Shown: one piece after another, positions 1 to 64,000 of the stretch
Position numbering within the stretch: the stretch's first letter is position 1
Layout: each line of letters opens with the position of its first letter
Sequence record: NC_010324.1
Reading direction: 5' to 3' (one strand)
DNA length: 64,000 bases
Source of the DNA: Escherichia phage phiEco32
Program-made: the position numbers and the translations under genes
The notes under the pieces: model-generated
Databases searched by the model: none
The model's input: the letters and a program-made list of their open reading frames with translations, nothing else
What the model was told of the DNA's origin: nothing

Positions 1-60
1 AGCCTTTCTCTCACTCTTTAAAGGGGAACTAAATAAACGGGTAGCTAATGAATAGGATGG

Positions 61-105
61 TATACACGGGGAAATAATTACGGGGAGTAGGCACGGGGAA
101 AGGTG
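61..105. repeat. three direct copies of ACGGGGA spaced 13-15 bp in the left-end noncoding region
   Basis: Copies read at about 65-71, 80-86 and 93-99; no ORF across them. Confidence 0.4.
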
Positions 106-410
106 GAACGTTGAAAGGGAAGGTAAAGGCATTCCCATATGAGCTTTTTTAAATGAGGACTCCCCCTTTTTAGGAAACGCGCGGCGAGCGGCTAGGCACA
201 CTCGGTCAAATCAGAATTTTAAACTCTTATATATAAGGTTGAAAGAGAACTTATGTGGAAAATTAAGTTAATCATTAAGCAATTCAGATGTGATCATGAG
301 TACTATCGGATACGCAAAGCTTACGGGGATGAAAGAGTTCACACCCTTTATAAGTCCACTTGGAGATGTAGTAAATGTGGTAAGCTTAAACACAGCACAT
401 GGATGGATAG

Positions 411-466
411 GCCTTAACGTGACATGGCCTTTATGGGGGTGCCTTAATGTGAAGTCCCCTTTATGT
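411..466 (+). repeat. pair of ~26-bp direct repeats (consensus approx cTTAAyGTGAnnTnnCCTTTAyG), 30-bp spacing, copies A and B
   Basis: gccttaacgtgacatggcctttatgg / gccttaatgtgaagtcccctttatgt; second copy ends ~20 nt before the ATG at 489. Confidence 0.5.
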
Positions 467-488
467 CTTAACTTTATCAGAGGGATGT

Positions 489-629
489 ATGACTGAAGAT
501 GAATTAATGAACTTGATTAAAGTGTTCGGGTTTACATCAGAGGATACAGTGAACATGACAGAAGATGAATACGGTAGCTTCTCTGAAGAAGACTACGAAA
601 ATGAATACAGGTACTCTCACGGGTGTTAA
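489..629 (+). CDS. small acidic protein (46 aa), hypothetical
   Basis: ATG with upstream AGAGGGA; below the ORF-track size cutoff; very D/E-rich; sits just downstream of repeat pair A/B. Confidence 0.3.
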   Translation: MTEDELMNLIKVFGFTSEDTVNMTEDEYGSFSEEDYENEYRYSHGC

Positions 630-678
630 TGTGAGGTGGCCTTTACGGGTAGGTCTTATGATGTGCCCTTTATACTCT
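623..678 (+). repeat. second pair of the same ~26-bp direct repeat, copies C and D
   Basis: gtgttaatgtgaggtggcctttacgg / gtcttatgatgtgccctttatactc; ends ~20 nt before the ATG at 698; contains TATACT -10-like hexamer. Confidence 0.5.
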
Positions 679-697
679 TATTCAGAGGAGAAGAATT

Positions 698-952
698 ATG
701 AATTTAGTATTAGACTTTTTATCAGAGATGGTGCCTCGGTTTAGAACAGAGACATACGCTTTCGTAATCAACAGTGACTCTGAAGAAGGGATGGAAGCTA
801 CATGCTTAGGTCGACTTGTTGACTTAGATGATGAAACAGATTTCGATATTACTATTGATGTGAGTAGCTTAGGTTGGCTCTTCTTCAGAGCATTCCGCAC
901 TTACAAAGTAGAAACATACAAAGATTACAGCAAGGGAGAGACAGATGAATAA
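698..952 (+). CDS. acidic hypothetical protein (84 aa)
   Basis: ORF track; strong SD AGAGGAGAAG 5 nt upstream of ATG. Confidence 0.5.
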   Translation: MNLVLDFLSEMVPRFRTETYAFVINSDSEEGMEATCLGRLVDLDDETDFDITIDVSSLGWLFFRAFRTYKVETYKDYSKGETDE

Positions 953-1640
953 TCAAATAACCGCAGTGAATATGGAAGGTGTTTATGGAGGTAGCTTCCC
1001 TTCTGGCTCTCCTTTCCACACTAAAGCAATGGACCTTAATGATTATAATTCACAGCTGTGTCGTTCTGGTTGCAGCTTACAGCATTTAGAAACTATGGGA
1101 AATGTTTCAGGATTGGCTGTACAAGATTTATATAGTGGAAGTATTCTTAAACCAACTATTACGGAGAAGAAAGATATGATGAGTTTAGTAGAACAATACC
1201 GTGGACTTCAAGTCGATACTATTGGTGATAAATATGAGAACTACTACAAAGATCGCTCAAAAGTACTTGAAGAAGTTGCACGGGCTAAGCCTTCTACTCT
1301 GGAAGTAATTGAGTATGAATCTACTAAACATGATCACCTCCCTGAATATGCTCGTGCAATGATTGAGATGATTGAAGAAGCTGAATATGAAATGCTCCAT
1401 GATTACATTACCTCCAAAGATGAATGGCATCGTGATGTTCGAATCGAAGAAGATGGTACAGAAACTATTACGTGGATTCACAAGAGTGAGCTAGTAGACG
1501 ACGCACTGCGAGACTACGAAAAATTTTTGGTCGACGGCTCTATTCTTTTAGAGGAAGAGAAGGGTGCAGAACTTCCGTGGGAAGGTGAGACTATTGCTCT
1601 TGGTAAGATGTTTAACCTGTCCGTTGGTGATTGTAAGTAA
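945..1640 (+). CDS. acidic hypothetical protein (231 aa)
   Basis: ORF track; SD GGGAGAG upstream; 8-nt overlap with the preceding ORF. Confidence 0.6.
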   Translation: MNNQITAVNMEGVYGGSFPSGSPFHTKAMDLNDYNSQLCRSGCSLQHLETMGNVSGLAVQDLYSGSILKPTITEKKDMMSLVEQYRGLQVDTIGDKYENYYKDRSKVLEEVARAKPSTLEVIEYESTKHDHLPEYARAMIEMIEEAEYEMLHDYITSKDEWHRDVRIEEDGTETITWIHKSELVDDALRDYEKFLVDGSILLEEEKGAELPWEGETIALGKMFNLSVGDCK

Positions 1641-1645
1641 TGTTT

Positions 1646-1668
1646 GCCTCCGTTGGGAGGCTTTTTGT
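1646..1668 (+). terminator. hairpin gcctcc-gttg-ggaggc followed by TTTTT
   Basis: Perfect 6-bp GC stem plus U-run immediately after the stop of 945..1640. Confidence 0.55.
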
Positions 1669-1696
1669 GTTGTTGATAATGTAGAAGGAGTATAAA

Positions 1697-2170
1697 ATGT
1701 TTGGAGAAAACGGAGAACTCACGCCTGCACAGGTAGCTGAGGTTACAGGAAGATTACCCGGAGTAACGGAAGAACTTGAAAGCCGTGGTATGAACCCAAG
1801 CAATGGGAAGTTTCAAAAGGGAAATAAATTCGGACGACCCAAAGGTAGTAGAGGTAAACTGACACAATTAATGTTGGACCGTGTTGCTGCAAGTCATTTA
1901 TCTCCTGATGAAGTGTTAATTCAAATTTACGAAGATCCTAATATTCCACCCGATCTTAGATTCAAGGCTGCATCAAAAGTTGCAGATCTGGTATATCCTA
2001 AGGCGGCCTCTGTTGAAGTTAAGATTGAGGAAGAGAATGTAATCAACGAAGAATCATTGAATGCACAAATCAAGGACTTCTTGACTGGAGCACTTGGTAT
2101 TGACGTTATGCCTCCAGAAGAAGACAACTCTGAGGACGCTGAAAAGGGGGAGGAAGCGGACGAGAGTTAA
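1697..2170 (+). CDS. putative terminase small subunit
   Basis: Position immediately upstream of the large terminase; basic GRPKGSRGK segment, acidic C-terminus; SD GAAGGAG. Assignment by position only. Confidence 0.45.
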   Translation: MFGENGELTPAQVAEVTGRLPGVTEELESRGMNPSNGKFQKGNKFGRPKGSRGKLTQLMLDRVAASHLSPDEVLIQIYEDPNIPPDLRFKAASKVADLVYPKAASVEVKIEEENVINEESLNAQIKDFLTGALGIDVMPPEEDNSEDAEKGEEADES

Positions 2171-2200
2171 GTAAAGGAAAGAAGGGGAGGTTCTTTGACG

Positions 2201-2226
2201 AAGGGACTTTCCCTTTTCTATTTTTA
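2201..2226 (+). terminator. weak hairpin aaggg-acttt-ccctt followed by T-rich run
   Basis: 5-bp stem, followed by ttctattttt. Confidence 0.3.
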
Positions 2227-2239
2227 AACTGGAGGAAGT

Positions 2240-3781
2240 ATGTCATTAGATAAACAAATTTATGAAGCTCTAACTGGTAACAATCTTAGTGTAGATGAAA
2301 AGAAAGCACTATTGAATATGTTGAAAGAGCGTGACCAATGGAGGAAGTATAATAGGATTTTGTCTTTCAAGGCGTATGACTTCCAAAAGAAATTTTATGC
2401 AGCAGGATTGAAGCATCGCTTTAGATTCTTGTGTGCAGCGAACCGCGTTGGTAAATCTTACAGCGAGGCATACGAGTTTGCTTGTCATGTCACAGGTCGC
2501 TATCCAACTTGGTGGACAGGATATAAATTTAAAAGACCTATCTTAGCATGGGCAGTTGGTATTACAGGGGATTCCACAAGGAAGGTATTGCAAAAGGAAT
2601 TGTTTGGTACACCTATCGGAAAGGATACAAACTTATTAGGGACAGGTGTCATTCCTCGTGACGCTATCGTCATTGACACGATAGAGCGAGATGGTAACAA
2701 ACTTCAAATCGTACAAATCAAACATCAAAATGAAAGAGGAGAGTTTGACGGTTTAAGTACATTAGAATTCCGTTCAACCCAACAGGGTGAACACACATTG
2801 ATGGGTGCAACAGTTGACTACATTTGGTTAGACGAAGAAGATCCATACGAGTCTATGGCTATATTCGCACAGTGCGTCACACGTACACTCACAACTAAAG
2901 GTCTAGTTACAATTACAGCTACGCCAGAGAACGGTTTAACTGAACTGGTAGATAAATTTATGAAAGGTGAAGGAGATGAGAGCACAGGTTCTCTATATTT
3001 CCAGAATGCTTCTTGGTGGGATGCTCATGTAGACCTAGGTGGACACATCACTGACCAAGATATAAAAGATATGACTGAAGGTATTCCAGCGTGGCAGTTA
3101 GAGATGCGTTCAAAAGGTATGCCATTGTTAGGAAGTGGTTTGATATATGATGTATCGGATGACACAATTAAATGTGAACCATTCGAAATTCCTGATACGT
3201 GGAAACGTGTCTGTGCAATTGATATTGGTATTGATCACCCAACTGCTGCTGTTTGGACAGCTTACGACGCAAACACGGATACTATCTATGTTTACGACTC
3301 ATATAAAGAAGGTGGCTTTACTCCAGTGTATCATGCTCCAGCTATTAATGGTCGTGGTCAGTGGATTCCTGTCATCCTACCGCATGATGCGGACAATACT
3401 GAGAAGGGTAGTGGTTCATCTGTTGCTCAATTCTATAAGAATGCAGGAGTTAACGTACAGAGTGAGACCTTCTACAACAAAATTGGAATGGATGGTAAAA
3501 AGAACTTCTTTGTAGAACCGGGAATCACAGATATCCGAGAAAGAATGATGAGTGGACGCTTTAAAGTCTTTAACACAGCCGCTAACGCTAAGCTATTCGA
3601 AGAGAAAGCTAGATATCACCGTAAGGTTGGTAAGATTATTAAAGAACATGATGACTTAATGGATGCAATGCGCTATTCAGCGTGCTCTGTTACACATCGT
3701 GGTCGCTCTAAGCATGATGTTAGCTACGGAAGCGCTTCTTTGTATGAGGCAAACGTAAGCAGATGGAATCAGAGCTACTAA
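2240..3781 (+). CDS. terL: terminase large subunit
   Basis: Walker A-like CAANRVGKS, Walker B-like IWLDEED, C-terminal nuclease-like acidic motifs (DIGIDHPTAAVW); SD GGAGGAAG. Confidence 0.9.
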   Translation: MSLDKQIYEALTGNNLSVDEKKALLNMLKERDQWRKYNRILSFKAYDFQKKFYAAGLKHRFRFLCAANRVGKSYSEAYEFACHVTGRYPTWWTGYKFKRPILAWAVGITGDSTRKVLQKELFGTPIGKDTNLLGTGVIPRDAIVIDTIERDGNKLQIVQIKHQNERGEFDGLSTLEFRSTQQGEHTLMGATVDYIWLDEEDPYESMAIFAQCVTRTLTTKGLVTITATPENGLTELVDKFMKGEGDESTGSLYFQNASWWDAHVDLGGHITDQDIKDMTEGIPAWQLEMRSKGMPLLGSGLIYDVSDDTIKCEPFEIPDTWKRVCAIDIGIDHPTAAVWTAYDANTDTIYVYDSYKEGGFTPVYHAPAINGRGQWIPVILPHDADNTEKGSGSSVAQFYKNAGVNVQSETFYNKIGMDGKKNFFVEPGITDIRERMMSGRFKVFNTAANAKLFEEKARYHRKVGKIIKEHDDLMDAMRYSACSVTHRGRSKHDVSYGSASLYEANVSRWNQSY

Positions 3782-3786
3782 AGTAA

Positions 3787-3816
3787 GGGGGAGGTTTGTC
3801 CTCCCTTCTTTTATTT
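3787..3816 (+). terminator. hairpin gggagg-tttgt-cctccc followed by ttcttttattt
   Basis: GC stem plus U-run between terminase and portal genes. Confidence 0.45.
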
Positions 3817-3842
3817 AAGCTATCAACCGAGGGAGAGAATAG

Positions 3843-6086
3843 ATGGCTAAGCAAAAATATAGTGAAGAGGTGTTGGACGAGTTACGTGTTGACCTTCAAC
3901 GTCGTTTTAATTACGCTCAAGGTTACGTTGACATGGCTGTTAAGGGCTATGCTCGTGAAGCTTGGGAATATTTCTATGGTAACTTACCTGCACCAGTAAC
4001 TGCTGGCAGCTCTAGTTGGGTAGATCGTACTGTTTGGGAATCTGTTAACGGTACATTGCAAGATATTATTAACGTATTCTGTTCTGGTGATGAAGCAGTT
4101 ACTTTCGTAGCTGACAACCAACAGGACTCTGATGCTGCTGATGTAGCAACTAAACTAGTTAACCAAATTCTTCTGCGTGACAATCCGGGATACAATATTA
4201 TCTCTTCTGCTGCACAAGAATGTCTGGTTACTCGTAACTCTTTTATCAAATACTATTGGGATGAGCACACTTCTACTCAAACTGAAGAAGCTGAAGGTGT
4301 ACCACCGGAAGCATTGGCTGCATATGTTCAGGGATTAGAGGCTGGTGGACTCAAGAATCTGGAAATCTTCACTGAAGAAAACGAAGATGGTACAGTAGAT
4401 GTTAAAGTTACTTATGAACAAACTGTTAAACGTGTGAAAGTTGAATATGTTCCTTCAGAGCAAATCTTTGTTGACGAACATGCTACCTCTTTTGCAGATG
4501 CACAATACTTCTGTCATCGTGTACGTCGTTCTAAAGAAGATCTGGTTGCTATGGGCTTCCCTAAAGATGAGATTGAAGCATTCAACGACTGGACAGATAC
4601 GATGGATACTACTCAATCTACAGTTGCTTGGTCTCGTACTGACTGGCGTCAGGATATTGATGCTGATATTGGTACAGATACCGAAGACATTGCTTCTATG
4701 GTTTGGGTTTATGAGCACTATATTCGTACTGGTGTTCTAGATAAGAATAAAGAGTCTAAACTCTATCAGGTTATTCAAGCTGGTGAGCATATCCTTCACA
4801 CTGAAGAAGTAACTCACATTCCGTTTGTAACCTTCTGCCCGTATCCGATTCCGGGTTCCTTCTATGGTCAATCGGTCTATGACATTACGAAAGATATTCA
4901 AGATTTACGTACCGCGCTAGTTCGTGGTTATATTGATAACGTCAACAATGCTAACTATGGTCGATACAAAGCACTCGTTGGTGCATACGATCGTCGATCT
5001 CTGCTTGATAACCGTCCCGGTGGAGTGGTTGAAATGGAACGTCAGGACGCTATTGACCTGTTCCCATACCATAACCTACCTCAAGGTATTGACGGCCTCC
5101 TAGGCATGTCTGAGGAGCTTAAAGAGACACGTACAGGTGTAACTAAACTTGGCATGGGTATCAACCCTGATGTGTTTAAGAACGATAACGCTTATGCAAC
5201 CGTAGGCTTGATGATGAATGCTGCACAGAACCGTCTCCGTATGGTATGTCGTAACATTGCTCATAATGGTATGGTTGAATTGATGCGTGGTATTTACAGC
5301 CTTATCAGAGAGAATGGTGAAGTTCCTATTGAGGTACAAACCCCTCGTGGTATGGTTCAGGTAAATCCGAAACAATTGCCAGCTCGTCATAATCTTCAAG
5401 TTGTTGTAGCTATCTCTCCTAATGAGAAAGCAGAACGTGCACAGAAACTGATTAGCTTGAAACAGCTGATTGCAGCAGATGCACAGTTAGCACCTCTCTT
5501 CGGTTTGGAGCAAGACCGCTACATGACTGCACAGATCTTTGAGTTGATGGGTATTAAGGACACTCATAAATACCTTCTGCCTCTGGAACAGTATCAGCCT
5601 CCTGAGCCGTCTCCAATGGAAATCCTCCAGCTCGAGATGACTAAAGCACAGGTTGAGAACGTACAGGCTTCTTCTCAGAAGATGATTGCTGATGCATTCG
5701 ACCAACGTGAACGTACTACATTCGAACAGCAGAAAGCTGCGGATGAGCTAAGTCTGCGTCAGGAAGAGTTGCAGTTCAAGCAAGAAAATGCAGCAGATGC
5801 TATGACTCTGGAAAACCGTAAAGAGGATAACAATGCAACTCTGGAACAAGCTAAGCACAAGCTAGCTCTTATGCAACAGCAGGTCCGTCAGTATGAGTCT
5901 GTACTGAAAGAATTGCAGATGGTTATGGAGCATCAGGTAGACCAAGAGAAGATTGTTCAGCAATCTCGTGTTCAGGATAAAACTTTGGAACTCCAAAAGA
6001 AAGAAGCTAATGTAACTAAGAAAGAGCAACAAACTTCTCTCAAAGATTCACGGATTCCAGGCAAACGTCTTGGAAGTAAAAAGTAA
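3843..6086 (+). CDS. portal protein with long C-terminal coiled-coil / charged tail
   Basis: 747 aa directly after terL; SD GGGAGAG; C-terminal ~180 aa Q/E/K-rich heptad-like sequence. Confidence 0.75.
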   Translation: MAKQKYSEEVLDELRVDLQRRFNYAQGYVDMAVKGYAREAWEYFYGNLPAPVTAGSSSWVDRTVWESVNGTLQDIINVFCSGDEAVTFVADNQQDSDAADVATKLVNQILLRDNPGYNIISSAAQECLVTRNSFIKYYWDEHTSTQTEEAEGVPPEALAAYVQGLEAGGLKNLEIFTEENEDGTVDVKVTYEQTVKRVKVEYVPSEQIFVDEHATSFADAQYFCHRVRRSKEDLVAMGFPKDEIEAFNDWTDTMDTTQSTVAWSRTDWRQDIDADIGTDTEDIASMVWVYEHYIRTGVLDKNKESKLYQVIQAGEHILHTEEVTHIPFVTFCPYPIPGSFYGQSVYDITKDIQDLRTALVRGYIDNVNNANYGRYKALVGAYDRRSLLDNRPGGVVEMERQDAIDLFPYHNLPQGIDGLLGMSEELKETRTGVTKLGMGINPDVFKNDNAYATVGLMMNAAQNRLRMVCRNIAHNGMVELMRGIYSLIRENGEVPIEVQTPRGMVQVNPKQLPARHNLQVVVAISPNEKAERAQKLISLKQLIAADAQLAPLFGLEQDRYMTAQIFELMGIKDTHKYLLPLEQYQPPEPSPMEILQLEMTKAQVENVQASSQKMIADAFDQRERTTFEQQKAADELSLRQEELQFKQENAADAMTLENRKEDNNATLEQAKHKLALMQQQVRQYESVLKELQMVMEHQVDQEKIVQQSRVQDKTLELQKKEANVTKKEQQTSLKDSRIPGKRLGSKK

Positions 6087-6095
6087 GGACGTCGA

Positions 6096-6332
6096 ATGAA
6101 CATTAGGCATCAATTCAATAAAGAGCACGCCGCCGCTTTGGCGGCTCTCAATCTTAACGGCAGTCTTGACGCAGCATTAGAGGCATTGAAAGAAAGACTC
6201 ATGACAGAGATAGTTCAAACTGAACCTCATGAGAATAAGAAACGCGAAGATTGTTATCAAAAGTATAAAATGGTGGGTAGCTTAAAAGAGGTCATAAAAG
6301 CTGCTATCAATAGTGCAGGAGATGTTTCATAA
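6096..6332 (+). CDS. hypothetical protein (78 aa)
   Basis: ORF track; SD AAGGA upstream; between portal and scaffold. Confidence 0.45.
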   Translation: MNIRHQFNKEHAAALAALNLNGSLDAALEALKERLMTEIVQTEPHENKKREDCYQKYKMVGSLKEVIKAAINSAGDVS

Positions 6333-7417
6333 TGCCACAAGATAATTATATTGACCCGAATGATTTTAAATCTTTCCTCCAACTGGATGACCTGAAAGGT
6401 TCTTTCAAAGAAGAACTTGGTCGATTAGAATCTGAACAAGAACCAGAAGTGGACATTGACGATGAGTTCCCGGAAGATACCGGTGACAACTTCGACTTTG
6501 ATACCGACCTTCTCGGTGAAAGCGATGAGCTTAAGTTCGAAGATGAAGATGGTTGGGAAGATCATGATGAGGAAGGCGAAGTCGAAGAAGATGGGGATGA
6601 CTCTGATGAAGGTGATGAAAACACTGAAGCAGAAGAGGAAGACTCAAGCGATGCAGGATATGAAGATGATTCTGCTGACGGTGATGGTGAAGTCTTTGAT
6701 GTAGACTACGAAACCGTTATCACCCTTCCTGATGGACGTGAGATGACTATTGAAGAACTCTCCAATGGCTATCTTACTGGTGCTGACATGACTGAACGAG
6801 AGTCAACTCTTCAGCGTCACATGGAAGCATTTGAGGAACGTGTAGTAGGTTTGAAGGATGTATTAGAATTAGCGTCTTTAGAAGCAGACCGAGTAATTGA
6901 AGATTACAACGGATTTGATTGGGACAAGCTTGCAGTAGAAGATCCTCAAGCATATGTTGAAAACAAACGTTTCCTAGAGAAGTACACAGCTCGTCGTAAC
7001 CAGCTTGAACAGGCTCAGGTCCGTATTAAGCAGGAAGCAGCAGCTAAAGAGCAGGAAGCTTTCCAAGCCAAGAGTGTTGAATGTGTTAATATTCTGAAAC
7101 GTGAGATTCCAAATTGGGATGAAAACTTATATCAAAACTTAATGCAATACGCAATTGACTTAGGTGCTACTGAAGAAGAAGTATTGAAGGAAAACCGTCC
7201 GTCTATTTTCCTAGCTCTCCACAAAGCATACCAATTTGATAAAGGTAAGCAGCAGGTGATGGCTAAGATTAAACGTCCCGGTGCTCCACGCAAGGTTGTG
7301 AAGTCTGATGCTGCAAAGTCTCGTACTTCCAATAAGCCAGACAACGCTAAGGTTGCCAAGGCATTCGCAGAGGGTCGCGTTAGTCACGAAGACGCATTCA
7401 AATTCCTCGTAGATTAA
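6332..7417 (+). CDS. putative scaffolding protein
   Basis: Highly acidic N-terminal half, coiled-coil-like middle, located between portal and capsid; SD AGGAG. Confidence 0.6.
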   Translation: MPQDNYIDPNDFKSFLQLDDLKGSFKEELGRLESEQEPEVDIDDEFPEDTGDNFDFDTDLLGESDELKFEDEDGWEDHDEEGEVEEDGDDSDEGDENTEAEEEDSSDAGYEDDSADGDGEVFDVDYETVITLPDGREMTIEELSNGYLTGADMTERESTLQRHMEAFEERVVGLKDVLELASLEADRVIEDYNGFDWDKLAVEDPQAYVENKRFLEKYTARRNQLEQAQVRIKQEAAAKEQEAFQAKSVECVNILKREIPNWDENLYQNLMQYAIDLGATEEEVLKENRPSIFLALHKAYQFDKGKQQVMAKIKRPGAPRKVVKSDAAKSRTSNKPDNAKVAKAFAEGRVSHEDAFKFLVD

Positions 7418-7458
7418 TCGACAAATTAATTATTTAATAGTATAGGAGCTAACATAAC

Positions 7459-8517
7459 ATGGCTAATCCAACTTTATTTGTATCGTATGACCAGAATGGT
7501 AAAAAACTTTCTTTTGCTAACTGGATTTCTGTTCTGTCCCCTCAGGATACCCCGTTCGTATCTATGACCGGTAAAGAGTCTATCAACCAGACTATCTTTA
7601 GCTGGCAGACCGATGCACTGGCAAGCGTTGACGGTAATAACGCACACGTCGAAGGCTCTCGTGCTGAAGACGGCGAAATGAAACCGACTGTTATCAAATC
7701 TAACGTTACTCAGATTCTGCGTAAGGTTGTTCGTGTTTCTGATACTGCTAACACCACCGCTAACTACGGTCGTGGTCGTGAACTGATGTATCAGCTGGAG
7801 AAGAAAGGTAAAGAGATCAAGCGTGACCTCGAGAAAATCCTTCTGTCCGGTCAGGCTCGTACCGACGTTCTGGCTGACCAGTATCTGACTAACTCGGCAA
7901 CTGATCCTGCTGTTGTTGGTCTGAATGACACCCATGCAGCTCGTAAGACTGGTGCATTCCAGTTCCTGTGTGCTCACGGTGGTCTGGCTGGTGGCGTTGT
8001 TGACAAGACCAAGAATGGTCCTGCTGACCCGGATACTGGTGCAGTAACTGTTAAAGTTGCACAGAATGCTTCTAACCCGACCACTAACATTGGTTTCGAC
8101 GAAGCTGATATCTTTGATATGACTCTGCAACTGTACACCGCTGGCTCTGAAGCAGATATCATCATGATTAACCCGGCTCATGCTAAGATCTTCGCTGGTC
8201 TGCAAGAAAATACTCAGGGTTCACGTAAGCGTATCTTTGAGAACACCAAGCAGTTCATCTACGAAGTTAACAGCATCACTGACCCGCTGGGCCAGAGCTA
8301 CAAAATCATCGTTAACCGTTGGATGCCTACCGATGCAGTTTACTTCTTCCGTAGCGCTGACTGGACTCAGATGGTTCTGCGTGCTCCGAAACGTACTGAA
8401 CTGGCTAAAGATGGTTCTTACGAGAAGTGGATGATTGAAATGGAAGTTGGTCTGCGTCACCGCAACCCGTATGCTTCCGGCGTTCTGTTCACTGCTGCGG
8501 GAAAGGTGGCGGCGTAA
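7459..8517 (+). CDS. major capsid protein
   Basis: 352 aa, position after scaffold, SD AGGAGC, codon usage typical of the window. Confidence 0.8.
   Translation: MANPTLFVSYDQNGKKLSFANWISVLSPQDTPFVSMTGKESINQTIFSWQTDALASVDGNNAHVEGSRAEDGEMKPTVIKSNVTQILRKVVRVSDTANTTANYGRGRELMYQLEKKGKEIKRDLEKILLSGQARTDVLADQYLTNSATDPAVVGLNDTHAARKTGAFQFLCAHGGLAGGVVDKTKNGPADPDTGAVTVKVAQNASNPTTNIGFDEADIFDMTLQLYTAGSEADIIMINPAHAKIFAGLQENTQGSRKRIFENTKQFIYEVNSITDPLGQSYKIIVNRWMPTDAVYFFRSADWTQMVLRAPKRTELAKDGSYEKWMIEMEVGLRHRNPYASGVLFTAAGKVAA
8499..8505 (+). other. candidate -1 programmed ribosomal frameshift heptamer G_GGA_AAG
   Basis: X_XXY_YYZ heptamer in the capsid frame 10 nt before the capsid stop; the -1 frame is open from 8409 through 9041; hairpin aacagt...actgtt about 10 nt downstream. 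Confidence 0.5.
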
Positions 8518-8528
8518 CAGTAGACAGT

Positions 8529-9041
8529 GTGACTGTTAGCCCTGCGTCTTTAGCAAGTCTAGAGACAGGGGCTACTCGGCAGTTCACTGCAAGCGCGGAG
8601 AAAAGTGATGGTTCTACCGAAACAACTGGCTTTACTTGGTCAGTGACAGGAGGTGGTTCTATCACTCAGTCTGGTTTGTATACTGCTCCGAGTGCGTCTC
8701 AATCCACTGATGTATCCATTACTGCAACTTTAGAAGGTGTTTCTGGTACAGCAATCATTTCTGAAATTGTTGCTCCTGCTCCTACTATTGTAGCTAAGGG
8801 TCCAATTACGGGTAAAACTGGTGGTTCTTCCACTAACTTCACTACCATGTTTACTGTAACTAATTCTACTGCTGCGGATTACACGTTTGTTGTAACCCCT
8901 ACAGAAGCTGGTACAGTAAGCGCCGCTGGTGCGTTAACCTTAGATGCTGCTGCAAGTGGCGAAGTTACTGTTCAAGCTAGTTTGACAGCCACTCCGTCTA
9001 TCAGTGCAACATGCACTTTTACTGGTGTAACACCTGCTTAA
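8529..9041 (+). CDS. Ig-like (Big_2-type) domain ORF, probably expressed as a C-terminal extension of the capsid protein via -1 frameshift
   Basis: No ATG and no SD; the track start is a GTG; the frame is continuous with the slippery site; sequence VTVSPASLASLETGATRQFTA... is typical of Big_2 domains. Confidence 0.5.
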   Translation: MTVSPASLASLETGATRQFTASAEKSDGSTETTGFTWSVTGGGSITQSGLYTAPSASQSTDVSITATLEGVSGTAIISEIVAPAPTIVAKGPITGKTGGSSTNFTTMFTVTNSTAADYTFVVTPTEAGTVSAAGALTLDAAASGEVTVQASLTATPSISATCTFTGVTPA

Positions 9042-9047
9042 AATTAG

Positions 9048-9076
9048 ACCCTGCCTTCGGGCGGGGTTTTTTCGTT
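9048..9076 (+). terminator. hairpin ccctgcc-ttcg-ggcgggg followed by tttttcgtttt
   Basis: GC stem, UUCG tetraloop, U-run; after the Ig-like ORF. Confidence 0.6.
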
Positions 9077-9100
9077 TTAAGACCTATACAAGCCAGTGTG

Positions 9101-9109
9101 TAATGTATA
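9101..9109 (+). promoter_or_regulatory. TAATGTATA motif (candidate phage-sigma-dependent promoter element)
   Basis: Exact 9-mer 33 nt upstream of the ATG at 9143, directly after a terminator; the same 9-mer recurs upstream of other genes. Confidence 0.45.
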
Positions 9110-9142
9110 TTCTTTGTCTACATATAACAAGGAGGACAACCT

Positions 9143-9895
9143 ATGGCAATGCCAGATGTTCAATACCCCATCAATACCTATGGGTGGCTAAAGAAGGCCG
9201 TGGCCCTCTGGGCAGATAGGGACGATGACGAATTTGTTAATCAAATTCCAAACTTTATTAACTTTGCAGAGAAAGAGATTTATCGTAACTTACGTATTCC
9301 TCCTCTGGAAAAAGAAGTGTATTTAGATATCAAAGATGGAGTGGCTTATATTCCTCCTGATTACTTAGAAGCTCAGTGGATGATGAGAGCCAAAGATGGT
9401 ACAATCTTCCAAGTAACCTCTCCTGAGGAGATTAGCTATCGTAGACAGCACGGAACAATTAACCCATCTCACTGGAACAACCAACCTGTTAACTTTGCTC
9501 GTTTCGGGAGTCGTTTCATTTTCTATCCTAGTATTGAAGCAGATACTCCATACTATCCTGATGATGGAAGCCCTTTGATTCCAGCAGAAAACTCAGTGAT
9601 TCTTAGCTATTATGCAGACCCACCGGAATTCCACGAAGATACAGATACGAGTGCTATTCTTACTATCGCACCAGAGCTTCTTCTGTATTTCACCCTACGT
9701 CATGCTTGTCTGTTTGTTCAAGATGATAATGGAGTTCAGAAATGGTCAGCATTAGGAAAAGCTATCCTTGATGAAATAGTAGAGCAGAATAAGAAACAAG
9801 AGTACTCAGGTTCACCTATCGCAATTCCGAATAACATGACTCGACTTCAGAGCAGCTTGCCTGATATTTATGGTATTCGTACTTCTCGTGTATAA
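9143..9895 (+). CDS. virion structural protein (possibly head-tail adaptor)
   Basis: ORF track; SD AAGGAGG; position between capsid module and tail fibers. Confidence 0.5.
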   Translation: MAMPDVQYPINTYGWLKKAVALWADRDDDEFVNQIPNFINFAEKEIYRNLRIPPLEKEVYLDIKDGVAYIPPDYLEAQWMMRAKDGTIFQVTSPEEISYRRQHGTINPSHWNNQPVNFARFGSRFIFYPSIEADTPYYPDDGSPLIPAENSVILSYYADPPEFHEDTDTSAILTIAPELLLYFTLRHACLFVQDDNGVQKWSALGKAILDEIVEQNKKQEYSGSPIAIPNNMTRLQSSLPDIYGIRTSRV

Positions 9896-9904
9896 GGAGA
9901 TAAT

Positions 9905-12547
9905 ATGATCGTTTATAATAACCAAGCACCCGATGCAGTGAATAATGTTGGGCAGTTTGGTGCTACTGAAGGCTCTATTGGAGCTTATAAGCAAGCCGCA
10001 GAATATGCAGCTGACTCTAAATATTGGGCACTGCTAGCAGAATCTAAGTTTGGTACAATTGACGACTTGATTGCTGAAGTAGAACGTCTGTATCAACAGG
10101 GTGTTCTGATGAAGCAAGATATCGAAGATCTTAAGCAGGACTTTAAAGATCAAGATGCTCGTCTGATGGGTTTGGTTGCTCAAACTAACGCAGCAGTTGC
10201 TGATGCGAATAATGCTGTAGCTCTTATTAACCAGAAACTTATTGAAGTCCAGAATCAGCTTGACGTTCTGTTAGGAATGTCCGTTGATGTAACCACACTT
10301 CCTCCGGGAACCCCAGCTACTGGCTCTTTTAATCCGAATACTGGTGTAATTTCTTTAGGTATCCCAGAGGGTGATCCCGGAAAAGACGGTTCTGTTAAAG
10401 ACTTGGATACAGCACCTACTGGTGTTCCAGAGCTAGGTGATTTAGGTTTCTATGTTGATAAAGATGACAACACTGTTCACAAAACTACTCTAGATAACAT
10501 TGCTAACTTAATCCCATCTGTTCGTTCTGTCTCTATTAACGGCGGTCCAGCTCTTGATGGAGAGGTTGCTCTAACACTTAACAAAGAGACGGTAGGTTTA
10601 GGAAATGTTCTGAACGTCGCTCAGTACAGTCGTCAAGAGATTAATGACAAATTTGACAAGACTACCAAGACATACCAATCAAAAGCAGAAGCTGATGCTG
10701 ATGCTCAGTATCGTCAAGTAGGTGAGAAAGTTTTAGTTTGGGAAGCTACTAAGTATGAATTCTATACTGTTGCTGCTAACAAAACACTGACTCCTGTTAA
10801 AACTGAAGGTAGAATTCTTACCGTTAACTCTCGCTCTCCAGACTCAAGCGGTAATATCGATATCACGATTCCAACAGGTAACCCGTCTTTGTATCTTGGT
10901 GAAATGGTAATGTTCCCTTACGACCCATCTAAGAATATCTCCTACCCAGGAGTTCTTCCTGCTGATGGTCGTCTAGTATCAAAAGAATCTGCTTCAGATT
11001 TAGGCCCATCCCTTGTCAGCGGACAGCTCCCTGTTGTTTCAGAAACTGAATGGCAAGCGGGGGCTAAACAGTACTTCTCTTGGGGTAAGTTAGCAGACGG
11101 TATTACCGATGCGGATTCTACTAATTTTATCAACATTCGACTCCCTGATTGGACTGGAGGGGAGGCAATAAGAGCACCAGATTCTGATAAAGACTCTCAG
11201 TACAATGGGTCTGTACAGGCTCAGAAACCTTATGTTGTTACTGTAAATAACCAAGCTCCTGATGAGATTACTGGTAATGTGAACATCTCCAGATCTATCT
11301 TGGGAGCAGCTTCTTCTGGTGCAAACTCTGATATAACATCCCTGACAGGACTCACTACAGCTCTCTCTATCGCTCAAGGCGGTACAGGAGGGAAAACTCC
11401 ATCTGAAGCTAGGGCAAACCTGAATCTTGAAAGATTTCAACAAGACAATTCGCAGACTTTGATATATTCTCCTGATTATGCCCGTCGTGTTTATGTTGAC
11501 AACACTGGTGGTTCTTGGGGGTGCCAGAACGTAACAGATGGCGGTTTTATTGCTCTTGGTATTCCTCAAGGGGGTACGGGAGCTAAGGATGCTGCTGGTG
11601 CACGAAGCAATCTCGGTTTGGGTTCAGTGTCCACGCTAAACAATATACCCGTAGCTAATGGAGGTACTGGAGCAACTACTGCTGCTGGTGCTCGTTCCAA
11701 CTTAGGTCTCGGGAGTGTTTCTACTCTAGATAACGTCCCTATTGCTAGCGGTGGGACAGGTGCTGGGGATGCTGCTGGTGCAAGGTTTAACCTAGGGTTG
11801 GGGAGTTCAGCTACTCTAAACACTGGAACTACCAGCGGTAATGTTCTTAAGGTTGGTGATTTTGGAATTGGAAGACCTGATGGTGCTCTTGTTTTTGATA
11901 CTACTTCACAAGACCAACTTCTTGCTGGACTTGACACTTATGGGCTGTGTGTGTTTAGGAATAACCAACAAATAGCAGCACCTTGGGATATATGGAACTA
12001 CTCCTCAAACCTCTTCTTTAGGGCAGGAGACACATACAGTATGATAAGTATTCCGTTTGAGTCTGCCGGTAAGATAAAAGTTTTTGGTGGTGCAGCAGGC
12101 AGTGGGTGGAAAACCTCAAGGACGGTATATGATACCGTAAATACAACTGTTGACGTCAATGGCTTTATCAAAGCAGCGTCACCGATAGTTAAGGTATTCC
12201 ATGACGGAAGTTTTGAAACAAACGAACAATCTGATGGAGTTAGTGTTAAGAAAATCTCCACCGGGGTTTATTTAATTTCAGGGTGTCTTGGTCTTAATTC
12301 TGATGCAGGATGGGGTGGTGTAGATGGAGGTTTTGAAATCCCAATAGACCGAAACAAACAACCTAGAGTTTGGCTTGACTATGAGGTTAAAGAGGATGGT
12401 TCTCTTTTAATTAAAACTTATCATAGAACCCATTCAACATCCCCAGCTTTTGCTAGAAACGAGTTGGAAGGTTTTTCTGACGGAGACCCTGTTGACATTC
12501 CTAAGGATGCGTTCATTTCGGTTCGTGTTGAAATGCCTTCTAAGTAA
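9905..12547 (+). CDS. tail fiber protein with internal tandem repeats
   Basis: 880 aa; three 30-aa GGTGAxxAAGARSNLGLGSVSTL repeats typical of phage fiber repeats; SD AAGGAGA. Confidence 0.7.
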   Translation: MIVYNNQAPDAVNNVGQFGATEGSIGAYKQAAEYAADSKYWALLAESKFGTIDDLIAEVERLYQQGVLMKQDIEDLKQDFKDQDARLMGLVAQTNAAVADANNAVALINQKLIEVQNQLDVLLGMSVDVTTLPPGTPATGSFNPNTGVISLGIPEGDPGKDGSVKDLDTAPTGVPELGDLGFYVDKDDNTVHKTTLDNIANLIPSVRSVSINGGPALDGEVALTLNKETVGLGNVLNVAQYSRQEINDKFDKTTKTYQSKAEADADAQYRQVGEKVLVWEATKYEFYTVAANKTLTPVKTEGRILTVNSRSPDSSGNIDITIPTGNPSLYLGEMVMFPYDPSKNISYPGVLPADGRLVSKESASDLGPSLVSGQLPVVSETEWQAGAKQYFSWGKLADGITDADSTNFINIRLPDWTGGEAIRAPDSDKDSQYNGSVQAQKPYVVTVNNQAPDEITGNVNISRSILGAASSGANSDITSLTGLTTALSIAQGGTGGKTPSEARANLNLERFQQDNSQTLIYSPDYARRVYVDNTGGSWGCQNVTDGGFIALGIPQGGTGAKDAAGARSNLGLGSVSTLNNIPVANGGTGATTAAGARSNLGLGSVSTLDNVPIASGGTGAGDAAGARFNLGLGSSATLNTGTTSGNVLKVGDFGIGRPDGALVFDTTSQDQLLAGLDTYGLCVFRNNQQIAAPWDIWNYSSNLFFRAGDTYSMISIPFESAGKIKVFGGAAGSGWKTSRTVYDTVNTTVDVNGFIKAASPIVKVFHDGSFETNEQSDGVSVKKISTGVYLISGCLGLNSDAGWGGVDGGFEIPIDRNKQPRVWLDYEVKEDGSLLIKTYHRTHSTSPAFARNELEGFSDGDPVDIPKDAFISVRVEMPSK
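11569..11838 (+). repeat. intragenic 3 x 90-bp tandem repeat inside tail fiber gene
   Basis: Protein-level repeat GGTGA(K/T/G)..AAGAR(S/F)NLGLGS(V/S)STL x3; a degenerate fourth copy lies upstream. Confidence 0.6.
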
Positions 12548-12556
12548 ATTAACAAT

Positions 12557-12572
12557 GCTCCCTTCGGGGAGC
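12557..12572 (+). terminator. hairpin gctccc-ttcg-gggagc (UUCG tetraloop), weak U-run
   Basis: Perfect 6-bp stem between tail fiber genes; only TTT follows, so may act as stabiliser or attenuator. Confidence 0.35.
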
Positions 12573-12587
12573 TTTAAGGAGATTTAA

Positions 12588-14756
12588 ATGGCTAGAGAAT
12601 TAATGCCCAAATCTGGTATAATGATGCCTCATGTGGTTGTAACCAGAGATGCGGCTGTTGTTGGTGTTTCTACCGTAGATGGACAGGCAGGGGCTATTGA
12701 CCTCACTGGAAAGTATCTACAGAAAACTGACGCAGCTGCTACCTACCAGACTAAAACAGAAGGCGCATCTAAAGATTTTGTGCTGGATTCAATTCAACCT
12801 ATTATGTCTGGTGCTTTGTTCCGAGAAGATCCTTGGGTTGTGAACGACACACCTTTCCGCTCTACTGGAGCTAACGGAGTAGAGTCAGTGGATATGATGA
12901 AGGTCACTCCTGATAACTCAATTAAGATTGGCAGCTATGCTTCCTCGGTTCAAGGCGTAGAAATTCATTCTGCTGGTCGTCTTCAGGTTGTTGACCAGAA
13001 TGACAGTGGTGTAGAAACTAAGTATCCAGTTTATTCTAAACGTTATCGTCCCGAGATTGAGGATTTACCTTTCGCTGCGATTGGCTCTTATGTTAAAGAC
13101 TCCAAGGGCCGTACTATAGGTGTTAATCGTACAGGGATTAACTCTGATATCAAACAACTTACCCAGAAGGTAACTTTCACTCAACCAGTAACTGTCCCTG
13201 ATGCAGTTGGTGATTATGATGCCGTCACTTTGAGGCAACTTCGTAACAGTGGTGGTGGTTCTGGCGGTCCTACGATGAGTGGTATCTCTAACTTTGGTAT
13301 TGGTGATTTCCATTTACGTGACAGTCGAGCTTTCATCCCAGCTTTTGAAGTAGTGTCTGACGGACAGCTTTTGAACCGTGCGGATTATCCCGACCTGTGG
13401 GCATATGCTCAGTTGTTGTCACCTATAGAAGACTCTGAATGGGTGAGTAATGTTTATCAAAGAGGTAAGTATTCTAAGGGAAATGGCACAACTACTTTCC
13501 GTGTCCCTGACAGAAACGGTGTACAATCTGGTTCTATTCAAGGTCTTTTCGGGAGAGGTGATGCTGGTTCTTCTGGTAGCAATGGGGTTGTATCAGATTC
13601 TGGTGCACCAAATATCACATACTCATCTCCTCATACAATGGTAACACTCGCCTCTGCTTCGGGGCAGGTGGCAACTAATGGAGCAATCCAATCAATCACA
13701 TCTACAGACGATGTGGCTCCAGTAGGGACTGGAGGTAAATATATATCCACAAACTTTGACGCATCGCGTTCCAGCGCTGTTTACGGTCGTTCTCTTTCTG
13801 AGGTAGTTCCTCGCAACTTTATTGGTGTTTGGACTATCCGTGCTCATGGAGGGTTTACTGCTGCTAACACTTCTTGGTCTGTTATTAATAGTGATGCTTC
13901 AGAACAACCTACAGGTACACCAATTACTGGTGGGTTGGTTTCCTCTAAATATGTAGTTGGAGGTGTTGATAAATACCGGTCCTCTATCCAGTTGCTAGGG
14001 TCTAATGAAGTTGATCTATCAACTAGAATTACCACCATAAATGATAGATATGCTATTGGGGCTGCAACTTGGGATTTTAAATTAGACGGTAAACTTCTTT
14101 TCAACAAGAGCCTGACTCCTAAGGGGACAGGGGAATCTCCGGGAAATACTTATTTAACACTAGCTAACACTTGGATGAGTGCTGCATACAGTGGATACAT
14201 AGGGTTTGTTGGTGGTGGGGTTGGGGTTTCTAATGGTGGTTGGAGAAACTTTATTTCTTTAGGCTCTCTAATCTTCCCAGACTCCAGTCACCCAACTGCT
14301 GTTATTTCTCAGGTTTATGACTATGACCTTTCTACAGGAAGCCAACCTAATGGAGACATTGTCAGAAATACCTATTTCAGTGCTGAGAGCTACGATATTA
14401 CCTTCGGGAACAACAGTGGGACTACTAATTACATCTTCAGTAAATCTCCAGTCTCTGACGAACGACTCAAACATAGCATTAAGGAAGAAGGGACAGCCAC
14501 AGCTCTTTCTAACCTAAATAAGATGGAGTATAAAACCTTTATCTATAATTATGATGAGAAAGCAACTGTAAGGCGTGGGTTTATTGCCCAACAACTTGAA
14601 GCTATTGACCCTCAATATGTTAGGAAGTATAAAACCTTCAAAGGTACTGATACCCTAGCTTTAGATGAGAATGTGTTGCTTTTAGATGCAATTGCTGCTA
14701 TTCAAGAGCTTACCAAAAAGGTTGAGGTTTTAGAAGCAAAATTGGCAGAGAAGTAA
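12588..14756 (+). CDS. tail fiber / tailspike with C-terminal intramolecular-chaperone (peptidase S74-like) domain
   Basis: C-terminal ~100 aa SDERLKHSI...RRGFIAQQLEAIDPQYV...LLLDAIAAIQELTKKVEVLEAKL matches the auto-cleaving chaperone domain of endosialidase-type fibers; SD AAGGAG. Confidence 0.7.
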   Translation: MARELMPKSGIMMPHVVVTRDAAVVGVSTVDGQAGAIDLTGKYLQKTDAAATYQTKTEGASKDFVLDSIQPIMSGALFREDPWVVNDTPFRSTGANGVESVDMMKVTPDNSIKIGSYASSVQGVEIHSAGRLQVVDQNDSGVETKYPVYSKRYRPEIEDLPFAAIGSYVKDSKGRTIGVNRTGINSDIKQLTQKVTFTQPVTVPDAVGDYDAVTLRQLRNSGGGSGGPTMSGISNFGIGDFHLRDSRAFIPAFEVVSDGQLLNRADYPDLWAYAQLLSPIEDSEWVSNVYQRGKYSKGNGTTTFRVPDRNGVQSGSIQGLFGRGDAGSSGSNGVVSDSGAPNITYSSPHTMVTLASASGQVATNGAIQSITSTDDVAPVGTGGKYISTNFDASRSSAVYGRSLSEVVPRNFIGVWTIRAHGGFTAANTSWSVINSDASEQPTGTPITGGLVSSKYVVGGVDKYRSSIQLLGSNEVDLSTRITTINDRYAIGAATWDFKLDGKLLFNKSLTPKGTGESPGNTYLTLANTWMSAAYSGYIGFVGGGVGVSNGGWRNFISLGSLIFPDSSHPTAVISQVYDYDLSTGSQPNGDIVRNTYFSAESYDITFGNNSGTTNYIFSKSPVSDERLKHSIKEEGTATALSNLNKMEYKTFIYNYDEKATVRRGFIAQQLEAIDPQYVRKYKTFKGTDTLALDENVLLLDAIAAIQELTKKVEVLEAKLAEK

Positions 14757-14760
14757 TATA

Positions 14761-14776
14761 AGCCCCTTCGGGGGCT
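14761..14776 (+). terminator. hairpin agcccc-ttcg-ggggct (UUCG tetraloop)
   Basis: Perfect 6-bp stem right after the stop; weak T-run. Confidence 0.35.
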
Positions 14777-14848
14777 TTAGTAGTAAGTACCCTTAGTAAG
14801 TAATGAAACTAATATATCCCAAGAGGTTAATATATAGGAGACACTCAA

Positions 14849-15067
14849 ATGAAAATGATGAAACAAGCTGCATACGGTTTAATATGTTTAGGTGCAGGCG
14901 TTGTGGTATCAACCGCAGTCCCTGTAGGCGCAGTTCATCCATTAGTAACTGTCCCTGCTCCAGTAGAGAAGCTCAGCTCTCAATGCAAGCAGAGAACAAT
15001 TCAAAATAACCTAGTTGTTATTTGTCCTGATGCTGAATCTAACGCTCTGAGAAAGATACTACCTTAA
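14849..15067 (+). CDS. small membrane protein, candidate holin
   Basis: 72 aa; N-terminal hydrophobic segment AAYGLICLGAGVVVSTAVPVGAV; immediately upstream of the endolysin; SD AGGAGA. Confidence 0.35.
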   Translation: MKMMKQAAYGLICLGAGVVVSTAVPVGAVHPLVTVPAPVEKLSSQCKQRTIQNNLVVICPDAESNALRKILP

Positions 15068-15096
15068 TTTAAAGGGACTACAAAAGGAGGTTAGAA

Positions 15097-15588
15097 ATGG
15101 ATAACGTCGCATTGCCACCTGTACAACTAAACTTAAGCCCAGCTGGAATGGAATTCATCATGAAGCATGAGGGTATGAGAACAAAGGCTTATAAAGATTC
15201 CGCAGGTATCTGGACTATATGTGTAGGGGCTACGCGCGATATGAATGGTTATCCGGTTAGACAAGGATTAACGTATTCTATAGAGGATTGTCTAGCTCTG
15301 CTAGATAGAGACACACAAGACTCTGTTCGTGCTACTCAGAAGAACATAAAGGTTCCTTTACTAGTTCATGAGTTTGATGCACTCACTTCTTTCAACTTCA
15401 ATGTTGGCAGTGGGGCTTTGAGCACATCTAAGTTAAGGAAGGTTATCAATGGAGAAGTGAAAGGTGATGTATATTCCGAATTTCTTCGTTGGGATAAAAT
15501 AACGGTCAAGGGAGAGAAGCAGAGAAGTCAGGGTCTTCATAATAGAAGGGTTGCAGAAGCTGATCTTTACACCGAAGGTAAATATTAA
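15097..15588 (+). CDS. endolysin, T4-lysozyme-like (GH24) muramidase
   Basis: Catalytic pattern E-8aa-D-5aa-T in MKHEGMRTKAYKDSAGIWTICVGAT; no signal sequence; SD AAGGAGG. Confidence 0.85.
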   Translation: MDNVALPPVQLNLSPAGMEFIMKHEGMRTKAYKDSAGIWTICVGATRDMNGYPVRQGLTYSIEDCLALLDRDTQDSVRATQKNIKVPLLVHEFDALTSFNFNVGSGALSTSKLRKVINGEVKGDVYSEFLRWDKITVKGEKQRSQGLHNRRVAEADLYTEGKY

Positions 15589-15600
15589 TGGAGGTGCCTT

Positions 15601-16404
15601 TTGGCTATCGAAACTAATGCGGTAGTTATTACCGACTTAAACCCACTCTATCCTAGAGACAGGGATTACATCTACGAAGGGGCGGCTCAAATCCGCCTCA
15701 TTAAGCAAACGTTACAGAACACATTCCCCAATGTTACAGAACCGGTTGATATAGATTCTGACACCTTTAAGATTATGTCAGAGAAGCTCAAGTTTACTGG
15801 TGATGCAATGGATGTTGGTGGTCTTATGATCAAGAACGTTACTCCGGGAACTGGTGACAAGGATGTTGTTACTAAAGGTCAGATGGAAGCGTTCATGAAG
15901 AACTGGATGGAGAATAAGCTCTATCGAATTGGTTCTTACTACATCACTGAAGAAGACATTAACCCCGGTGATTCAATCTCCTTAGGGTTTGGTTCTTGGG
16001 CTAAAGTGACTGGTGTCATTATGGGTACTGGTGTAGTAAACCCTGATGGCTCTGTTCCTAATGCTCAGAGAGTTGAGTTCCAAGCAGGTGGTACTGGTGG
16101 TCGTGTCTTCAATACTATTCGAACTGAGAACGTACCTTTGATGACTGTTAATGGCTCCAGCTTCTCTCTATCTAGTAATACTCACAGTCACAATATGGTA
16201 TTTGGTCGTGGAGATGCTAGTGGTCATAACAGCTCACCAAACTGGTATAGTCCGGGTGGTGGTTACAGCCAGAGAACTGATAATGACACACATACTCATA
16301 CAATCTCTGGTAGTGTAAGTCTTGGTCGTGATGATATCTCTCGTCAACCTATTAACACTTTGCCACCATTCAGAGCAGCTCACATTTGGAGACGTATTAG
16401 CTAA
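15601..16404 (+). CDS. tail fiber protein with tail-collar-like C-terminal domain
   Basis: TTG start with SD GGAGGTG 4 nt upstream; His/Gly/Ser-rich C-terminus resembling phage tail collar domain. Confidence 0.5.
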   Translation: MAIETNAVVITDLNPLYPRDRDYIYEGAAQIRLIKQTLQNTFPNVTEPVDIDSDTFKIMSEKLKFTGDAMDVGGLMIKNVTPGTGDKDVVTKGQMEAFMKNWMENKLYRIGSYYITEEDINPGDSISLGFGSWAKVTGVIMGTGVVNPDGSVPNAQRVEFQAGGTGGRVFNTIRTENVPLMTVNGSSFSLSSNTHSHNMVFGRGDASGHNSSPNWYSPGGGYSQRTDNDTHTHTISGSVSLGRDDISRQPINTLPPFRAAHIWRRIS

Positions 16405-16413
16405 GGAGGAATT

Positions 16414-19400
16414 ATGGCGCTGTATCCAATAAAGTCATTAGGTGCTGTAGGCGTTATCGCTGATCAGGCTCCGACAGACTTAGCTCCTAATGCTTTCACT
16501 AATGCTATAAATGCTCGATTTGTGGAGCAGAGAGTATTTAAGACGGGGGGCAATGCCCCTCTTTCTTATGTAGATGAAGATAAGGATTTAACCCCTCTGT
16601 CTTTCATTTCTATGCCTTTCGATTATTATAGCGCAGGTAATAGCTTTCTTGTTGTAGGTACGGATAAGAAGTTATATAAACTGACAGATGAAAGCTTGAC
16701 TGATATTAGCCGTAAGGTTGCTACAGTCACTAAAAAGGCTTCTGCCTCAATTAAGATTTATCCGGTTGTTTCTCAGATTGTTCCTAAAGAATCAACCATC
16801 TCAATGAACTTCAATCAGACCAAGAATCTAGAGGTTTCTCTTCTTCCTGCTGATGCCAACAATACCGATCTTGTTTGGGAGGTTAGTAACTCATCTTATG
16901 GAAGTATTACAGTAGACCCTAGTGACTCTAAACTTGCTACTCTAACATCTTTTGAGAAAGAGGGTAATCTTGTAGTAACTATCTCTACTGCCAATGAATC
17001 CGTAGTGGCTCAGATTGCTGTTAATATCATAGATGGTGATTCAGGCATCTTCTTGAGTCAAGATACTGTTACAATTCGTAAGGGAGGGACTACTACTCTC
17101 ACGGCTGTTACTGGCAAGACTCCTGTAACTTGGTCCAGCAGTAACGCTTCTATTGTATCCGTAACCCCTAACGCCAACTCTTTAACTGCTGTCATTACAG
17201 CGAATGGAGAAGGTAATGTAACAATCACTGCTGATAACGGGACTAAGACTGCTTCTTGTGAGATTGTTTCTATCCCTCAGATTGATAGTATCTCTTTAAG
17301 CCAGTCAGATGTTACTGTGAGTAGAGGTTCTCAGTACATCTTAACTGCTACCCTTTCTCCTGCTAACGCCCCTAATCAAAATATTACTTGGACCTCTTCT
17401 AATCCAAATATTGCAACAGTATCAGGGACTAGCACACAAGGGACGATCAACGCTCTACTTGCTGGTTTTACTGAGATTACAGCTACCACTGAAGAAGGCA
17501 ACAGGATTGCTGTCTGTACTGTACGTGTAGATTTAGCTGGGAGGACAATGAGAACAAGTGCTATGGCATTTGCCGCTCCTGTGTCAGAGTCAGTAGAAAC
17601 TCAAGAGGAAGAAGTAGTAACTCCTCCTGAAAGTGAAGAGACGGTTTATTTTGCTGAGCCTACATCTGGTATTGATACATCAGGGATGTACGAAGGTAAT
17701 AACTTCTACGATTACTCTAACGTGAATGACATTGAAGGTTTTGCAAGAGCTTCTTTACTGGCAACCCCTCTGTCATCTGTAACCTTAGATATTGTCAGCG
17801 CTTCTCTTGATGTTGGTGAAGAGATTGTCATTACAGCCACAGCTTCTCCAGAAGGTGAGTACTCTTATCAGTGGTCTGTTGATAAAACTGGTTATGTTTC
17901 TACAACCTCAGTTACTGGTAAATCTATCAAACTGGTTGCTCTTCGTAAAGGAGAGATTAACGTAACATGTACTGTCAGTCAGATGACTCAGAAGGATTAC
18001 GATGCTTTTGATGACTACCCTTGGTATCACGCTGTTATCTCTAACTGTGCAGTTGCTACAACTCACTATGAAACTCCTCAGGTAAAAGAATTCGAATCAG
18101 AATACTTTGTAGACCTTCCGGGGTGGGGTGAGCAAACAGTTGTTGATAATGATGGAAACCCTTCAGTCAAGAAGTTTAACTGGAAATGTGAGAGAGTAAG
18201 ATCTTTTAACAACCGTCTTTTTGCTCTGAATATGAGAGAGGCTAACGCTTCTGGTGTTACCACTAACTACCCTCTTCGTCTTCGTTGGTCTAACTTTGCC
18301 AACGAGAACAAGGCTCCTACACTGTGGGATGACTTTGCCTATGATCGAGTTGTGTCTTCGGACTTAGCTTCTAACATCGTAGGGCAGACTCAGGCTCTAG
18401 AGAATGGGTATGCTGGTTACATCGACTTAGCAGATTCTAATGGTAGCTTGATTGATATCCTACCTCTTAAAGATTACTTGTTCGTTTATACAGAGTTTGA
18501 AACGTATATTGGTTCTCCGACTAATAACACGTACCAACCTCTAATGTTCAAGAAGCTCTTTAACGACTCTGGTATCCTTGCTCCCGAGTGTGTGGTTGAA
18601 GTAGAAGGTAGTCATTTCGTAGTTACTCAGAACGATGTAATCTTACACAACGGTGCAACCAAGAAGTCAATTGCATCTAACCGTGTTAAGAATATGTTGA
18701 TTAATGAGGTGTGTCTGGTTAATCCTCTAGCAACTCGAGTACACTTGCATCAGGATAAGAAAGAAGTTTGGGTTCTCTATGTAGGACCGGGGGAGCCAAA
18801 AGAAAGCTTCGCTTGTACTAAAGCTGCTGTATGGAACTACGAGTTTGATACTTGGTCTTTCCGTACTATCCCATATGCTCAGTGTATTGGTCTGGTTGAT
18901 CCTCCTGTTTTAGAAAGAGGTCCAATCTGGTCTGACTTCCAAGAAATCACTTGGGATGACCCATCTATTAAAGAACTCGTTTGGAGAAAGGATGCAACAA
19001 ACTTTAGACAGAGGGTTACGATAGTAGGTTCATTCTTGAAGGGATTCTATCAAGTGGATGTAGGTGCTCTTGATTATTTCTATGACAGGCTAAATGATGT
19101 TGTTATAGAGAAGCCTCTGGAAATGAGGTTGGAGAGGACTGGTATAGATTTTGATAATGTGACTAATGAGTGGAATCAGAAGCATATTAACAGGTTCCGG
19201 CCTCAGACAACCGGTTCAGGTACTTACATATTTGAAGCTGGTGGTAGTCAATTCTCAAATGAATACGGACACCCACACACATCTAAGACATATACGATCG
19301 GTGTTGACAGGCACGTCTCGGTGAGACTGAACCATCCATACCTTTTCTATAATGTTATAGATAATGATGTTAACAGTAATGCTGCTATCAATGGTTTAAC

Positions 19401-19431
19401 GATAGAGTTTGCTGTTGGCGGGCGGAGATAA
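16414..19431 (+). CDS. large tail protein with multiple Big_2 Ig-like domains
   Basis: 1005 aa; repeated WSSSN..V..VT..G..TA...G.VTITA..G motifs typical of Big_2 domains; SD AAGGAGG. Confidence 0.65.
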   Translation: MALYPIKSLGAVGVIADQAPTDLAPNAFTNAINARFVEQRVFKTGGNAPLSYVDEDKDLTPLSFISMPFDYYSAGNSFLVVGTDKKLYKLTDESLTDISRKVATVTKKASASIKIYPVVSQIVPKESTISMNFNQTKNLEVSLLPADANNTDLVWEVSNSSYGSITVDPSDSKLATLTSFEKEGNLVVTISTANESVVAQIAVNIIDGDSGIFLSQDTVTIRKGGTTTLTAVTGKTPVTWSSSNASIVSVTPNANSLTAVITANGEGNVTITADNGTKTASCEIVSIPQIDSISLSQSDVTVSRGSQYILTATLSPANAPNQNITWTSSNPNIATVSGTSTQGTINALLAGFTEITATTEEGNRIAVCTVRVDLAGRTMRTSAMAFAAPVSESVETQEEEVVTPPESEETVYFAEPTSGIDTSGMYEGNNFYDYSNVNDIEGFARASLLATPLSSVTLDIVSASLDVGEEIVITATASPEGEYSYQWSVDKTGYVSTTSVTGKSIKLVALRKGEINVTCTVSQMTQKDYDAFDDYPWYHAVISNCAVATTHYETPQVKEFESEYFVDLPGWGEQTVVDNDGNPSVKKFNWKCERVRSFNNRLFALNMREANASGVTTNYPLRLRWSNFANENKAPTLWDDFAYDRVVSSDLASNIVGQTQALENGYAGYIDLADSNGSLIDILPLKDYLFVYTEFETYIGSPTNNTYQPLMFKKLFNDSGILAPECVVEVEGSHFVVTQNDVILHNGATKKSIASNRVKNMLINEVCLVNPLATRVHLHQDKKEVWVLYVGPGEPKESFACTKAAVWNYEFDTWSFRTIPYAQCIGLVDPPVLERGPIWSDFQEITWDDPSIKELVWRKDATNFRQRVTIVGSFLKGFYQVDVGALDYFYDRLNDVVIEKPLEMRLERTGIDFDNVTNEWNQKHINRFRPQTTGSGTYIFEAGGSQFSNEYGHPHTSKTYTIGVDRHVSVRLNHPYLFYNVIDNDVNSNAAINGLTIEFAVGGRR

Positions 19432-19435
19432 CAAC

Positions 19436-19462
19436 AAGGGGCTTCGTGCCCCTTTTATTGTT
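19436..19462 (+). terminator. hairpin ggggc-ttcgt-gcccc followed by ttttattgtttt
   Basis: GC stem plus U-run right after the stop at 19431. Confidence 0.55.
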
Positions 19463-19474
19463 TTGGAGGAACTT

Positions 19475-20443
19475 ATGGGTGCAGGTGGTTTTCGTAAGAA
19501 CACTGGTCGCAACAACACCACACTCCCGTACAACGTTGGGTTTCTCAATAATGTACAGGACACAGAAACATATAACGTAGCCGTGTATGATGAATTACAA
19601 AAAGTTAGCACAGCTACTAACCAAATGTTCCAAGCTATAGATGAAATTCACGAAGAGATTGATGTTCGTATTAAAGCTCTTAATGCAATGAATCTACAAT
19701 TTGATGAGCTTGAGAATAGAATTACTACAGAGATAGAAACAGCTATTGCAGATATCCAAACCCAGATGGGGAACCTGTCCACTGAGGACATTTGGGATAA
19801 CTCTGTTCAACCTCCTGTGAAGCTGGAAAGCACTGTATCTGGTTTTAAGACTAGCATCGAAGGTAACACAACTAAGATTCAGACAGTAGAAGGTATTGTT
19901 AACGATCAAGGTCAAGAGATTGCTCTTGTTCAGACAGAACTGCAAAATATCAACGGAAGCCTTTCTCAGTATATGAAACTCTCTGAGTATGAAGCTACGT
20001 GGGGTGTTAACTCTACAGTCAACGGAAGATATGCTGGGGTCAAGTTAACTAACAACGGAACAAACAGTCAATTTCAAGTAACAGCTAACAAATTTATTGT
20101 TGGTGATGGCAGCTCTGGGAATACTCCATTCGTATTTGAGGGTGGGCGAGCTAGGATGGAATTCGCTGATATAAAGAACGTCAATATCACAACAGCTCAG
20201 ATTGCTAACGCTAGAATCCAATGGGCACAGATTGATAACGTATCTATCTCCAATGCTCAGATTCAGAACTTATCAGCGGATAAGATTACTGCTGGTTCTA
20301 TGTGGGGTTCTAACTGGAGACTTACTGTTGGTGGTGATTTTGTTATGGGAGGCACAGGTGGGGCACAATTGTGGATGAATGGTAACAGAATAGACTTCTA
20401 CGATGGAAGTGGTGCTCTAAGAATCAGGATAGGGAGTTGGTAA
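19475..20443 (+). CDS. tail fiber / structural protein (coiled-coil N-terminus)
   Basis: Track ORF starts at 19409 but that start lies inside the terminator; ATG at 19475 has SD GGAGGAA. Confidence 0.5.
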   Translation: MGAGGFRKNTGRNNTTLPYNVGFLNNVQDTETYNVAVYDELQKVSTATNQMFQAIDEIHEEIDVRIKALNAMNLQFDELENRITTEIETAIADIQTQMGNLSTEDIWDNSVQPPVKLESTVSGFKTSIEGNTTKIQTVEGIVNDQGQEIALVQTELQNINGSLSQYMKLSEYEATWGVNSTVNGRYAGVKLTNNGTNSQFQVTANKFIVGDGSSGNTPFVFEGGRARMEFADIKNVNITTAQIANARIQWAQIDNVSISNAQIQNLSADKITAGSMWGSNWRLTVGGDFVMGGTGGAQLWMNGNRIDFYDGSGALRIRIGSW

Positions 20444-20444
20444 T

Positions 20445-21476
20445 ATGGCATATGGAATATGGACACAACCAGTAGGGCCGGGGCCAGCAACCCCCGCTCC
20501 TTTATTTATTGATAGTGGGAGTACTTTCCCTCAGTTCAAGAATAGTATAAGAGGGAGTTTTAACTTTAATGGAGCTGGGAGATCTTTCCCTATCAGTGGA
20601 TGGGATGGCAGTGGTCAGATAGTTATTGTTCCTACTGGTTCTTTATGCTGGCAATGGGAAGTCCCTCCTAACTTAGTTCCTGATGTTTATTGTGTGAATA
20701 ATATCTACGTAGAAAACAACTCCTCTTTTAGGGTTACTTTGAATCAGAACCCCGGTAGTAATCCACTATTCGACTGTGGGTTCAACGTATACCAAATATG
20801 GCCTAGAGCAGATAGGAATTATGGAATTACCTTTTCCAATACAGCAGACTACTTCTCAATATCTGATAGTGGGGTCGTCGGTCAGTGTATTTGGGCTTGG
20901 CAGGGAACTATAGGTAATTCTCTTCAAATACCAAATATTGGTGGTTTTAATATGGCTAATGCTGTTGTGTTTGCTAACTGGTCTGACGGAGGGATTGGCT
21001 TATCTTACACATCTGATGACAGAATTATTCGCGTCTATCAGAACAGGCCTTATGTCAACGGAAATACTAATGAAGGAGGGTCTGTCTTTGCTAGGGTTGC
21101 CGTATTCTGTAACGGAGCCGGTGTTCCTGAGCATAATGGAGGTTTGAACATTTACTCTCCGGGTACCACACAATGTGTCTTCTCTACTAACAGAACACCT
21201 TTCACTGTGGATACTTTTATAGGCTCAGGAGGTGGTAACACGGGAATGTCATACCCTATGATACCTCTTACCTCTGGAATAGGTGCAATAAAAGGCCAAG
21301 GTAGTGGATGGAGATATCAGCAAATGAGATCTCACACCATGAGTGGTTCTACTATAGGAACTGGCTATGGGAGGTATTTGTTTCAGTGGGATCAAAATTA
21401 TGACCTAGGAGCTGATACTGTAGTTAATTTATCAGTTCCTGTAATAAATGCAGCTAAGGTTTTTGCTGGACTATAA
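20445..21476 (+). CDS. virion structural protein
   Basis: ORF track; SD GGGAG; Gly/Asn/Ser-rich. Confidence 0.5.
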   Translation: MAYGIWTQPVGPGPATPAPLFIDSGSTFPQFKNSIRGSFNFNGAGRSFPISGWDGSGQIVIVPTGSLCWQWEVPPNLVPDVYCVNNIYVENNSSFRVTLNQNPGSNPLFDCGFNVYQIWPRADRNYGITFSNTADYFSISDSGVVGQCIWAWQGTIGNSLQIPNIGGFNMANAVVFANWSDGGIGLSYTSDDRIIRVYQNRPYVNGNTNEGGSVFARVAVFCNGAGVPEHNGGLNIYSPGTTQCVFSTNRTPFTVDTFIGSGGGNTGMSYPMIPLTSGIGAIKGQGSGWRYQQMRSHTMSGSTIGTGYGRYLFQWDQNYDLGADTVVNLSVPVINAAKVFAGL

Positions 21477-21488
21477 CAAGGAGATATT

Positions 21489-22271
21489 ATGGCAATTAAG
21501 ATGGGTATTGAAGAATTAGACCCAATGGTTCAACAGGCTTCAAAGAAGTACGGGATTCCTGCTGCTTTGATTCATGCTGTAATCCAAAGAGAGTCTAGTG
21601 GTCGTCCTACAGTGGCCTCTGGGACTGGTCCTGTAGGTTTAATGCAGATCAGTAAAGGGTTGGCTAAAGACTATGGTTACAAACTAGAAGACAGGCTTGA
21701 CCCAGCAAAGAATATCGATATGGGTGCTCGTTATATTCGAGATAACTTAAAAGCTTTTAATGGTGATGTTAAGAAAGCAATGGTTGGTTACTCGGAAGGT
21801 ATAGGCGGTGCTAAGCAGATGTTCGCTGGTAAAAGAGGGTTTACTCCTCAAGCCCTTGACTCAATGAATAACAAACACTTTCTCCCTTTCTATGGTGATG
21901 CAGCTTCTCAGATTGCTAATCCAATTGGGGCTTTACAAGCTGTTCAACCAGTCAACCAGTTTAATCCAGACAATTTAGACAGAGAGAAGGCTGCACAAGC
22001 TCCAACTCAGGCAGAGATTGCTGCTTCTAAGACTGGTGCTTTAGGTGGCAATCCAGTAGAGTTTTACTCTGATGAAGCGCAAGAAGGTGAAGACCAGAAG
22101 CCTCAACAGAACTTCGGTAATGCAGTATTAGGGGTAGCTGCTATGCTTGCTGGTAAACCTCCTACTTCTCAAACAGTTCAGAGGGCAAGTGCACCACATG
22201 CAGCAGGTTCTCAGTACAGTCCACAAACACAAGCAGTGCTCAGACGTTTAGCTAGCATTGGTGTAAAGTAA
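21489..22271 (+). CDS. internal virion protein with lytic transglycosylase (SLT) domain
   Basis: Motif QRESSGRPTVASGTGPVGLMQI (catalytic Glu plus GLMQ); SD AAGGAGA. Confidence 0.75.
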   Translation: MAIKMGIEELDPMVQQASKKYGIPAALIHAVIQRESSGRPTVASGTGPVGLMQISKGLAKDYGYKLEDRLDPAKNIDMGARYIRDNLKAFNGDVKKAMVGYSEGIGGAKQMFAGKRGFTPQALDSMNNKHFLPFYGDAASQIANPIGALQAVQPVNQFNPDNLDREKAAQAPTQAEIAASKTGALGGNPVEFYSDEAQEGEDQKPQQNFGNAVLGVAAMLAGKPPTSQTVQRASAPHAAGSQYSPQTQAVLRRLASIGVK

Positions 22272-22290
22272 TAATCTTTAAGGAGGACTT

Positions 22291-23343
22291 ATGTCTTTAT
22301 TTGGAAAATCAGCTTCTAGCAAAACCACAGTGGCTCCTTCCTCTCAGGTTGATGCCCTGCTGAAGCAGATTGTTGCTAATGCTCAGAATATGCAGAACAA
22401 CGATCCGGGATTCATCTCCCAACAGCTGGCTGGGTTTAATGGCAACCAACAGGGTGCTCTGAATAACTTAGCAGCTTCTACGACTCAGAAGAAGTTAGCT
22501 GATATGTACACACCTCGTACACAGCAAGGGTTGGACCAACTAAACTCTCTTGCCCAGCAGTATCAGAATATTGTCAATGGTGGCGGTCTAACTGCTGATG
22601 GTGTTAATAACTTCAGTAAAGGATTGAATAACTCAGCTCTTGCTCAAGCGACTAGTAAGGCAGCTTCCAATGTATCTCTCGGAAATGGTTCTGATTCAGG
22701 TTCTCTCCGTAGAGCTGCTGCTCAAGGTGCTGCTCTGAACAGTGCTAATACAAACTTAGCTCGTACTATCAGTGGCAAGAATATGGGAATCAGTGCTCTT
22801 CAACAAGACCAAAACTTCCAGAGGGGCTTACTTGGTGCTCAGTCAGGATTGGCTGGACAGAATCTCAATCTTGGTGCTCAAGGTGTTCAGGCAACTCAAC
22901 AAGCTATCCAGAATCAACTCATGGCTGGTAACCTACAACAGCAACAAGCCCAAGCTCAAGCTGATATTAATTGGCAGAACGCTATTGGCTCTCAACAGTA
23001 TGGGTGGAATCAGCTTAACAACCAACTTAATGTATTAAATAGTGTAAGCCCAATGGCTGGGTACACGATTAAGAATGCTGCTCCGGGGGTTAATACTGGA
23101 CAACAGCTCCTAGGTGCTGGTATCACTGGATTAGGTATTGCAGGTCGTATGGGTGCTTTCTCTCCTAATCAACAGACTCAGAATGCTTGGAGTTCCTATA
23201 ACAACTCAGGTGGGCAATCTGGAATGGCTGGTCCTATGATTGGTGGTTCTAATCTTTCTCAACAGAAAGGTCAGTCTAACTGGTTATCCACAGCAGGTAG
23301 TAATATCTTAGGTGGTGTCTTAGGGGCATTTGGAGCAAACTAA
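22291..23343 (+). CDS. Q/N/G-rich low-complexity virion protein
   Basis: ORF track; SD AAGGAGG; Gly-rich hydrophobic C-terminus. Confidence 0.5.
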   Translation: MSLFGKSASSKTTVAPSSQVDALLKQIVANAQNMQNNDPGFISQQLAGFNGNQQGALNNLAASTTQKKLADMYTPRTQQGLDQLNSLAQQYQNIVNGGGLTADGVNNFSKGLNNSALAQATSKAASNVSLGNGSDSGSLRRAAAQGAALNSANTNLARTISGKNMGISALQQDQNFQRGLLGAQSGLAGQNLNLGAQGVQATQQAIQNQLMAGNLQQQQAQAQADINWQNAIGSQQYGWNQLNNQLNVLNSVSPMAGYTIKNAAPGVNTGQQLLGAGITGLGIAGRMGAFSPNQQTQNAWSSYNNSGGQSGMAGPMIGGSNLSQQKGQSNWLSTAGSNILGGVLGAFGAN

Positions 23344-23355
23344 AGGAGATTTGAT

Positions 23356-24324
23356 ATGGGACTTTTCGGAGGCGGGGGTAGTAAAACTACTTCCCAAATG
23401 ATTCGCCCTGAATACATTCAACAGTATATTGACCAGCTTAACCAGCAGATCGGTAATACTAGTTCAGGGGATTATGTTTATCGAGATAATGTAGGGTTTA
23501 ATAATAATCAGACAGAGGCACTTAACAACCTAGCACAATCTGGCGCTTTGGGCACTCTCTCACAGCAATACATGGATGCAGCAGGTCAAGGCTTGGGTTA
23601 TCTAGATAATGCCTATAAAGGCTATCAGAGCCTCTCTGGACAAGGTGGGATTACTGGAGAACAGATTGGTGCTCTCGCTGGTCAACTGTATGATGATGAC
23701 GCTGTGCAAGCAGCCATTACAGCTAATAATGAACAGGTTCAACAGAACTTGGCACGTAACGCTCTTCCTCAGTTAGCTCAACAGTTTGCTGGTCAACAAG
23801 GTTCAGGTGCTCGTATGGCTAAATCTTTTGCCCAAGGTGATGCTCTGAATCAGATGCAAGGCCAAGCAACAGATATTACCAATAGTGCCTATAACTCGGC
23901 TATTAGCCAAGCTGAAAGCATCCTCTCTGGTAATCGACAGAATCAGGCAGCTGCTCTCTCTGGTCTTTCTAATATTGGTTCTAACCTTTCTAACCTAGGT
24001 CAGCAGGGTGCTAATTTGTCTCAACAGCAAATAATGAATCAATGGAATGCAGGGTTGCAGCAACAACAGCAACAACAGAATGAATATGATAATGCCTACC
24101 AGAATGCTCAGAACGCAGCTAATTGGGGATGGCAAGATATCAACAACCAACTCGGTGCAGCAGGTGTACTTAACGGTGCTCTCGGACAAACTACAACTAC
24201 AAAACAATCTGGTGGTAGTGGTGGCTTCTTAGGTGGAGCTATGAGTGGTGCAGCAGCAGGCTCTGCATTTGGGCCTTGGGGTGCATTAGCTGGGGGTGTA
24301 ATCGGTGGGTTGGCTAGTACTTAA
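23356..24324 (+). CDS. Q/N/G-rich low-complexity virion protein (paralog-like of the preceding gene)
   Basis: ORF track; SD AAGGAGA; similar composition and Gly-rich C-terminus. Confidence 0.5.
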   Translation: MGLFGGGGSKTTSQMIRPEYIQQYIDQLNQQIGNTSSGDYVYRDNVGFNNNQTEALNNLAQSGALGTLSQQYMDAAGQGLGYLDNAYKGYQSLSGQGGITGEQIGALAGQLYDDDAVQAAITANNEQVQQNLARNALPQLAQQFAGQQGSGARMAKSFAQGDALNQMQGQATDITNSAYNSAISQAESILSGNRQNQAAALSGLSNIGSNLSNLGQQGANLSQQQIMNQWNAGLQQQQQQQNEYDNAYQNAQNAANWGWQDINNQLGAAGVLNGALGQTTTTKQSGGSGGFLGGAMSGAAAGSAFGPWGALAGGVIGGLAST

Positions 24325-24337
24325 TTAGGAGATAAAT

Positions 24338-25993
24338 ATGCAACAGACAACTTACGCTCAGGTCAGAAGTCGTGACCCGAGAAATACTTTCTATGGTGTT
24401 AATCCGGGAGCGGCTTCGGCCTCTCCTTATATGGCTAGACCAACTCAGACAGCAGATATTTCTATGTACCAACGTCCTGCCGTACCTTCATCTCTTGCGG
24501 GTCTTGTCTCTCAGGCAGAAGAAGATCAGAATGCTATGGTTAATCCGGGATTTCAGCAGCGTCTTATGGAACAACAGAATCAAGGAACTCCTACCAGTCT
24601 TCAGGGTATTGATATTGGAGCACCGGCTCCTGTAGCGGCTAACCCCAATCTCTCCACTGATCAGGGTTTACAGGATGCTGGGCTTATGCCTAGTGACCCT
24701 CTTCCGGTAACACCTCCTCCTAAACCACTAGAAGCTGGTCCTATGGAGTTTACTCCTTCTCAGGTGGAACAGGCACAAGGTGTGATTAACACTCTTGCTC
24801 AAGGACAAGACACCGGTGATGGGATGACTGCTGCTACTCGTGCTAAAGATCAGGAACGTGTTAACAATGATATCTTGCAAGTTGCGAAAGCTAAAGATCC
24901 TTCAGAAGCTTGGAACAAACTACAGAAAGAACCATTCTATCAGAACTCTAGTTTCTACACAGGGTTGATGGGTGTAGGTCTTTCCATTATGTCAGGTAAG
25001 TCTCCTATCGAAGCTTTCCAGATTGGTCAGGGAATGGCTAATCAAGATGAGACTAAGAAGCAACTGGAAGCTAACCGTGATGCTCTGATTGAACAAGGTT
25101 TCTCTCAAGACTCAATCGCAGCTGCTATTGCTAACGGAGACCCATCTCTTCTGAAGATGAAAGCTGTAGACCCTGCTCAGAAAGAAGCTCTGTATGCTGC
25201 TCGTGAAGAACGTCAGAATGCTGAATGGGATAGACGTCAACAGATTCAAGAGCAGGCTATGCGTGAACGTGCCGAGGAAACTCGTCGTGCTGCTGAAAAA
25301 AGAACTGATATGAACTTTGAACGTCAGAAAGAGTTGATTGGCTATCGTGATAAAGTTAAGGCTGAACGTGCTGAACAGGTTGCTCAAAGTTTCAACTTCC
25401 CCACGAAAGAAATTCGTAACGCTCAGAATACAGCTGAAGGTACTATCGCTAAGCAGTGGGCAGAGAAAGGTGGCCTGTTTAATCAGTCTAATAAAGACTT
25501 GGACTTGGCTGATAAAGCTGTTAAGGACAAAGACTATCAGACGGCCCGTTCTGCTTACATGCAGGCTATCATGAACTCCGCAAGGGCTGAAATTGGTTCT
25601 ACTCGTTCTCTCACTGAAGAAGATTTGGGGCATTTTGCAGAAGACCCATCAATCTTTATCCGTGTAGGTAACAAGTTTGCTCTGAAGTCTGGATGGCGTC
25701 CTACTGATGCTGCTCTTGCTTATGCTCGTAAACAGGCTAACGTCGGTCACACCTCTGCTATGAAAGGTGTTGCTGATGCTAAGAGAGATACTATCAACGC
25801 TTATATTGGTTCTGGTATGGATAAGAAGAGAGCTACTGCATTGGTTAACCGTGCAATCCCTTCTGGTGGTTTCTATGACCCTCTTGGTGCTTTCTCTGAA
25901 GAAGCAGAGGAGGCAGTTGGTGGTGCAGCAACTAATCCTAAACTGAACGGTGCTTTATCGGCTGTCGAAGACACTAGCTGGTTCACGCAATAA
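24338..25993 (+). CDS. internal virion protein, hypothetical
   Basis: ORF track; SD AGGAGA. Confidence 0.5.
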   Translation: MQQTTYAQVRSRDPRNTFYGVNPGAASASPYMARPTQTADISMYQRPAVPSSLAGLVSQAEEDQNAMVNPGFQQRLMEQQNQGTPTSLQGIDIGAPAPVAANPNLSTDQGLQDAGLMPSDPLPVTPPPKPLEAGPMEFTPSQVEQAQGVINTLAQGQDTGDGMTAATRAKDQERVNNDILQVAKAKDPSEAWNKLQKEPFYQNSSFYTGLMGVGLSIMSGKSPIEAFQIGQGMANQDETKKQLEANRDALIEQGFSQDSIAAAIANGDPSLLKMKAVDPAQKEALYAAREERQNAEWDRRQQIQEQAMRERAEETRRAAEKRTDMNFERQKELIGYRDKVKAERAEQVAQSFNFPTKEIRNAQNTAEGTIAKQWAEKGGLFNQSNKDLDLADKAVKDKDYQTARSAYMQAIMNSARAEIGSTRSLTEEDLGHFAEDPSIFIRVGNKFALKSGWRPTDAALAYARKQANVGHTSAMKGVADAKRDTINAYIGSGMDKKRATALVNRAIPSGGFYDPLGAFSEEAEEAVGGAATNPKLNGALSAVEDTSWFTQ

Positions 25994-26013
25994 GACCTAA
26001 GTCCTGCCTTCTA

Positions 26014-26022
26014 TAATGTATA
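26014..26022 (+). promoter_or_regulatory. TAATGTATA motif (candidate phage-sigma-dependent promoter element)
   Basis: Exact 9-mer 38 nt upstream of the ATG at 26061. Confidence 0.45.
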
Positions 26023-26060
26023 TAGGGGGTAGGACATTTTTATTTATAAAAGGAGACGTT

Positions 26061-29000
26061 ATGGCTAACATTAAACCGTGGGAAGAAGCTTCCAAAGCTC
26101 CTGCGTATCTGAATGCCTCTCCGGAGCAACAAGCTCAAATGAGAGAACAATATAAGGCAGCAGGTGGCTCTATTCCTGAGGAACAACCAGTAGCACAACC
26201 ACAACAAGAAGAACGTGGTGCTATAGGCGAGTTTGCTCAAGGTGTGTCAAATGCTCTTCAATCTGGTGGTGCAAATATTGCAGCTAGTGCTGCTAAAGGT
26301 ATTGGTGGTTTAGTTGAGATCGGTGAGAATCTAGCTGGAGCACAGACTAGTTATGGTAAGCGTATCCAAGAGAACTCTCAGAACCTTCTGAAAGAACGTA
26401 TGGATAAGATTGAGGATGGGATTGGCAAAACTGTTGGTCAGTATGCTGGCGTTGCTGGTGATATTGGTATGACTGTTGCTAACCCATTGGCTGCTGCTGC
26501 TATCATCGCAGGTCGTGAGACAGGTCGTGCATATGCAGACCAAACCCCTGAAGAGGGAGAAGATAAGTCTATTCTAGATGCAGCCTTAGTTGGTGGTGCT
26601 AACTATGCGGCCCAGAGAATCCTTCCGGGTGCTGTCGGTACAGCTGAGTCCACACTTGGACGTATTGGTCAGAACGTTGCCAGTAACGCAGTGGCTGGTG
26701 CTAAAGGTGGTGCTCTTGTTGGTGCTGCTGAAGTTCAGAACAAGTATGGGGATGACAATGATCTAGCTAAGACATTGGAAGGTGTTATCGAAGAGGGGGC
26801 TATGGGTGCTGCATTTGGTGGCGCAGTTGGTGGGGTTCATGGTTTGATTAGCCGTCCGGATTCTGTTGTTTTCAAGAATACTCCAGAGTATGCGAAGACT
26901 GATATTGCTGCTGATGACGAACTGATTCGTAGTGCTAAGAATGTTGATGAACTGAAAGAGGCTTACTCTAAAGCTGAAACTGCTAACGCTGCTTCTGCTC
27001 TGAACCTTCTCGATGAGAATGGGTTCCGTATTACAGATGCTGTTGCTGTAGATTCTCCTGCTGCTCAGCGTATTCTTAACACTGACCAAGCTCGTGCTGA
27101 GAAAGCTGCTTCTGTTCAGAAAGAACACTCCAACATTCCGGGCCTTAATCCTTTAGCTTCTCCTGCTAAGACTCGTGGTAAAGCTTTCGCTGATAATGAG
27201 CACAACCAGAAACAGGCTGTTGCTATGAAGGATGCGATGGCTGACTATACCAAGGATAACACTAAAGCTCTTACAGATGTTTTAGATAACCTAGATCGTG
27301 AATTAACCTCTCTCCGAGCTTCTGGTGATTTTACTGGTAGTCCGATTGATATTAAGAATCGCACACAAGCTGACCGTGACTTCATTGATGCTTACAAGAC
27401 TTTCTACAATGAAGCAAATCGATTCAAAGCTCGTGAAGGTGAAGACTTCAATAACTTTGTAGAGAAAGCTGCTGAACTACAGAAGATGGCTGATAATGTT
27501 TCTCCAGAGATGAAGAAAGCTATTGGTGGTCTGAAGAAACTGAAGGGTATGCCTGAAGGTTTTAATCCTATTCAAGATGCTTACACTCTGAACAATACAG
27601 CTAAGTTCATGAGCAACCAAGATCGTGGTTGGACTTCCCTGACTGATGATGGGTTCCGTGAGGCCTCTTCTCCTAGTCTGGTAATGAACACTCTCGGTGC
27701 TGCTAAATATGCTCTGAATCGCTTCTCTTCTCAGCGTGCCCGTTCTCAACGTGTTAAGCAACAAGAGTCTAATAGTGAAGCTATCCGCTCTCTGGCTCGT
27801 GGTGATTTGGAAGTTGCTCGTGCTAAATCTACTGCTGATGAAGCTCGTGCTAAAATGGAAGAAGAACCAGTTGTTGATGACATTAAATTTAAGACGCAAA
27901 ATGACGTGGAAACCGAACCGGTTCGGGAGCCTTCTTCTAGTACTGTGACGGAAGAAAATCTTCCTTCTTCTGCTCCTCAAGAATCTCCTCTTACAGCTCG
28001 TGATTTAGTTGCGCAAAGACGTGCTATCCGTCAGGCTGAACAGCGTCGCGCTGAAGAAGAGGCAGCTGCTGCTCAAGAAGCTCCGGTTGAACAGGCTCCT
28101 CAGGCTGAACCTCTCCCTGCTCGTAATCCTCTAGAGGAACGTCGTGCAATGGAACAGCAACGTGCTCAAGAAGAGGCTACACAGGCTCCAGAACCAACCG
28201 TAGAGGAACCAACAGTCAAAGCTGAGCCATTACCTGCTCGTGCTCCTAAAGCTCCTAAGGAAGCTGTACAGGACGTTAAACCGGCAAGTGGTGTAGAACG
28301 TTTAGCTGCTATGTCTAGTGCTGCTCGTCAGGCTACCAAAGATCGTGCAGAACGTTTTGCTCGTTCTCTGTACTCTAAGGCTGCTAAAGCTAAAGCCACT
28401 GCTGAAAACTTCTTGGCTTATAAAGGTGATCCTAAGGAATTGATGCGTCGTATTCGTCAGGAAGATAATGCTATCAACACTGAACGTCATGAAGAAATGG
28501 CTCGTAACCAGCTGGCTTCTCAGCAAGGTATTGCTACTGCTAAGAACAACACTGTACGAACTAATTTTGCTGAATGGGTTAAGGAACGTGGTCTGCCAGA
28601 AGACATTGCTACTAAGGCATTACGTGCTGAAGAGAAAGGTTTAGGTGGGAACGTAACTAACTTGGATAGTCTGAAACGTCGTGCTGAAAGGTTGTATCAG
28701 AAGCAGCGTGAGGATGAGTTTGATAGATTATATCAACAAGCTCTAGAAGAGAACAAAGCTTTCGATAAGAAAGATGCTCCTAAACTGGTTGACCAGAAGA
28801 AAGAGCTTCAGTCTGAGATTGATGCTTTGATTGATTCAGAACCTTTACGTCCTGCTCAGAAAGATGCTATGCGTAAGCTGATGAATGACTTTGTAGATGG
28901 GAAGTTTAAATCTTCAGAGAAGGCTGGTAGGGAAGAGGCTTTGGAAGTTGGTCAGATGAAGGATATTTGGGATGGGTTTATTAACACCTACAACAGAGAA

Positions 29001-30482
29001 GTGAATGCCTTCAACAAAGCTAACAAGAACTCTCAGTACGAAGCTGCTGCTAAGCACTTACAGGCTCGTGAAGAACGTCTTGCTACCCTCAGGAAAAAGG
29101 CTCAGGCTCGTTCAGATGCTAAGGCTGCTGTTGAGAATGAACGTAAAACTCTAGAGGCTATTGCAGCTCAGAAGAGTGAGATTGAGAAGATGATGGAAGG
29201 TTTACCTAAACCTGTCCGTGAGGCTCAGGAATCTCGTACATTGAAACAGTTAGCTGCTCACCATGACAAGAACTCTCCAGTTCCTCCAGAGAAGTTCCGT
29301 AGTTATATCGAACGTATCCATAACGCCGAGTCAGATTACCTTGATCGTCAGCGTCGTTTAACTGATGCAGAGGAAGATGCTCGTCAGGCCAAGTGGAACA
29401 AGATGTATGAGCAAGCGGAAGAGATGAACCGTAAGTTTGATGTGGACAAGAGAGTTAAGCGCAGTGAAGAGCTTAAAGCGGCCCAAGAGCGTGAGAATGA
29501 CCTTATGGCAGTACAACGTCAACGTGATGACATTCATCGCCGCCTGATGCGTACTATGGAAGATAAGGGCATATCTAGAGAGGATGCTGAAGCATTTGCT
29601 GGTTCCTATATGGATAACCGTTATGCACTTCTTGAGAAGCCTATGACTCCTACTGAACATCAGAATGCTCGTTCTCGTATCGAAGCTGATGTTGAGAAGT
29701 TTGCTAAGAAATACGAATCAATGACTCCTATCGAGAAAGAGATTGTTAAGGTTACTGGAGATACTGAAGGTAAGCTTGATAACTTGGATGCGGATACTAG
29801 GAAGGCTATTGAGGAGGCTCAGAAGGTTGACTCTGATATCAAGAAACTGCAAGAGGAAGAGTTGGAGATGGAGAAGATTCGTTCTGCTCTGCCTGATGAT
29901 GAAAAATCTCAAGCAAATTCTGATATCTTGGAAAGCATTAAACAACAGGAAGAAGTCTTTGCTGATAAAGTAGAGAAAGCTTTCTTGAGTGGGAAAAGCT
30001 TGGATGAGTTGGCTAGTGTGGCTGAAGTTTTAGACAGGGTTCATGGTGCAGATAAGGCTGGTAACAACCGTCGCTTTGTACGTGCATTGCAGACTGCTGC
30101 TGAAAACAAGAAGAAGTATGGTGATAATCCAGTAGCTTGGTTTAGTGCTGATGATTACTCTGCCATTGCTAAACTTGGTGCTTCTTCCGCAGGTGGTAAC
30201 AAATCCAGAGCACTGGAGAAGATCTTTGGTTCTACAGCTGAACAGGCTAAGAGTAAGTTGCTTGGTAGGGATGATGTAGCGAAGATGAGACGTGTGATTG
30301 AAGAGAACCCTGATATCAAGATTCCTTCTTACAAGACAACAAATCGTACTGAGTACTTGCAGTTCTTGGAGAAGTTTAATGACGAAGGGAAGCCTAAGAT
30401 TAAACGTGGCTCATTGTCAGAGAAGCTTGAACGCAGTAAGCGTCAATCGAGACTCCGTGTAAGAGTTCGACCTAAGGAGTGA
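26061..30482 (+). CDS. large internal virion / ejection protein (1474 aa), coiled-coil rich
   Basis: Track ORF starts at 26016 inside the promoter motif; ATG at 26061 has SD AAGGAGA; Ala/Glu/Arg/Lys-rich with long helical segments. Confidence 0.6.
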   Translation: MANIKPWEEASKAPAYLNASPEQQAQMREQYKAAGGSIPEEQPVAQPQQEERGAIGEFAQGVSNALQSGGANIAASAAKGIGGLVEIGENLAGAQTSYGKRIQENSQNLLKERMDKIEDGIGKTVGQYAGVAGDIGMTVANPLAAAAIIAGRETGRAYADQTPEEGEDKSILDAALVGGANYAAQRILPGAVGTAESTLGRIGQNVASNAVAGAKGGALVGAAEVQNKYGDDNDLAKTLEGVIEEGAMGAAFGGAVGGVHGLISRPDSVVFKNTPEYAKTDIAADDELIRSAKNVDELKEAYSKAETANAASALNLLDENGFRITDAVAVDSPAAQRILNTDQARAEKAASVQKEHSNIPGLNPLASPAKTRGKAFADNEHNQKQAVAMKDAMADYTKDNTKALTDVLDNLDRELTSLRASGDFTGSPIDIKNRTQADRDFIDAYKTFYNEANRFKAREGEDFNNFVEKAAELQKMADNVSPEMKKAIGGLKKLKGMPEGFNPIQDAYTLNNTAKFMSNQDRGWTSLTDDGFREASSPSLVMNTLGAAKYALNRFSSQRARSQRVKQQESNSEAIRSLARGDLEVARAKSTADEARAKMEEEPVVDDIKFKTQNDVETEPVREPSSSTVTEENLPSSAPQESPLTARDLVAQRRAIRQAEQRRAEEEAAAAQEAPVEQAPQAEPLPARNPLEERRAMEQQRAQEEATQAPEPTVEEPTVKAEPLPARAPKAPKEAVQDVKPASGVERLAAMSSAARQATKDRAERFARSLYSKAAKAKATAENFLAYKGDPKELMRRIRQEDNAINTERHEEMARNQLASQQGIATAKNNTVRTNFAEWVKERGLPEDIATKALRAEEKGLGGNVTNLDSLKRRAERLYQKQREDEFDRLYQQALEENKAFDKKDAPKLVDQKKELQSEIDALIDSEPLRPAQKDAMRKLMNDFVDGKFKSSEKAGREEALEVGQMKDIWDGFINTYNREVNAFNKANKNSQYEAAAKHLQAREERLATLRKKAQARSDAKAAVENERKTLEAIAAQKSEIEKMMEGLPKPVREAQESRTLKQLAAHHDKNSPVPPEKFRSYIERIHNAESDYLDRQRRLTDAEEDARQAKWNKMYEQAEEMNRKFDVDKRVKRSEELKAAQERENDLMAVQRQRDDIHRRLMRTMEDKGISREDAEAFAGSYMDNRYALLEKPMTPTEHQNARSRIEADVEKFAKKYESMTPIEKEIVKVTGDTEGKLDNLDADTRKAIEEAQKVDSDIKKLQEEELEMEKIRSALPDDEKSQANSDILESIKQQEEVFADKVEKAFLSGKSLDELASVAEVLDRVHGADKAGNNRRFVRALQTAAENKKKYGDNPVAWFSADDYSAIAKLGASSAGGNKSRALEKIFGSTAEQAKSKLLGRDDVAKMRRVIEENPDIKIPSYKTTNRTEYLQFLEKFNDEGKPKIKRGSLSEKLERSKRQSRLRVRVRPKE

Positions 30483-30490
30483 TAAAAGAA

Positions 30491-30525
30491 AAGCCCCAAC
30501 CGAAAGGAAGGGGCTTTATTTGTTT
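30491..30525. terminator. bidirectional rho-independent terminator at the convergence of the plus and minus modules
   Basis: Stem gcccc/ggggc flanked by an A-run on one side and a T-run on the other, so it is followed by U-runs on both strands. Confidence 0.6.
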
Positions 30526-30841
30526 CTAAGTTTTAAAAACCATCAAATTCGTCATACATCCCAATTCTCTTCAGAAGTCTGGATGTTCATCTTCAAAGCA
30601 TCCTGAGATGCCTCCATAGAACCAATCCGATTTACTTCCAAGGATAACAACTTCTTCATTCATATACCCTCCTAGATTGTGTTTATAAAATTAGTAAGTT
30701 TCTCTTCACTTTCATCAAAATCTTTTCCAGCTGCTTCCATCTCCCAAGTATCGGCATTGTCAATAAAGCTCTGAGCTTCTAATAGATCGTGGATTAAGTC
30801 GAAGAGTTTATTTTTATCTGCTTGTGTGATCATGTCAGTTC

Positions 30842-31099
30842 CTAGATTAAATCGTAATACTGAATAATGTCAGAGAGTTTGAACTCTCGAATCTCATCTT
30901 TCTCTATATCTATCGCTGTCATAATCCAACAAGGTTTGCCACCGTTATGAAAACGGGAGCTAGCAACGGAGGTTCGGAGTGGAATAACGGACCGGTCAGC
31001 AACCTCGCCTCTCCAATTGCGATAGCGAAAGCGAAGCACTTGTTGCGTAGATTTTTGATCATCACTCATTTCCTTTTTTGAATTGTTTTCTTGCATCAT
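30842..31099 (-). CDS. hypothetical protein
   Basis: ORF track; true start may be the internal Met (about 31069). Confidence 0.4.
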   Translation of the reverse strand: MMQENNSKKEMSDDQKSTQQVLRFRYRNWRGEVADRSVIPLRTSVASSRFHNGGKPCWIMTAIDIEKDEIREFKLSDIIQYYDLI

Positions 31100-31466
31100 T
31101 TTCCATCTTAGTTTTTAGTTTATGACAAGGGTCTTTACACAGAACCTGAAAACCTTCTTTCTCACACAGAGCACGAGAGATGATTTCGTCCCAAGTTGCT
31201 TCATGATCAAGAGGAACTATAGGATCTATGTGGTCAATAGCCATATCCTTTACAGGGTGGTCAGAACCACACATGGCACACTTAAAGTGCATTGCCAGTC
31301 TGCCTGTCTTTGGATTAATCTTCTGCTCTGTCTTGGCGTCTGCTAGTGCATCGAACATGGGCTTCCACTTTCTAGTCAGAGAACGAATCCCTGACTTGAT
31401 GAAAGAGTTATAACGAGCTTCAGTCCACTGATTACTGCATCTTGTTTTATTAGCCTTCATTTGCAT
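31062..31466 (-). CDS. HNH endonuclease (zinc-finger type)
   Basis: Motif CAMCGSDHPVKDMAIDHIDPIVPL...LCKDPCHKLK; track ORF extends to 31586 but the likely start is the Met at 31466 or 31460. Confidence 0.6.
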   Translation of the reverse strand: MQMKANKTRCSNQWTEARYNSFIKSGIRSLTRKWKPMFDALADAKTEQKINPKTGRLAMHFKCAMCGSDHPVKDMAIDHIDPIVPLDHEATWDEIISRALCEKEGFQVLCKDPCHKLKTKMENDARKQFKKGNE

Positions 31467-31902
31467 ACTCTCCGTGAAGCTTCTGTCTTTCTTCTCTAAG
31501 AGCTTCTGCGGCAGACTCCAGTGAGTCAAAAACTCCCAGTGAGTACCTCCTTTTATTAGCAGAAATTCTTGCTCTCCATTTACCATTAGGCTCTTGGGTT
31601 ATTCCTTTATATCCGGAAGTGTTATTGTTGTTAATTTTTCTATTGTAGGCATTTTCTAAAGGTGTTACTAGCCTGAGATTATCCCGTCTATTGTTTTGTC
31701 TATCGCAATCTATGTGATCTACAATCTTTCCAGAAATATCCAAACCTTCCATTAGAAAAACCAATCTATGCAACAGGTACTTCTTCCTGTCGATAAAAGC
31801 AAAAAGATACCCATCTCGGTCTACCTTAACTCTAAGTCCAGTAAATTCTCCTGTACTTGGGTCATACTCAAAAGAGCATCTAGTCTTCTCAGACTTCGCC
31901 AT
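31450..31902 (-). CDS. HNH homing endonuclease with AP2 DNA-binding domain
   Basis: GYLFAFIDRKKYLLHRLV...VDHIDCDRQNNRRDNLRLVTPLEN plus C-terminal GYKGITQEPNGKWRARISANKRRYSLGVFDSLESAAEA. Confidence 0.7.
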   Translation of the reverse strand: MAKSEKTRCSFEYDPSTGEFTGLRVKVDRDGYLFAFIDRKKYLLHRLVFLMEGLDISGKIVDHIDCDRQNNRRDNLRLVTPLENAYNRKINNNNTSGYKGITQEPNGKWRARISANKRRYSLGVFDSLESAAEALREERQKLHGEYANEG

Positions 31903-32081
31903 AATCAGCTTCTTCCCAAACTCGTTTGTTTACACGATGACTCACTTTACCCTCACGAGGAATACGACCAGTTCGCTGATCAAACAGTTGATGTTTAATC
32001 TTTTGGTCTTTACGAGATTCACGATTGGAGGAGTTTTCATCATATGAACGATAATCAAATTTACCCATTATAATATCCTTA

Positions 32082-32900
32082 TTACCAAGATTTATCTAAC
32101 CATGTCCAGTCGAACAGGTCTTCCGGAGTCTGACCAACAAAGAGAAGCCGAGCATTCTCAAGCATCTTCTCTTCATCTTCAGTATCGAACTTCTTATAAT
32201 ATTCCATTCGTACTATATGATACATGGTCCACTTGTCTGTAACACCAGCCAACAACTTAGCTGCTGCTTTCTTCCCTATTCCTTGACGTCGAAGCTGAAG
32301 CTTACCTCCCCACATAACTTCTTTACGTTCTCCACATCCGGGGATATTATCTGTACCATCTCCAACCAGCATCTGATAGAAGAAATTTTGCCATGAAACT
32401 AAATCAGACACGTAGTGAGGAGGAACCTCTTTCTGTCTTTCTCCACAAGCCCAACGATAATGCCATCCGGGAGTTATCAACAAATCTTTGTCTCTAGTAC
32501 AGATGATAGTATTCTTATCTCTGCGTTGCCTTTCGGCTAGTGCATCATCAGCCTCTCTCCCAAATACGTCTATGTATTCATATTTACCTTTAATGTAATC
32601 ACCAACATTTTGCCAGTGAAAAGGTCTTTCTCCGGGAGGTCTATTTGCTTTGTAGTCTTGCTGTTTAGCAACATCAAAACGGAAGTTACCACCTTCGCTG
32701 AAGTAGAACACAACCTTGCTACAACCTGATCGAGCTATGATTGTATCAATCTTATACTGAAGTCGTTCAATCATGAAATTGTAATCAACTGGAACACGTC
32801 CTGTGTCAAGGAAGGGATGCTCCTGAGTAAGAGCACCCACTTCATACCGAAGAACGTCAGCGTCCACTATAGCAACTTCAGGGAGCTTAACTTCTTCCAT
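32082..32900 (-). CDS. 5'-3' exonuclease / flap endonuclease
   Basis: GREADDALAE...ICTRDKDL and H3TH-like LVGDGTDNIPG; start probably an internal Met near 32900 (track start 32924). Confidence 0.75.
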   Translation of the reverse strand: MEEVKLPEVAIVDADVLRYEVGALTQEHPFLDTGRVPVDYNFMIERLQYKIDTIIARSGCSKVVFYFSEGGNFRFDVAKQQDYKANRPPGERPFHWQNVGDYIKGKYEYIDVFGREADDALAERQRRDKNTIICTRDKDLLITPGWHYRWACGERQKEVPPHYVSDLVSWQNFFYQMLVGDGTDNIPGCGERKEVMWGGKLQLRRQGIGKKAAAKLLAGVTDKWTMYHIVRMEYYKKFDTEDEEKMLENARLLFVGQTPEDLFDWTWLDKSW

Positions 32901-33776
32901 AAATATCATCCTGAGCTTGAGCAATAATCCAATCTAGATCTGATACTGCTGATTCAATAGTTGAGTCATTAAACAGTAGATATGTTTTTCTCTGTTCGCC
33001 TTCAATATATGAGCGAGAGTCTCCATCAAAAGAGCAACCATCTCTAAGAACTTGGACAACTTGGACATGGAAATTCTTTTCTAGTTCTCGTACCTCTGCA
33101 TCAAAACCTCCGTCAGTAAACACGACAATATCATCCTGACCTAGCCCTTCTTGTTTGATACTTTTTACAGCAAGATTCCCCATATGATTGTTTCCAAACA
33201 TAGGTTTTAAGAAGTCTTCACTTGTAGAAATCATCAAATCTCTTACAGACTTCCCTCCCCATTCTGGTCTAGGTTTTTCTTTCCATTCACGATCTTCATA
33301 GCGTGCTAGAAAGTTTTCTAGAGGTATTCCTAGTGCAGCAGCAGCTACTCTGTACATTGGCTCCTTGAAGGATTTGGTTGAATATCCATGGTGGTATGAA
33401 TGGGCATTGACCCAAGCATTGGCTATCGTATCTTTACCACAACCCGGAGGCCCATTAAGAATTACTACTAAAGGCTTATAGTGGGAACCTCCCACCATAT
33501 TGGTCAGTGCTGGATTGCCTTGAGATTCCATTTCTAATTGCTCCGTGTGGTCATGTGAGTAGTCTATTGGAGAAGTTTTGTTACCAGTAACTTTAGGTAA
33601 AATCGCTCTAGTTGTTTCTACGTATTTACCGCCATCAATATTGATTTGAAACTCTACAAGCTCATTCTGTAACTCATATCCTGATAAGTTGGATAGCTCC
33701 TCCAACTCATCTCTGACGAAATTTAAATGTTTGATTTTAATTGCAAGAGCTTTCTTTAAAGCTTTTACCTCTTCAT

Positions 33777-33786
<10 letters not shown>
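32887..33786 (-). CDS. P-loop nucleotide kinase (dNMP-kinase-like) with ~110-aa N-terminal coiled-coil extension
   Basis: Walker A VVILNGPPGCGKDT; substrate not inferable from sequence. Confidence 0.6.
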
Positions 33787-35272
<1,486 letters not shown>

Positions 35273-35273
<1 letters not shown>

Positions 35274-35533
35274 TATTCTATTCCACGTTCTTTCAGAGCT
35301 TCTAGCAATCCATTGTGATTGGCAGCACATTCTGTGTACTGGTCCTGATACCACTCCAACGTAGTGGCTAGTGCTTTTCCTTGAGCACTTTCTAAAAGAG
35401 GCAGGTCAACCCTACATTCAGCTTTTAGGTTTGTTGGTAAGGGCATTGATTGCCTGCTGTTGTCGCTCATTGAACAAGCTGACATACTCATCACTAGCGC
35501 AGACATTATAAAAAACTGGTTTAGTTTTCTCAT
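35273..35533 (-). CDS. o-spanin (Rz1-like outer-membrane lipoprotein)
   Basis: Signal peptide with lipobox MSAC, Pro-rich mature part; start at Met 34 of the track ORF; partly embedded in the i-spanin gene in another frame. Confidence 0.55.
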
Positions 35534-35792
35534 AATGCATCTCTTTATAAACGGTTTCCGTGTTCTTCTTCCAGTTAGATAAACCGGTAAGAACCCTCTG
35601 AGCAACTTCATCAGCTGCTCTATTTCTTTCAATCTCTAACTCTTGTTGATGTTTCTCTTTATCCAGATTACTGCTGTCTGTTTGATATTCGTTAAACTTC
35701 ATACCACCAAAGAATACAAGAGCTGAGAAAACGATAAACCCTAAGTTATCACTTAACGTGTTTTGCATGTTGTCTCCAACGAAAAAAGCCAC
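35418..35792 (-). CDS. i-spanin (Rz-like inner-membrane spanin)
   Basis: N-terminal TM LGFIVFSALVFFGGM followed by charged helical periplasmic domain; overlapping architecture with the o-spanin. Confidence 0.6.
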   Translation of the reverse strand: MAFFVGDNMQNTLSDNLGFIVFSALVFFGGMKFNEYQTDSSNLDKEKHQQELEIERNRAADEVAQRVLTGLSNWKKNTETVYKEMHYEKTKPVFYNVCASDEYVSLFNERQQQAINALTNKPKS

Positions 35793-35825
35793 CCGGAGGT
35801 GGCTAAGCTATAACAAGGAGAGTTA

Positions 35826-36572
35826 TTAGAATGGGCTATCGTTGTCGTCTTCGTAAGTAGAAGCAGGCTCTTTATCAATCGTAGGGATTGAAGGAGTAGC
35901 TTCTTTCTGCTCTGTTTCAGAAGCACGAGTAATTTCACGACCAGCCAGAGGCATGTTCTTAGCGTCATTAGCTTGAGTAAGCAGGTTGCGCTGGAACGGG
36001 AACATCAGTTGATATGATGCTACGTTCTCATCGGTTTCAGCATACGGTTCGAAGAATACCAGAGGACTACGAGCTTCACCAACTGCTGCACGATATTTGG
36101 TTGGGATTGGAGAAATGGTCTTGATGGAGTTTTTAACTTCACCAGCTTTGTTAGTGTAAGAGTTAACCAGAATGTTAACAGGCTGGCCTAACAGAACATC
36201 CTTGAACCAAGACAGATCGCCTTTCAGTGCTTGAATACTTGGGTCAATCATCTTGCAAAGATCAAGAATACCAGAGTTCTTAGCTCGTGGGTTTACATCA
36301 TAGCTCTTGAACTGGCAAGCCGGACGTGGTTCTAATGCCTTACCATCGGAATCTTTACCAGTAGCATCAACACCAATCAGCTCGAAAGCCAAATCCATAC
36401 GGAAAGCCGGATTCTTAGGAGTCACTGCTTTGGTCTTCGGGTCAATCCAAGGGTCACGATTGTGAACACCCAAACCTACTACACGAACGATACGTGCTTC
36501 GTACTCACCATCAGGGATTACATCGTAGTTGGATTTACGGGAAGCAGTTGCGATAGTTGGAATCATAGACAT
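35826..36572 (-). CDS. putative ssDNA-binding protein (T7 gp2.5-like)
   Basis: 248 aa with acidic C-terminal tail ending ...YEDDNDSPF (terminal Phe as in gp2.5-type SSBs); position in the replication module. Confidence 0.45.
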   Translation of the reverse strand: MSMIPTIATASRKSNYDVIPDGEYEARIVRVVGLGVHNRDPWIDPKTKAVTPKNPAFRMDLAFELIGVDATGKDSDGKALEPRPACQFKSYDVNPRAKNSGILDLCKMIDPSIQALKGDLSWFKDVLLGQPVNILVNSYTNKAGEVKNSIKTISPIPTKYRAAVGEARSPLVFFEPYAETDENVASYQLMFPFQRNLLTQANDAKNMPLAGREITRASETEQKEATPSIPTIDKEPASTYEDDNDSPF

Positions 36573-36631
36573 ATTTTAATTTCCTTATTTAATTTGAAAG
36601 ATTGTTGCTCTCTTTGAGCGGTTATGTATAG

Positions 36632-36640
36632 TATACATTA
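36632..36640 (-). promoter_or_regulatory. TAATGTATA motif (minus orientation) upstream of the SSB gene
   Basis: Plus-strand tatacatta; ~60 nt upstream of the start at 36572; part of a near-palindrome with a plus-oriented TTATGTATA at 36622-36630. Confidence 0.4.
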
Positions 36641-36703
36641 CGCTTATACCGATAAGAGTACTATATAATATAAGTATCTTTGGTAGTAGATATATCACAC
36701 TAG

Positions 36704-36712
36704 TAATGTATA
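36704..36712 (+). promoter_or_regulatory. TAATGTATA motif in plus orientation inside the 416-bp AT-rich intergenic region
   Basis: Exact 9-mer; the only downstream genes are on the opposite strand, so a promoter here would make antisense or noncoding RNA. Confidence 0.3.
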
Positions 36713-36988
36713 TATTGTATAGCTGATAAAGTTATTGCAGGCTTGTATATTGGGCAATTCATAGAATCCCTTGCAAGTACCGAAGGGCAGGAGCCACCTG
36801 CGAGATAAAAATAGAGAATTAAGGAATCCTTGATTTAGGTTGTAGGGACTCCTAGGGACTTTGATTCTCTATTTAAAAGAATAATAATTACTTATTACCT
36901 AAATAATTAACTAACTTACTTAAACCAAATTCAATTAGAATAGATAAAAAGATTATTCCTAAGAAAGCTAAGAAGTAAATAATATAAG

Positions 36989-37288
36989 TTACCATTCAAG
37001 TAAACCTTTAAAGTTAGTTTGTTCTACTATCCTCTGATAACGAAGATTAGAATCAGCTTGTTTCTTTAACATCTCATTATATTGATCTCTGATAGAGTCT
37101 TTATAAACTACAGGTTCTTTAAATACTGAGATCTTCTTTTTCTCAGAGTTAGATAGTACATCCATCACAGGTAAGATCTCCGAGAAGGGACAGTGATAAC
37201 AAACGAGACTGCTCATCGCTATACAGTTGATCAATCTCTTCTTTAAGTTTTGCCAACTCAATGAAATTGATAAGTTGACCATGTTCAA
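36989..37288 (-). CDS. hypothetical protein (start probably an internal Met near 37165)
   Basis: ORF track; overlaps the upstream ORF in a different frame. Confidence 0.4.
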   Translation of the reverse strand: MNMVNLSISLSWQNLKKRLINCIAMSSLVCYHCPFSEILPVMDVLSNSEKKKISVFKEPVVYKDSIRDQYNEMLKKQADSNLRYQRIVEQTNFKGLLEW

Positions 37289-37364
37289 GACAGTCTGTTT
37301 TTAGTATAAATAAAACTTCAGCGTCTGTTGAATCTTCACTTGAATATTTATCAATGTATTCCAT
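37149..37364 (-). CDS. hypothetical acidic protein (71 aa)
   Basis: ORF track. Confidence 0.45.
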   Translation of the reverse strand: MEYIDKYSSEDSTDAEVLFILKTDCLEHGQLINFIELAKLKEEIDQLYSDEQSRLLSLSLLGDLTCDGCTI

Positions 37365-37379
37365 TTTTACTCCTATTAA

Positions 37380-37523
37380 TTATGACCAAGATTTAACTTT
37401 TACTTCGACGTATGTTTTAACTTCACCTTTCAAGACTTCCTGAGAAGCATTTGCACTTTCCTCAGAGTGATGTACAACGGTGATCTCTTTCTTTCCAATC
37501 TTATAAGTGTGAATCCAAATCAT
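37380..37523 (-). CDS. small hypothetical protein (47 aa)
   Basis: Not in the ORF track (<60 aa); ATG overlaps the upstream stop as ATGA; SD GAGGAAG 5 nt upstream. Confidence 0.4.
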   Translation of the reverse strand: MIWIHTYKIGKKEITVVHHSEESANASQEVLKGEVKTYVEVKVKSWS

Positions 37524-37720
37524 ACTTCTTCCTCATATTCCCAATTTCTTTCATAATACCCAGAGTTGTAGTTTAGGGCGCACTTCTCGGCCTCTTCTAT
37601 GTCGTCAGTGTTTAGGATATTTACCCATCCTCCAACTTCATCAAAACCTTCTTCTACTTCGTTAAACCATACACTATACTTTTTCATCGAGAAGTTCTTC
37701 CCCAATCTTTTACATAGCAT
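37520..37720 (-). CDS. hypothetical acidic protein (66 aa)
   Basis: ORF track. Confidence 0.45.
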   Translation of the reverse strand: MLCKRLGKNFSMKKYSVWFNEVEEGFDEVGGWVNILNTDDIEEAEKCALNYNSGYYERNWEYEEEV

Positions 37721-37856
37721 CGACCGTTAACCCACTTTGTCTCTGACTTAAATTCCTGAGACAATCTCACTTCACAGTCTTCTCTACTGGCATCTCCTCC
37801 GATATCAATCAGATACAGGAATAGAGCTATACCTAAAGCCCAAAGAATTATCTTCT

Positions 37857-38249
37857 TCATCGAATCACCAAAGGCTCTTCAGAGTACACAGGAGCGGCTA
37901 TTTCTACAGGAGGTGCTGCCCTAAGGTCATTAAGTCTTACGCCCTTCAGCATACCGTCTAGGTGGTCCTTTTTGGGGATTCCAACAGGGAAGTCGTCAAT
38001 CCAAATATCGACGAAGAAACCTAGCTGTCGACAGACCTCATCCTTCTGCACACCATTACAAAAGATAATAGGAATCTGCAAACACTCTGCATCAATCTTA
38101 ATGTCGTGATTATCGTACCCATTAGGCTCTGCAAAGCGATAAGTTACAAAGCGTACATCGTAGCCCTTTTCTTGCATTAATGCCACCACAGAGCGCCACA
38201 GCTTTTTATCTGAGGTGTAAGTGTCATCGTAATCTAAGCCAATATTCAT
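37857..38249 (-). CDS. HAD-superfamily phosphatase-like protein (possible nucleotidase)
   Basis: N-terminal GLDYDDTYT matches the HAD motif I DxDxT. Confidence 0.5.
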   Translation of the reverse strand: MNIGLDYDDTYTSDKKLWRSVVALMQEKGYDVRFVTYRFAEPNGYDNHDIKIDAECLQIPIIFCNGVQKDEVCRQLGFFVDIWIDDFPVGIPKKDHLDGMLKGVRLNDLRAAPPVEIAAPVYSEEPLVIR

Positions 38250-38383
38250 TCCCCTAGCTCCTCATGTTCGTGACCACAAATAGGGCATTTATATAAATGG
38301 ACAGGTGTTTCGAAGATCTCTGACCATTGCGTATCTATCCTTTTGGATACCGAGCCACATTTATCACATTCAGATTCTAACAT
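38246..38383 (-). CDS. small zinc-ribbon protein (45 aa)
   Basis: Not in the ORF track; CDKCG...CPICG two CxxC pairs; stop overlaps the downstream ATG (ATGA). Confidence 0.4.
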   Translation of the reverse strand: MLESECDKCGSVSKRIDTQWSEIFETPVHLYKCPICGHEHEELGE

Positions 38384-38400
38384 TTCTAAATCCTTTAGAC

Positions 38401-38425
38401 AAGAAAAGCCGCCCGAAGGCAGCTT
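38401..38425 (-). terminator. rho-independent terminator (minus strand): aagcugcc-uucg-ggcggcuu followed by U-run
   Basis: 8-bp stem (one G-U pair on the minus transcript), UUCG tetraloop, U-rich tail. Confidence 0.5.
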
Positions 38426-38430
38426 CTTAT

Positions 38431-38607
38431 TTAACCGTTCACTTTAGCTTCAAGTGTTTCATTTTCAATACTCAAGTCAATCACTACACCAGTAAGCTCA
38501 ACGACTGCTTGGCGAAGGGCATCTTTACCCATAGAGTGTACTTGAGATAAGAAGAAAGCTTTACCTTCTTCAGTGGATAGGGTTTCTTTTAATTCAGAAG
38601 CAGTCAT
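38431..38607 (-). CDS. small hypothetical protein (58 aa)
   Basis: Not in the ORF track; SD AAGGAA 6 nt upstream of ATG; followed by the terminator above. Confidence 0.45.
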   Translation of the reverse strand: MTASELKETLSTEEGKAFFLSQVHSMGKDALRQAVVELTGVVIDLSIENETLEAKVNG

Positions 38608-38616
38608 TGATATTCC

Positions 38617-38784
38617 TTATGTTATGTTATAAATTCGCATGATTGTACCACCATTGGCTTCAATAGCAGCAACCATTTGGTTTCGTTCTTCATCCGTGTA
38701 AACTAACACACTTCTAAACTCACCTGTTGCATCAGTATAAAGGATGTTATATTTTGGAGGCGGTTTACGGTAAATACCTTCCAT
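38617..38784 (-). CDS. hypothetical protein (55 aa from ATG)
   Basis: Track ORF starts at a GTG (38811); the internal ATG has SD GAGGAG 8 nt upstream. Confidence 0.45.
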   Translation of the reverse strand: MEGIYRKPPPKYNILYTDATGEFRSVLVYTDEERNQMVAAIEANGGTIMRIYNIT

Positions 38785-38967
38785 CACTCTTTCTCCTCTC
38801 GTTCTTTCCACAGTTCGGCTAGCTCTAGATAGAACTCAGCCTCATCAGGACGACCTTGTTCATTACAGATGGCGCTCTGACGATAACACCAATCCGATGG
38901 CATCTCTTCCACTTCAATCTCCTTGTTACGAACCAATCAATAAGAATAGTTCATTCGTCTTATTTAT

Positions 38968-39162
38968 TCACTCTACCAATGCAGGTACTTCTATCCTTTT
39001 AACTGTGAATGTCTTGTTTGGAAACTTTCGAACTAGCTCTGCTGCTTTGGTTATTGCTAAGTTCTCTGTCTCAAAGATACACAGTTGACCATTTAATGCT
39101 ACGAGAGTGGAGCCACCGCTGAAGACGGCCCAAGATTCATAATAACCACGAACACTCATCAC
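38968..39162 (-). CDS. hypothetical protein (64 aa)
   Basis: ORF track; start overlaps the upstream stop. Confidence 0.45.
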   Translation of the reverse strand: MMSVRGYYESWAVFSGGSTLVALNGQLCIFETENLAITKAAELVRKFPNKTFTVKRIEVPALVE

Positions 39163-39527
39163 TCAACCTCAATACTGTATAGAGTTTTCAGTGTATCTTT
39201 AATCCAAGCCCGTCGTTTTGGATTCTTATGATGTGCCCCGTTTTCCCTATCTCTAAAATATTGATCACATCCGAATGGGTATGTTGGGTCCAAAAACTTT
39301 TCTTGATTAAACATATTCTTCATGTCGTCAATATCTAAATGCTTTGTGAAATAGTAATACCTCTTATAACAGCGAAAGTTGAAGCATAATCCGTGATCTT
39401 CACTAAACCATTTTGGATAAATTCCAGTCTTAGTTATTTCATAATATTGGAGGAGGAAATCCTCCATCCCCCTCTCTTTAGCTAAACATCTCAATGTTCT
39501 GTAGATGATATTGGTTTCTTTCATCAC
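39159..39527 (-). CDS. hypothetical protein (122 aa)
   Basis: ORF track. Confidence 0.5.
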   Translation of the reverse strand: MMKETNIIYRTLRCLAKERGMEDFLLQYYEITKTGIYPKWFSEDHGLCFNFRCYKRYYYFTKHLDIDDMKNMFNQEKFLDPTYPFGCDQYFRDRENGAHHKNPKRRAWIKDTLKTLYSIEVE

Positions 39528-39532
39528 TCACC

Positions 39533-41377
39533 TTAGTGTGTATGCATCCAGTTAAGTCCAATCTGACAATCAGATGCCAGAGGACATTCCATGTTCAGAT
39601 ACTCGCCAGCTTTCTTAACACAAAGCTCAGTGTGCTCTTTGAGTTTCTGTACATCATTACGGTTTACTGAGAATTGACCTTCATCGTGCATATCAATTAC
39701 CTTAGCACAACGAACCTTATCTTTCTCAATCCACTTGTTAAGGAACATCATAGCATATTTCATAACAACAGCACCAGCACATTGCAGGAGTGTGTTAAGG
39801 GCTTTATGAACCATAACCTTACCAGTGGCATCCCGTCTCATTGTAATCTTACGACCATCAACTCCAATCAAGTATCCTTGAGCAGCTTTCTCTGTCATAC
39901 GATCGATGAGGATTGCAATACATGGGTTCTCTGCTAAGAAACGTGCTCGCATCACTGAACCTTCGTCAGCCCCACCACCTACAATTGAACCAAGCTTAGC
40001 ATCGCCAGCACCGTAGTTGAATGCATAGATAAATGTCTTAGCGTTGTCACGAGTAGGAAGACCAGCAAGTTTCTGGTTGTGGGAGTGGATATCACCTTCA
40101 AGGAGAATATCACGATACATAATAGCAGAAGCTAAACCACGTTCTGCCAGAGCTTTCTTAGCTGGGTTGTTCTCTTCAATTGCCTCAGCAAGCATATCCC
40201 TACACTCTTTAATGAGGTAGTGAGCGAGCATACGAAGTTCCAGTCCAGAACCATCATACCCTAAGAATACTTCTTTACCAGCGGGTATGTAATATTTGTA
40301 AGCGCCTACAGGTTTGTCTTTCTTCCCCGGCTTACCTTTCTCGTAAATTACGTTAGTACCTTTTCGTATATAACAACCATCAGGAACAACGTTAGTAATA
40401 ACGAAAGGACGAGAGTGATCACTGTCTGAGTTATAGTCAGACTCAAACAGACTGCGACACTCGTGACCAAACAAACCACGGGAGGGAATATTAACCACGA
40501 TACGATGTTTGAATCGAAAAGTTGGCGTAGCGCAGCTGTTAGCTTCTGCCGAAAGTTTACCATCTTCGCGTTCCTTTGCTATGAGTCCACTGATAAGACC
40601 TAGCCTGTGAGCCGCTACAACGCGTCTCTTAAGCAAACTTCCAACACTCCCTAGTTCACCCCCTAGCCCTTCTTCAAGAGTCTCCTCGAGGTTTGTAGGA
40701 GCTGTAGGCCACTTGTTTGATGTGGCTAATGCTTTCTTAATCTCATCAAACGTTACAGGATTACGGCGATTAGGGTTCAATCCCAAACCAAACACGTAAG
40801 CTTTCATGTAGTTCTTAGTTTTAAACCTGAAGTGCTTTTCTAAGAACTTCTTAATATCAGCGTCAACCATCTCGGCTGTCTGCTTTTGCTTAGCATTGCC
40901 TCGCATCCAAGCAGTATACCATGCTTGGTATGTTCCATACTTTCTCATATCTTTCTTAATTTCGAAAGTATTCCAAGGCTTCTTAGATACGTTAAACTCT
41001 GGAGGAAGAAAGCCCTCATCCATAAGAGCTTCTTTAACTCGTGCATCCTTCGATGGGTCAAAGTCTACATATTCGACACAGGTGAAAGCTCCACCAATGT
41101 CTTCTCTCTTCAGTCCAACCCTATCACAATAAGCTTGAGGCCACTTCTGCAAAGCCCCTGACTTCTTAAATGGCTTCATGTAAGTAGAGCCATCTAATCT
41201 CATCTTAGGTAAGAGAGGAATCAACTCTCTGTCAATATTAACAATAATCTCTTTAAGGAGGTGAACATACCACCGAGCATTTCTTCGGTTGAAACTCACT
41301 CCGTGCTTTGCTTGCTTAGAGATTATATCAGCGACAGTCATCTCTGTCAAAAATGGAAGAGCGTCCGGGTTGCTCAC
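39533..41377 (-). CDS. family A DNA polymerase, polymerase domain only
   Basis: Motif A LGYDGSGLELRMLAHY, motif B RDNAKTFIYAFNYGAG, motif C IDMHDEGQF; no 3'-5' exonuclease motifs in this ORF. Confidence 0.85.
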   Translation of the reverse strand: MSNPDALPFLTEMTVADIISKQAKHGVSFNRRNARWYVHLLKEIIVNIDRELIPLLPKMRLDGSTYMKPFKKSGALQKWPQAYCDRVGLKREDIGGAFTCVEYVDFDPSKDARVKEALMDEGFLPPEFNVSKKPWNTFEIKKDMRKYGTYQAWYTAWMRGNAKQKQTAEMVDADIKKFLEKHFRFKTKNYMKAYVFGLGLNPNRRNPVTFDEIKKALATSNKWPTAPTNLEETLEEGLGGELGSVGSLLKRRVVAAHRLGLISGLIAKEREDGKLSAEANSCATPTFRFKHRIVVNIPSRGLFGHECRSLFESDYNSDSDHSRPFVITNVVPDGCYIRKGTNVIYEKGKPGKKDKPVGAYKYYIPAGKEVFLGYDGSGLELRMLAHYLIKECRDMLAEAIEENNPAKKALAERGLASAIMYRDILLEGDIHSHNQKLAGLPTRDNAKTFIYAFNYGAGDAKLGSIVGGGADEGSVMRARFLAENPCIAILIDRMTEKAAQGYLIGVDGRKITMRRDATGKVMVHKALNTLLQCAGAVVMKYAMMFLNKWIEKDKVRCAKVIDMHDEGQFSVNRNDVQKLKEHTELCVKKAGEYLNMECPLASDCQIGLNWMHTH

Positions 41378-41393
41378 TTTATACTCCTTTAAA

Positions 41394-41807
41394 TTATTGG
41401 TAAAGTAAATCTGTAAATGCTTGGTTATCTTCTACTACATCCAAGGATGTGGAATCAACAGCATATGTTCTCATTGCTGCATTTGTTTGTGCCCAAGTAG
41501 GTGGAGAATAAGAAGACCTAACCTCACGAGGCTGCTCTCTGACTAGATGGGCCACAACTCTCTGATTAGCAACTTCTTCTCTTTCTCTAATAGCTCTCTG
41601 GATATAGGCCAGCTTCATGCCCCAAGCTTCTTCAAACTCTTGAGGATGCTTATCACTGATAACCACATACTGACGTTCAGGAATACCAGAGCGAATCTCT
41701 GATAATAATTCATGGAACAAATCTAGTTCATGTTCAGTGAGATTCATTTCAATATCATCCCACTTGAGAACTAAGAAACGGTTTTGGTGTCTAGCTGGTA
41801 ATGGCAT
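41394..41807 (-). CDS. hypothetical protein (137 aa)
   Basis: ORF track. Confidence 0.5.
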   Translation of the reverse strand: MPLPARHQNRFLVLKWDDIEMNLTEHELDLFHELLSEIRSGIPERQYVVISDKHPQEFEEAWGMKLAYIQRAIREREEVANQRVVAHLVREQPREVRSSYSPPTWAQTNAAMRTYAVDSTSLDVVEDNQAFTDLLYQ

Positions 41808-41808
41808 C

Positions 41809-41967
41809 CTACTCCACCTCTACTTCAATGTAAGTTCTCTCGCCAACATCGTCTTTTAAGACCCATGACTTGGCATCTTCTTCCGACTTAAAAGCTTTCA
41901 CAACGCTGTATCCGCCTTCCCATTCATCACCGAACCAGCGCTGTCCTACGTAAATGTATTCTTTCAT
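41809..41967 (-). CDS. small hypothetical protein (52 aa)
   Basis: Not in the ORF track; fills the gap between two track ORFs. Confidence 0.35.
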   Translation of the reverse strand: MKEYIYVGQRWFGDEWEGGYSVVKAFKSEEDAKSWVLKDDVGERTYIEVEVE

Positions 41968-41970
41968 CAC

Positions 41971-42255
41971 TCAACCTTTCGGGAATGGCATTAAAAACTC
42001 TACAGCAGATTTGATTTCGTTATTGATTCGTGAATCACGGTAAGAGATAAACTTACCTTTGCTGTCACGTAACATCACATGGGTTCTGGCTGTTTTGTGA
42101 GGAAGCAAAGTGATACTGGTTGGTATAGTATCAATTCCTACAGAGCATGAATTAATAGTCTTACTCTCTACTAGCAGATAAGACCAAGTACGCGGTTTCT
42201 GCTCCGGACGGTTGGGGTATGTGTCTCGAATCTGTACCATAGCTAACTTATTCAT
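41971..42255 (-). CDS. hypothetical protein, paralog B of a tandem pair (C-terminus ...PFPKG)
   Basis: Shares ...KTARTxxxLRxxxGKFISY...E..A.E.L.PFPKG with the adjacent gene. Confidence 0.5.
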   Translation of the reverse strand: MNKLAMVQIRDTYPNRPEQKPRTWSYLLVESKTINSCSVGIDTIPTSITLLPHKTARTHVMLRDSKGKFISYRDSRINNEIKSAVEFLMPFPKG

Positions 42256-42256
42256 A

Positions 42257-42514
42257 TTAAACTCCTTTAGGGAATGGGATGAGGTTTTCTACTGCAACAC
42301 GATATTCTTTCTCTACATCTTTATTCTTATAAGAAATGAATTTCCCATCAGCTCCACGGAGGATTATATTAGTACGAGCTGTTTTTGCATTATGACCAAT
42401 CTGGTTTGCAATTAGGCTGATGTTGTGTTTGACATCATGGTTATTAGTGAATTTCCACTTAGCCAGACGGTTAGTCCAAACATCGATGATAGTTACGGTT
42501 TTTACAATAGACAT
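42257..42514 (-). CDS. hypothetical protein, paralog A of a tandem pair
   Basis: See paralog B. Confidence 0.5.
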   Translation of the reverse strand: MSIVKTVTIIDVWTNRLAKWKFTNNHDVKHNISLIANQIGHNAKTARTNIILRGADGKFISYKNKDVEKEYRVAVENLIPFPKGV

Positions 42515-42547
42515 AGTTATTACCTAAGAAGTTTAATTTGGTTTATA

Positions 42548-42577
42548 TAAAAGAAAAGGCCACCCTATTGGGTAGCC
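42548..42577 (-). terminator. rho-independent terminator (minus strand) after the basic-protein gene
   Basis: Stem ggcuaccc/gggtggcc with 4-nt loop, followed by UUUUCUUUU on the minus transcript. Confidence 0.5.
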
Positions 42578-42582
42578 TCATG

Positions 42583-42900
42583 TTACGATGAGCTTAAAGC
42601 TCCTTTGCGTGCTCCAGCTGCTTTTCCAGCTCGATCACCACTTTTGCCGCCGTTTGAACGGTTTGAGCTGACTGACTCAACACGTAAGTTGCTTGACGCA
42701 TTAGAGCCTCCAGACTTGACAGCTCGTTTGTGTCCAACGTCTTTACCTCTGACAGCAGCTTTTCCATCGCGCTTTTCAACGATGCGACGTGCACGGTGGC
42801 GCTGAGCATCTCCGCTCTTGCTCCCAACGCCTGTTTCACCACGGGCAATTGCGGTACGTCTTTCTTGTGCATAATCCCTCTTTCCTACATGGTCTGCCAT
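42583..42900 (-). CDS. small highly basic Gly/Ser/Arg/Lys-rich low-complexity protein (105 aa)
   Basis: Strong SD AAGGAG 7 nt upstream; A/T-rich third codon positions like the rest of the phage, unlike the competing frames; own promoter motif and terminator. Confidence 0.5.
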   Translation of the reverse strand: MADHVGKRDYAQERRTAIARGETGVGSKSGDAQRHRARRIVEKRDGKAAVRGKDVGHKRAVKSGGSNASSNLRVESVSSNRSNGGKSGDRAGKAAGARKGALSSS

Positions 42901-42936
42901 TTAGAACTCCTTAATATATCAGTGTACACTAAGGAG

Positions 42937-42945
42937 TATACATTA
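42937..42945 (-). promoter_or_regulatory. TAATGTATA motif (minus orientation) upstream of the basic-protein gene
   Basis: Plus-strand tatacatta; 36 nt upstream of the ATG at 42900; followed by palindrome AGTGTACACT. Confidence 0.45.
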
Positions 42946-42954
42946 TGGATACTA

Positions 42955-43122
42955 TTAAAACTCTGCTAAGTATTTAATATCAGAGGCATATACCTCATCA
43001 AAGGAAATAGGCTCTCCGTTGTAGAGGAGTTCTATTTTCAGTATACCAGAGCATTTGGTGTCTTTGGAATCAACCCTGATAGAGAGTTTGTCAACTATCT
43101 GAGCTTTAATCTCTTCTATCAT
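42955..43122 (-). CDS. hypothetical protein (55 aa from internal ATG)
   Basis: Track ORF 42955..43293 overlaps the upstream gene; Met at 43122 has SD AAGAG. Confidence 0.35.
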   Translation of the reverse strand: MIEEIKAQIVDKLSIRVDSKDTKCSGILKIELLYNGEPISFDEVYASDIKYLAEF

Positions 43123-43135
43123 TAACTCTTGAATA

Positions 43136-43321
43136 TTACTCACTCCACCCTCCCGGTGGTACAAAATCATCATGAACGTCAATGATAGTAGGTTCTCCAT
43201 CATACATGCAGGTGTCTTCATTGAACTCTTCACACTCAAAACATGCTCGTTCGATATTTTTGTAGAAGTCAATGGTTGCTGAACCATCACCACAATCTCG
43301 AATAACTAAAGCGACTTTCAT
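43136..43321 (-). CDS. small Cys-rich acidic protein (61 aa)
   Basis: ORF track; CGDG...CFEC...C pattern. Confidence 0.45.
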   Translation of the reverse strand: MKVALVIRDCGDGSATIDFYKNIERACFECEEFNEDTCMYDGEPTIIDVHDDFVPPGGWSE

Positions 43322-44061
43322 TTATCTTGTTCCTTTTCCATAGCTTTAACAATAGCTTTACAGAAACCAGAACGAACAATGTCATCCGATTCGCCGTCTA
43401 CAATCTCAGCGAACTCATACAGATCATGTTCATCAATAAAGTTAGTAGCCCAAGTAAGACCACTCTCACGACCACGCATATCATGCTGGTTTGTATCACC
43501 CATACAGAACAATTGAGAGGTTTCTCCCAATCGAGTCATGATGGAGAAGGCTTCATCTTTAGTGGTGTTCTGGAACTCATCCACGATAACAATGGCATCA
43601 TTGAAGGAACGACCACGGAGATATTCCAGAGGTACGAATTCGATGTTACCGTTTCCGATTTGGCATTCATAGAACCCTTTACCATATCGCTGAGTAATAA
43701 CATCAATGATAGGCATCAGGTAAGGTTCAAACTTCTCGCGCATTCCTCCCGGAAGTAACCCAAGGGAATTGCCCATGCCAACCGAAGGGCGACTCAGAAT
43801 GATCTTCTGAATCTTACCGCTTTTCAGTGCATCAATAACTGTGGAAGTGATTACAAAGGTCTTACCACAGCCCGCAGGAGCGTCTGTGAACACAACTTGT
43901 TTAGTCTTAATAGCATTGAGTAGCTCAGACTGAAACTGGTTCTGAGGGACTACAGGCTTTGCTAAAACCACCTCTTCATACTCTCGCTTACCTTTACGAG
44001 TAACAAGTGCTTCCCGACGAAGGTCTTTCCGTGATTCTTTCCGTGATTGACGACGACTCAT
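43318..44061 (-). CDS. PhoH-like ATPase
   Basis: Walker A FTDAPAGCGKTF, Walker B IVIVDEFQN, PhoH-like C-terminal region. Confidence 0.8.
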   Translation of the reverse strand: MSRRQSRKESRKDLRREALVTRKGKREYEEVVLAKPVVPQNQFQSELLNAIKTKQVVFTDAPAGCGKTFVITSTVIDALKSGKIQKIILSRPSVGMGNSLGLLPGGMREKFEPYLMPIIDVITQRYGKGFYECQIGNGNIEFVPLEYLRGRSFNDAIVIVDEFQNTTKDEAFSIMTRLGETSQLFCMGDTNQHDMRGRESGLTWATNFIDEHDLYEFAEIVDGESDDIVRSGFCKAIVKAMEKEQDK

Positions 44062-44243
44062 TTACGCTCTCCAATTTCTTCGTAATGACACTCAGTAGTT
44101 AAGCAATCTTTACAGATTGCTGTATAAACCCTGACGTTAGTAAATCGTTTGTTCTTCCCTTTGGTTGGAGAGCCTTTAGCAAGCTCTCTGATAACCTTGT
44201 TACTTAAATGAAGGTTTGTTCCTTCACATCTAGAGCACTTCAT
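44058..44243 (-). CDS. small zinc-ribbon protein (61 aa)
   Basis: CSRC...CKDC pattern; ORF track. Confidence 0.45.
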   Translation of the reverse strand: MKCSRCEGTNLHLSNKVIRELAKGSPTKGKNKRFTNVRVYTAICKDCLTTECHYEEIGERK

Positions 44244-44559
44244 GGTTCATATCTTTATGAATCCTGTAAACAGCTGTCGCCATACAAGCAACAGCCTCAT
44301 TATGTGGGAGGTGCATTCCTGTAGAACCATCCCAATCTTTGAACTCAGCGTCAAAGACTCCGGTAGGCTCTGGATACAGAGCTTGCAGCTCCACTAGATC
44401 ATTAGCAACTTGTTGCCATTTATCATCAGACCAGATAGGGTCATCCAACCAGTAATACAAATAGGAATGGATGATCAATTGCCTTCTATGCCGATTGATT
44501 ACTTCAGCGGGACTTATCTCACTTCCATTTGAAGTCCTAAATGTATTACTGTCAATCAT
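44230..44559 (-). CDS. hypothetical protein (109 aa)
   Basis: ORF track. Confidence 0.45.
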   Translation of the reverse strand: MIDSNTFRTSNGSEISPAEVINRHRRQLIIHSYLYYWLDDPIWSDDKWQQVANDLVELQALYPEPTGVFDAEFKDWDGSTGMHLPHNEAVACMATAVYRIHKDMNHEVL

Positions 44560-44774
44560 TTCACAACCTTAAATTTGAATGTTGTTGGGTGATAATAGTG
44601 CAACCTGTTAATGGTGTGCTTTGTTTCAAGGTATATCCTGCAAGAGTGACACATGACATGAGTCAAACCGGTTACAGGATTAAACTTAAAGTTGGCGATA
44701 GGCTTCTCTTTCTTACAGAAGCTGCACACTTTATGTGTCATTAGTTCTCCAAAGTTTTCTTCAGAGCTGCCCAT
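44556..44774 (-). CDS. small Cys/His-rich protein (72 aa)
   Basis: CSFC...CHSC pattern; ORF track. Confidence 0.45.
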   Translation of the reverse strand: MGSSEENFGELMTHKVCSFCKKEKPIANFKFNPVTGLTHVMCHSCRIYLETKHTINRLHYYHPTTFKFKVVK

Positions 44775-45397
44775 GAGATTGGGTAGAGTTTAGCCATCTC
44801 TTCATCCAGAGATTTAGCAAACACTCGAACTTCGTATTGAGCGTGAGAGGAGAGTCGCTGACGACACAACTCAAACCAGCCATACAAAGAACCGGTCCAC
44901 ACCCACTCAGTGATCATCCCCTGAGGAAGAACAAATCGAGCTTGCTCTGGTGCAATAAACTCAATCAACTTGTCATATGCTGCTAGAGAAGCTTCATATG
45001 CATCGTTAATCAGTATTAATGCTTCAGCTCGCTCTCCGTCGATGAGTTGAATCCCTGAACCTGCATGGAGGTCCGAAGGTCTCGCAAAAATCTCTTTAGG
45101 GATGAAGACTTCAACTGCTCCATCTTTATACCGCCGGGACATTTCGTTCCACGAGAATCCAACCTGATGCTTGCCCAACTGTCTCGCAATTGCAATAGGT
45201 GCTTTGCATCGGAAACTGACTTGCGGGTGTCGGAATGGGGTAACATGCTTCTCTCTTGCGAGGAAGTTGATGAGACGTTCATCACGTTCATTTAAATCAC
45301 CTTCACGGGTTACGCCAAAGGAAACTCGAGCTGCGTTTACTACGCTACGATCGCTTCCCATAGCTTCGATTAATGTTGCTTGTAGTTGTTCATTCAT
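44741..45397 (-). CDS. thyX: flavin-dependent thymidylate synthase (ThyX)-like protein with divergent signature
   Basis: ThyX-like TPFRH...SFR...QLGKHQVGFSWNEMSRRY; the canonical RHR-x7-S motif reads KHQ here. Confidence 0.65.
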   Translation of the reverse strand: MNEQLQATLIEAMGSDRSVVNAARVSFGVTREGDLNERDERLINFLAREKHVTPFRHPQVSFRCKAPIAIARQLGKHQVGFSWNEMSRRYKDGAVEVFIPKEIFARPSDLHAGSGIQLIDGERAEALILINDAYEASLAAYDKLIEFIAPEQARFVLPQGMITEWVWTGSLYGWFELCRQRLSSHAQYEVRVFAKSLDEEMAKLYPISWAALKKTLEN

Positions 45398-45412
45398 CCG
45401 TGAATATCCTTA

Positions 45413-45688
45413 TTACTTATTGCTCAGGGCTGTGTCCAAAAATGCTTTCAGGTTTGCTTCAGTCTGCATACCAGAGAGGCTGTAGTGTGCACCACTGTTA
45501 CGGTCAGGCACAACGAAAGCAGGGATGCTTCGTACACCATACTTAACAGCTTGTTCACGACCATCACCTTCAAGGATGTTAATCTCTTCCACTTCTACAT
45601 CAAACTCCTTAACAACCTTCTCAAAGGTAGGAGCCATTGCTTTACATGGAGCACACTGATCACTATAAAACTTAATTACTTTAGACAT
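45413..45688 (-). CDS. thioredoxin-like protein (CAPC active site)
   Basis: YSDQCAPCKAMAPTFE matches the thioredoxin WCxPC...AP pattern; SD AAGGA. Confidence 0.75.
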   Translation of the reverse strand: MSKVIKFYSDQCAPCKAMAPTFEKVVKEFDVEVEEINILEGDGREQAVKYGVRSIPAFVVPDRNSGAHYSLSGMQTEANLKAFLDTALSNK

Positions 45689-45696
45689 GTAAATCC

Positions 45697-45876
45697 TTAT
45701 GCAGTCAGGAGGTGAAGCAGGAATGGGATAACAACAGCTACGATAACCATGATAGTTGATGCTGTTTGAATCTCACCTTTCTTATCAGGAGTTTCTTCGA
45801 TAAGCTTACCAGAAGCCCAATAAATACCGCCACCAATAAAGATAGCCCAAATACCCCATACGATTGCTGATAACAT
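45697..45876 (-). CDS. small two-TM membrane protein (59 aa)
   Basis: Not in the ORF track; MLSAIVWGIWAIFIGGGIYWA...TIMVIVAVVIPFLLHLL; SD AAGGA. Confidence 0.4.
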   Translation of the reverse strand: MLSAIVWGIWAIFIGGGIYWASGKLIEETPDKKGEIQTASTIMVIVAVVIPFLLHLLTA

Positions 45877-45936
45877 ATATCTATATCCTTATAAATAAGT
45901 TCGCCCCACCTCGGGTTAGGAGACAGGGCGGAGGTT

Positions 45937-46500
45937 TTAGTAAGACACGTCACCACTTGAATGGGACATGTTGCTCTTGACGAAGTAGCAATACTTGCCA
46001 AGACCTTCATTAATTTCTTGAAGCATACTCTGATCGACTGGGTAAGTGGCTAAATCACCATCAAACTCATCCATCTTCTCAATAATACACATCAAGGTCA
46101 TGCACATATCAGAGAGCATACCGTCCATGTCTAGATCAGCATTACCCTCTGAGAACCAAGCATGAGAGAGATAGTTAGCTGCTGTAGCATCCACTTTAAC
46201 GCAGTGGTAACGCATACGTTCAGCAATACGATCTCCTACCTGTCGTGCGTAATCTTCCAGCTCATCAAACATACCATGAACACCCTGAAATCCTGCACCA
46301 GAGACGTTCCAGTGGTAGTTTTTAGCTTTGATATGCAAGAGTTCCATGTTAGCTTGTAAGCAGCTCAGGATGTGTTCTAGGCTGTTTCCACTAATCATAC
46401 CCTGCATTGTTTCAAGGCGAGAGATTGATAGGTCGGACCGGTCTAACATGCTATAGCTGTCACGACCAATCTCAGGTAAATCAAAAACATTCTTATGCAT
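45937..46500 (-). CDS. Dps / ferritin-like protein
   Basis: NYHWNVSGAGFQGVHGMFDELEDYARQVGDRIAERM aligns with Dps ferroxidase-centre region (HWN, VH.M, D...E); start taken at the Met with SD GGAG (track start 46548 overlaps upstream gene). Confidence 0.65.
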   Translation of the reverse strand: MHKNVFDLPEIGRDSYSMLDRSDLSISRLETMQGMISGNSLEHILSCLQANMELLHIKAKNYHWNVSGAGFQGVHGMFDELEDYARQVGDRIAERMRYHCVKVDATAANYLSHAWFSEGNADLDMDGMLSDMCMTLMCIIEKMDEFDGDLATYPVDQSMLQEINEGLGKYCYFVKSNMSHSSGDVSY

Positions 46501-46822
46501 TTGGGTTTTCTCCATCAAGTTCAACTGAGTTAGCAACGTTACGTGCAATATTATCCATTACCTGCTGGGTAATTACGATGCAGTTCTGTGGGTCTACTGA
46601 CTTAGAACGACCCATTTCAGGGTCATACACCTTAACTCGCTTAGCAGTTGAACCTGTAACCTGAAGAACCTTCAACAGATATCCCTGATTACCAATAGAC
46701 CAAGCAACAACATCACGATTCTTGATAAAGCGACCAAGCATATCACGATGATAAAACTGTTGCATCACCTTGGATTTTGTAATCTCTTCAGTGGGCGGGG
46801 CCACTTTACTCAAATCTAACAT
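46493..46822 (-). CDS. hypothetical protein (109 aa)
   Basis: ORF track; promoter-like motif ~40 nt upstream. Confidence 0.5.
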   Translation of the reverse strand: MLDLSKVAPPTEEITKSKVMQQFYHRDMLGRFIKNRDVVAWSIGNQGYLLKVLQVTGSTAKRVKVYDPEMGRSKSVDPQNCIVITQQVMDNIARNVANSVELDGENPNA

Positions 46823-46861
46823 AACTCTCTCCTGTAAAATACAAATTCTTATTGTACTCTA

Positions 46862-46870
46862 TATACATTT
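46862..46870 (-). promoter_or_regulatory. AAATGTATA (one mismatch to TAATGTATA), minus orientation
   Basis: Plus-strand tatacattt; 40 nt upstream of the start at 46822, the same spacing as the exact motifs. Confidence 0.35.
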
Positions 46871-46894
46871 GAGAGTTATCATATCTACTACCAA

Positions 46895-47104
46895 TCAGTA
46901 GTAAATTACTTTAGACATAAAAGAACCAGTGTTAGGGTCTTCATACCAGCGATGTATGTCAGCGCTTTTTACTATTGTGCCCAGAGTCTTCAACTGTTTC
47001 TTAGCAATACGAGCCTCTTTGCGAGTGTCAAACAATTTGATGTTATCTTTTCTCATGTGTTGCTCAAGATTCCAAACAACATGAATAGCCCACATCTTTT
47101 TCAT
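46895..47104 (-). CDS. small basic protein, member 3 of a tandem three-paralog array
   Basis: 69 aa; shares R/K-rich pattern and C-terminal ...(K/S)(V/I)(I/H)YY with the two neighbours. Confidence 0.5.
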   Translation of the reverse strand: MKKMWAIHVVWNLEQHMRKDNIKLFDTRKEARIAKKQLKTLGTIVKSADIHRWYEDPNTGSFMSKVIYY

Positions 47105-47313
47105 TAGTAATGTACCTTTCCGCTAATATAAACACGACCAGAGGAATACTCTCTGGCCTTATGAATGCTGATGCTCTTGATCATATCCATATTAAACATA
47201 GATTTTTTAAAATCTCGAGCCTGTTGACGAGTGGGTAGTGCAGTCATAGTCATACCACCTGATGCCCACTTAATCTTCGCTAACCAGAACTGTCTCATGG
47301 TGATTGGTCTCAT
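47104..47313 (-). CDS. small basic protein, member 2 of the tandem array
   Basis: 69 aa; stop and start overlap with neighbours. Confidence 0.5.
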   Translation of the reverse strand: MRPITMRQFWLAKIKWASGGMTMTALPTRQQARDFKKSMFNMDMIKSISIHKAREYSSGRVYISGKVHY

Positions 47314-47510
47314 TAATAATAAATCTTACTGTTGGCAATAAAAGAACCTTCGCTATTCACCATAGCTCTTCCTAATGTAACCTTGTTAAGTCTAAAAGTA
47401 GATTTGTATTGATTTTTGACCCTACGTGCGTGCTCTCGAGTCTTAACAAAATCTACAGCTACTAACTCTCCAGTCGTGTTGTCATGTACACGAACAATCC
47501 ACTTTTTCAT
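47313..47510 (-). CDS. small basic protein, member 1 of the tandem array
   Basis: 65 aa; ...FIANSKIYY C-terminus. Confidence 0.5.
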   Translation of the reverse strand: MKKWIVRVHDNTTGELVAVDFVKTREHARRVKNQYKSTFRLNKVTLGRAMVNSEGSFIANSKIYY

Positions 47511-48044
47511 TTACACACCTTTAGATGCAACCACACCTTCAGAGTTATTATAACGACCCTTCACTGCATAGGAGTGTTCCCCTGCATGAGAGTGCTCAAA
47601 CATGACCATCTGACCAACACGCATACCAGCACGAACTCGTAAGCTATGGTGCTTGGTTACGTTGTGGAATTCAAATGTCAGCTTACTACTATTAAACCCT
47701 GCATCAGCCCATCCAGCGTGGAGATGGTTCAGACCACAACGAGCCATAGATGAACGAAGAACAAACAGACTTGAGATGTTATCTGGAAGGTTAAACTCCT
47801 CCATAGAGTGAGCCAAGAAGAACTGACCCGGAGTGATAACCAAACCCTCTTCAGGAATCTTTACTTCCTTCCACTGAAGATTCTCTTTCGCATCAATATC
47901 AACGATGCCATCAGCCTGTTCTTCAACAAGGATAGTATCACCAATACGGATATCCACACTAGCAGCGTTAACATACTTATGCTCCGCATCCAGATAGCCA
48001 TTGTCAATTACATTGTGCAGTTCAATACTTCCTAGTAAACCCAT
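47511..48044 (-). CDS. dCTP deaminase / dUTPase-superfamily protein
   Basis: ASVDIRIGD and VLRSSMARCG motifs typical of dCTP deaminase family. Confidence 0.65.
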   Translation of the reverse strand: MGLLGSIELHNVIDNGYLDAEHKYVNAASVDIRIGDTILVEEQADGIVDIDAKENLQWKEVKIPEEGLVITPGQFFLAHSMEEFNLPDNISSLFVLRSSMARCGLNHLHAGWADAGFNSSKLTFEFHNVTKHHSLRVRAGMRVGQMVMFEHSHAGEHSYAVKGRYNNSEGVVASKGV

Positions 48045-48053
48045 TCTTATTCC

Positions 48054-49367
48054 TTAGTTATTTTCGTCTATTTCAAAAGAGATTCCACGACCCGCTTCAT
48101 CGGCAAACCGAACTGTACGGGTTTGAGGTTCTAATACTTCAGGGTTGTTGGCAATAAAGCGATCAGCGAGATTATCTACCACATCTTGGGCCACACCTTC
48201 ATCAGTCCACACAGCCCTAACAGGTGCGTTGATATCACCAACAGCAAAACCCTGACCAGAGAACTGGTGACGGCTAACAGTCAAACCGTTTGGTCGACCA
48301 CGAGAAGGACTAGCCATCCATCGCTCCATAGAATCACTTGTAATACCCCAAGCTTCTTCAAAAGATGTTCTACGAGTAGGGCTTACTCTTCGTGACTCTT
48401 GTGCTCTACGCATTGCAGGGGCTACAAACACCCCTTCAATTGCATTATGTCGGTTAGGTTCCTCTTCTCGACCAAGCAGATCACCACCCGTGTTAGTTGT
48501 TAAATTTGTCAACCCTTCAGACCAATACGCATGAATCTGACCAGAACCGTGAAGACTAGACATAATCTGAATCTCTTCATAAGGGATTCCAAAGAATCGA
48601 CTCATGTCTCGGTCAACACAATACGAGGGACTTGTCGTATCCTCAGCATAAGTAACCTGACCCCGTTCATCAACCAGATGATTAATCGGTTGAGGTGTAG
48701 GGAGGTACCGAGAGTGGGCCATATATTGGAGCGCAGCGGATGTAGAGGAGAATCTCAACACCTGTGAATTAGGCCACTTCTTATGAACATACTTAATTTC
48801 ACGAGCAGAGACAACTACTGGACAAGGAGAAGTCATAGACAGATATCCATGAGGGGTCATAAATAGATTGTCAAGAGTCATCGCACCACGGCACATCATA
48901 GGAAAATTATCCATAACCTCTTCAATAGAAGTAGGATAATTAAACATGAATTGGATTCGAACCCCATTCCACTGAAATTCAATAATATCAGTGAATGTTA
49001 ACAAAGAGCCTTCAGCGTAGGCTTCATTTGTGGCTTCAGCCAGAAGGGAAGAGTACTCAATATCTTGAGACTCAAGCCACTCTTTCACGTTACTTTCAAC
49101 CTCTCGTCCGAGATCTTGCCACTGGTCATGGCGGATAAAGGTATCTCGAGTTCTTGGTGCCTGTCCTCTGACAATAAAGATATCAATGTCATGAGGTGCT
49201 CTATTATTAAGAACAGCATCACGAACAGCCCCACCAGTGATGATGGGACAAATACAGTCTGGAATCAAGTTGTTGTTAATCAACTGTTCAATGAAGTGAC
49301 GACCAACAGTGATATCAGGTTGTTGAGCAACCTTATCTTCAATTCGGTTAATCGGGATAACAATCAT
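48054..49367 (-). CDS. nucleotidyltransferase (pol-beta superfamily, CCA-adding / poly(A) polymerase-like head)
   Basis: IITGGAVRDAVLNN...PHDIDIFI matches the GGAVRD plus DxD head-domain signature; start at Met 20 of the track ORF, just after the exonuclease stop. Confidence 0.55.
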   Translation of the reverse strand: MIVIPINRIEDKVAQQPDITVGRHFIEQLINNNLIPDCICPIITGGAVRDAVLNNRAPHDIDIFIVRGQAPRTRDTFIRHDQWQDLGREVESNVKEWLESQDIEYSSLLAEATNEAYAEGSLLTFTDIIEFQWNGVRIQFMFNYPTSIEEVMDNFPMMCRGAMTLDNLFMTPHGYLSMTSPCPVVVSAREIKYVHKKWPNSQVLRFSSTSAALQYMAHSRYLPTPQPINHLVDERGQVTYAEDTTSPSYCVDRDMSRFFGIPYEEIQIMSSLHGSGQIHAYWSEGLTNLTTNTGGDLLGREEEPNRHNAIEGVFVAPAMRRAQESRRVSPTRRTSFEEAWGITSDSMERWMASPSRGRPNGLTVSRHQFSGQGFAVGDINAPVRAVWTDEGVAQDVVDNLADRFIANNPEVLEPQTRTVRFADEAGRGISFEIDENN

Positions 49368-49368
49368 T

Positions 49369-60110: not shown

Positions 60111-61310
60111 TTATTTTCCTAAAAATAATCCGCTCATAATACCATCCCACTCAGAGGACGGAATCACTGAATACTCCGAACTTTGGTCCAGAGTTCCGCT
60201 ACTGAATCGCTGAACAATATTATAAATATTGAACATATCTTTAGTCTCAGCGCGATAAGCGTAGACTAATCTGTCAGCTGTTCTTTCATCTTTAGATACC
60301 CGACGAGCAAAGGTAACCAGAAGGTTGTCACCTTTGAGTATTTCTGACTCATCTTTTACTAGATCAGGGTGCATAACCGGCAAGAACATTGAGTTGTTCA
60401 CTCGTAACTCTGCTGTTTCATCATTCTCATAATGAATCCACTTAAAGTCTTCATCACGGAAATGACCACACCCATCTCTATATGACTGTTGACGCCAAGG
60501 AACTTGAAATGCTTCAGCGTATTTATCAGCCATGCCGACTGTAAATAGTGACGCTGGGAAAATACAAGCATCCCAATCATTACCAACCAGAGTTGCTTTC
60601 GTTTCCCCTAAGAGGTTAGTGTAAGTGCTAACCATTCGTGAGTAAACATAAGCCTGAAGGATTGTCCAGCCCTCAACCAACCATTTATGAAGGAAGGTTT
60701 CAACTTGACTCTCCTCATCTTCACAATAGAAGGTTCGGTCTAACATTAAATAGAACAGACAACGATCAGCAGGAATGTTCTCAGTTGCTACCCCCATAAA
60801 ACCTTTATCGTGCCAGCGTAAACAGGAGGGACGACCTTTGTCCACAAATGCTTCCATAGCTTCCAGTACAGCACGAGGTGTGGTTCGATGTTCAGGGTTT
60901 TTGTCGTTCCAACGTTCAATGTTATTCTTGGGAGGTGTGTCTTCATCTTCATACGAACACCAACTTAAAGCTTCAGCTACATGCTTTTCATCACGCCAAC
61001 GTCTAAAACCTAACATCTTCATATGAGTTCCAGAGTTCCAGATATGCTTGATTTTACACATATCCATCTCTCGGCTTAACCGGAACTCTTCTCCATCAGC
61101 ACTACGAACGTTAGCTTCTTCATGCCACACTCGAACGTGCATATTCCACCCATGAGTTGCCTCATAAGTGTTAGGTTCAAAATATTCATCATACTCTTCA
61201 TCGTCTTCATCAACGCCGCCATTATAGTTGCGAAGTTGAAGGAATCCATAACAAGGAGGACTAACCGTTAAAACATTACCTTCAGTATCTTCTAATGTTA
61301 CTGGAAACAT
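60111..61310 (-). CDS. hypothetical protein in amidoligase cluster (399 aa)
   Basis: ORF track. Confidence 0.5.
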   Translation of the reverse strand: MFPVTLEDTEGNVLTVSPPCYGFLQLRNYNGGVDEDDEEYDEYFEPNTYEATHGWNMHVRVWHEEANVRSADGEEFRLSREMDMCKIKHIWNSGTHMKMLGFRRWRDEKHVAEALSWCSYEDEDTPPKNNIERWNDKNPEHRTTPRAVLEAMEAFVDKGRPSCLRWHDKGFMGVATENIPADRCLFYLMLDRTFYCEDEESQVETFLHKWLVEGWTILQAYVYSRMVSTYTNLLGETKATLVGNDWDACIFPASLFTVGMADKYAEAFQVPWRQQSYRDGCGHFRDEDFKWIHYENDETAELRVNNSMFLPVMHPDLVKDESEILKGDNLLVTFARRVSKDERTADRLVYAYRAETKDMFNIYNIVQRFSSGTLDQSSEYSVIPSSEWDGIMSGLFLGK

Positions 61311-61321
61311 TATACCAACCT

Positions 61322-61684
61322 CTATTGGTTTTTAATCAACTCAATCGATTTACGGATATAAAGAATATCTCGGAAGTTTCGATAGTTGTTCATAAATTGA
61401 TGCTTCTGGAACTCAGCTTCTTCCAGAGCTTTCTTTGCTTCTGCGTAGTTTTTACGGGCAAGATGTACAACCCGCTCTGGTAACACGTTTGCACGATGGA
61501 TTAGATACTTATGAGCTTTCATGTTACTTTGCTCACGAGCAATCTTACCTTTAGCAACCTTGATACCATTTGCAATCCAAGCAAGTTCTTGCTCAAGCTC
61601 ATCGTTGGACATTCCACCGAGGTTTGATGCAACCTTGTTCAGAGTTTCAATATTAACGTTGCCCTTGATGGGACGTGTATTCAT
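61322..61684 (-). CDS. hypothetical protein (120 aa)
   Basis: ORF track. Confidence 0.5.
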   Translation of the reverse strand: MNTRPIKGNVNIETLNKVASNLGGMSNDELEQELAWIANGIKVAKGKIAREQSNMKAHKYLIHRANVLPERVVHLARKNYAEAKKALEEAEFQKHQFMNNYRNFRDILYIRKSIELIKNQ

Positions 61685-61686
61685 AC

Positions 61687-61839
61687 TTACTCCTGTTGTT
61701 TACACTCGTCAATAACCCACTGATAAGTGGATTGCCCAGAAAAGAAACACTGAATAAATCCAGATGTTCTCTGCGTTACCAGTGCTAGTGCACAAATCAC
61801 TACCGCTGCTGCTAGCAGTTTTAAATCTAATTTAGACAT
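61687..61839 (-). CDS. small protein with hydrophobic N-terminus (50 aa)
   Basis: Not in the ORF track; MSKLDLKLLAAAVVICALALV...; SD AGAGGAA. Confidence 0.35.
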   Translation of the reverse strand: MSKLDLKLLAAAVVICALALVTQRTSGFIQCFFSGQSTYQWVIDECKQQE

Positions 61840-61858
61840 ATTTCCTCTCGTTGGATTT

Positions 61859-61883
61859 AAAAAAGGACTCTCCGAAAAGAGTC
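61859..61883 (-). terminator. rho-independent terminator (minus strand): gacucu-6nt loop-agaguc followed by UUUUUU
   Basis: Perfect 6-bp stem; A-run on the plus strand gives a U-run on the minus transcript. Confidence 0.45.
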
Positions 61884-61917
61884 AAGCTTTAAATACAAAA
61901 AGATATTACCCAATATC

Positions 61918-61926
61918 TGTGGATAA
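61918..61926. promoter_or_regulatory. DnaA-box-like 9-mer TGTGGATAA next to inverted repeat GATATT..AATATC
   Basis: Exact reverse complement of the TTATCCACA consensus in a 235-bp intergenic region. Confidence 0.3.
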
Positions 61927-62074
61927 CCTGCTCTTAAAATATCTATCCGACGGATGTTCGAGGAGTGTTCCTCTCCCTAGCATCGGCCCCATACGGGAAA
62001 TATATTAAGATTAGGTTAGTTGAGTCAGAATAACTCACATAGCCCTCCGAAGAAGGCTATAGGCGTTACTACAA

Positions 62075-62290
62075 CTAAAAATCACTTGATTTTACAAAAT
62101 CATCACTAAGGATTTCGTCAATTTCTTTGTTAGTCAAATCTTTCCTGAACCAACAACAAGGTACATCCACCCATTGACCAGAGTTATTTTCTACAGAGCA
62201 TCTATTGCCTGTCTTACTCTTGCACTTATAGGTCTTACCTTTGTCTAGACGATAGTGTATTCTATAAACGATCGACACAAGTGTTATCAT
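62075..62290 (-). CDS. small Cys-rich protein (71 aa)
   Basis: ORF track. Confidence 0.45.
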   Translation of the reverse strand: MITLVSIVYRIHYRLDKGKTYKCKSKTGNRCSVENNSGQWVDVPCCWFRKDLTNKEIDEILSDDFVKSSDF

Positions 62291-62754
62291 TACTCTACCC
62301 TAACTGAAGGACAGTATTTCTCTTTCTTGCTACGATACATCACAACAATCCAGTTTGAATCACGACGCTCTTTCTTACGTCGTTTCTTTTCAGCACGAGT
62401 TTCATATGTGCTAGTTCGGTGGTCACGGTATATTCCACGAAGTTCATAAAATGCCCAACCACCACCAAACACTACACCAGCCAAAGCAGCCAAAGATAAG
62501 GCACCAAGAGCAGGGGCAGTGAACCATGTCCACCAATTGAATGACAAAAAATTCTCATGTCCAAGGAAAGAGCCACCAATCATGGACAGTGCAGCGTATA
62601 CAACCCCTAACAGCAGCGTCAGTGCAATGAAGTGCATCACTGTACGCCAGAAGTATTCGCAAAAGTTAGTCATATTATCCCAATGAGAGTTGGGTAAACC
62701 TGACATGGTTTTGTTGAACTTATGCAACCATCCGTTCTTGTTAATCTTGATCAT
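62290..62754 (-). CDS. membrane protein (2-3 TM) with highly basic C-terminal tail
   Basis: Hydrophobic helices FIALTLLLGVVYAALSMIGG and APALGALSLAALAGVVFGGGWAF, then KKRRKKERR. Confidence 0.5.
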   Translation of the reverse strand: MIKINKNGWLHKFNKTMSGLPNSHWDNMTNFCEYFWRTVMHFIALTLLLGVVYAALSMIGGSFLGHENFLSFNWWTWFTAPALGALSLAALAGVVFGGGWAFYELRGIYRDHRTSTYETRAEKKRRKKERRDSNWIVVMYRSKKEKYCPSVRVE

Positions 62755-62987
62755 TACTCACCTTTCTTGGCACGATCTTTGGCAGTTTTGCCAGTGCGGA
62801 TGCGATGAGAAACGTTAACCAGAGTGCCACCATCAACTACGGTAACGCTCTTGTTTTTAGCCAGATCGAACACAGTTTTCTCCGTGCCACCCAAGCGAAT
62901 TTGCTTAGGTTCGCTGAAGGTTTGGGTTGATTTAGATTGGAACTGAAACGGTTGACGGATTGCATCAATTGCACTTACTTTAGACAT
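62754..62987 (-). CDS. hypothetical protein (77 aa)
   Basis: ORF track. Confidence 0.45.
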   Translation of the reverse strand: MSKVSAIDAIRQPFQFQSKSTQTFSEPKQIRLGGTEKTVFDLAKNKSVTVVDGGTLVNVSHRIRTGKTAKDRAKKGE

Positions 62988-63015
62988 AGTGGAAATTCCT
63001 TAAAAAGTTATGGCT

Positions 63016-63037
63016 GCGTAGAGGGAATTCCCTACGC
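63016..63037. repeat. near-perfect palindrome gcgtag(a)ggg-AATT-ccctacgc
   Basis: Centred on GGGAATTCCC; in a 231-bp intergenic region downstream (minus sense) of the three-paralog array. Confidence 0.45.
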
Positions 63038-63218
63038 AAATTGGGCCGCCTAAAAAGAGGCGTCATAGTACTAAAAGGAGGAGAGAAGAGGGCTTATTTA
63101 GCTACCTTTTTCTGTCCGTTTACGAACCAGATAATTGAACCATCAGGCTGTCGTTGACCGAAGCCTTTCTGGTTAATCATATCGTCATAAGAATATGCTT
63201 TACGTCTCATTTGTTTTC

Positions 63219-63473
63219 CTACGAAGTTAAGATGATTTCAGCCTTAATAAACTTCTCACCAACAACCATATCACCAGAGATGACACGTAGTTCTCCAGTG
63301 CCTAGGTTAACAGCTCCAGCAGGTTGACAACCCCTGCTTTTAGCTGTCATCATATAAACCTTTTGATTCTGGCACTCTTGGAGAGTGAACACATCTGACA
63401 TATTTAGATCTCTGACACGGAGGATTTTTTCCTCTTTGTCTTTAACTTTAATGTTAATAATGCTCATATGCAC
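63219..63473 (-). CDS. small protein, member 3 of a second tandem three-paralog array
   Basis: 84 aa; shares N-terminal MK(I)..KK.. and a V(N)L.TG.L central motif with the two neighbours. Confidence 0.5.
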   Translation of the reverse strand: MHMSIINIKVKDKEEKILRVRDLNMSDVFTLQECQNQKVYMMTAKSRGCQPAGAVNLGTGELRVISGDMVVGEKFIKAEIILTS

Positions 63474-63718
63474 TACTCCTGAACCACTGACATACGAATC
63501 ATTTCTACCTGATCGTCAAGACCTTTAACAGATAACATACCTGTGGAAAGGTTTACCACAGGAACCCAACCACTGGCTATACGGATGTTACCAGAAGCAT
63601 TTTCAACCCTCATGTAATATTGAGGAGAAGCACTTCCGTTCTGAACCACGAAAGGATTTCCAGGAATAATTGTTTCCAACTTTACCGTATTATCCTTTTT
63701 CTTTGGGATGATTTTCAT
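63473..63718 (-). CDS. small protein, member 2 of the second tandem array
   Basis: 81 aa; one-nucleotide start/stop overlaps with neighbours. Confidence 0.5.
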   Translation of the reverse strand: MKIIPKKKDNTVKLETIIPGNPFVVQNGSASPQYYMRVENASGNIRIASGWVPVVNLSTGMLSVKGLDDQVEMIRMSVVQE

Positions 63719-63966
63719 TATGTGTTATCCACCAAAAGTTCTGCCGACACAGGAATAACTCGACAATAAATAGAAGGTGCTGTTACATTGCCATCAGACA
63801 GACGAAGAGTGATTGATCTGTCAGAGTTGATAGTAACGTTTGGACTTGCAGACACAGACCCTTTGACATACAGGGTTGCATTGTCAGGAAACTTAAACAC
63901 AGCTCCGCTGGGAAGTGAGTTGAGATCAACTGTAGTCACTTCTTCTTTCTTGTGAGTAATCTTCAT
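63718..63966 (-). CDS. small protein, member 1 of the second tandem array
   Basis: 82 aa. Confidence 0.5.
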   Translation of the reverse strand: MKITHKKEEVTTVDLNSLPSGAVFKFPDNATLYVKGSVSASPNVTINSDRSITLRLSDGNVTAPSIYCRVIPVSAELLVDNT

Positions 63967-64000
63967 ATTATTTACCCTGAATAATAAGTTTAGATTCGAA

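Follow-up and report, generated by a model that had tools for sequence, protein, structure and literature searches.

Programmed −1 ribosomal frameshifting of the major capsid gene is very probably how Kuraviruses such as Escherichia phage phiEco32 come to encode a capsid protein with a C-terminal Ig-like extension. An earlier note on this DNA had proposed that the capsid protein gains an Ig-like domain in this way, and the proposal is supported by the register of a slippery heptamer, a −1 open reading frame that has no start of its own, the invariance of the heptamer among relatives, protein conservation in the −1 frame and a conserved hairpin. The GGGAAAG capsid-Ig frameshift was already known for the Kuravirus group and has been published before. 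For phiEco32, we document the signal, its register and conservation, the absence of a start belonging to the −1 frame and the predicted fold of the extension, all as judged from the sequence; that a longer capsid species is present in virions comes from relatives, in which others observed it, and is carried over to phiEco32 by analogy.

Results

The capsid gene and the slippery heptamer

The window (the whole stretch of 64,000 nt that was analysed) comes from a prolate E. coli podophage of the phiEco32/SU10 type and is assigned, by nucleotide identity and common gene order, to the genus Kuravirus in the subfamily Gordonclarkvirinae. Escherichia phage SkaterBoy_Bas90 and several further phages match positions 7459–9100 at 98.7% identity, and the 1.6-kb capsid-extension region is 98.3–98.7% identical to SU10 (98.3%), MN03, IMEP8 and other deposited Kuraviruses. 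Gene order is as in SU10: portal, small ORF, scaffold, major capsid, Ig ORF, adaptor and fibre. The capsid ORF matches Pfam SU10_MCP (PF17236; E = 9e-77, 258.8 bits against a cut-off of 24.1) and, over its full length, the SU10 major head protein (PDB 7z45; E = 9e-236). The features of the region are listed in Table 1; the SU10 record has a terminator annotated at the place matching the one found here.

Table 1. Features of the capsid-extension region, with positions counted from the first letter of the window
Feature	Position	Strand	Details or basis
Shine-Dalgarno (SD) AGGAG of the major capsid gene	7444..7448	+	anti-SD duplex −6.5 kcal/mol
Major capsid protein gene, 0 frame	7459..8517	+	352 aa, 38.7 kDa, HK97 fold, SU10_MCP family
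Slippery heptamer G_GGA_AAG	8499..8505	+	P-site Gly GGA to GGG, A-site Lys AAG to AAA
G-rich spacer	8505..8514	+	−1 frame: Gly3 linker; 0 frame: Val-Ala-Ala
−1 frame extension, 178 codons and TAA	8505..9041	+	TAA 9039-9041; read only after a slip
0-frame TAA, end of the short capsid protein	8515..8517	+	sequence
Candidate stimulatory hairpin	8515..8538	+	TAACAGT 8515-8521 with ACTGTTA 8532-8538, 10-nt loop
Ig-like domain 1 (Big_2), extension residues ~5-88	8517..8768	+	Pfam, AlphaFold2, Foldseek
Alternative longer hairpin	8529..8587	+	apical stem GTCNN 8546-8550 with NNGAC 8562-8566; RNAalifold consensus
Ig-like domain 2, beta-sandwich, extension residues ~92-176	8778..9032	+	AlphaFold2, Foldseek tandem Ig-like matches
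Intrinsic terminator, 10-bp stem then T run	9046..9079	+	3′ of the extension, not of the capsid stop

Read from its ATG, the capsid frame ends GCG/GGA/AAG/GTG/GCG/GCG/TAA, and since the codons run GCG/GGA/AAG, the heptamer stands in the G_GGA_AAG register. Codon reading thus confirmed the X_XXY_YYZ register claimed in the earlier note and, in part, its statement that the heptamer lies 10 nt ahead of the stop: the position near the stop stood, and the exact gap between heptamer and stop is 9 nt. After a slip, the −1 frame reads GGT GGC GGC GTA ACA GTA GAC and onward to the TAA at its end, and the translation matches the predicted junction, ...FTAAGK-GGGVTVDSVTVSPASL.... The −1 frame had also been described as open from 8409; it opens only at 8439, because a TGA occupies 8436–8438, and this correction leaves the frameshift interpretation unaffected. 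From calculated masses, the fusion product (527 aa) would be 55.6 kDa, compared with 38.7 kDa for the short form.

In the window, 48 in-register X_XXY_YYZ heptamers fall within ORFs of 150 aa or longer, counted on both strands. An open −1 run longer than 34 codons follows only one of these 48, the GGGAAAG at the end of the capsid gene with its 178 codons, and the mean open −1 run within plus-strand genes of the window is 7.5 codons. The combination of a heptamer with so long an open −1 frame is far beyond chance.

Could the extension be reached by some other form of recoding? Readthrough of the capsid stop codon, +1 shifting and transcriptional slippage have no specific support, and we give them almost no credence, rejecting all three on sequence grounds. 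Readthrough would meet a second 0-frame stop (TAG, 8521–8523) just after the capsid TAA, the +1 frame is open for just 7 codons beyond the stop, and no homopolymer at the site exceeds 3 nt, a length too short for polymerase slippage.

The extension and its fold

The earlier note expected a slip to lead into a clean start of a Big_2-type Ig-like domain, and this agrees with Pfam, which places Big_2 (PF02368) over extension residues 6–77 (E = 1.8e-5, 25.0 bits against a cut-off of 22.8), within domain 1 only. Domain 2 has no Pfam match and is Ig-like by fold only. An AlphaFold2 model of the extension, made with 19 homologues, consists of two beta-sandwiches (pLDDT 96.5), and its first strand is formed by extension residues 6–12. 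In Foldseek, the extension matched the tandem Big_2 segment of Leptospira LigA best (E = 7e-11), and many tandem Ig proteins ranked next. In the alignment of the extension with its homologues, which are 60–94% identical, 44 columns are invariant; judged from these sequences, the extension is under conservation at the protein level.

The −1 frame lacks a start of its own

The first ATG in the −1 frame is at 8847, and the only start candidates ahead of it are GTG 8529, GTG 8643 and TTG 8676. None of the three has an SD, their duplexes with the 3′ end of 16S rRNA having energies of −1.7, −1.5 and +0.9 kcal/mol, respectively. At the real starts of six neighbouring genes, the anti-SD duplexes range from −6.1 to −11.4 kcal/mol. 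The claim that the Ig-like frame is without an ATG or SD of its own therefore holds.

It is conceivable, if very unlikely, that the Ig-like ORF is a separate gene that begins at GTG 8529, through independent initiation or termination-reinitiation, and yields a free decoration protein of 170 aa. GTG 8529 lies 12 nt past the capsid stop, and reinitiation needs little SD; sequence records list an 'Ig domain containing protein' that begins at GTG 8529 or at other internal starts, and Siborova 2022 discussed the possibility that gp10 is a minor capsid protein in free form. However, GTG 8529 is among the candidates without an SD, and its position is occupied by ATA or GTA in relatives that retain the ORF. 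In the −1 frame, the 8 codons 5′ of it show protein-level conservation and encode the beginning of the first beta-strand of the extension. As this strand (residues 6–12) straddles residue 9, which is encoded by GTG 8529, a protein starting there would have its first strand cut. The annotated start also varies among relatives: gene callers and annotators disagree on internal starts, giving products of 110–254 aa, some of which begin inside the first Ig domain. In addition, in-frame capsid-Ig fusions occur in relatives, and the SU10 head showed no free decoration density. We therefore rejected initiation or reinitiation at GTG 8529, for which the SD is absent, the codon is unconserved and strand 1 is cut. 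Nor does the ORF, with no conserved start codon and no SD, have the features of a gene for a free capsid decoration protein resembling Hoc or epsilon15 gp10.

Most GenBank records of Kuravirus relatives are annotated with two separate genes. An annotated capsid-Ig fusion was not found by our protein database search, in which the extension matched only stand-alone ORF calls.

Frameshifting at the heptamer makes a prediction for mass spectrometry that internal initiation does not share, in that the first 8 residues of GGGVTVDSVTVSPASLASLETGATR, a tryptic peptide of the extension, are encoded 5′ of every start codon in the −1 frame. The junction peptide suggested in the earlier note would be lost from a tryptic digest because trypsin cleaves after K349. 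A peptide spanning TAAGKGGGVTVD would be expected from digestion with chymotrypsin, Glu-C or Asp-N.

Conservation of the junction among relatives

Relatives were collected in three ways: with tblastn, with peptide patterns and with a DNA pattern built on the codons for RHRNPYASG, which excludes the heptamer. IMG/VR gave few relatives, and a scan of metagenomes with the DNA pattern contributed 6 new distinct junctions. GGGAAAG is present in register at all 13 distinct Kuravirus-group junctions, 9–15 nt ahead of the stop. The spacing from heptamer to stop varies in multiples of 3 nt, and the 3-nt insertions or deletions seen here preserve both frames. Protein conservation in the −1 frame begins right at the heptamer (GGGVTVD, GSGGVTVD, GGSVTVD). 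The −1 frame continues into an extension at 12 of the 13 junctions, with lengths of 172, 174, 175, 432, 439, 454 or 540 aa. Over 125 nt, the phiEco32 junction is identical to those of ShigP1, YW01 and several metagenome contigs.

In SU10, an insertion of 1 nt, 24 nt past the heptamer, creates an early TAG, so that the extension is only 7 codons long; this truncating insertion was also noted in the YF01 paper (PMC9965538).

The truncation in SU10 raises the question of whether the heptamer and the open frame are an inherited relic, with negligible shifting and an extension that is not made in useful amounts. SU10 is viable with its truncated extension and has a head of uniform capsid protein, and the folding energy of the hairpin downstream of the heptamer (see below) is unexceptional. 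We nonetheless regard a relic as highly improbable: the 178-codon frame is intact in phiEco32, extensions are kept at nearly all of the distinct junctions, the extension is conserved as protein, with its many invariant columns, and virions of phage Privateer contain the long form. Moreover, few heptamers are as prone to shifting in E. coli as G_GGA_AAG, the heptamer of lambda G-T.

More distant phages also join Ig-like domains to this capsid protein. Proteus phage YP1, which is Privateer-like and has 57% capsid identity, carries a GGGAAAG that abuts the stop and an extension with I-set and Big_2 domains. Salmonella phage pSal-SNUABM-01 and the plasmid-dependent phage Lu221 have two capsid genes each, one short (312 aa in pSal-SNUABM-01, 314 aa in Lu221) and one long (597 and 778 aa, respectively). 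The long genes are single in-frame genes that encode SU10_MCP and Big_2 domains, and the Big_2 domains continue directly from the PYASG(I/V)LL motif. These in-frame fusions support the covalent attachment of Ig domains at the capsid C-terminus. In LUZ24 and tf (25–29% capsid identity), no extension was found and a terminator lies directly 3′ of the capsid gene, so the feature does not extend to these phages.

RNA structure downstream of the heptamer

The earlier note pointed out a 6-bp hairpin (aacagt...actgtt) about 10 nt downstream of the heptamer. The hairpin is there; its stem has 7 bp rather than 6, and it begins 9 nt past the heptamer. Across 12 distinct sequences, the stem is 98.8% paired and the loop is variable. 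All 4 of the wobble sites (−1 frame) that fall in the stem are invariant, compared with 6 of 27 elsewhere in 8507–8597 (Fisher p = 0.007), in a set of sequences that are mutually related and in which the 0-frame stop places a further constraint on A8516. Rich in AT, the hairpin folds with an energy no better than that of shuffled sequence (z = −1.3). We dropped folding energy as evidence for the hairpin, as it is not significant alone (z = −1.3 and −0.8).

An alternative, longer hairpin emerged from the RNAalifold consensus. Its single-sequence minimum free energy is −36.8 kcal/mol (z = −2.1), and 3 of its pairs are changed on both sides, such as UA/GC/AU at 8549/8563, although these are few events. 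Because a control slid by −1 scored equally high for covariation, we relied instead on the percentage of pairing and on wobble conservation. When both hairpins are counted, 9 of the 15 wobble sites at paired positions are invariant, as opposed to 1 of the 16 at unpaired positions (p = 0.002). The two hairpins share the ACTGTT arm and are thus mutually exclusive; the longer one may also act as a stimulator. Taken together, these patterns in the aligned sequences make a stimulatory RNA structure downstream of the heptamer plausible.

A different stem-loop, which encloses the heptamer, was proposed in Mirzaei 2014 (PMC4281155). It also folds here (8485–8520, −13.9 kcal/mol, z = −2.5); a ribosome positioned on the heptamer would melt it. 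An Rfam scan of 8300–9200 gave no frameshift element, only sub-threshold sRNA matches that were driven by the terminator.

Discussion

In the mechanism that we favor, −1 frameshifting, most ribosomes would terminate at the TAA, giving the 352-aa capsid protein. A smaller share would pause while tRNA-Gly occupies GGA in the P site and tRNA-Lys occupies AAG in the A site; the two tRNAs would then move back together by one base, onto GGG and AAA, after which the −1 frame is decoded. This frame would add a Gly-Gly-Gly linker and two Big_2-type Ig-like domains, ending at TAA 9039–9041 ahead of the terminator. The 527-aa capsid-Ig fusion may then co-assemble at low stoichiometry among ~715 capsid subunits, with the Ig tandem displayed on the head surface, and in this way the fusion may decorate the head of phiEco32. 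As the SU10 head has 715 capsid subunits (PMC9509320), a shift of a few percent would therefore give tens of Ig tandems per head. Shift efficiency, stimulation by a hairpin, outward display and an adhesion-type function are what we infer for this system. Both outward display and weak adhesion to glycans would follow by analogy from the work of Fraser et al. (2006), in the form in which it is cited in PMC9965538.

What is known of the longer product in related phages? The GGGAAAG frameshift was described in SU10, 'as in phiEco32', and two forms of SU10 gp9, of 38.5 and 55.4 kDa, were identified by mass spectrometry (Mirzaei 2014; PMC4281155); for phiEco32 itself, the frameshift is known through secondary citation in that paper. 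In Privateer, the same signal was reported together with two gel bands and a minor capsid protein seen by mass spectrometry (2021; PMC7881722), and the GenBank record of this phage has a joined CDS described as 'frameshift from major capsid protein; verified via mass spectrometry'. The frameshift was later described across the Kuravirus-like group in the YF01 paper (2023; PMC9965538). In the cryo-EM study of SU10 (PMC9509320), an extended or minor capsid protein was seen neither as density nor as a gel band. The absence of extra density fits the truncating 1-nt insertion of SU10. The deposited SU10 sequence, with its 7-aa extension, is at odds with the 2014 report of a 55.4-kDa form in this phage.

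The arrangement in phiEco32 is that of the Kuravirus group (phiEco32, SU10, YF01 and Paul), whose members have the same gene, GGGAAAG, register, Gly-rich junction and Big_2 extension. Nothing substantive differs: 178 aa with two Ig domains is the common short variant, unlike the extended isoforms of ~890 aa in YF01 and Paul (PMC9965538), and the truncating insertion of the deposited SU10 sequence is absent here. In Privateer (Grimontviridae), a homologous capsid gene likewise ends with GGGAAAG and has an Ig-like −1 extension, but the gap between heptamer and stop is 0 nt, the extension consists of I-set and Big_2 domains, and the downstream sequence and structure are different.

Outside these phages, a similar system is gene 10A/10B of the podophages T7 and T3, in which a −1 shift near the end of the capsid gene yields a minor, C-terminally extended subunit that co-assembles. 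The T7 capsid family is unrelated in sequence to the one described here, its slippery site is different and its extension is short (~50 aa). Shifting in T7/T3 10A/10B is ~10%, as cited in PMC9965538. Lambda gpG/gpGT has the identical G_GGA_AAG and the same tandem slip of tRNA-Gly and tRNA-Lys in E. coli, with a shift of ~3.5% as cited in the same paper (PMC9965538). The lambda product is a tail chaperone that is missing from virions, whereas the product here would be a structural capsid fusion. According to Fraser et al. (2006), again as cited in PMC9965538, frameshifting adds Ig-like domains to phage structural proteins. Ig-like domains of such proteins are of the Big_2 type, on the virion surface, and have been proposed to bind weakly to surface carbohydrates. 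T4 Hoc differs in being the product of a separate gene that binds the capsid non-covalently, whereas the Ig domains of the capsid fusion would be covalently attached to a fraction of the subunits.

The frameshift is of a textbook type, reported before for this phage group, and current understanding is unchanged by our analysis. Its practical value is an annotation fix, because the nearest relatives in GenBank still show two genes. The correct annotation is a joined capsid CDS; in most deposited Kuravirus genomes, the nearest relatives included, the extension still stands as a gene of its own, labelled 'Ig domain containing protein' or 'hypothetical protein' and given an arbitrary internal start. 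Sub-stoichiometric Ig tandems on a prolate head of ~715 subunits may influence adsorption to cell-surface or mucosal glycans, and the fusion provides a natural site for C-terminal display.

Two further ideas are put forward tentatively, at somewhat less than even odds. The first is that the frozen synonymous sites at paired positions reflect a dedicated, possibly two-state, RNA stimulator, unlike the stem-loop of 2014; the second is that C3 podophages reach a capsid-Ig subunit by three routes. Both the frozen wobble sites with their RNA stimulator and the three-route pattern seem to be undescribed in the literature that we consulted. The three routes proposed for prolate (C3) podophages are the canonical G_GGA_AAG, the heptamer G_GTA_AAG and a duplicated capsid gene fused in frame. 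The non-canonical G_GTA_AAG occurs at the junction of Lahexavirus-like Aeromonas phages, and the duplicated capsid gene joined in frame to Ig domains is found in Salmonella 7-11-like phages.

Ig-like extensions in relatives of phiEco32

The Ig-like extension that would be joined to the major capsid protein by −1 frameshifting is 172-175 amino acids long in most Kuravirus-group relatives and 432-540 amino acids in others. Since the junction is kept across extensions of differing length (Kuravirus-group loci L018, L042, L051 and L054), the variation suggests that Ig-like modules are gained and lost in this group behind a fixed frameshift cassette.

A canonical slippery heptamer is absent from the Lahexavirus-like Aeromonas phages (L008-L011 and L016; capsid identity 55-66%). 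All carry an invariant CTG AAG GTA AAG shortly 5′ of the capsid stop codon, and the −1 frame past this G_GTA_AAG encodes Ig-like domains, either two Big_2 domains (E = 1.5e-34) or I-set. L008-L010 also have, 6-7 nt downstream, a hairpin rich in GC, (G)CGYCC-CUAC-GGGCG(U). This junction is probably a non-canonical frameshift site of the A_AAG type. The paper describing LAh6 does not mention such a frameshift, and the Ig-like ORF is annotated as a "putative tail protein."

Features in the window and in related loci (local coordinates)
Feature	Locus	Position	Remark
G_GTA_AAG junction	L008-L011	about 4410-4424	
G_GTA_AAG junction	L016 (Aeromonas phage LAh_6)	about 3910-3924	
Two capsid genes	L015 (pSal-SNUABM-01)	1982-2920 and 3001-4794	
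Two capsid genes	L017 (Lu221)	3001-3945 and 4022-6358	
AGGAGGT, perfect SD-like	Window	8649-8655	Within the extension; codes for TGGG

Salmonella 7-11-like phages and Lu221 contain tandem capsid genes (63-74% mutual identity), one a short copy and the other an in-frame capsid-Big_2 fusion, which makes a frameshift unnecessary. The long copy retains a Kuravirus-like C-terminal motif, LLTA(S)AA. This arrangement looks like duplication and fusion in place of frameshifting. These genes have been published as "two putative major capsid proteins," with no link drawn to frameshift replacement.

In deposited SU10 (L001, KM044272), a 1-nt insertion within 3565-3582 (window about 8523-8531) gives ACACTGTCTACTG where the window has ACAGTGT-GACTG. 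The −1 extension therefore reaches a TAG after 7 codons, and the rest of the Ig ORF is unreachable in any frame. Although this agrees with the 2022 cryo-EM study (PMC9509320), in which the long form was missing, it contradicts the 55.4-kDa form of gp9 reported in 2014 (PMC4281155). The extra base might have arisen by mutation in the laboratory or by an error in sequencing.

We also note that L013 (IMGVR_UViG_3300033688_000038), with a capsid gene of 55% identity, contains a dnaX-type heptamer, A_AAA_AAG (4421-4427), in register 3 nt before the capsid stop; the open −1 run past this stop is only 40 codons.

SD-like sequence and tRNA genes

ARAGORN detected no tRNA genes across window 1-64000. 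AGGAGGT forms the strongest anti-SD duplex of 7500-9000 (−11.6 kcal/mol). The next 20 nt contain no start codon, so it is probably mere coding sequence, at which ribosomes could pause.

Follow-up and report, generated by a model that had tools for sequence, protein, structure and literature searches.

UUCG-looped hairpins at the 3' ends of late genes in a phiEco32-like coliphage as candidate terminators and mRNA 3'-end elements

The DNA considered here, a stretch of 64,000 nucleotides referred to as the window, is on sequence comparison a phiEco32/SU10-like Kuravirus coliphage, with an identity of 91−96% to Kuravirus genomes (about 96% for SU10 and PGN6866). Between positions 9042 and 19474 intergenic DNA makes up ~335 of 10,433 nt, and each of the four intergenic gaps of at least 40 nt in this stretch contains one hairpin. 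The hairpins, here denoted J1 (9046−9069), J2 (12557−12572), J3 (14760−14777) and J4 (19436−19454), all start 3−9 nt past the stop codon of a + strand late gene, i.e., the capsid-Ig gene, tail fiber gene 1, tail fiber gene 2 and the gene of a 1005-aa virion protein, respectively. The surrounding genes were assigned with PHROGs as major head, Ig domain, virion structural, two tail fibers, holin, endolysin and tail proteins. An initial annotation had placed G+C stems with TTCG loops after 9041, 12547, 14756 and 19431, with a good U-run at only some of them; all four were found in the sequence as described, and the U-run is present at J1 and J4 but not at J2 and J3.

J1 starts 7 nt beyond the stop codon (9039−9041) of the Ig-like extension of the major capsid gene. 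Its core, ccctgcc-UUCG-ggcgggg (9049−9066), comprises 7 bp including one G·U and is extendable to 10 bp; folded with its flanks, the hairpin reaches −21.7 kcal/mol (z −3.9). The U-run that follows, TTTTTTCGTTTT (9067−9078, + strand), is kept in all relatives, and the tail yields an nT of 4.8 and a d-score of +41 (formula of d'Aubenton-Carafa/Lesnik). An exact match to the late promoter element of the phage sigma factor gp36, TAATGTATA, lies 35 nt past J1 (9101−9109, + strand) and is invariant in the relatives; both motif and position have been reported, between SU10 CDS10 and CDS11 and for phiEco32 gene 13 (PMC4281155, PMC4331800).

The second hairpin, J2 (gctccc-UUCG-gggagc), starts 9 nt past the stop codon of fiber gene 1 and ends 3 nt 5' of the AAGGAG Shine-Dalgarno sequence (12576−12581) of fiber gene 2. 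Its z-score with flanks is −3.7, and its tail, TTTAAGGAG, runs into the Shine-Dalgarno sequence with UUU only after the stem (TTTAAGG), at a d-score of −6.5. J3 (aagcccc-UUCG-ggggctt) is found 3−4 nt past the stop codon of fiber gene 2 and 71 nt from the holin start codon; its tail, TAGTAG (TTTAGTAG), offers UUU only, counting the stem's own TT (d-score −12), and its stability with flanks does not exceed that of shuffled sequence (z −1.0). J4 (aaggggc-UUCGU-gcccctt) follows the stop codon of the 1005-aa protein gene by 4−6 nt, and its U-run, TTTTATTGTTTT (19453−19464, + strand), runs into the GGAGG Shine-Dalgarno sequence (19465−19469) of the tail-needle gene (ATG at 19475). The J4 tail, TTATTGTTTT, has an nT of 4.4 and a d-score of +25, and the pattern TTTT[AC]TTGTTT is conserved in the relatives.

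Both strands of the whole window were scanned for stems of at least 5 bp with at least 4 G−C pairs closing a TTCG(T) loop. Seven hairpins were obtained, a number far above chance, as 300 dinucleotide-preserving shuffles gave 0.09 on average and never more than 2. The TTCG has the mRNA sense in 7/7, and over three phages sense orientation is found in 13/13 (window, 7; Salmonella phage 7-11, 5; Proteus phage Privateer, 1), with none antisense. Outside the late region, agaagctgcc-UUCG-ggcggctttt followed by CUUGU (38404−38427, − strand; z −3.1) occupies a 47-nt gap between two middle genes. A hairpin within an HNH endonuclease gene (31374−31396) is a doubtful member, and an intergenic one at 62038−62061 (− strand) is not a simple terminator; it forms the first helix of a conserved, structured noncoding element of ~200 nt (61850−62070, − strand), which is more interesting than the hairpins themselves.

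The family likeness seen earlier among the four junction hairpins holds for the motif and not for descent. The C(UUCG)G loop is exact in J1, J2 and J3, while at J4 it is c-UUCGU-g in the window and c-UUCG-g in six relatives (MLP3, SU7, KBNP1711, ECBP2, PAS59 and EK010; TTCGT in the others). The stems are unalike, and a direct-repeat search gave no repeat family linking J1−J4, the common sequence being CTTCG(G) only; the sole exception is a 14-mer of the J1 core, CTGCCTTCGGGCGG, present again in the 38404 hairpin (at 38409, − strand). A REP-like dispersed repeat was considered and rejected, because extended homology is absent among the four and the 14-mer joins only J1 and the 38404 hairpin. 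A comparison of the whole window with Rfam 15 gave 0 matches at the gathering score. In ViennaRNA, UUCG, GAAA, UUUU and UUCGU loops on the J4 stem have nearly equal energies; because these energies do not separate the loops, arguments from UUCG stability draw on published thermodynamics, not on the present calculations.

Covariation was assessed in 15 relatives, which supply only 5−6 distinct sequences per set. The TTCG loop persists through the changes in the stems, which covary and show 9 double-compensatory pairs (J1, 2; J2, 2; J3, 3; J4, 2), and pairing is found in 93−100% of cells (100% at J1 and J2), in 26−79% with the 3' partner shifted by 1−3 columns. At J2, for example, gctccc/gggagc alternates with gccctc/gagggc, and at J3 the stems are aaccctc/gagggtt in WFI101126 and ccccgc/gcgggg in L016, both with the TTCG loop. 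Where the upstream fiber module has been replaced, a different hairpin stands at the same place (at J2 in Paul, with a GAAA loop; at J3 in XT18, with a 12-bp stem; and in WFI101126 and L016). The U·G and G·U pairs of the J1 stem can form in the sense RNA only and are mismatched on the opposite strand. Because the loop is kept, the stems covary and these wobbles pair in one sense only, selection acts on the RNA; the sequence comparison supports RNA elements under selection at cistron 3' ends.

With stems of 5−10 bp, 4−6 G−C pairs and loops of 4−5 nt, all four fall within the range of intrinsic-terminator hairpins (stem about 5−14 bp, loop 3−8 nt), and yet they make up two classes, two with a U-run and two without, which speaks against the one shared role that had been suggested for them. 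Intrinsic terminators also carry a U-rich tract of about 7−9 nt next to the stem on its 3' side. At J1 and J4 the G+C hairpin directly adjoins a stretch of 10−12 nt with 10 U, i.e., judged by sequence, these two have the full anatomy of an intrinsic terminator, and a terminator scan of the + strand called these two. J2 and J3 have d-scores below the classical terminator score.

The arrangement of promoters bears on how complete any termination could be. Exact matches to the late-promoter motif are found on the + strand of the window only at 9101 and 26014, and in SU10 late promoters were reported only before CDS4, CDS11 and CDS24. The second match (26014−26022) lies in the loop of a 14−15 bp hairpin (26001−26047, + strand; −21 to −23 kcal/mol) that is followed by AUUUUUAUUUAU and has three G·U pairs pairing in the sense strand only. 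J2−J4 are thus located inside a unit of ~17 kb that begins with the promoter at 9101 and ends with the terminator/promoter at 26001−26047, and therefore must be leaky. Matches with one mismatch number 20 (including 14828, 19549 and 23028) against 17 expected by chance, and undetected internal promoters within the late unit are possible. The earlier proposal of partial terminators is supported by the anatomy of J1 and J4, whose counterparts are annotated as terminators in relatives, and by the partial action that the layout requires of J2−J4.

Taken together, these observations are best accommodated by four separate stem-loops on the mRNA strand, of which J1 and J4 are intrinsic terminators, J2−J4 are leaky, and J2 and J3 are weak terminators at most that also protect 3' ends; we assign this reading a probability of about 0.72. 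J1 and J4 would act on the host RNA polymerase as Rho-independent terminators. J1 would close the head-gene transcript just ahead of the phage-sigma late promoter at 9101, which would restart transcription for the tail genes. J2, J3 and J4 would stop only a fraction of the polymerases, most likely acting as partial terminators combined with barriers to 3' exonucleases; at J2 and J3 the UUU-only tails suggest weak termination at most, and the main effect of these two is probably a nuclease-resistant 3' end for the upstream fiber mRNAs. Each upstream cistron would then be more abundant than later ones. The nearness of each hairpin to the preceding stop codon probably adds to the leakiness, since a ribosome still on that codon makes it harder for the stem to fold. 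In E. coli, repression of terminator tR2 is nearly complete in vivo at 8−9 bp past a stop codon, and its efficiency reaches ~0.9 beyond 30 bp (PMC4824070); J1−J4, at 3−9 nt, lie at the distance where tR2 is almost inactive. The literature searched contained neither mapped 3' ends nor an RNA-seq coverage step nor an in vitro termination assay for any kuravirus.

The same observations could be read as purely post-transcriptional, such that J2−J4 do not terminate in vivo and PNPase or RNase II, acting on read-through transcripts or on ends cut by endonucleases in the A+U-rich spacers, trims back to the hairpins, which would stabilize the upstream segment and make mRNA levels differ. REP/BIME and similar 3' stem-loops can guard the mRNA preceding them against 3' exonucleases and can make the genes of one operon differ in expression; REPs, however, are homologous repeats, while the common feature of J1−J4 is the loop only. 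Such a model would account for J2 and J3 without a U-run, for the read-through needed by the downstream genes and for the use of the most stable tetraloop known, and termination should in any case be repressed so near to stop codons. It leaves unexplained the long, conserved U-runs at J1 and J4, which an exonuclease barrier does not need, and the promoter directly after J1, which is the classical terminator−promoter layout. We consider this alternative unlikely, if the strongest of those discussed here.

A more speculative and rather doubtful extension would make the hairpins translation-gated attenuators that travel with exchangeable tail-fiber modules. The terminating ribosome would block folding, so that the fraction of polymerases stopped would report upstream translation and tune the ratios of capsid, fiber, lysis and needle mRNAs, and every receptor-binding module of the coliphage gene pool would have a cUUCGg 3' end of its own, serving as well as a homology-neutral joint for swaps.

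A translational function, in which the hairpin would free the next ribosome-binding site from competing structure or couple stop and start codons, is suggested by the 3 nt between J2 and AAGGAG, by the J4 U-run that reaches GGAGG, and by phage 7-11, where aaggggc-TTCG-gcccctt is directly followed by TTTAAGGAGG. An outer A-U helix can also form at J2, joining the stop-codon region to the spacer before the AUG, but it is weak and not conserved. As the next Shine-Dalgarno sequence is 60−70 nt away from J1 and J3 and the conserved U-runs are left unexplained, this function is improbable for the set.

The hairpins could also act at the DNA level, either by steering the recombinational exchange of receptor-binding (fiber) modules, as conserved linkers or ends of cassettes, or as palindromic protein-binding sites. 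At J1−J3 the final 200 nt of the gene before the hairpin frequently show no relation from one phage to another (57−70% identity, global alignment), the hairpin spacer is 77−99% identical, often above the next gene, and breaks in homology adjoin the 38404 and 62038 hairpins as well. Modules that simply end at terminators predict the same mosaic pattern, however, and J4 is not at a mosaic boundary, the stems have no common sequence, and in several phages the hairpin was swapped along with the module. Together with the 13/13 sense-only orientation and the presence of G·U wobbles, this makes a DNA-level role very improbable. Processing sites were among the roles first proposed. Those of the RNase III type, as found between T7 late genes, share with J1−J4 the position between late cistrons, but RNase III substrates require about two helical turns, i.e., ~20 bp of duplex RNA in which an internal loop is common, and stems of 5−10 bp without internal-loop motifs or an Rfam match fit so poorly (at J1, with its A-U flanks, the helices sum to 18 bp but are interrupted and weak, the longest continuous helix being 10 bp) that we give this reading almost no weight.

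As terminators or attenuators, the hairpins would be of an ordinary kind already known since the 1980s. In T7, the terminator T-phi follows the major capsid gene, as does J1, which also precedes a promoter. J1 and J4 resemble the intrinsic terminators of E. coli and its phages, e.g., tR2 of lambda, from which J2 and J3 differ by having UUU only. The annotated terminators in the records of SU10 (KM044272), Paul (MN045231) and WFI101126 (NC_070991) are the same sites, predicted by software (FindTerm, ARNold): J1 in all three records and in the S2 table of SU10 (as aactagaccctgccttcgggcggggttttttcgtttt), the J4 counterpart in Paul and WFI101126, and the hairpin before the holin gene (the J3 position) and the homologue of the 38404 hairpin in WFI101126. 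J2 is unmarked in these three records, and the GenBank records inspected contain no remark on a common UUCG loop or on covariation.

Intergenic CUUCGG hairpins are plentiful in T4 and other phages and have been proposed to act in termination, to stabilize mRNA and to nucleate folding (Tuerk et al. 1988, PNAS 85:1364, cited in PMC8948821; reviewed in PMC4371310). The T4-type hairpins resemble J1−J4 in being short, G+C-stemmed, sense-oriented, intergenic structures of a lytic coliphage with a C-G-closed UUCG loop; the present ones differ in phage lineage and in the UUCGU pentaloop at J4. In phage 7-11, which is phiEco32-like, a (X)5GUUCGG(Y)5 hairpin was found upstream of the sigma gene at a primer-extension stop, which the authors attributed to processing or to a stall of reverse transcriptase, and the hairpin was proposed to boost transcript stability (PMC8948821). 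It shares the UUCG loop between genes and differs in place, being in the middle/early arm before the sigma gene; no such hairpin was found upstream of the sigma gene of the window (34166−34813).

The finding matters little beyond annotation, where it places the predicted late transcript ends in kuraviruses, phages that are held in phage-therapy collections and serve as a model for phage sigma factors. The late unit, from 9101 to about 26040, would hold three internal leaky stops, and the set illustrates cleanly, on a small scale, how stems covary around an unchanging UUCG loop. Should capsid, fiber and lysis mRNA ratios depend on the hairpins, a fiber gene exchanged to alter host range ought to be moved together with its 3' hairpin.

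About 100 phage genomes match bases 8500-20500, with PH444, PGN6866 and vB_EcoP_SU10 as the closest (~96% identity), and these phages are members of Kuravirus (phiEco32-like), i.e., E. coli podophages with elongated heads. The + strand up to ~30.5 kb holds the late structural and lysis genes, and beyond this point the - strand holds the middle and early genes. The four hairpins with a TTCG(T) loop that the initial annotation had placed between late genes, here referred to as J1-J4, are all present at exactly the positions assigned to them. Typing of the surrounding + strand open reading frames by PHROGs shows that J1 (core 9049-9066; ccctgcc-TTCG-ggcgggg, followed by TTTTTTCGTTTT) lies 7 nt past the stop codon that ends the Ig-domain extension (8529-9041) of the major head protein (7459-8517). 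Right before the stop codon of the major head gene is GGGAAAG (8500-8506, +). The record of phage Paul gives this as the site of the programmed frameshift by which the head protein is joined to the Ig-like domain that reaches to 9041, and J1 is therefore located behind the extended capsid gene. Next are the genes of a virion structural or gatekeeper protein (9143-9895) and tail fibre 1 (9905-12547), and 9 nt past the stop codon of the latter is J2 (12557-12572, +; gctccc-TTCG-gggagc), followed by TTTAAGGAG, a Shine-Dalgarno sequence. J3 (14760-14777, +; aagcccc-TTCG-ggggctt, then TAGTAG) starts 3-4 nt past the stop codon of tail fibre 2 (12588-14756) and precedes the holin gene (14849-15067), which is separated by the endolysin and tail protein genes from that of a 1005-aa virion protein (16414-19431). 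J4 (19436-19454, +; aaggggc-TTCGT-gcccctt, then TTATTGTTTT) is located 4-6 nt past the end of this gene, in front of that of the tail fibre or needle protein (19475-20443).

Two further features of this region were observed. In MLP3, PAS59 and XT18 an HNH homing-endonuclease gene (L003 1444-1956, L008 2145-2657 and L012 2123-2635, respectively, equivalent to just after 9142 in the window, which is without it) resides between the J1 terminator and late promoter and the gatekeeper gene. Tail fibre gene 1 harbors, at 11560-11802 (+), three copies of a 63-nt unit at 90-nt spacing (65-71% identical), which correspond to a repeated 30-residue fibre segment.

When the 64 kb were scanned on both strands, seven G+C stems that close a TTCG(T) loop were identified, compared with a mean of 0.09 and a maximum of 2 in 300 dinucleotide-preserving shuffles, which excludes a chance origin. 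Intergenic DNA in 9042-19474 amounts to only ~335 nt, where each of the four gaps of at least 40 nt carries a hairpin and none of the four gaps of at most 29 nt does. The remaining three TTCG hairpins are found on the - strand, sense to the local genes; two of them (38404-38427 and 62038-62061) lie between genes, and the third (31374-31396), within an HNH endonuclease gene, is probably incidental. A direct-repeat search revealed no family linking J1-J4, their common sequence being CTTCG(G) only, and Rfam yielded no match for the hairpins. A 14-mer of the J1 core, CTGCCTTCGGGCGG (9051-9064, +), recurs at 38409-38422 (-) inside the 38404-38427 terminator, and this second copy is almost the same as the J1 variant that phages 172-1 and NJ01 carry (AAGCTGCCTTCGGGyGGCTTTTCTTGT), which suggests an exchange or common descent of terminator modules. 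An automatic scan also located intergenic hairpins with other loops (GUUG at 1646, UCCG at 35787, AAUA at 42556 and GAAA at 52387), and UUCG is therefore the favoured cap rather than the sole one. Energy calculations did not distinguish the UUCG loop as special.

The same region was compared in 15 relatives from Kuravirus (including SU10 and NJ01), Suseptimavirus and Nieuwekanaalvirus, together with a distant metagenomic contig (L016), which was one of five loci obtained when IMG/VR was scanned with the tail protein. Another of the five, L017 (IMGVR_UViG_3300020112_002876), is an unrelated viral contig with a weak tail-protein match; it carries at least 10 hairpins of the form gccgcca-AACA-tggcggc between genes, each followed by GGCnGGACnGAGGC (e.g., 478-1578, 5319-5336 and 7614-7631), i.e., a dispersed intergenic repeat. 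A hairpin is found at J1 and J4 in all relatives and at J2 in every relative with two fibre genes, some (WFI101126, XT18 and L016) having a single one. The pre-holin hairpin at the J3 site is intact in all except myPSH2311, a genome with many truncated open reading frames, where folding of the TTCG site is lost (-2.3 kcal/mol). The loop is TTCG in all relatives at J1, TTCG or TTCGT at J4, and, except where the hairpin is replaced or damaged, TTCG at J2 and J3. With another fibre C-terminus the site can hold another hairpin, such as cccctctc-GAAA-gggagggg at J2 in Paul or, at the J3 site in XT18, a large loop on a 12-bp stem.

Among the relatives, the stems of J1-J4 display compensatory changes. 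MAFFT placed gaps wrongly in such short alignments, and the sequences were re-cut symmetrically around the loop, with artificial anchor flanks, declared unpaired, to fix the register. In these loop-anchored alignments, J1 has nine pairs with all cells paired, two of which are changed on both sides, and one position occurs as C-G, G-C and A-U. Two double-change pairs were found in J2 (gctccc/gggagc vs gccctc/gagggc), three in J3 (agcccc, accctc and ccccgc) and two in J4 (ggggc vs ggagc). When the 3' partner was slid by 1-3 columns as a control, pairing fell to 26-79% at each site. Each set is small, comprising 5-6 distinct sequences, and the pattern is alike at all four sites.

J1 and J4 display complete intrinsic-terminator anatomy, and both were called on the + strand by a terminator scan. 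The classical terminator score (formula after d'Aubenton-Carafa and Lesnik) is +41 for J1 and +25 for J4, compared with -6.5 for J2 and -12 for J3, both of which have three U only. The J1 sequence is one of four terminators listed for SU10 (PMC4281155, table S2) and is also marked in the SU10 record; the Paul record has terminators at J1 and J4, and that of WFI101126 (ARNold) at J1, the pre-holin hairpin, J4 and the homologue of 38404. J2 is marked in none of the relatives' records examined. A terminator-like hairpin is also seen at 16545-16561 (+; ggggggc-AAT-gcccctc, then TTTCTTATG), ~130 nt into the gene of the 1005-aa virion protein. NJ01 retains it, as does L016 with another loop, and it may only reflect the coding sequence for Gly-Gly-x-Ala-Pro-Leu.

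Late promoters of the phiEco32-like group are recognised by the phage sigma factor gp36, share tAATGTATA and in SU10 are located before CDS4, CDS11 and CDS24 (PMC4281155, PMC4331800, PMC12276001). On the + strand of the window, exact matches are found at 9101 and 26014, and a copy with one mismatch at 1677, after another hairpin. The match at 9101 is 35 nt past J1, which is thus part of a terminator-promoter pair, and J2, J3 and J4 reside inside the unit that starts there. This unit ends at a long hairpin (26001-26047, +; 14-15 bp, three G·U, ~-21 kcal/mol, then AUUUUUAUUUAU / ATTTTTATTTAT) with the exact promoter motif TAATGTATA (26014-26022) within its loop. A read-through RNA would hold the whole hairpin, and an RNA begun at the 26014 promoter would miss its 5' arm; ATG 26062, rather than 26016, is probably where the 1488-aa gene truly starts.

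The holin, endolysin, tail, needle and internal virion genes downstream of J2-J4 have no known promoter of their own, and J2, J3 and J4 therefore cannot be efficient stops. A simple reason may be found by analogy with E. coli tR2, which is almost fully repressed when it starts 8-9 bp past a translated stop codon, where the ribosome impedes hairpin folding, and regains an efficiency of ~0.9 beyond 30 bp (PMC4824070); all four of J1-J4 start 3-9 nt past a stop codon. The phage protein gp79 occupies the polymerase's RNA exit channel, and is unlikely to be an antiterminator since transcripts made in vitro by RNAP-gp36 with gp79 still end at rrnB T1 (PMC12276001). A search for an additional late promoter downstream of J3, with which J3 would form a terminator-promoter pair as J1 does, gave near-matches only (TAATGAAAC at 14802 and TAATATATA at 14828), and one-mismatch copies occur at chance frequency. 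The second of these is right before the holin Shine-Dalgarno sequence. In the 14800-14836 (+) region, 26 nt past the J3 hairpin, 12 of 13 relatives retain the motif GTAATGAAACTAnTATATC, and its core AATGAA has one mismatch to the gp36 core AATGTA; it could be a weak lysis-gene promoter or the start (ATG 14803) of a small upstream open reading frame.

The position, conservation, strand, anatomy and layout of the hairpins were established directly; as regards termination, its efficiency and mRNA stabilisation, we infer that transcripts of the head gene would end at J1, insulated from the tail-gene promoter, and that J4 would be a partial terminator. J2 and J3 would attenuate weakly, and would probably act mainly by leaving the fibre mRNAs with a nuclease-resistant 3' end. 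The literature searched gave neither 3'-end nor coverage data for kuraviruses. A plausible alternative, which overlaps with this mechanism, is that J2-J4 act purely post-transcriptionally, but the conserved U-runs of J1 and J4 speak against it. A translational role, e.g., insulation of a ribosome-binding site, is consistent with J2, with J4 and with a hairpin of phage 7-11 that is followed by TTTAAGGAGG, but not with J1 or J3.

The coding strand of the local genes reads TTCG, never CGAA (7/7 in the window, five in Salmonella phage 7-11 and one in Proteus phage Privateer). In most relatives J1 contains U·G and G·U pairs, which on the opposite strand would give C·A mismatches, and what is conserved across the hairpins is the C(UUCG)G cap, which has no protein partner and is more stable than any other known RNA tetraloop (PMC4371310). 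These features point to the transcript rather than the DNA; a protein-bound DNA palindrome or a cruciform would not give such strand asymmetry. A mosaic pattern (9905-14756 and relatives L001-L016) suggests that the hairpins could serve as recombination joints: the final 200 nt of the Ig-domain gene and of each fibre gene are frequently unrelated from one phage to another, while the hairpin-bearing spacer right behind them is 77-99% identical. However, the strand asymmetry, the lack of a common sequence and the even identity around J4 speak against such a joint, and we would argue that each module simply ends at its terminator. The stem length excludes RNase III sites.

Rather than being a simple terminator, the UUCG hairpin at 62038-62061 forms the first helix of a conserved non-coding element (~200 nt; 61850-62070, -) between the open reading frames 62075..62290 and 61687..61839. 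The element folds with an MFE of -76 kcal/mol (z -3.8 vs shuffles), and ends in its own hairpin and U6; 102 phage records contain it, among them those of Salmonella phages from another family. Its counterpart in one of these, phage 7-11 (L020 399-644), is 72.5% identical in nucleotides, with proteins ~30% identical. RNAalifold applied to a five-phage alignment gave 62 consensus pairs, 10 of which show compensatory double changes, and a perfect DnaA-box 9-mer, TTATCCACA, is invariant. The element is not a tRNA, and Rfam gave no match even when E values of up to 5 were allowed. Candidate identities are a phage small RNA, a structured 3' UTR and a DnaA-binding DNA element, and it merits separate study.

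J1-J4 belong to the same class as the CUUCGG hairpins described in intercistronic regions of T4 and other phages (Tuerk et al. 1988, as cited in PMC8948821). The group working on phiEco32-like phages has already reported one such hairpin, in phage 7-11, and discussed the class (PMC8948821), and public records of close relatives mark terminators at three of the four sites. The hairpins are therefore known in kind and largely in instance; J2, the common loop and the covariation appear to be unreported. If J1-J4 act as terminators and attenuators, the mRNA level would step down cistron by cistron.

Follow-up and report, generated by a model that had tools for sequence, protein, structure and literature searches.

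The chaperone domain of the K1F endosialidase (3GW6) is the founding member of the MEROPS/Pfam peptidase family S74. It is longer than the domain considered here and belongs to a tailspike enzyme whose stalk is a triple beta-helix, whereas gp15 of Escherichia phage phiEco32 ends in a non-enzymatic fiber tip. For T5 pb1, the proposed catalytic pair is Ser1264/Lys1269 (i.e. a lysine at +5), and processing is blocked in the S1264A variant (PMC4690869). The cleaved tip of pb1 competitively inhibits infection, but the uncleavable S1264A protein with its chaperone does not (PMC4690869). The T5 chaperone (4UW7/4UW8) comprises 133 aa with 50 Å beta-hairpin 'tentacles' (PMC4690869), compared with 100 aa and two 5-residue strands in gp15. 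The same dyad (S578/K583) is found in MYRF, whose ICA domain (7DC3) is a eukaryotic homolog that has no link to virions and serves to detach a transcription factor from the membrane of the ER.

Within the Gordonclarkvirinae, gp13 of EP335 (Nieuwekanaalvirus) is like gp15 in its gene position and its four-module layout. As a GFP fusion, EP335 gp13 lost 11.8 kDa according to LC-ESI-MS, and the cut was assigned to Ser621|Asp622 (Witte et al. 2021, PMC8217332); the computed mass of residues 622-729 is 11,838 Da. Residues 621-622 are the S-D of 'TSDERIKSNI', which aligns column by column with 'VSDERLKHSI' in gp15, so that S621 of the shared SDER[LI]K motif corresponds to S623. The two orthologs are 64% identical before the chaperone. 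Their chaperones are 38% identical, that of EP335 being 8 residues longer, and their distal tips are unrelated in sequence (13-37% window identity). EP335 binds O157 and O26 O-antigens, and the part of its gp13 equivalent to the middle module of gp15 displayed HHpred similarity to the T4 gp12 tip (PMC8217332). More generally, distal fibers of Gordonclarkvirinae have been described as 'T-shaped', in which a Gp12-like RBD1 and a T5-like RBD2 precede an IMC at the C-terminus, with modules swapped horizontally among podo-, sipho- and myoviruses (BASEL 2025).

A further comparison is provided by the siphovirus DT57C. Both its LtfA and LtfB carry pfam13884 with predictable cleavage sites, the first 45 aa of LtfB resemble phiEco32 gp15, and gp14 and gp15 were described as a branched fiber (Golomidova 2016, PMC4728585). 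LtfA/LtfB and gp14/gp15 are both two-protein branched fibers (PMC4728585, PMC10713586). The DT57C attachment module is unlike that of gp15 except for the first ~45 aa common to LtfB, and LtfA has 'SGIEYK' where gp15 has 'SDERLK'.

The window analyzed here is a stretch of 64,000 nucleotides of phiEco32 (NC_010324.1), to which all positions refer. By exact-sequence look-up, the product of the target open reading frame was identical to phiEco32 gp15 (YP_001671760.1 / ABY52816.1 / UniProt B0FIH7, 'tail fiber protein'). PHROG 6921 (tail fiber) matched over the full length, and no NCBIfam model matched gp15, gp14, or the 72-aa ORF that follows gp15. Among ~15 billion proteins, gp15 was the only member of its own 90%-identity cluster. 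Its role as the distal fiber was assigned following the cryo-EM work on SU10 and the naming used there (PMC9509320). Features of the locus are collected in the table.

Table. Coordinates of gp14, gp15 and the modules of gp15 in the window
Feature	Position (nt)	Strand	Residues (aa)	Remarks
gp14, proximal long tail fiber carrying gp15	9905..12547	+		SU10 gp12 equivalent; exact match ABY52815.1
gp15, distal long tail fiber (SU10 gp13 / EP335 gp13 position)	12588..14756	+	722	Sequence identity, synteny, PHROG 6921
N-terminal anchor	12588..13187	+	1 to ~200	~100% identical to SU10 gp13; boundaries approximate
Middle module, 'Gp12-like RBD1'	13188..13877	+	~201-430	DT57C LtfA match; name from BASEL 2025
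Distal tip, 'T5-like RBD2'	13878..14453	+	~431-622	ECBP2-like; name from BASEL 2025
Peptidase S74 / intramolecular chaperone	14454..14753	+	623-722 (100 aa)	Ends in long C-terminal helix
Auto-cleavage motif S623-D624-E-R-L-K628	14454..14471	+	623-628	Candidate nucleophile Ser; candidate general-base Lys at +5

The original prediction had read the last ~100 aa of this protein as a self-cleaving chaperone at 14454-14756. These coordinates proved exact: the serine of SDERLK is residue 623, encoded from nt 14454 on, and nt 14756 is the last position of the stop codon; the peptides quoted were all found in the translation. The profile search proposed as a check gave a match to Pfam PF13884 (Peptidase_S74) at aa 623-678, covering profile positions 1-57 of 58 with 41.5 bits (E = 1.7e-10) against a curated gathering cutoff of 22 bits. 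The Pfam match, the Ser-Lys(+5) dyad formed by S623 and K628, the C-terminal position, and the predicted fold all agree with the reading as an S74 chaperone. Judged from its sequence, the C-terminus of gp15 is a textbook S74 chaperone that a standard Pfam scan detects. It had been presented as noteworthy, but the feature is documented in this fiber family (EP335, BASEL 2025).

To place the domain among its relatives, aa 561-722 were compared with 1.84 billion representative proteins using HMMER, which yielded 865 homologs at E ≤ 1e-3, of which 94 also passed E ≤ 1e-10. This exhaustive search was used in place of a word-indexed homolog search with aa 585-722, which had returned one 93-aa fragment only. 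The sequence similarity to S74 is far above chance. In the best 150 of the 865 homologs, the column of S623 contained Ser 141 times, Cys 8 times, and Ala once (94%, 5%, and 1%), and the columns of D624 and K628 were 100% invariant. Conservation dropped directly N-terminal to the motif serine in these best 150 homologs. Invariant columns were also found at G664 and Q668. The motif lay at most 140 residues from the C-terminus in 94% of homologs, with a median of 108; at 100 residues, the gp15 chaperone is among the shorter ones of the S74 family.

Relatives of solved structure were found at different depths of search. With a single sequence, phmmer against the PDB reached DT57C LtfA and 8jov, and S16 gp37 weakly, but not the chaperones of T5 and K1F, and therefore a 40-sequence profile (A1) and a comparison of folds were needed. 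The A1 profile matched 8jov (E = 6e-15), the human MYRF ICA domain 7DC3 (E = 5e-13), phage S16 gp37 (6F45, E = 1e-10), and the GA-1 neck appendage (3GUD, E = 7e-5), the crystal construct of which starts with 'SDERHK' in alignment with the gp15 motif. The whole tip and chaperone matched DT57C LtfA (8HQZ, E = 3e-36), which was also the only PDB sequence match to full-length gp15, covering aa 203-527 (8hqz_d, phmmer, E = 2e-80) and the chaperone. T5 pb1 is too distant in sequence, and 4UW8 was missed by phmmer and the A1 profile alike.

The AlphaFold2 monomer model based on A1 covered aa 430-722 and had a mean pLDDT of 83.9. Its chaperone part reached pLDDT 89-97, with one block at 82, and its tip appeared mostly as beta-sheet with block means of 41-94 and one disordered loop. 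In a Foldseek search against the PDB, the only matches at E < 0.03 were the intramolecular chaperones 7DC3, T5 pb1 (4UW8), and K1F (3GW6), with probabilities of 0.97-1.00; the rest was noise. No similarity of the distal tip itself to the tip of T5 pb1 was resolved. The modeled domain consists of a mixed alpha/beta unit, a beta-hairpin of two 5-residue strands, and a long C-terminal helix (aa 694-721 in the models), in agreement with the S74 fold of 3GW6, 3GUD, 4UW8, and 7DC3. The full-length AlphaFold2 monomer was poor (mean pLDDT 58, aa 1-240 below 50, with aa 250-350 at pLDDT 76-92 as the only confident stretch) and was therefore left out of the fold searches.

These data also bear on whether the match could be due to chance or composition, with gp15 ending in a generic coiled coil that lacks any chaperone-protease domain. 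The last ~28 residues are indeed a plain amphipathic helix, and phmmer gave a weak match to the designed helical protein 4hhu (E = 0.13). However, the Pfam match spans the non-helical residues 623-678 and not the helix, the invariant D624, K628, G664, and Q668 all lie outside the terminal helix, and the fold matches extend over 115-143 residues of real chaperones. Together with the motif conservation and the profile matches, this effectively refutes a mere coiled coil, the probability of which we regard as negligible.

The chaperone domain is also under evident constraint. Between phiEco32 and ECBP2 its protein sequence is identical (100/100), with 14 nucleotide differences that are all synonymous and none that is nonsynonymous; the protein sequence of the adjacent tip diverges. 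At the sequence level, the domain evolves by purifying selection. Many long tail fibers use separate chaperones, and T4 gp57A/gp38 and the Tfa proteins of lambda and Mu are such separately encoded tail-fiber chaperones. If the gp15 tip were likewise folded by a Tfa- or gp38-like protein, its C-terminal domain would be a dispensable remnant. This is highly improbable, as no candidate for a separate tail-fiber chaperone gene was found adjoining gp15, and the ratio of 14 synonymous to 0 nonsynonymous changes speaks against a decaying remnant.

By analogy with EP335 gp13, gp15 very probably cleaves itself at the S623 motif. The mature fiber (aa 1-623) and the freed fragment are then predicted, with equally high confidence, to have masses of ~66.06 kDa and ~11.35 kDa, respectively, as compared to 77.4 kDa for the uncleaved protein. 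In the literature covered, which did not include the 2008 phiEco32 proteomics paper, we found no published measurement of gp15 cleavage itself. In the virion proteomics of SU10, gp13 is entered with the mass predicted for the full chain; the 'identified MW' column of that table (Table 2), however, gives the theoretical value and is uninformative on processing.

The bond that is cut may be either of two. In EP335 the scissile bond lies after the serine, as determined by MS (PMC8217332), whereas the T5 crystallographers inferred a cut before it, and the phi29 bond was modeled opposite to that of T5 (PMC4690869). For gp15 the corresponding alternatives would be Ser623|Asp624 (EP335-like) and Val622|Ser623 (T5-like), which differ by 87 Da. 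The computed average masses, Met1 included, are 66,058 and 11,352 Da for the first and 65,971 and 11,439 Da for the second, as against 77,392 Da for the uncut chain.

Drawing on T5 pb1 and the K1F endosialidase, the following sequence of events can be proposed. Three nascent gp15 chains would associate via their C-terminal helices (aa 694-721), and the resulting chaperone trimer would serve as a template on which the upstream tip, with its interdigitated beta-structure, folds. In a correctly folded trimer, Lys628 would activate Ser623, and the chain would be cut at this position. The chaperone of ~11.35 kDa would then dissociate and expose the receptor-binding tip, leaving the ~66.06 kDa chain in the virion.

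How correct folding might be sensed is less apparent. In T5, the folding sensor is Arg1250 at position −14, contributed by the neighboring subunit (PMC4690869); together with a partner Asp it forms the oxyanion hole, whereby cleavage reports a properly folded trimer, and K1F likewise uses such an Arg and Asp. However, gp15 has Asn at −14, and neither Arg1250 nor Asp1239 of T5 has a clear positional equivalent. Upstream candidates for the sensor Arg or its partner Asp are partly conserved (R593 in 12/22, D578 in 25/28, D603 in 13/30, and K619 in 17/40 homologs), the model from which they would be judged being monomeric. One could thus also envisage a true S74 domain that is retained uncleaved as a permanent C-terminal trimerization cap. 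Besides a sensor Arg that is not identifiable from the sequence, such retention would be in line with (i) a cleavage precedent that comes from an ortholog rather than from phiEco32 gp15; (ii) the single Ala among the nucleophiles of 150 homologs, because of which non-cleaving variants may exist; and (iii) the large chaperone truncation in the relative Bas93 (BASEL 2025). We nevertheless consider it unlikely. The motif of gp15 retains its Ser, Asp, and Lys, and EP335 gp13 cleaves with the same SDERxK motif. Moreover, a chaperone that is retained abolishes receptor competition in T5, and retention would therefore probably disable the gp15 tip.

If gp15 is processed as we propose, several practical consequences arise. 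The original prediction had stressed that removal of the chaperone matters for receptor-binding work, and the T5 competition experiments, in which only the cleaved tip was active (PMC4690869), bear this out. For recombinant gp15, aa 623-722 should be kept for folding and a product of ~66 kDa expected, and C-terminal tags would be lost upon cleavage. In an S623A variant, the chaperone would probably go on masking the tip that binds the receptor, as it does in T5. In fiber-swap engineering, the tip should travel with its own chaperone. These consequences are not new in principle, since they follow from the work on EP335, T5, K1F, and the BASEL collection.

Comparison with related phages revealed gp15 as a mosaic. 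Across its first ~270 aa it is ~100% identical to SU10 gp13 (100% at the DNA level over 12588-13037), and in this part it has the N-terminal anchor module shared among distal fibers of Gordonclarkvirinae, which presumably docks onto the proximal fiber gp14. In the middle module, Pfam Collar gave a weak, sub-threshold match at aa 294-311. From about nt 13905 onward, DNA identity is 78-99% to ECBP2 versus 29-54% to SU10. In its sequence, gp15 is a natural chimera, in which an SU10-like anchor and RBD1 are joined to an ECBP2-like tip and chaperone. The tip and chaperone block was also found at 62-73% protein identity in viral contigs of 45-50 kb (i.e. of siphovirus size).

Module sharing was assessed by mapping 149 homologs onto the four segments of gp15. 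Most of them (97) had only the chaperone in common with gp15, 18 had tip and chaperone, 16 had RBD1, tip, and chaperone, and 12 had RBD1 and chaperone. All four modules were shared by five homologs, and these 5/149 were also the only ones with the anchor module. The modules of gp15 evidently behave independently across these homologs. It is conceivable, although we lean against it, that tip and chaperone constitute an obligate client-chaperone cassette that is always co-transferred. If so, host-range swaps, both natural and engineered, would work only with a junction upstream of the tip (~aa 430-440), and not at the boundary of tip and chaperone.

Identity to ECBP2 in the DNA is ~86-88% over 13905-14300 and rises to 95-100% from about nt 14343. 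A sharp recombination breakpoint exactly at the cleavage site was looked for. As each of the 14 chaperone differences is synonymous, purifying selection would account for this rise just as well as a second crossover, and no breakpoint is claimed.

By DNA searches, the region falls among the prolate podophages of the Gordonclarkvirinae / Kuravirus group; SU10 and PGN6866 were ~95.5% identical to it over nt 9000-20000. PhiEco32 was absent among the matches listed for the 'phages' BLAST collection, and for this reason the best listed DNA matches span at most 89% of the gp15 gene. Genes in the window follow the order proximal fiber (9905-12547), gp15, 72-aa ORF, lysozyme, short fiber, and nozzle, and the same order is found in ECBP2, SU10, and EP335. 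The placement of gp15 directly 3′ of the proximal fiber and 5′ of the lysis and short fiber/nozzle genes is that expected for a distal fiber of the Gordonclarkvirinae. Exact-sequence look-ups identified the short fiber as ABY52819.1 and the nozzle protein as ABY52820.1, and the phiEco32 accessions of the four proteins looked up run in genome order.

Scans of the window for other elements gave few signals. Ten promoter sites were found, fewer than the mean of 14.4 in shuffled sequence, and nine terminators compared with a mean of 5.2 (sd 2.6), which is not clearly over chance. No tRNA genes were detected in the window, and DNA tandem repeats in the fiber genes were not meaningful. The gp15 stop codon is followed by a hairpin, then by the 72-aa ORF, whose SU10 counterpart bears the annotation putative holin, and then by the lysozyme gene.

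On the 5′ side of gp15, a Pfam scan of gp14 showed no S74 domain; its aa 746-879 matched Phage_tail_C_2 (E = 1.7e-60). The protein is 83% identical to SU10 gp12, from which it differs mainly by a 94-aa insertion.

Aligned with its counterparts in the related phages ECBP2 and SU10, gp15, the distal long tail fibre of phiEco32, is a natural chimera in which an SU10-type anchor and middle module (RBD1) are fused to an ECBP2-type tip and chaperone. At 90% identity, gp15 forms a cluster of its own, a singleton among about 15 billion proteins. The tip-plus-chaperone block recurs with 62-73% identity at positions 3001-3846 in each of three viral contigs (L006, L007, and L008), whose length of 45-50 kb is typical of small siphoviruses. 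Its presence in such contigs agrees with horizontal transfer across morphotypes. In the 'phages' BLAST collection, phiEco32 was not among the matches listed, though the proteins of the window are identical to those of phiEco32. Judged by its DNA-based 'best hits', the sequence would therefore seem less well known than it is.

The chaperone segment differs from that of ECBP2 by 14 nucleotides and no amino acids, and identity falls to 77% in the intergenic region directly 3′ of it. Among 150 representative S74 chaperone domains, the nucleophilic Ser (Ser623 in gp15) was replaced by Cys (CDxxxK) in eight homologs (P0012, P0044, P0051, P0058, P0059, P0096, P0104, and P0114) and by Ala (ADARIK) in one (P0057). 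The Cys-bearing domains may be thiol-nucleophile variants of the family, and the Ala-bearing domain may be a non-cleaving one.

The proximal long tail fibre gp14 (880 aa) matches SU10 gp12 (786 aa) apart from 94 added residues, which give its shaft about four 'GGTGA..AAGARSNLGLGS' repeats, compared with about two in SU10 gp12. With these additional repeats, the proximal shaft would be longer than that of SU10. No tandem repeat was detected at the DNA level in the corresponding stretch of gp14.

Features in and around the capsid and tail fibre genes
Feature	Window position	Details
Major capsid gene	7459..8517	
GGGAAAG heptamer	8499-8505	12 nt upstream of major capsid gene stop
Following ORF	8529..9041	after heptamer and major capsid gene
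gp14 extra residues	11393-11704	gp14 aa ~497-600
Hairpin 1, GCTCCCTTCGGGGAGC	12557-12572	3′ of gp14 stop
gp15	12588-14756	
gp15 chaperone segment	14454-14753	
Hairpin 2, AAGCCCCTTCGGGGGCTT	14760-14777	3′ of gp15 stop
Short tail fibre ORF	15601-16404	267 aa; TTG start codon in ORF listing

A GGGAAAG heptamer has been reported in SU10 and YF01 as a −1 slippery site yielding an extended capsid isoform; the heptamer near the end of the phiEco32 major capsid gene is this same site. Its significance rests only on its position and not on its count, as the seven heptamers in the whole window (7.7 expected) are not above chance.

The TTG start of the short tail fibre ORF is probably real, because the identical protein is present on 53 contigs. 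The hairpins behind the two long fibre genes are both GC-rich with a TTCG loop, lie 3-10 nt past the stop codon, and are followed on the + strand by TTT only, without a long T-run. They may act as weak terminators or as mRNA-stabilising hairpins.

What the first reader, a model, noticed from the sequence alone, without database searches (positions are those of the whole stretch)
22291..24324. Two consecutive Q/N/G-rich low-complexity proteins in the virion module
Seen in sequence: 22291..23343 and 23356..24324 are Gln/Asn/Gly/Ala-rich throughout and both end in Gly-rich hydrophobic segments (ILGGVLGAFGAN; GGVIGGLAST). Inference: flexible internal or ejection proteins, possibly membrane-inserting.
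Basis: inference. Interest (0 to 1): 0.3.

Follow-up and report, generated by a model that had tools for sequence, protein, structure and literature searches.

The report
Paired phage DNA-ejection proteins (SU10 gp21/gp22)
These two neighbouring genes encode a pair of related, glutamine/asparagine/glycine-rich helical proteins that are already known, from the nearly identical phage SU10, to be stored in the phage head and shot out with the DNA at infection, so the finding is real but essentially already explained.

Summary
ORFs 22291-23343 (350 aa) and 23356-24324 (322 aa) are 53-55% Q/N/G/A against 25% for other window ORFs, and only 7-8% charged. Both end in Gly-rich hydrophobic tails.

The window is a Kuravirus. 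The proteins are 97% and 99% identical to SU10 gp21 and gp22. [quoted passage not shown] "Ejection proteins" is therefore already shown experimentally for the orthologues.

What this analysis adds:
- The two are ancient paralogues, kept as a pair in distant relatives, with opposite net charge.
- They are not simply floppy. gp22 is predicted as long helices plus an unstructured tail with serial GxxxG motifs (a glycine zipper).
- They are remote homologues of LUZ24 gp53. Its presumed Pa223 orthologue, gp56, has been proposed as the outer-membrane channel. The gp22 tail also resembles that of P22 gp7.
- In distant phages the same module is fused to an S74 self-cleaving domain and to cell-wall hydrolases.

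Membrane insertion remains an inference. Simple hydropathy gives no classical transmembrane helix. Novelty is low.

The parts
22291..23343 (+). gp21-like ejection protein (350 aa), paralogue A. Net charge +8. Predicted helical over ~18-252, with a Q/N/G/S-rich C-terminal third.
   Evidence: ORF. 97 % identical to SU10 gp21. phrog_4287 E 1.8e-117. AF2 secondary structure at low confidence.
23356..24324 (+). gp22-like ejection protein (322 aa), paralogue B. Net charge -9. Long predicted helices at 114-144, 150-199 and 211-275.
   Evidence: ORF. 99 % identical to SU10 gp22. phrog_4287 E 1.2e-108. Paralogy with gp21: 31 % identity, E 2e-12. AF2 pLDDT 66, core 80-90.
24211..24321 (+). Glycine-zipper tail of gp22 (residues 286-322). 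GxxxG runs in register through G286-290-294-298-302-306, then through G309-313-317. Contains the motif GPWGA.
   Evidence: Most conserved block of the gp22 family. Weak PF05433 match, E 0.0078, below the cut-off. KD19 maximum 1.07.
23104..23163 (+). Conserved Gly-rich hydrophobic segment of gp21 (residues 272-291, QLLGAGITGLGIAGRMGAFS). Aligns with the start of the gp22 tail.
   Evidence: Alignment A1, nearly invariant Q272 L274 G275 G277 L281 G282 G285 G288 F290. KD19 1.16.
23281..23340 (+). Second, terminal Gly-rich hydrophobic segment of gp21 (residues 331-350, ...ILGGVLGAFGAN). Conserved only among closer relatives, and separated from the first segment by a variable Q/N/G/S insert.
21489..22271 (+). 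gp20, a virion-borne lytic transglycosylase. First gene of the five-gene ejection cassette.
   Evidence: PF01464 SLT E 1.5e-23. Ejection protein with transglycosylase activity, as stated for SU10 gp20 (PMC9509320).
24338..25993 (+). gp23 (551 aa), a medium-sized ejection protein. Residues 214-232 (nt 24977-25033) carry the motif GLSIMSGKSPIEAFQIGQG, which is shared with large fusion relatives of gp21/22.
   Evidence: phrog_12130. SU10 gp23 in the virion and lost on genome release. Motif statistics.
26016..30482 (+). gp24 (about 1473-1488 aa), the large ejection protein and last gene of the cassette. Has Gly/Ala-rich hydrophobic segments at residues 146-164 and 261-279.
   Evidence: phrog_14629 match starts at residue 16. 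SU10 gp24. Hydropathy.
22280..22286 (+). Shine-Dalgarno site AAGGAGG, ending 4 nt before the gp21 start codon.
   Evidence: Sequence read directly.
23343..23348 (+). Shine-Dalgarno site AAGGAG, ending 7 nt before the gp22 start codon and overlapping the last base of the gp21 stop codon.
   Evidence: Sequence read directly.

Best explanation
The two genes encode the Kuravirus ejection proteins gp21 and gp22.

Shown by published experiment on orthologues: they are packaged inside the head with the DNA, and they leave the particle when the genome is released.

Inferred here: they are an old paralogous pair. Each has a ~270-residue helical region that is very poor in charge and rich in Q/N/A. This is followed by a Thr-rich linker and a Gly-rich hydrophobic tail, which in gp22 is a serial GxxxG glycine zipper.

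Proposed mechanism: the low-charge, chaperone-independent helical hairpins pass unfolded through the portal and nozzle channel. They refold outside as an oligomer, probably a gp21:gp22 hetero-oligomer given their opposite net charges. Their glycine-zipper tails pack into a membrane-embedded ring. This would be the small, membrane-inserting first component of the trans-envelope DNA conduit, most likely in the outer membrane. It would be the functional counterpart of P22 gp7, T7 gp14, DEV gp73 and Pa223 gp56. gp20 cuts peptidoglycan, and gp23 and gp24 extend the conduit across the periplasm and inner membrane.
For: Identity and experiment:
- 96 % nucleotide identity to SU10; 97 % and 99 % protein identity to gp21 and gp22.
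- Both were found in virions by MS (PMC4281155).

Family:
- Both match phrog_4287 'DNA ejection protein'.
- They are paralogues, E 2e-12.
- The pair and the five-gene order (SLT, A, B, ~500 aa, ~1100-1500 aa) are kept in relatives only 38-44 % identical.

Structure: AF2 gives gp22 long helices at pLDDT 80-90 with a low-confidence tail.

Tail:
- It is the most conserved block of the gp22 family.
- It gives a sub-threshold match to the glycine zipper 2TM domain.
- The P22 gp7 tail fits the gp22 tail profile better than any of 2000 shuffles. P22 gp7 also shares the composition, 49 % QNGA and 10 % DEKR.

Link to a proposed outer-membrane channel:
- LUZ24 gp53 is 313 aa, and the genus is at least 94 % conserved. 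It is therefore presumed to be the orthologue of Pa223 gp56, but the Pa223 sequence itself was not retrieved.
- LUZ24 gp53 is linked to the family through intermediates, with margins of 18-35 bits over local shuffles.
- Pa223 gp56 is proposed as the outer-membrane channel (bioRxiv 10.1101/2025.06.11.659172).

Functional linkage: distant relatives fuse this module to Peptidase_S74 and to SLT, lysozyme, M15 or Hydrolase_2 domains. They also carry a gp23-like motif.

Charge: gp21-like proteins average +4.3. All 25 gp22-like proteins examined are negative, averaging -7.1.
Against: - No experiment shows membrane insertion, pore formation or oligomerisation for gp21, gp22 or any family member.
- The tails are not classical transmembrane helices. 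KD 19-residue maxima are 1.07-1.16, against the usual threshold of ~1.6. The summed Hessa scale is +5.4 to +6.7 kcal/mol.
- The PF05433 match is below the gathering threshold, 16.5 against 24.2 bits.
- There is no detectable similarity to T7 gp14. There is no full-length similarity to P22 gp7.
- The direct profile match to LUZ24 gp53 barely exceeds local shuffles with one profile and does not exceed them with another.
- The Pa223 gp56 outer-membrane assignment is itself only bioinformatic.
- gp21's tail has a GxxG/GxG spacing rather than a canonical GxxxG zipper.
- The SU10 cryo-EM shows no density for these proteins.
Confidence: 0.55

Rival explanations
1. gp21 and gp22 are ejection proteins, but they build the soluble periplasmic tube that prolongs the nozzle (a T7 gp15 / P22 gp20-like role) rather than a membrane pore. 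On this view the Gly-rich tails mediate subunit packing, not lipid insertion.
For: - Predicted helices are 50-65 residues long, roughly 7-10 nm if straight.
- The SU10 authors propose that ejection proteins extend the nozzle across the periplasm.
- The tails fail hydropathy criteria for transmembrane helices.
Against: - In the described systems the tunnel protein is the medium-sized second gene (~430-980 aa), and the small first gene is the membrane protein (PMC8954989 Table 1). Here gp23 (551 aa) occupies the tunnel position.
- The tail resembles that of P22 gp7, the gp14-like outer-membrane class, and not P22 gp20.
Confidence: 0.22
2. The Gly-rich tails insert into the inner membrane. This would resemble the hydrophobic segments of tape-measure proteins or the C-terminal part of T7 gp16, so gp21/22 would open the cytoplasmic membrane rather than the outer one.
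For: - Glycine-zipper segments occur in inner-membrane channels and small toxins (general knowledge of glycine zippers, not tested here).
- The tail gives weak matches to class II bacteriocin and C19orf12 profiles, E 0.07-0.09.
- The SU10 tail needle is proposed to be forced through the outer membrane, which could make an outer-membrane pore less necessary.
Against: - gp24, the large last protein, has its own Gly/Ala-rich hydrophobic segments. It occupies the position of the inner-membrane component.
- By gene order the small first protein is the outer-membrane component in T7, P22 and DEV.
Confidence: 0.13
3. They are internal head cargo without a role in the conduit. Possible roles are space-filling or DNA-organising core proteins, or injected effectors acting in the cytoplasm.
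For: - Their position inside the head is not resolved by cryo-EM.
- No enzymatic domain was found.
Against: - Very low charge (7-8 % DEKR), and gp22 is net negative, which argues against DNA binding.
- The module is repeatedly fused to peptidoglycan hydrolases, and it sits at the head of ejection cassettes in unrelated podophages.
- The conserved hydrophobic tail is unexplained by this view.
Confidence: 0.06
4. They are intrinsically disordered low-complexity polypeptides with no defined fold, as the first reader's phrase 'flexible' suggested.
For: - The composition is biased.
- AF2 with a shallow alignment gave pLDDT 40 for gp21.
- There is no PDB fold match.
Against: - With 81 sequences gp22 reaches pLDDT 80-90 over about 100 residues of helix.
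- Family alignments have invariant W, Y, N, G and R positions and few indels in the first 270 residues.
- Homologues are detectable down to E 1e-30 or better in 1.8 billion proteins.
Confidence: 0.04

Closest known systems
Escherichia phage SU10 gp21 and gp22 (Kuravirus; also annotated 'DNA injection/ejection protein' in phiEco32-like phages; PHROG 4287)
   Same: Orthologues: 97 % and 99 % amino-acid identity, with the same gene order (tail needle, gp19, SLT gp20, gp21, gp22, gp23, gp24). Shown to be virion components that are lost on genome release.
   Different: Nothing substantive: 10 and 3 substitutions respectively. The published work does not dissect individual roles, note the paralogy, or describe the tails.
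Pseudomonas phage Pa223 gp56, taken to be LUZ24 gp53 (Bruynoghevirus), the proposed outer-membrane channel of the DNA ejectosome
   Same: - Similar size: 313 aa against 322-350 aa.
- First gene of a small, medium, large ejection cassette.
- A GGS-K-TT motif near the N-terminus.
- A central 'G(S)SRAGVAEG'-type helix region.
- A Thr-rich linker followed by a Gly-rich hydrophobic tail. Transmembrane segments were predicted at 278-291 and 296-311 in Pa223.
- Remote homology through intermediates P0127 and P0230, robust to local-shuffle controls.
   Different: - Single copy instead of a paralogous pair.
- A ~25-residue N-terminal extension.
- Direct profile scores are dominated by composition.
- The downstream proteins (LUZ24 gp51, gp50) show no detectable similarity to gp23 or gp24.
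- The function in Pa223 is itself a prediction.
- The Pa223 sequence was not retrieved. The equivalence with LUZ24 gp53 rests on equal length, gene order and genus-wide conservation.
Salmonella phage P22 gp7 (the smallest E-protein; gp14-like outer-membrane class)
   Same: - Same unusual composition: 49 % Q/N/G/A and 10 % charged.
- First gene of the ejection cassette.
- The C-terminal tail ...SSTPWGAAIGGGIGLLGSLF resembles gp22 ...SAFGPWGALAGGVIGGLAST. It scores 26.1 bits against the gp22 tail profile, and none of 2000 shuffles reaches this.
   Different: - Shorter, at 229 aa.
- No full-length sequence similarity was detectable.
- The margin of the tail score over the best shuffle is only 0.4 bit, so common ancestry is not established.
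- P22 gp7 has a leader cleaved by a host protease (record annotation). None is evident here.
T7 gp14 and DEV/N4 gp73 (gp52), outer-membrane pore ejection proteins
   Same: Small first protein of a three-part ejectosome, helical, packaged in the head and expelled. The DEV paper reports bilayer pore activity for DEV gp73 and cites it for T7 gp14. This is the functional model proposed here.
   Different: - No sequence similarity to T7 gp14; DEV gp73 was not tested.
- About half the size (155-196 aa).
- T7 gp14 is less biased in composition (37 % QNGA, 20 % charged).
- T7 gp14 shows no match to the gp22 glycine-zipper tail profile.
Sinorhizobium phage phiM5 gp27 and uncultured-phage 'internal virion protein D'-type fusion proteins (N-terminal gp21/22-like module + Peptidase_S74 +/- cell-wall hydrolase)
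   Same: The N-terminal ~300 residues are homologous, with profile E-values from about 5e-12 to 1e-6 across the whole library for the large relatives and phmmer E down to 1e-34 among them. phiM5 gp27 is in the particle proteome and lies directly upstream of three internal virion proteins.
   Different: In those phages the module is followed at residues ~276-331 by an S74 intramolecular-chaperone / self-cleavage motif (SDxR/KxK). Often there are also SLT, lysozyme, M15 or Hydrolase_2 domains, and a gp23-like motif in the same polypeptide. The Kuravirus encodes these parts as separate genes and has no S74 domain.

Membership tests
PHROG 4287 'DNA ejection protein' / SU10 gp21-gp22 orthologous groups | Full-length profile match and orthologue-level identity with conserved gene order | tested here: met
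   phrog_4287 E 1.8e-117 (residues 1-350) and 1.2e-108 (residues 1-310). 97 % and 99 % identity to SU10 gp21 and gp22. Same neighbours.
Podophage ejection (pilot / internal virion) proteins, operational definition | Present in the mature virion | not testable with these tools
   Taken from the literature on the orthologues: MS coverage 53.4 % (gp21) and 49.1 % (gp22) in PMC4281155, and 'yes/yes' in the SU10 supplementary table.
Podophage ejection (pilot / internal virion) proteins, operational definition | Released from the particle on genome ejection | not testable with these tools
   Taken from the literature: gp20-24 are absent from the SU10 genome-release intermediate (PMC9509320).
Podophage ejection (pilot / internal virion) proteins, operational definition | Required for infectivity but not for particle assembly | not tested
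   No genetic data were found for any Kuravirus in the papers read.
gp14-like outer-membrane pore class (T7 gp14, P22 gp7, DEV gp73) | Sequence homology to a characterised member | tested here: not met
   T7 gp14: hhalign probability 0.09, HMM scores negative, and the tail scores no better than shuffles. P22 gp7: no full-length match. DEV gp73 was not tested.
gp14-like outer-membrane pore class (T7 gp14, P22 gp7, DEV gp73) | Small first gene of a small / medium / large ejection cassette downstream of the tail genes | tested here: met
   The order is SLT (260), 350, 322, 551, 1488 aa. The same order is seen in L005 and L009. For the paradigm. The deviation here is two small genes plus a separate SLT gene.
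gp14-like outer-membrane pore class (T7 gp14, P22 gp7, DEV gp73) | Membrane partitioning or pore activity in lipid bilayers | not testable with these tools
   This needs purified protein. The DEV paper reports it for DEV gp73 and cites it for T7 gp14 and P22 gp7.
gp14-like outer-membrane pore class (T7 gp14, P22 gp7, DEV gp73) | C-terminal tail shared with P22 gp7 | tested here: inconclusive
   The native P22 gp7 tail scores 26.1 bits against the gp22 tail HMM. None of 2000 composition-matched shuffles reaches this, but the best shuffle scores 25.7.
Bruynoghevirus gp53/gp56 'particle protein' (proposed outer-membrane channel) | Detectable homology | tested here: met
   The link is transitive.
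- LUZ24 gp53 against P0230: 52.5 bits (best local shuffle 17.3).
- LUZ24 gp53 against P0127: 30.7 bits (best local shuffle 12.4).
- P0127 against the gp22 profile: 350 bits.
- P0230 against the gp21 profile: 46.5 bits (best local shuffle 8.5).
Direct profile tests are weak: 22.1 against 16.7 bits and 20.0 against 20.7 bits.
Glycine zipper 2TM domain (Pfam PF05433) and related Gly-zipper families | Profile score above the Pfam gathering threshold | tested here: not met
   The gp22 tail alone gives E 0.0078 and 16.5 bits against a cut-off of 24.2. PF13441 gives 12.4 bits and PF13488 gives 7.6 bits. The gp21 segments give no match. The whole proteins give no Pfam family.
Glycine zipper motif (serial GxxxG) | Three or more GxxxG in register within a hydrophobic stretch | tested here: met
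   Read from the gp22 sequence: G286-290-294-298-302-306, then G309-313-317. Most of these Gly are invariant or nearly invariant in 25 homologues. gp21 has only GxxG/GxG spacing plus one terminal GxxxG.
Classical alpha-helical transmembrane segment | 19-residue hydropathy above the usual threshold (KD about 1.6) or a favourable insertion free energy | tested here: not met
   Maxima are 1.16 and 1.03 (gp21) and 1.07 (gp22). Summed Hessa scale is +5.4 to +6.7 kcal/mol. A dedicated predictor (TMHMM, DeepTMHMM or MemBrain) was not available.
Peptidase_S74 intramolecular-chaperone proteins (tail spike / fibre type) | S74 domain with the SDxR/KxK self-cleavage motif | tested here: not met
   No Pfam hit in either window protein. 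S74 is present only in distant relatives, 11 of 47 large ones plus P0146 and P0134.
Intrinsically disordered / prion-like Q/N-rich proteins | No stable predicted structure across the Q/N-rich region | tested here: not met
   In gp22 the helices at 114-144, 150-199 and 211-275 have block pLDDT of 68-90, mostly 80-90. Only residues 280-322, 75-91 and 197-215 fall below 50. The gp21 model is uninformative, with pLDDT 40 from a shallow alignment.

The most novel reading that the evidence does not exclude
SU10 gp21/gp22, Bruynoghevirus gp53/gp56, P22 gp7 and the N-terminal modules of many 800-1600-aa 'internal virion' fusion proteins may form one widespread superfamily of pilot proteins.

Shared features would be a low-charge Q/N/A-rich helical body and a free C-terminal glycine-zipper tail. 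That free tail would be produced in one of two ways: by a stop codon, as in Kuravirus and P22, or by S74 autoproteolysis, as in phiM5-like and uncultured phages. Because S74 domains chaperone trimers, the ring would assemble in multiples of three.

In Kuraviruses the duplicated, oppositely charged gp21 and gp22 would co-assemble into a hetero-oligomeric channel that opens the outer membrane for the DNA.
Probability: 0.3. Interest if true: 0.5.

Novelty: already known. Interest (0 to 1): 0.22.

Why it matters
As it stands this is a correct re-discovery of annotated and experimentally supported ejection proteins, so it adds little.

The side results have modest value for phage biologists.
- They connect the still uncharacterised small ejection proteins of Kuraviruses to those of Bruynogheviruses, and possibly P22-like phages, through a shared architecture.
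- They point to the glycine-zipper tail as the obvious element to mutate.
- They suggest that some phages release the same module by S74 self-cleavage from a hydrolase-bearing polyprotein.

If confirmed, this would give a unifying and testable picture of how short-tailed phages breach the outer membrane. Kuraviruses and Bruynogheviruses are both used in phage-therapy work, so their entry mechanism has practical interest.

Tried and rejected
- **PDB sequence searches.** Neither single proteins nor the family profile gave a meaningful hit.
- **Foldseek against the PDB.** The gp22 model matched only generic coiled coils and helical hairpins, with best E 0.1 and TM below 0.25. BFVD returned mostly uncharacterised phage proteins with TM-scores below 0.4, not used as evidence.
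- **AF2 of gp21.** A 22-sequence alignment gave pLDDT 40. It was used only for secondary structure.
- **hhalign of the family against LUZ24 gp53, phiM5 gp27 and T7 gp14.** All failed or were weak because the targets were single sequences.
- **Broad mixed-family HMM against LUZ24 gp53.** It did not beat locally shuffled controls. The homology claim therefore rests on the pairwise chain through intermediates.
- **gp23 and gp24 against LUZ24 gp51 and gp50.** No similarity.
- **phmmer of gp20, gp23 and gp24 against the large fusion relatives.** No hits. Only a 19-residue motif links gp23 to them, and an HMM of the wider region scores only 6.2 bits. That link is suggestive, not established.
- **DNA-level tandem repeats as the cause of the composition.** Rejected.
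- **Literature search for 'glycine zipper' with 'ejection proteins'.** No papers found.
- **The Privateer phage paper.** It contains nothing on these proteins.
Full report
**Observation**

Each follows a strong Shine-Dalgarno site, and the genes are separated by only 12-19 nt from their neighbours.

Their composition is extreme for this genome.
- Q+N+G+A is 52.9 % and 54.7 %, against 25.1 % in the other long ORFs. These are the two highest values among 42 ORFs.
- Charged residues are 6.9 % and 8.4 %, against 24.7 %.
- The quoted Gly-rich hydrophobic C-termini are present.
- The bias is not produced by DNA repeats.

'Low-complexity throughout' is an overstatement. Both families show position-specific invariant residues. 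BLAST's filter also appears to mask only the last ~30 % of the second protein.

**Identity**

The region is 96 % identical at the DNA level to Escherichia phage SU10 and about 90 other Kuravirus genomes. The proteins are 97 % and 99 % identical to SU10 gp21 and gp22. Both match PHROG 4287, 'DNA ejection protein', over their full length.

The surrounding genes are the SU10 late module:
- nozzle protein gp17
- tail needle gp18
- gp19 (DUF6453)
- SLT transglycosylase gp20
- gp21, gp22, gp23 (551 aa) and gp24 (about 1473-1488 aa)

After gp24 there is an annotated terminator in SU10 and a strand switch.

**What is already known**

Mirzaei et al. (PMC4281155) detected gp21 at 53.4 % coverage with 11 peptides, and gp22 at 49.1 % with 5 peptides, in purified SU10 virions. 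Šiborová et al. [quoted passage not shown] They found no resolved density for them in the head. They propose that these proteins degrade peptidoglycan (gp20) and extend the nozzle into a channel across the periplasm. A later Kuravirus survey repeats this assignment.

Its own refutation test has been passed. None of the papers read assigns individual roles to gp21 or gp22.

**New points about the proteins themselves**

1. They are paralogues: 31 % identity over 275 residues, E 2e-12 with composition-adjusted statistics.
   - They share an N-terminal M-[GS]-L-F-G...TT...P motif.
   - They share a central helical region.
   - They share a W/Y-x-N-A...W-x-x-[LI]-N-N-x-L block.
   - They share a Thr-rich linker and a Gly-rich hydrophobic end.
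2. The duplication is old and both copies are retained. Relatives only 38-44 % identical still carry the order SLT, gp21-like, gp22-like, ~500 aa, ~1100-1200 aa. These relatives have an SU10-type portal and, in L005, an SU10-type capsid protein. The contig lengths recorded for the two hit lists also suggest that the two families co-occur.
3. The two families differ consistently in net charge. gp21-like proteins average +4.3. All 25 gp22-like proteins examined are negative, averaging -7.1. This is compatible with, but does not prove, hetero-association.
4. gp22 is not predicted to be disordered. With an 81-sequence alignment AlphaFold2 gives helices at 114-144, 150-199 and 211-275, with block pLDDT mostly 80-90. 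Only residues 280-322 and two loops are unstructured. The gp21 model from a shallow alignment is uninformative except for the same helical pattern. No solved structure resembles the model.
5. The gp22 tail is the most conserved block of its family.
   - It contains serial GxxxG motifs: G286-290-294-298-302-306, then 309-313-317.
   - It gives only a sub-threshold match to the Pfam glycine zipper 2TM domain, E 0.0078 and 16.5 bits against a 24.2-bit cut-off.
   - In gp21 the homologous segment (272-291) is split from a second short hydrophobic end (331-350) by a variable Q/N/G/S insert.
   - By simple hydropathy none of these is a classical transmembrane helix. KD maxima are 1.03-1.16 and the Hessa sum is +5.4 to +6.7 kcal/mol.
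   - That is what one might expect of proteins that must stay soluble inside the capsid and insert only as oligomers. It also means membrane insertion is an inference.

**Relatives elsewhere**

A profile of the family found 377 proteins at E up to 0.001 among 1.84 billion representatives. Many are 800-1600 aa proteins whose first ~300 residues match the whole module.

In those proteins the module is followed directly by one or more of:
- A Peptidase_S74 intramolecular-chaperone / self-cleavage domain. This occurs in 11 of 47 large proteins scanned. The SDxR/KxK motif always lies at residues 276-331.
- One of several different peptidoglycan hydrolases: SLT, phage lysozyme, Peptidase_M15_4 or Hydrolase_2.

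In addition, 35 of 77 large relatives carry the motif G[LF]G[MI]M[AS]GxSPx5IGxG. About 0.025 would be expected from shuffles. The motif occurs exactly once in the six-frame translation of the window, in gp23 at residues 214-232. A wider HMM of that region is not significant, so this remains a motif-level hint.

Taken together, other phages encode in one polypeptide what the Kuravirus encodes as gp20, gp21/22 and perhaps gp23. This is a Rosetta-stone type of argument that these proteins act in one machine.

In Sinorhizobium phage phiM5 the homologue is gp27, annotated 'tailspike/chaperone of endosialidase'. It is in the particle proteome and lies immediately upstream of three internal virion proteins. 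From what is known of S74 domains (my knowledge, not tested here), self-cleavage would leave the module ending in its Gly-rich hydrophobic tail. That is how gp22 ends naturally.

**Link to proposed outer-membrane channel proteins**

LUZ24 gp53 is 313 aa and conserved at 94 % or more across the genus. I therefore take it to be the orthologue of Pa223 gp56, but I did not retrieve the Pa223 sequence. It has the same layout as gp21/22 and is the first gene of a small (313), medium (505), large (1055) cassette.

A 2025 preprint proposes Pa223 gp56 as the outer-membrane channel of the ejectosome. The proposal rests on virion MS, predicted membrane helices at 278-291 and 296-311, and an AlphaFold3 nonamer.

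The evidence for homology is as follows.
- Direct profile scores for LUZ24 gp53 are dominated by composition: 22.1 against 16.7 bits for the best of 1000 local shuffles with one profile, and no excess with another.
- Pairwise links through intermediates are robust. LUZ24 gp53 against P0230 scores 52.5 bits against 17.3. Against P0127 it scores 30.7 against 12.4.
- P0127 scores 350 bits against the gp22 profile. P0230 scores 46.5 bits against the gp21 profile.

I therefore accept remote homology.

P22 gp7 is the smallest P22 ejection protein, classed as gp14-like (outer membrane) in a review, and it is reported to partition into nanodiscs. It has the same composition, 49 % QNGA and 10 % charged. 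Its tail (...PWGAAIGGGIGLLGSLF) fits the gp22 tail profile better than any of 2000 shuffles, but only by 0.4 bit. There is no full-length similarity. T7 gp14 shows no similarity at all.

**Mechanism**

Shown for the orthologues: the proteins are packaged in the head and released with the genome.

Inferred:
- The low-charge helical hairpins pass through the portal/nozzle channel and refold outside.
- gp21 and gp22 co-assemble.
- Their Gly-rich tails form the membrane-embedded part of the conduit. This is most likely the outer-membrane component, given their gene position and their resemblance to Pa223 gp56 and P22 gp7.
- gp20 cuts the cell wall.
- gp23 (tunnel position) and gp24 (large, with its own Gly/Ala-rich hydrophobic segments) complete the path.

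I put about 0.95 on 'ejection proteins' and about 0.55 on the whole statement including membrane insertion. The main rival, at 0.22, is that they form part of the soluble periplasmic tube. Inner-membrane insertion (0.13), passive cargo (0.06) and plain disorder (0.04) follow.

**Novelty and verdict**

The finding is real and correctly interpreted. It concerns proteins already annotated and experimentally classed as ejection proteins in a 96 %-identical phage, so I rate it 'already known' with low interest (0.22).

The modest new content is:
- the paralogy and charge complementarity
- the predicted helical body with a glycine-zipper tail
- the remote link to Bruynoghevirus gp53/gp56 and the resemblance to P22 gp7
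- the fusion and S74 architectures in distant phages

The most novel reading not excluded is a single widespread superfamily of glycine-zipper-tailed pilot proteins, with a hetero-oligomeric outer-membrane channel in Kuraviruses. I give this a probability of about 0.3. It would deserve an interest of about 0.5 if true.

Noticed in passing
window 20445-21476 (+): gp19 (343 aa; Pfam DUF6453 E 1.2e-23; PHROG 1265 'membrane protein') sits between the tail-needle gene and the ejection cassette. The SU10 supplementary table lists it as not detected in virions. Its function is unknown. Its only hydrophobic peak is the extreme C-terminus (KD19 1.42).
   Followed up: partly
L005 (NCBI GCA_023211535.1, contig DAHCAP010000002.1, 204317-225285) and L006: A module with SU10-type capsid, portal and terminase genes and the same SLT / gp21-like / gp22-like / 498 aa / 1113 aa cassette lies in the middle of a 389-kb E. 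coli contig. Identity to the window proteins is 38-44 %. Similar gp22-like proteins are recorded from Enterobacter genomes (P0091, P0095). This may be a temperate or integrated distant relative of the strictly lytic Kuraviruses, or an assembly artefact. No integrase was seen in the 21 kb read.
   Followed up: partly
window 24977-25033 (gp23 residues 214-232): The motif GLSIMSGKSPIEAFQIGQG matches a motif conserved in 35 of 77 large fusion proteins that begin with a gp21/22-like module. It occurs only once in the six-frame translation of the window. Its function is unknown; it may be another membrane-active or subunit-contact segment.
   Followed up: partly
window 26016-26063 and 19409-19477: The mechanical ORF starts are probably too far upstream. 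The PHROG match to gp24 begins at residue 16 (an internal Met, giving the 1473 aa annotated in SU10). The match to the tail-needle protein begins at residue 23 of the TTG-started ORF (322 aa in SU10).
   Followed up: partly
window 22291-22350 and 23356-23415; LUZ24 gp53 residues 27-43: An N-terminal motif (M-G/S-L-F-G-G...K/T-T-T...P) is conserved across both paralogue families and in the large distant relatives. In LUZ24 gp53 it is preceded by a ~25-residue extension, reminiscent of the cleaved 20-residue leader of P22 gp7. It could be a packaging or incorporation signal. Unexplained.
   Followed up: no
window ~30482-30700: Gene orientation switches from + to - just after gp24, and the GC skew changes sign at the same place (cumulative skew peaks near 30 kb). 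SU10 has an annotated terminator at the corresponding position.
   Followed up: no
L003 (LUZ24) 13180-13614, L007 8492-8986, L010 4882-5289: In Bruynogheviruses and in an uncultured phage, a small (putative) acetyltransferase gene sits immediately upstream of the gp21/22-like gene. In the metagenomic relative L010 an unannotated 135-aa ORF occupies that position. The Kuravirus has an SLT gene there instead.
   Followed up: no
SU10 supplementary table (PMC9509320) versus window 24338-25993: The paper's table gives gp23 as 515 aa. The ORF here and the RefSeq SU10 CDS are 551 aa, so this is probably a digit transposition in the table.
   Followed up: yes

Follow-up and report, generated by a model that had tools for sequence, protein, structure and literature searches.

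A putative HNH-AP2 homing-endonuclease gene nested in the start of a core zinc-finger HNH gene of Escherichia phage phiEco32

Introduction

Are two neighbouring HNH genes of Escherichia phage phiEco32 both mobile elements, or does one of them belong to the inherited gene set of the phage? The question arises at a locus of sequence record NC_010324.1, of which we analysed a stretch of 64,000 nucleotides (the window). Both genes of the locus are already annotated as HNH endonucleases; the NCBI record gives the product of 31450..31902 as ‘HNH endonuclease’. A sequence-only reading of this DNA had gone further and assigned the pair to two different homing-endonuclease genes at the boundary of two modules, on the grounds that such genes are mobile and often mark recent insertions. 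The explanation that we regard as likely divides the pair. The gene at 31450..31902, termed HNH-AP2 in the following, would be a free-standing homing-endonuclease gene (HEG) of the HNH(HNN)-AP2 type that entered phiEco32 after its split from the closest sequenced relatives. The gene at 31062..31460, termed the resident gene, would encode a zinc-finger HNH nuclease that belongs to the core of the Kuravirus group and is passed on vertically.

Results and discussion

Both open reading frames were confirmed on the minus strand, at 31450..31902 and 31062..31466, where the sequence-only reading had placed them (Table 1). No paralogue of either HNH protein was found within the 64-kb window. The same reading had put the genes next to the bidirectional terminator, which turned out to be approximate: the hairpin exists, but is separated from the HNH genes by three small ORFs. 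Folding confirmed the hairpin (−17.7 kcal/mol, z = −3.0), and the SU7 annotation has terminators on both strands at the corresponding position. A consensus scan for promoters and terminators called no terminator, because the hairpin loop is longer than the scan allows. Promoter motifs were searched with the published gp36 promoter consensus (PMC8948821).

Table 1. Features of the HNH locus in phiEco32 (NC_010324.1)
Feature	Position	Strand	Basis or remark
HNH-AP2 gene, 150 aa	31450..31902	−	ORF and domain matches
Zinc-finger HNH (resident) gene, 132 aa	31062..31460	−	Probable start; 134 aa if the start is 31466
ORF as listed for the resident gene	31062..31586	−	Earlier reading started at ATG 31466
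phiEco32-specific cassette, 453 nt	31429..31881	strand-neutral	Alignments to YF01 and other relatives
Copy A, first 10 codons (MAKSEKTRCS) of the endonuclease	31873..31902	−	
Copy B, rebuilt 5′ end of the resident gene	31434..31460	−	MKANKTRCS
GGAGAG, likely ribosome-binding site for the resident gene	31468..31473	−	Read from sequence
Upstream 59-aa core gene, PHROG 10643	31889..32068	−	
Bidirectional terminator hairpin	30490..30517		Between plus-strand late and minus-strand middle modules
gp36-type promoter motifs, nearest upstream of the HNH genes	34877..34885 and 36632..36640	−	

The assignment of 31450..31902 as an HNH plus AP2 protein was borne out by both sequence and structure comparisons. 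The protein matched Pfam HNH_3 above the curated cut-off (E = 9.6e-15) and PHROG 99 ‘HNH endonuclease’ (E = 7e-54); the match to Pfam AP2 (E = 1.7e-6) scored 28.7 bits, below the cut-off of 33.3 bits. Among PDB sequences, the AP2/ERF domain of TEM1 (7ET4, E = 3.5e-5) and the endonuclease I-HmuI (1U3E, E = 7e-4) were retrieved. Furthermore, an AlphaFold2 model (mean pLDDT 90.6) matched I-HmuI in Foldseek (E = 4.5e-4, probability 1.00) and superposed on the plant AP2 domains of AtERF1 and TEM1 with an rmsd of 1.5–1.8 Å over 53–56 residues. The protein is laid out as an I-HmuI-like catalytic domain followed by an AP2 DNA-binding domain at the C-terminus. Residues 1–6 are disordered in the model (pLDDT <50), and the family fold begins at FEYDP. 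All columns that are invariant in 48 homologues are kept (D62, H63, I64, N71, N75, L76, R77, N84, N87, G100 and G123), and comparison with the three orthologues described below gave dN/dS values of 0.06–0.13 at saturated dS. These ratios point to an enzyme that is maintained and probably active. HNH-AP2 forms an independent ORF ending in a stop codon of its own; the adjacent resident gene has a separate ATG at which it restarts. An Rfam search revealed no match to a group I or group II intron or any other RNA family at the permissive threshold of E ≤ 1, indicating that the gene is not intron-borne.

Comparison with related genomes set the two genes apart. The 4-kb neighbourhood of the locus is 95–98% identical to the DNA of Kuravirus phages such as YF01, MN03 and SU10. 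The best relatives align to 89% of this query as two separate segments and are about 437 nt shorter over the same span. Where phiEco32 has the 453 nt of the cassette, YF01 (97.8% identical DNA) has 14 nt (CGCTGTAGTGGAAT), and the same 14-nt empty-site allele was found in EK5 and SU10-type relatives. In its YF01/SU10 form, the empty allele reads ...GAGAAGACTCGCTGTAGTGGAATGTGGACTGAAGC... where the core HNH gene begins. The flanks remain 97–98% identical (about 2–3% diverged) up to both junctions, with mismatches spread evenly in the alignments to YF01 and EK5. An uneven patch of mismatches to these two phages, located at 31101..31119, is unrelated to the cassette.

To survey the empty site, we used a probe of 181 nt across the YF01 junction, which matched 97 phage records. 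It was uninterrupted in 59 of the 60 listed rows from these 97 records; among those listed, TH34 alone breaks it. A tblastn search with the HNH-AP2 protein in 50,697 phage records likewise returned TH34 (74%) as the sole record above 60% identity; the phiEco32 genome itself was not among the returns from this collection. The weaker matches listed (37–46% identity) fell on HNH endonuclease genes in phages that are not related. Among 5.8 billion proteins, only three further close relatives were detected, namely TH34 and two metagenomic proteins (73% and 66%). IMG/VR viral contigs scanned with the protein held no close copy, only relatives of 38% identity, and megablast of the endonuclease DNA against the 50,697 phage records gave no donor, only junction matches of 37–38 nt.

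Three other, diverged lineages, namely TH34, a phage from the Logan metagenomes (L007–L009) and an ENA contig (L010), carry a copy of 66–74% identity at precisely this site. There, the homologue is flanked by the small upstream gene and by the zinc-finger HNH gene. The copies differ by 26–34% in protein sequence. HNH-AP2 is thus sporadically distributed at one fixed site with sharp junctions. It is an old, maintained and sporadic element, as would be expected for a homing-endonuclease gene. The GC content of the cassette (0.39, compared with 0.39–0.42 in most neighbouring genes) and its GC3 are ordinary, so that composition provides no evidence of foreign origin.

The architecture of the insertion became apparent from the empty-site phages. 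In these, the upstream gene of 59/63 aa and the zinc-finger HNH gene share 14 nt at the start of the latter, leaving no intergenic space. The phiEco32 endonuclease starts at the very ATG (31902) that serves the resident gene of the empty-site phages, and its first ten residues represent the N-terminus of the YF01 resident protein, with the first 21 nt being identical. Copy A hence comprises the original start codon and 5′ end of the resident gene and, at the same time, the last codons and stop of the 59-aa gene. The last 14 nt of the upstream gene overlap the endonuclease start just as they overlap the resident start in empty-site phages; the phiEco32 59-aa protein is identical to that of YF01, its C-terminus being kept. 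Copy B (ATG AAG GCT AAT AAA ACA AGA TGC AGT) is a degenerate duplicate of copy A. It overlaps, in another frame, the last codons (HGEYANEG) and the stop (31450..31452) of the endonuclease. TH34, L007 and L010 share this arrangement, with HGEY(A/S)NEG and the stop lying over M(K/R)A(E/N/K)KTRCSN.

The motif GGAGAG is located 7 nt upstream of ATG 31460, within the HGE codons of the endonuclease, and GGAGA(G/A) is conserved in all four carrier lineages. It is likely to act as the putative ribosome-binding site of the resident gene. Since ATG 31460 is present in all four carrier lineages and ATG 31466 is not, the resident gene probably spans 31062..31460. The endonuclease gene is nested, in frame, within the ten codons that open the core gene; from the latter it takes the start codon, the leader peptide and the 14 nt shared with the upstream gene. 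At its 3′ end, the cassette brings a second, degenerate copy of these codons together with GGAGAG and an ATG, so that the core reading frame is complete. As the endonuclease borrows its start and the core gene receives a new putative ribosome-binding site, start codon and 5′ codons, every gene of the tightly overlapping operon stays intact.

Was the cassette gained by phiEco32 or lost by its relatives? The Kuravirus empty allele reads ACT CGC TGT AGT GGA ATG TGG; the phiEco32 locus, if copies A and B recombined, would be reduced to ACT AGA TGC AGT AAT CAG TGG. The two differ, showing that the Kuravirus allele is not a deletion product. An ancestral HNH-AP2 gene that was lost nearly everywhere, with phiEco32, TH34 and the two metagenomic lineages as survivors, appears unlikely to us. 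Such a history would explain why four lineages hold the gene at an identical site with the same architecture, and why its copies have diverged as much as or more than their hosts (dS between phiEco32 and TH34 is saturated, compared with 1.2 for the neighbouring gene). It would also suit the empty allele of TH34-like phages encoding CSNQW, which resembles the product of recombination between copies A and B. However, it needs many independent and precise losses. Within Kuravirus proper, phiEco32 is the sole carrier among the listed close relatives (95–98% identical), and the empty allele of these relatives differs from any deletion product at 7 of the 9 nt of the Arg-Cys-Ser codons. An old element that cycles among lineages by homing fits the same data. 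With a single carrier in this listed set of close relatives, it is simpler to assume that the phiEco32 lineage gained the cassette. As no near-identical donor was found (the closest copy being 74% identical), the presumed gain is ‘recent’ in the sense of parsimony within Kuravirus and not of a dated event.

Codon 11 differs between carriers and most empty sites. The four carrier genomes all have Asn (AAT) at this position, and most empty alleles have Gly. An empty allele with Asn-11 (CSNQW; MAKAEKTRCSNQW) is common in TH34-like metagenomic phages. Asn-11 was considered as a strict marker of carriers and rejected, because of these Asn-11 empty alleles, which could be either loss products or resistant targets. 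The pattern suggests, speculatively, that Asn at codon 11 has a role in self-protection of the duplicated target.

A second alternative holds that HNH-AP2 is no longer, or not only, a homing gene and serves the phage, e.g., by excluding co-infecting relatives through cleavage or as an AP2 regulator. The strong purifying selection across four lineages is in agreement with this idea, as is the placement in the core middle operon, where the gene uses the start signals of a core gene; marker exclusion by T-even homing enzymes is established (reviewed in PMC2993671). Nevertheless, we consider a phage function quite improbable, as intact catalytic residues combined with an extremely sporadic spread are marks of an active selfish element, and one would expect a gene of use to the phage to have spread further. 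Moreover, exclusion and homing both result from one and the same cleavage and hence are not alternatives.

For the preferred reading, gain of a homing-endonuclease gene, we infer cleavage and homing in analogy to I-HmuI and the T4 seg/mob genes, for which the mechanism is established. During mixed infection, the enzyme would use its AP2 domain to bind the empty-site allele where the core HNH gene starts, and would then nick or cut there. Recombinational repair off the endonuclease-carrying genome would copy the cassette in. The co-converted tract in phiEco32 would have been very short, reaching no more than 9 nt on the upstream side and, on the downstream side, comprising the 32 nt of copy B and the two codons that follow. 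In comparison with YF01 and EK5, no extended co-conversion tract was found beside the cassette. A broader interpretation is put forward tentatively, and we hold it to be rather doubtful: the cassette may be a design adapted to operons without intergenic space, characterized by in-frame nesting, a captured translation start that overlaps the upstream gene and a spare start for the displaced gene. The exchange of Gly for Asn at codon 11 would then protect the duplicated target, Asn-11 empty alleles would be resistant targets, and the synonymous patchwork in the Arg-Cys-Ser codons would represent scars of repeated conversion.

The zinc-finger HNH gene presented a different picture. Its protein matched PHROG 3106 ‘HNH endonuclease’ (E = 7e-40), with Pfam HNH_5 and HNH matching only below threshold. 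In an alignment of 36 homologues, C61, C64, C108 and H113 were invariant and D76, H77 and C112 were kept in at least 90%. This conserved C-x2-C ... DH ... C-x3-C-H signature indicated that the resident product is a zinc-finger HNH protein with the HNH nuclease motif, as the sequence-only reading had supposed for 31062..31466. A structural model of the protein was confident (pLDDT 95). Foldseek ranked Gme HNH and Cap5 HNH on top, none of the matches being significant (best E = 0.23), and a PDB sequence search yielded nothing at E ≤ 1.

The gene is not sporadic. Its DNA was found in 86 records, 85 of which contain most of the gene, and its protein occurs at 60% identity or more in 97 records. 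It was located at this place in 97 related records and occupies the same position in Kuravirus, in Suseptimavirus (SU7) and in metagenomic relatives. In the paper on phage YF01 it is listed (31946..32347 in YF01) as entry 20 of a 63-protein core present in 32 of 32 genomes, and the upstream 59-aa gene is entry 21 of the same list (PMC9965538, Table S4). Values of dN/dS between 0.04 and 0.18 indicate purifying selection, and the divergence of the gene tracks that of the genome. Distant homologues of 26–50% identity were detected in Vibrio, Pseudomonas, Aeromonas, Salinivibrio and Klebsiella phages, mostly with genomes of about 50 kb. The claim that both genes are mobile and mark recent insertions thus survives for HNH-AP2, which is absent from the nearest relatives, and fails for the zinc-finger HNH gene; it is the latter that is conserved without an insertion signature. 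That the zinc-finger HNH gene might be a second selfish and recently inserted homing-endonuclease gene is largely refuted and hardly credible, for although it carries an HNH nuclease signature, some of its distant homologues in Vibrio and Pseudomonas phages are annotated as ‘phage-associated homing endonuclease’ and other HNH genes come and go nearby (e.g., an extra one in XT18), its constant position, core status and genome-like divergence under purifying selection speak against it, and no junction signature is visible.

We also considered a terminase-associated HNH protein or ‘small terminase’ and rejected this candidate, as the gene does not lie beside terminase or portal genes. The label ‘terminase small subunit’ in some records was due solely to the HNH domain and was rejected by the authors of the YF01 study, who located the YF01 terminase genes at 1.5–3.6 kb and assigned the small terminase to gp3 (PMC9965538). 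The supplement of that study lists a figure on direct terminal repeat (DTR) sequences of Kuravirus-like phages; going by this entry, such repeats would argue against cos-type packaging. The resident gene closes the minus-strand operon of middle genes and follows those for a 5′–3′ exonuclease and a dNMP kinase. In analogy to other lytic phages, this place suggests that the protein may, speculatively, help to break down, recombine or process DNA rather than serve mobility.

Implications

In the literature, we found no description of the presence/absence pattern of HNH-AP2 or of the nested insertion design, and publications on SU10 and phage 7-11 contained nothing on either HNH gene. HNH-AP2 as such is an ordinary kind of element, and general knowledge of homing endonucleases is unchanged by this locus. 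The in-frame nesting with a duplicated and re-engineered start, together with a possible immunity variant, goes beyond the routine and provides an example of how a gene may enter a tightly overlapping operon with nothing being broken. For this group of phages, the annotation logic is corrected: one ‘HNH endonuclease’ is likely a selfish insert, and the other is a core protein that has been mislabelled as small terminase in some records. As a presumably dispensable insert, HNH-AP2 would be a safe spot for deletion or cargo swap in the engineering of phiEco32-type phages. The locus also offers a compact natural system for AP2-type homing: besides the carrier phage, there are dozens of relatives with an empty site and 97% identity, and the target occurs in several natural variants.

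Comparison with known systems

I-HmuI of Bacillus phage SPO1 (PDB 1U3E) is the best sequence and structure match to the catalytic half of HNH-AP2. Both share a His-Asn-Asn variant of the HNH motif, lack zinc-binding cysteines and possess a separate C-terminal DNA-binding module. I-HmuI, however, is encoded in a group I intron, has another DNA-binding module and is a nicking enzyme, whereas HNH-AP2 is free-standing and carries AP2. The mechanism proposed here is the same as for the intronless homing of T4 seg and mob genes, i.e., cutting of the empty allele of a neighbour, repair from the carrier and co-conversion of the flanks. The T4 enzymes differ in type, seg being GIY-YIG and mob being HNH without AP2; some of them have been shown experimentally to home, whereas homing by the phiEco32 gene is predicted from sequence.

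HNH-AP2 or HNN-AP2 genes are recognised free-standing homing genes and have been tabulated for T4-related phages (PMC2993671, Table 5). Those of RB49, RB43, RB16 and JSE, the T5 heg genes and the genes of Xp10, OP1 and Xop411 resemble the phiEco32 gene in that they encode the same domain pair and are free-standing, sporadic and strain-specific (PMC2993671, PMC2248197). The distant tblastn matches of about 37–46% fell on such HNH-AP2 genes in T5-like, Felix-O1-like and other phages. These genes are usually intergenic and several are degenerating, whereas that of phiEco32 is intact, nested and equipped with a replacement start region.

The resident protein resembles the Xanthomonas group IV proteins, gp13 of bIL170 and the Gme HNH/HK97 gp74-like proteins, all of which are small, have two Cys pairs flanking Asp-His and are encoded by a single-copy gene in a fixed context. 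It differs from these CX2C/HK97 gp74-like proteins in that its gene does not lie beside terminase genes; in addition, it has Gln instead of the usual Asn ahead of its last cysteine pair. In Xanthomonas phages, dispersed HNN-AP2 genes have been contrasted with single-copy CX2C HNH genes in fixed context (PMC2248197), which is the same distinction as that between the putative HEG and the core HNH gene of phiEco32.

Variation around the endonuclease insertion site

A second presence/absence polymorphism was located about 200 nt from the HNH-AP2 homing-endonuclease gene. A gene for a Dam-type DNA adenine methylase, roughly 510 nt long, separates the exonuclease gene from the small upstream gene (a core gene encoding 59 aa) in EK5, DE5, EcM-vB1 and two metagenomic relatives; phiEco32 lacks it at this position. 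A further annotated HNH endonuclease gene was observed in phage XT18, where it adjoins the bidirectional terminator, the hairpin between the plus-strand late and minus-strand middle modules; in contrast, phiEco32 possesses no HNH endonuclease gene directly at this terminator.

The Arg-Cys-Ser codons at the endonuclease insertion point were compared with their equivalents in loci L001–L006 and L011–L016. Among empty alleles, i.e., 5′ ends of the core HNH gene (the resident zinc-finger HNH gene) without the endonuclease, at least four synonymous versions were detected (CGC TGT AGT, AGA TGC TCT, AGA TGT TCA and mixed forms, e.g., in EcM-vB1), while the surrounding sequence was otherwise conserved. 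These versions may represent scars of conversion or variants of the target.

Positions of features in the phiEco32 window and in related phages
Feature	Window position	Position in relatives
Arg-Cys-Ser codons at insertion point	31873–31881	
Dam-type methylase site	between 32068 and 32082	corresponding positions in L005 (EcM-vB1), L006, L007 (metagenomic carrier phage), L012
Substitution patch in core HNH gene	31101–31119	
85-aa product downstream of core HNH gene (WYL-domain, PHROG 3715 matches)	30842–31099	
621-nt ORF annotated as fused, EcM-vB1		L005 1847–2467
Extended core HNH gene		L007 2943–3890
Additional HNH gene, XT18		L002 1478–1843
O18-011 locus		L019, LC553735.1 10422–12391
Terminator hairpin region	30489–30525	
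Adjacent 41-nt stretch	30533–30573	

Substitutions, annotated or possible fusions and a possible rearrangement at the core HNH gene

Comparison of phiEco32 with YF01, EK5, XT18 and EcM-vB1 revealed a phiEco32-specific cluster of nine substitutions within 19 nt in the 3′-terminal part of the core HNH gene, directly before the following gene, which starts at 31099. The protein reads HKLKTKMEND in phiEco32 versus HKIKTKEEND, and the phiEco32 variant also occurs in the metagenomic protein P0122. This cluster resembles a small patch of recombination.

The core HNH protein of one metagenomic carrier phage comprises 315 aa, of which about 185 form a C-terminal extension with a YGG..VCEEW..LDRI..NCRWAT motif. 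Pfam matches to this extension were weak; it may represent a second endonuclease-like module joined to the core gene at its 3′ end. The 85-aa product encoded downstream matched PHROG 3715 and, weakly, a WYL domain (E = 3e-4, slightly under the cut-off), and in EcM-vB1 its counterpart and the HNH gene are annotated as a single fused ORF. In the record of phage O18-011, the large terminase gene lies 26 nt from the core HNH gene in convergent orientation, and the small genes and late-module end usually found after the core HNH gene are missing, an arrangement that is either a rearrangement or an assembly problem.

Matches of the terminator region to other phage families

Within the terminator hairpin region, 33 nt were 100% identical to intergenic or terminator sequences of T4-like phages (about 178 kb) infecting Klebsiella, Enterobacter, Citrobacter and Cronobacter. 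The 41-nt stretch that follows matched a "hypothetical protein" of Klebsiella phages of about 165 kb (95%), with about 270 matching records for the two stretches in all. Such short exact stretches common to unrelated phage families were unexpected.
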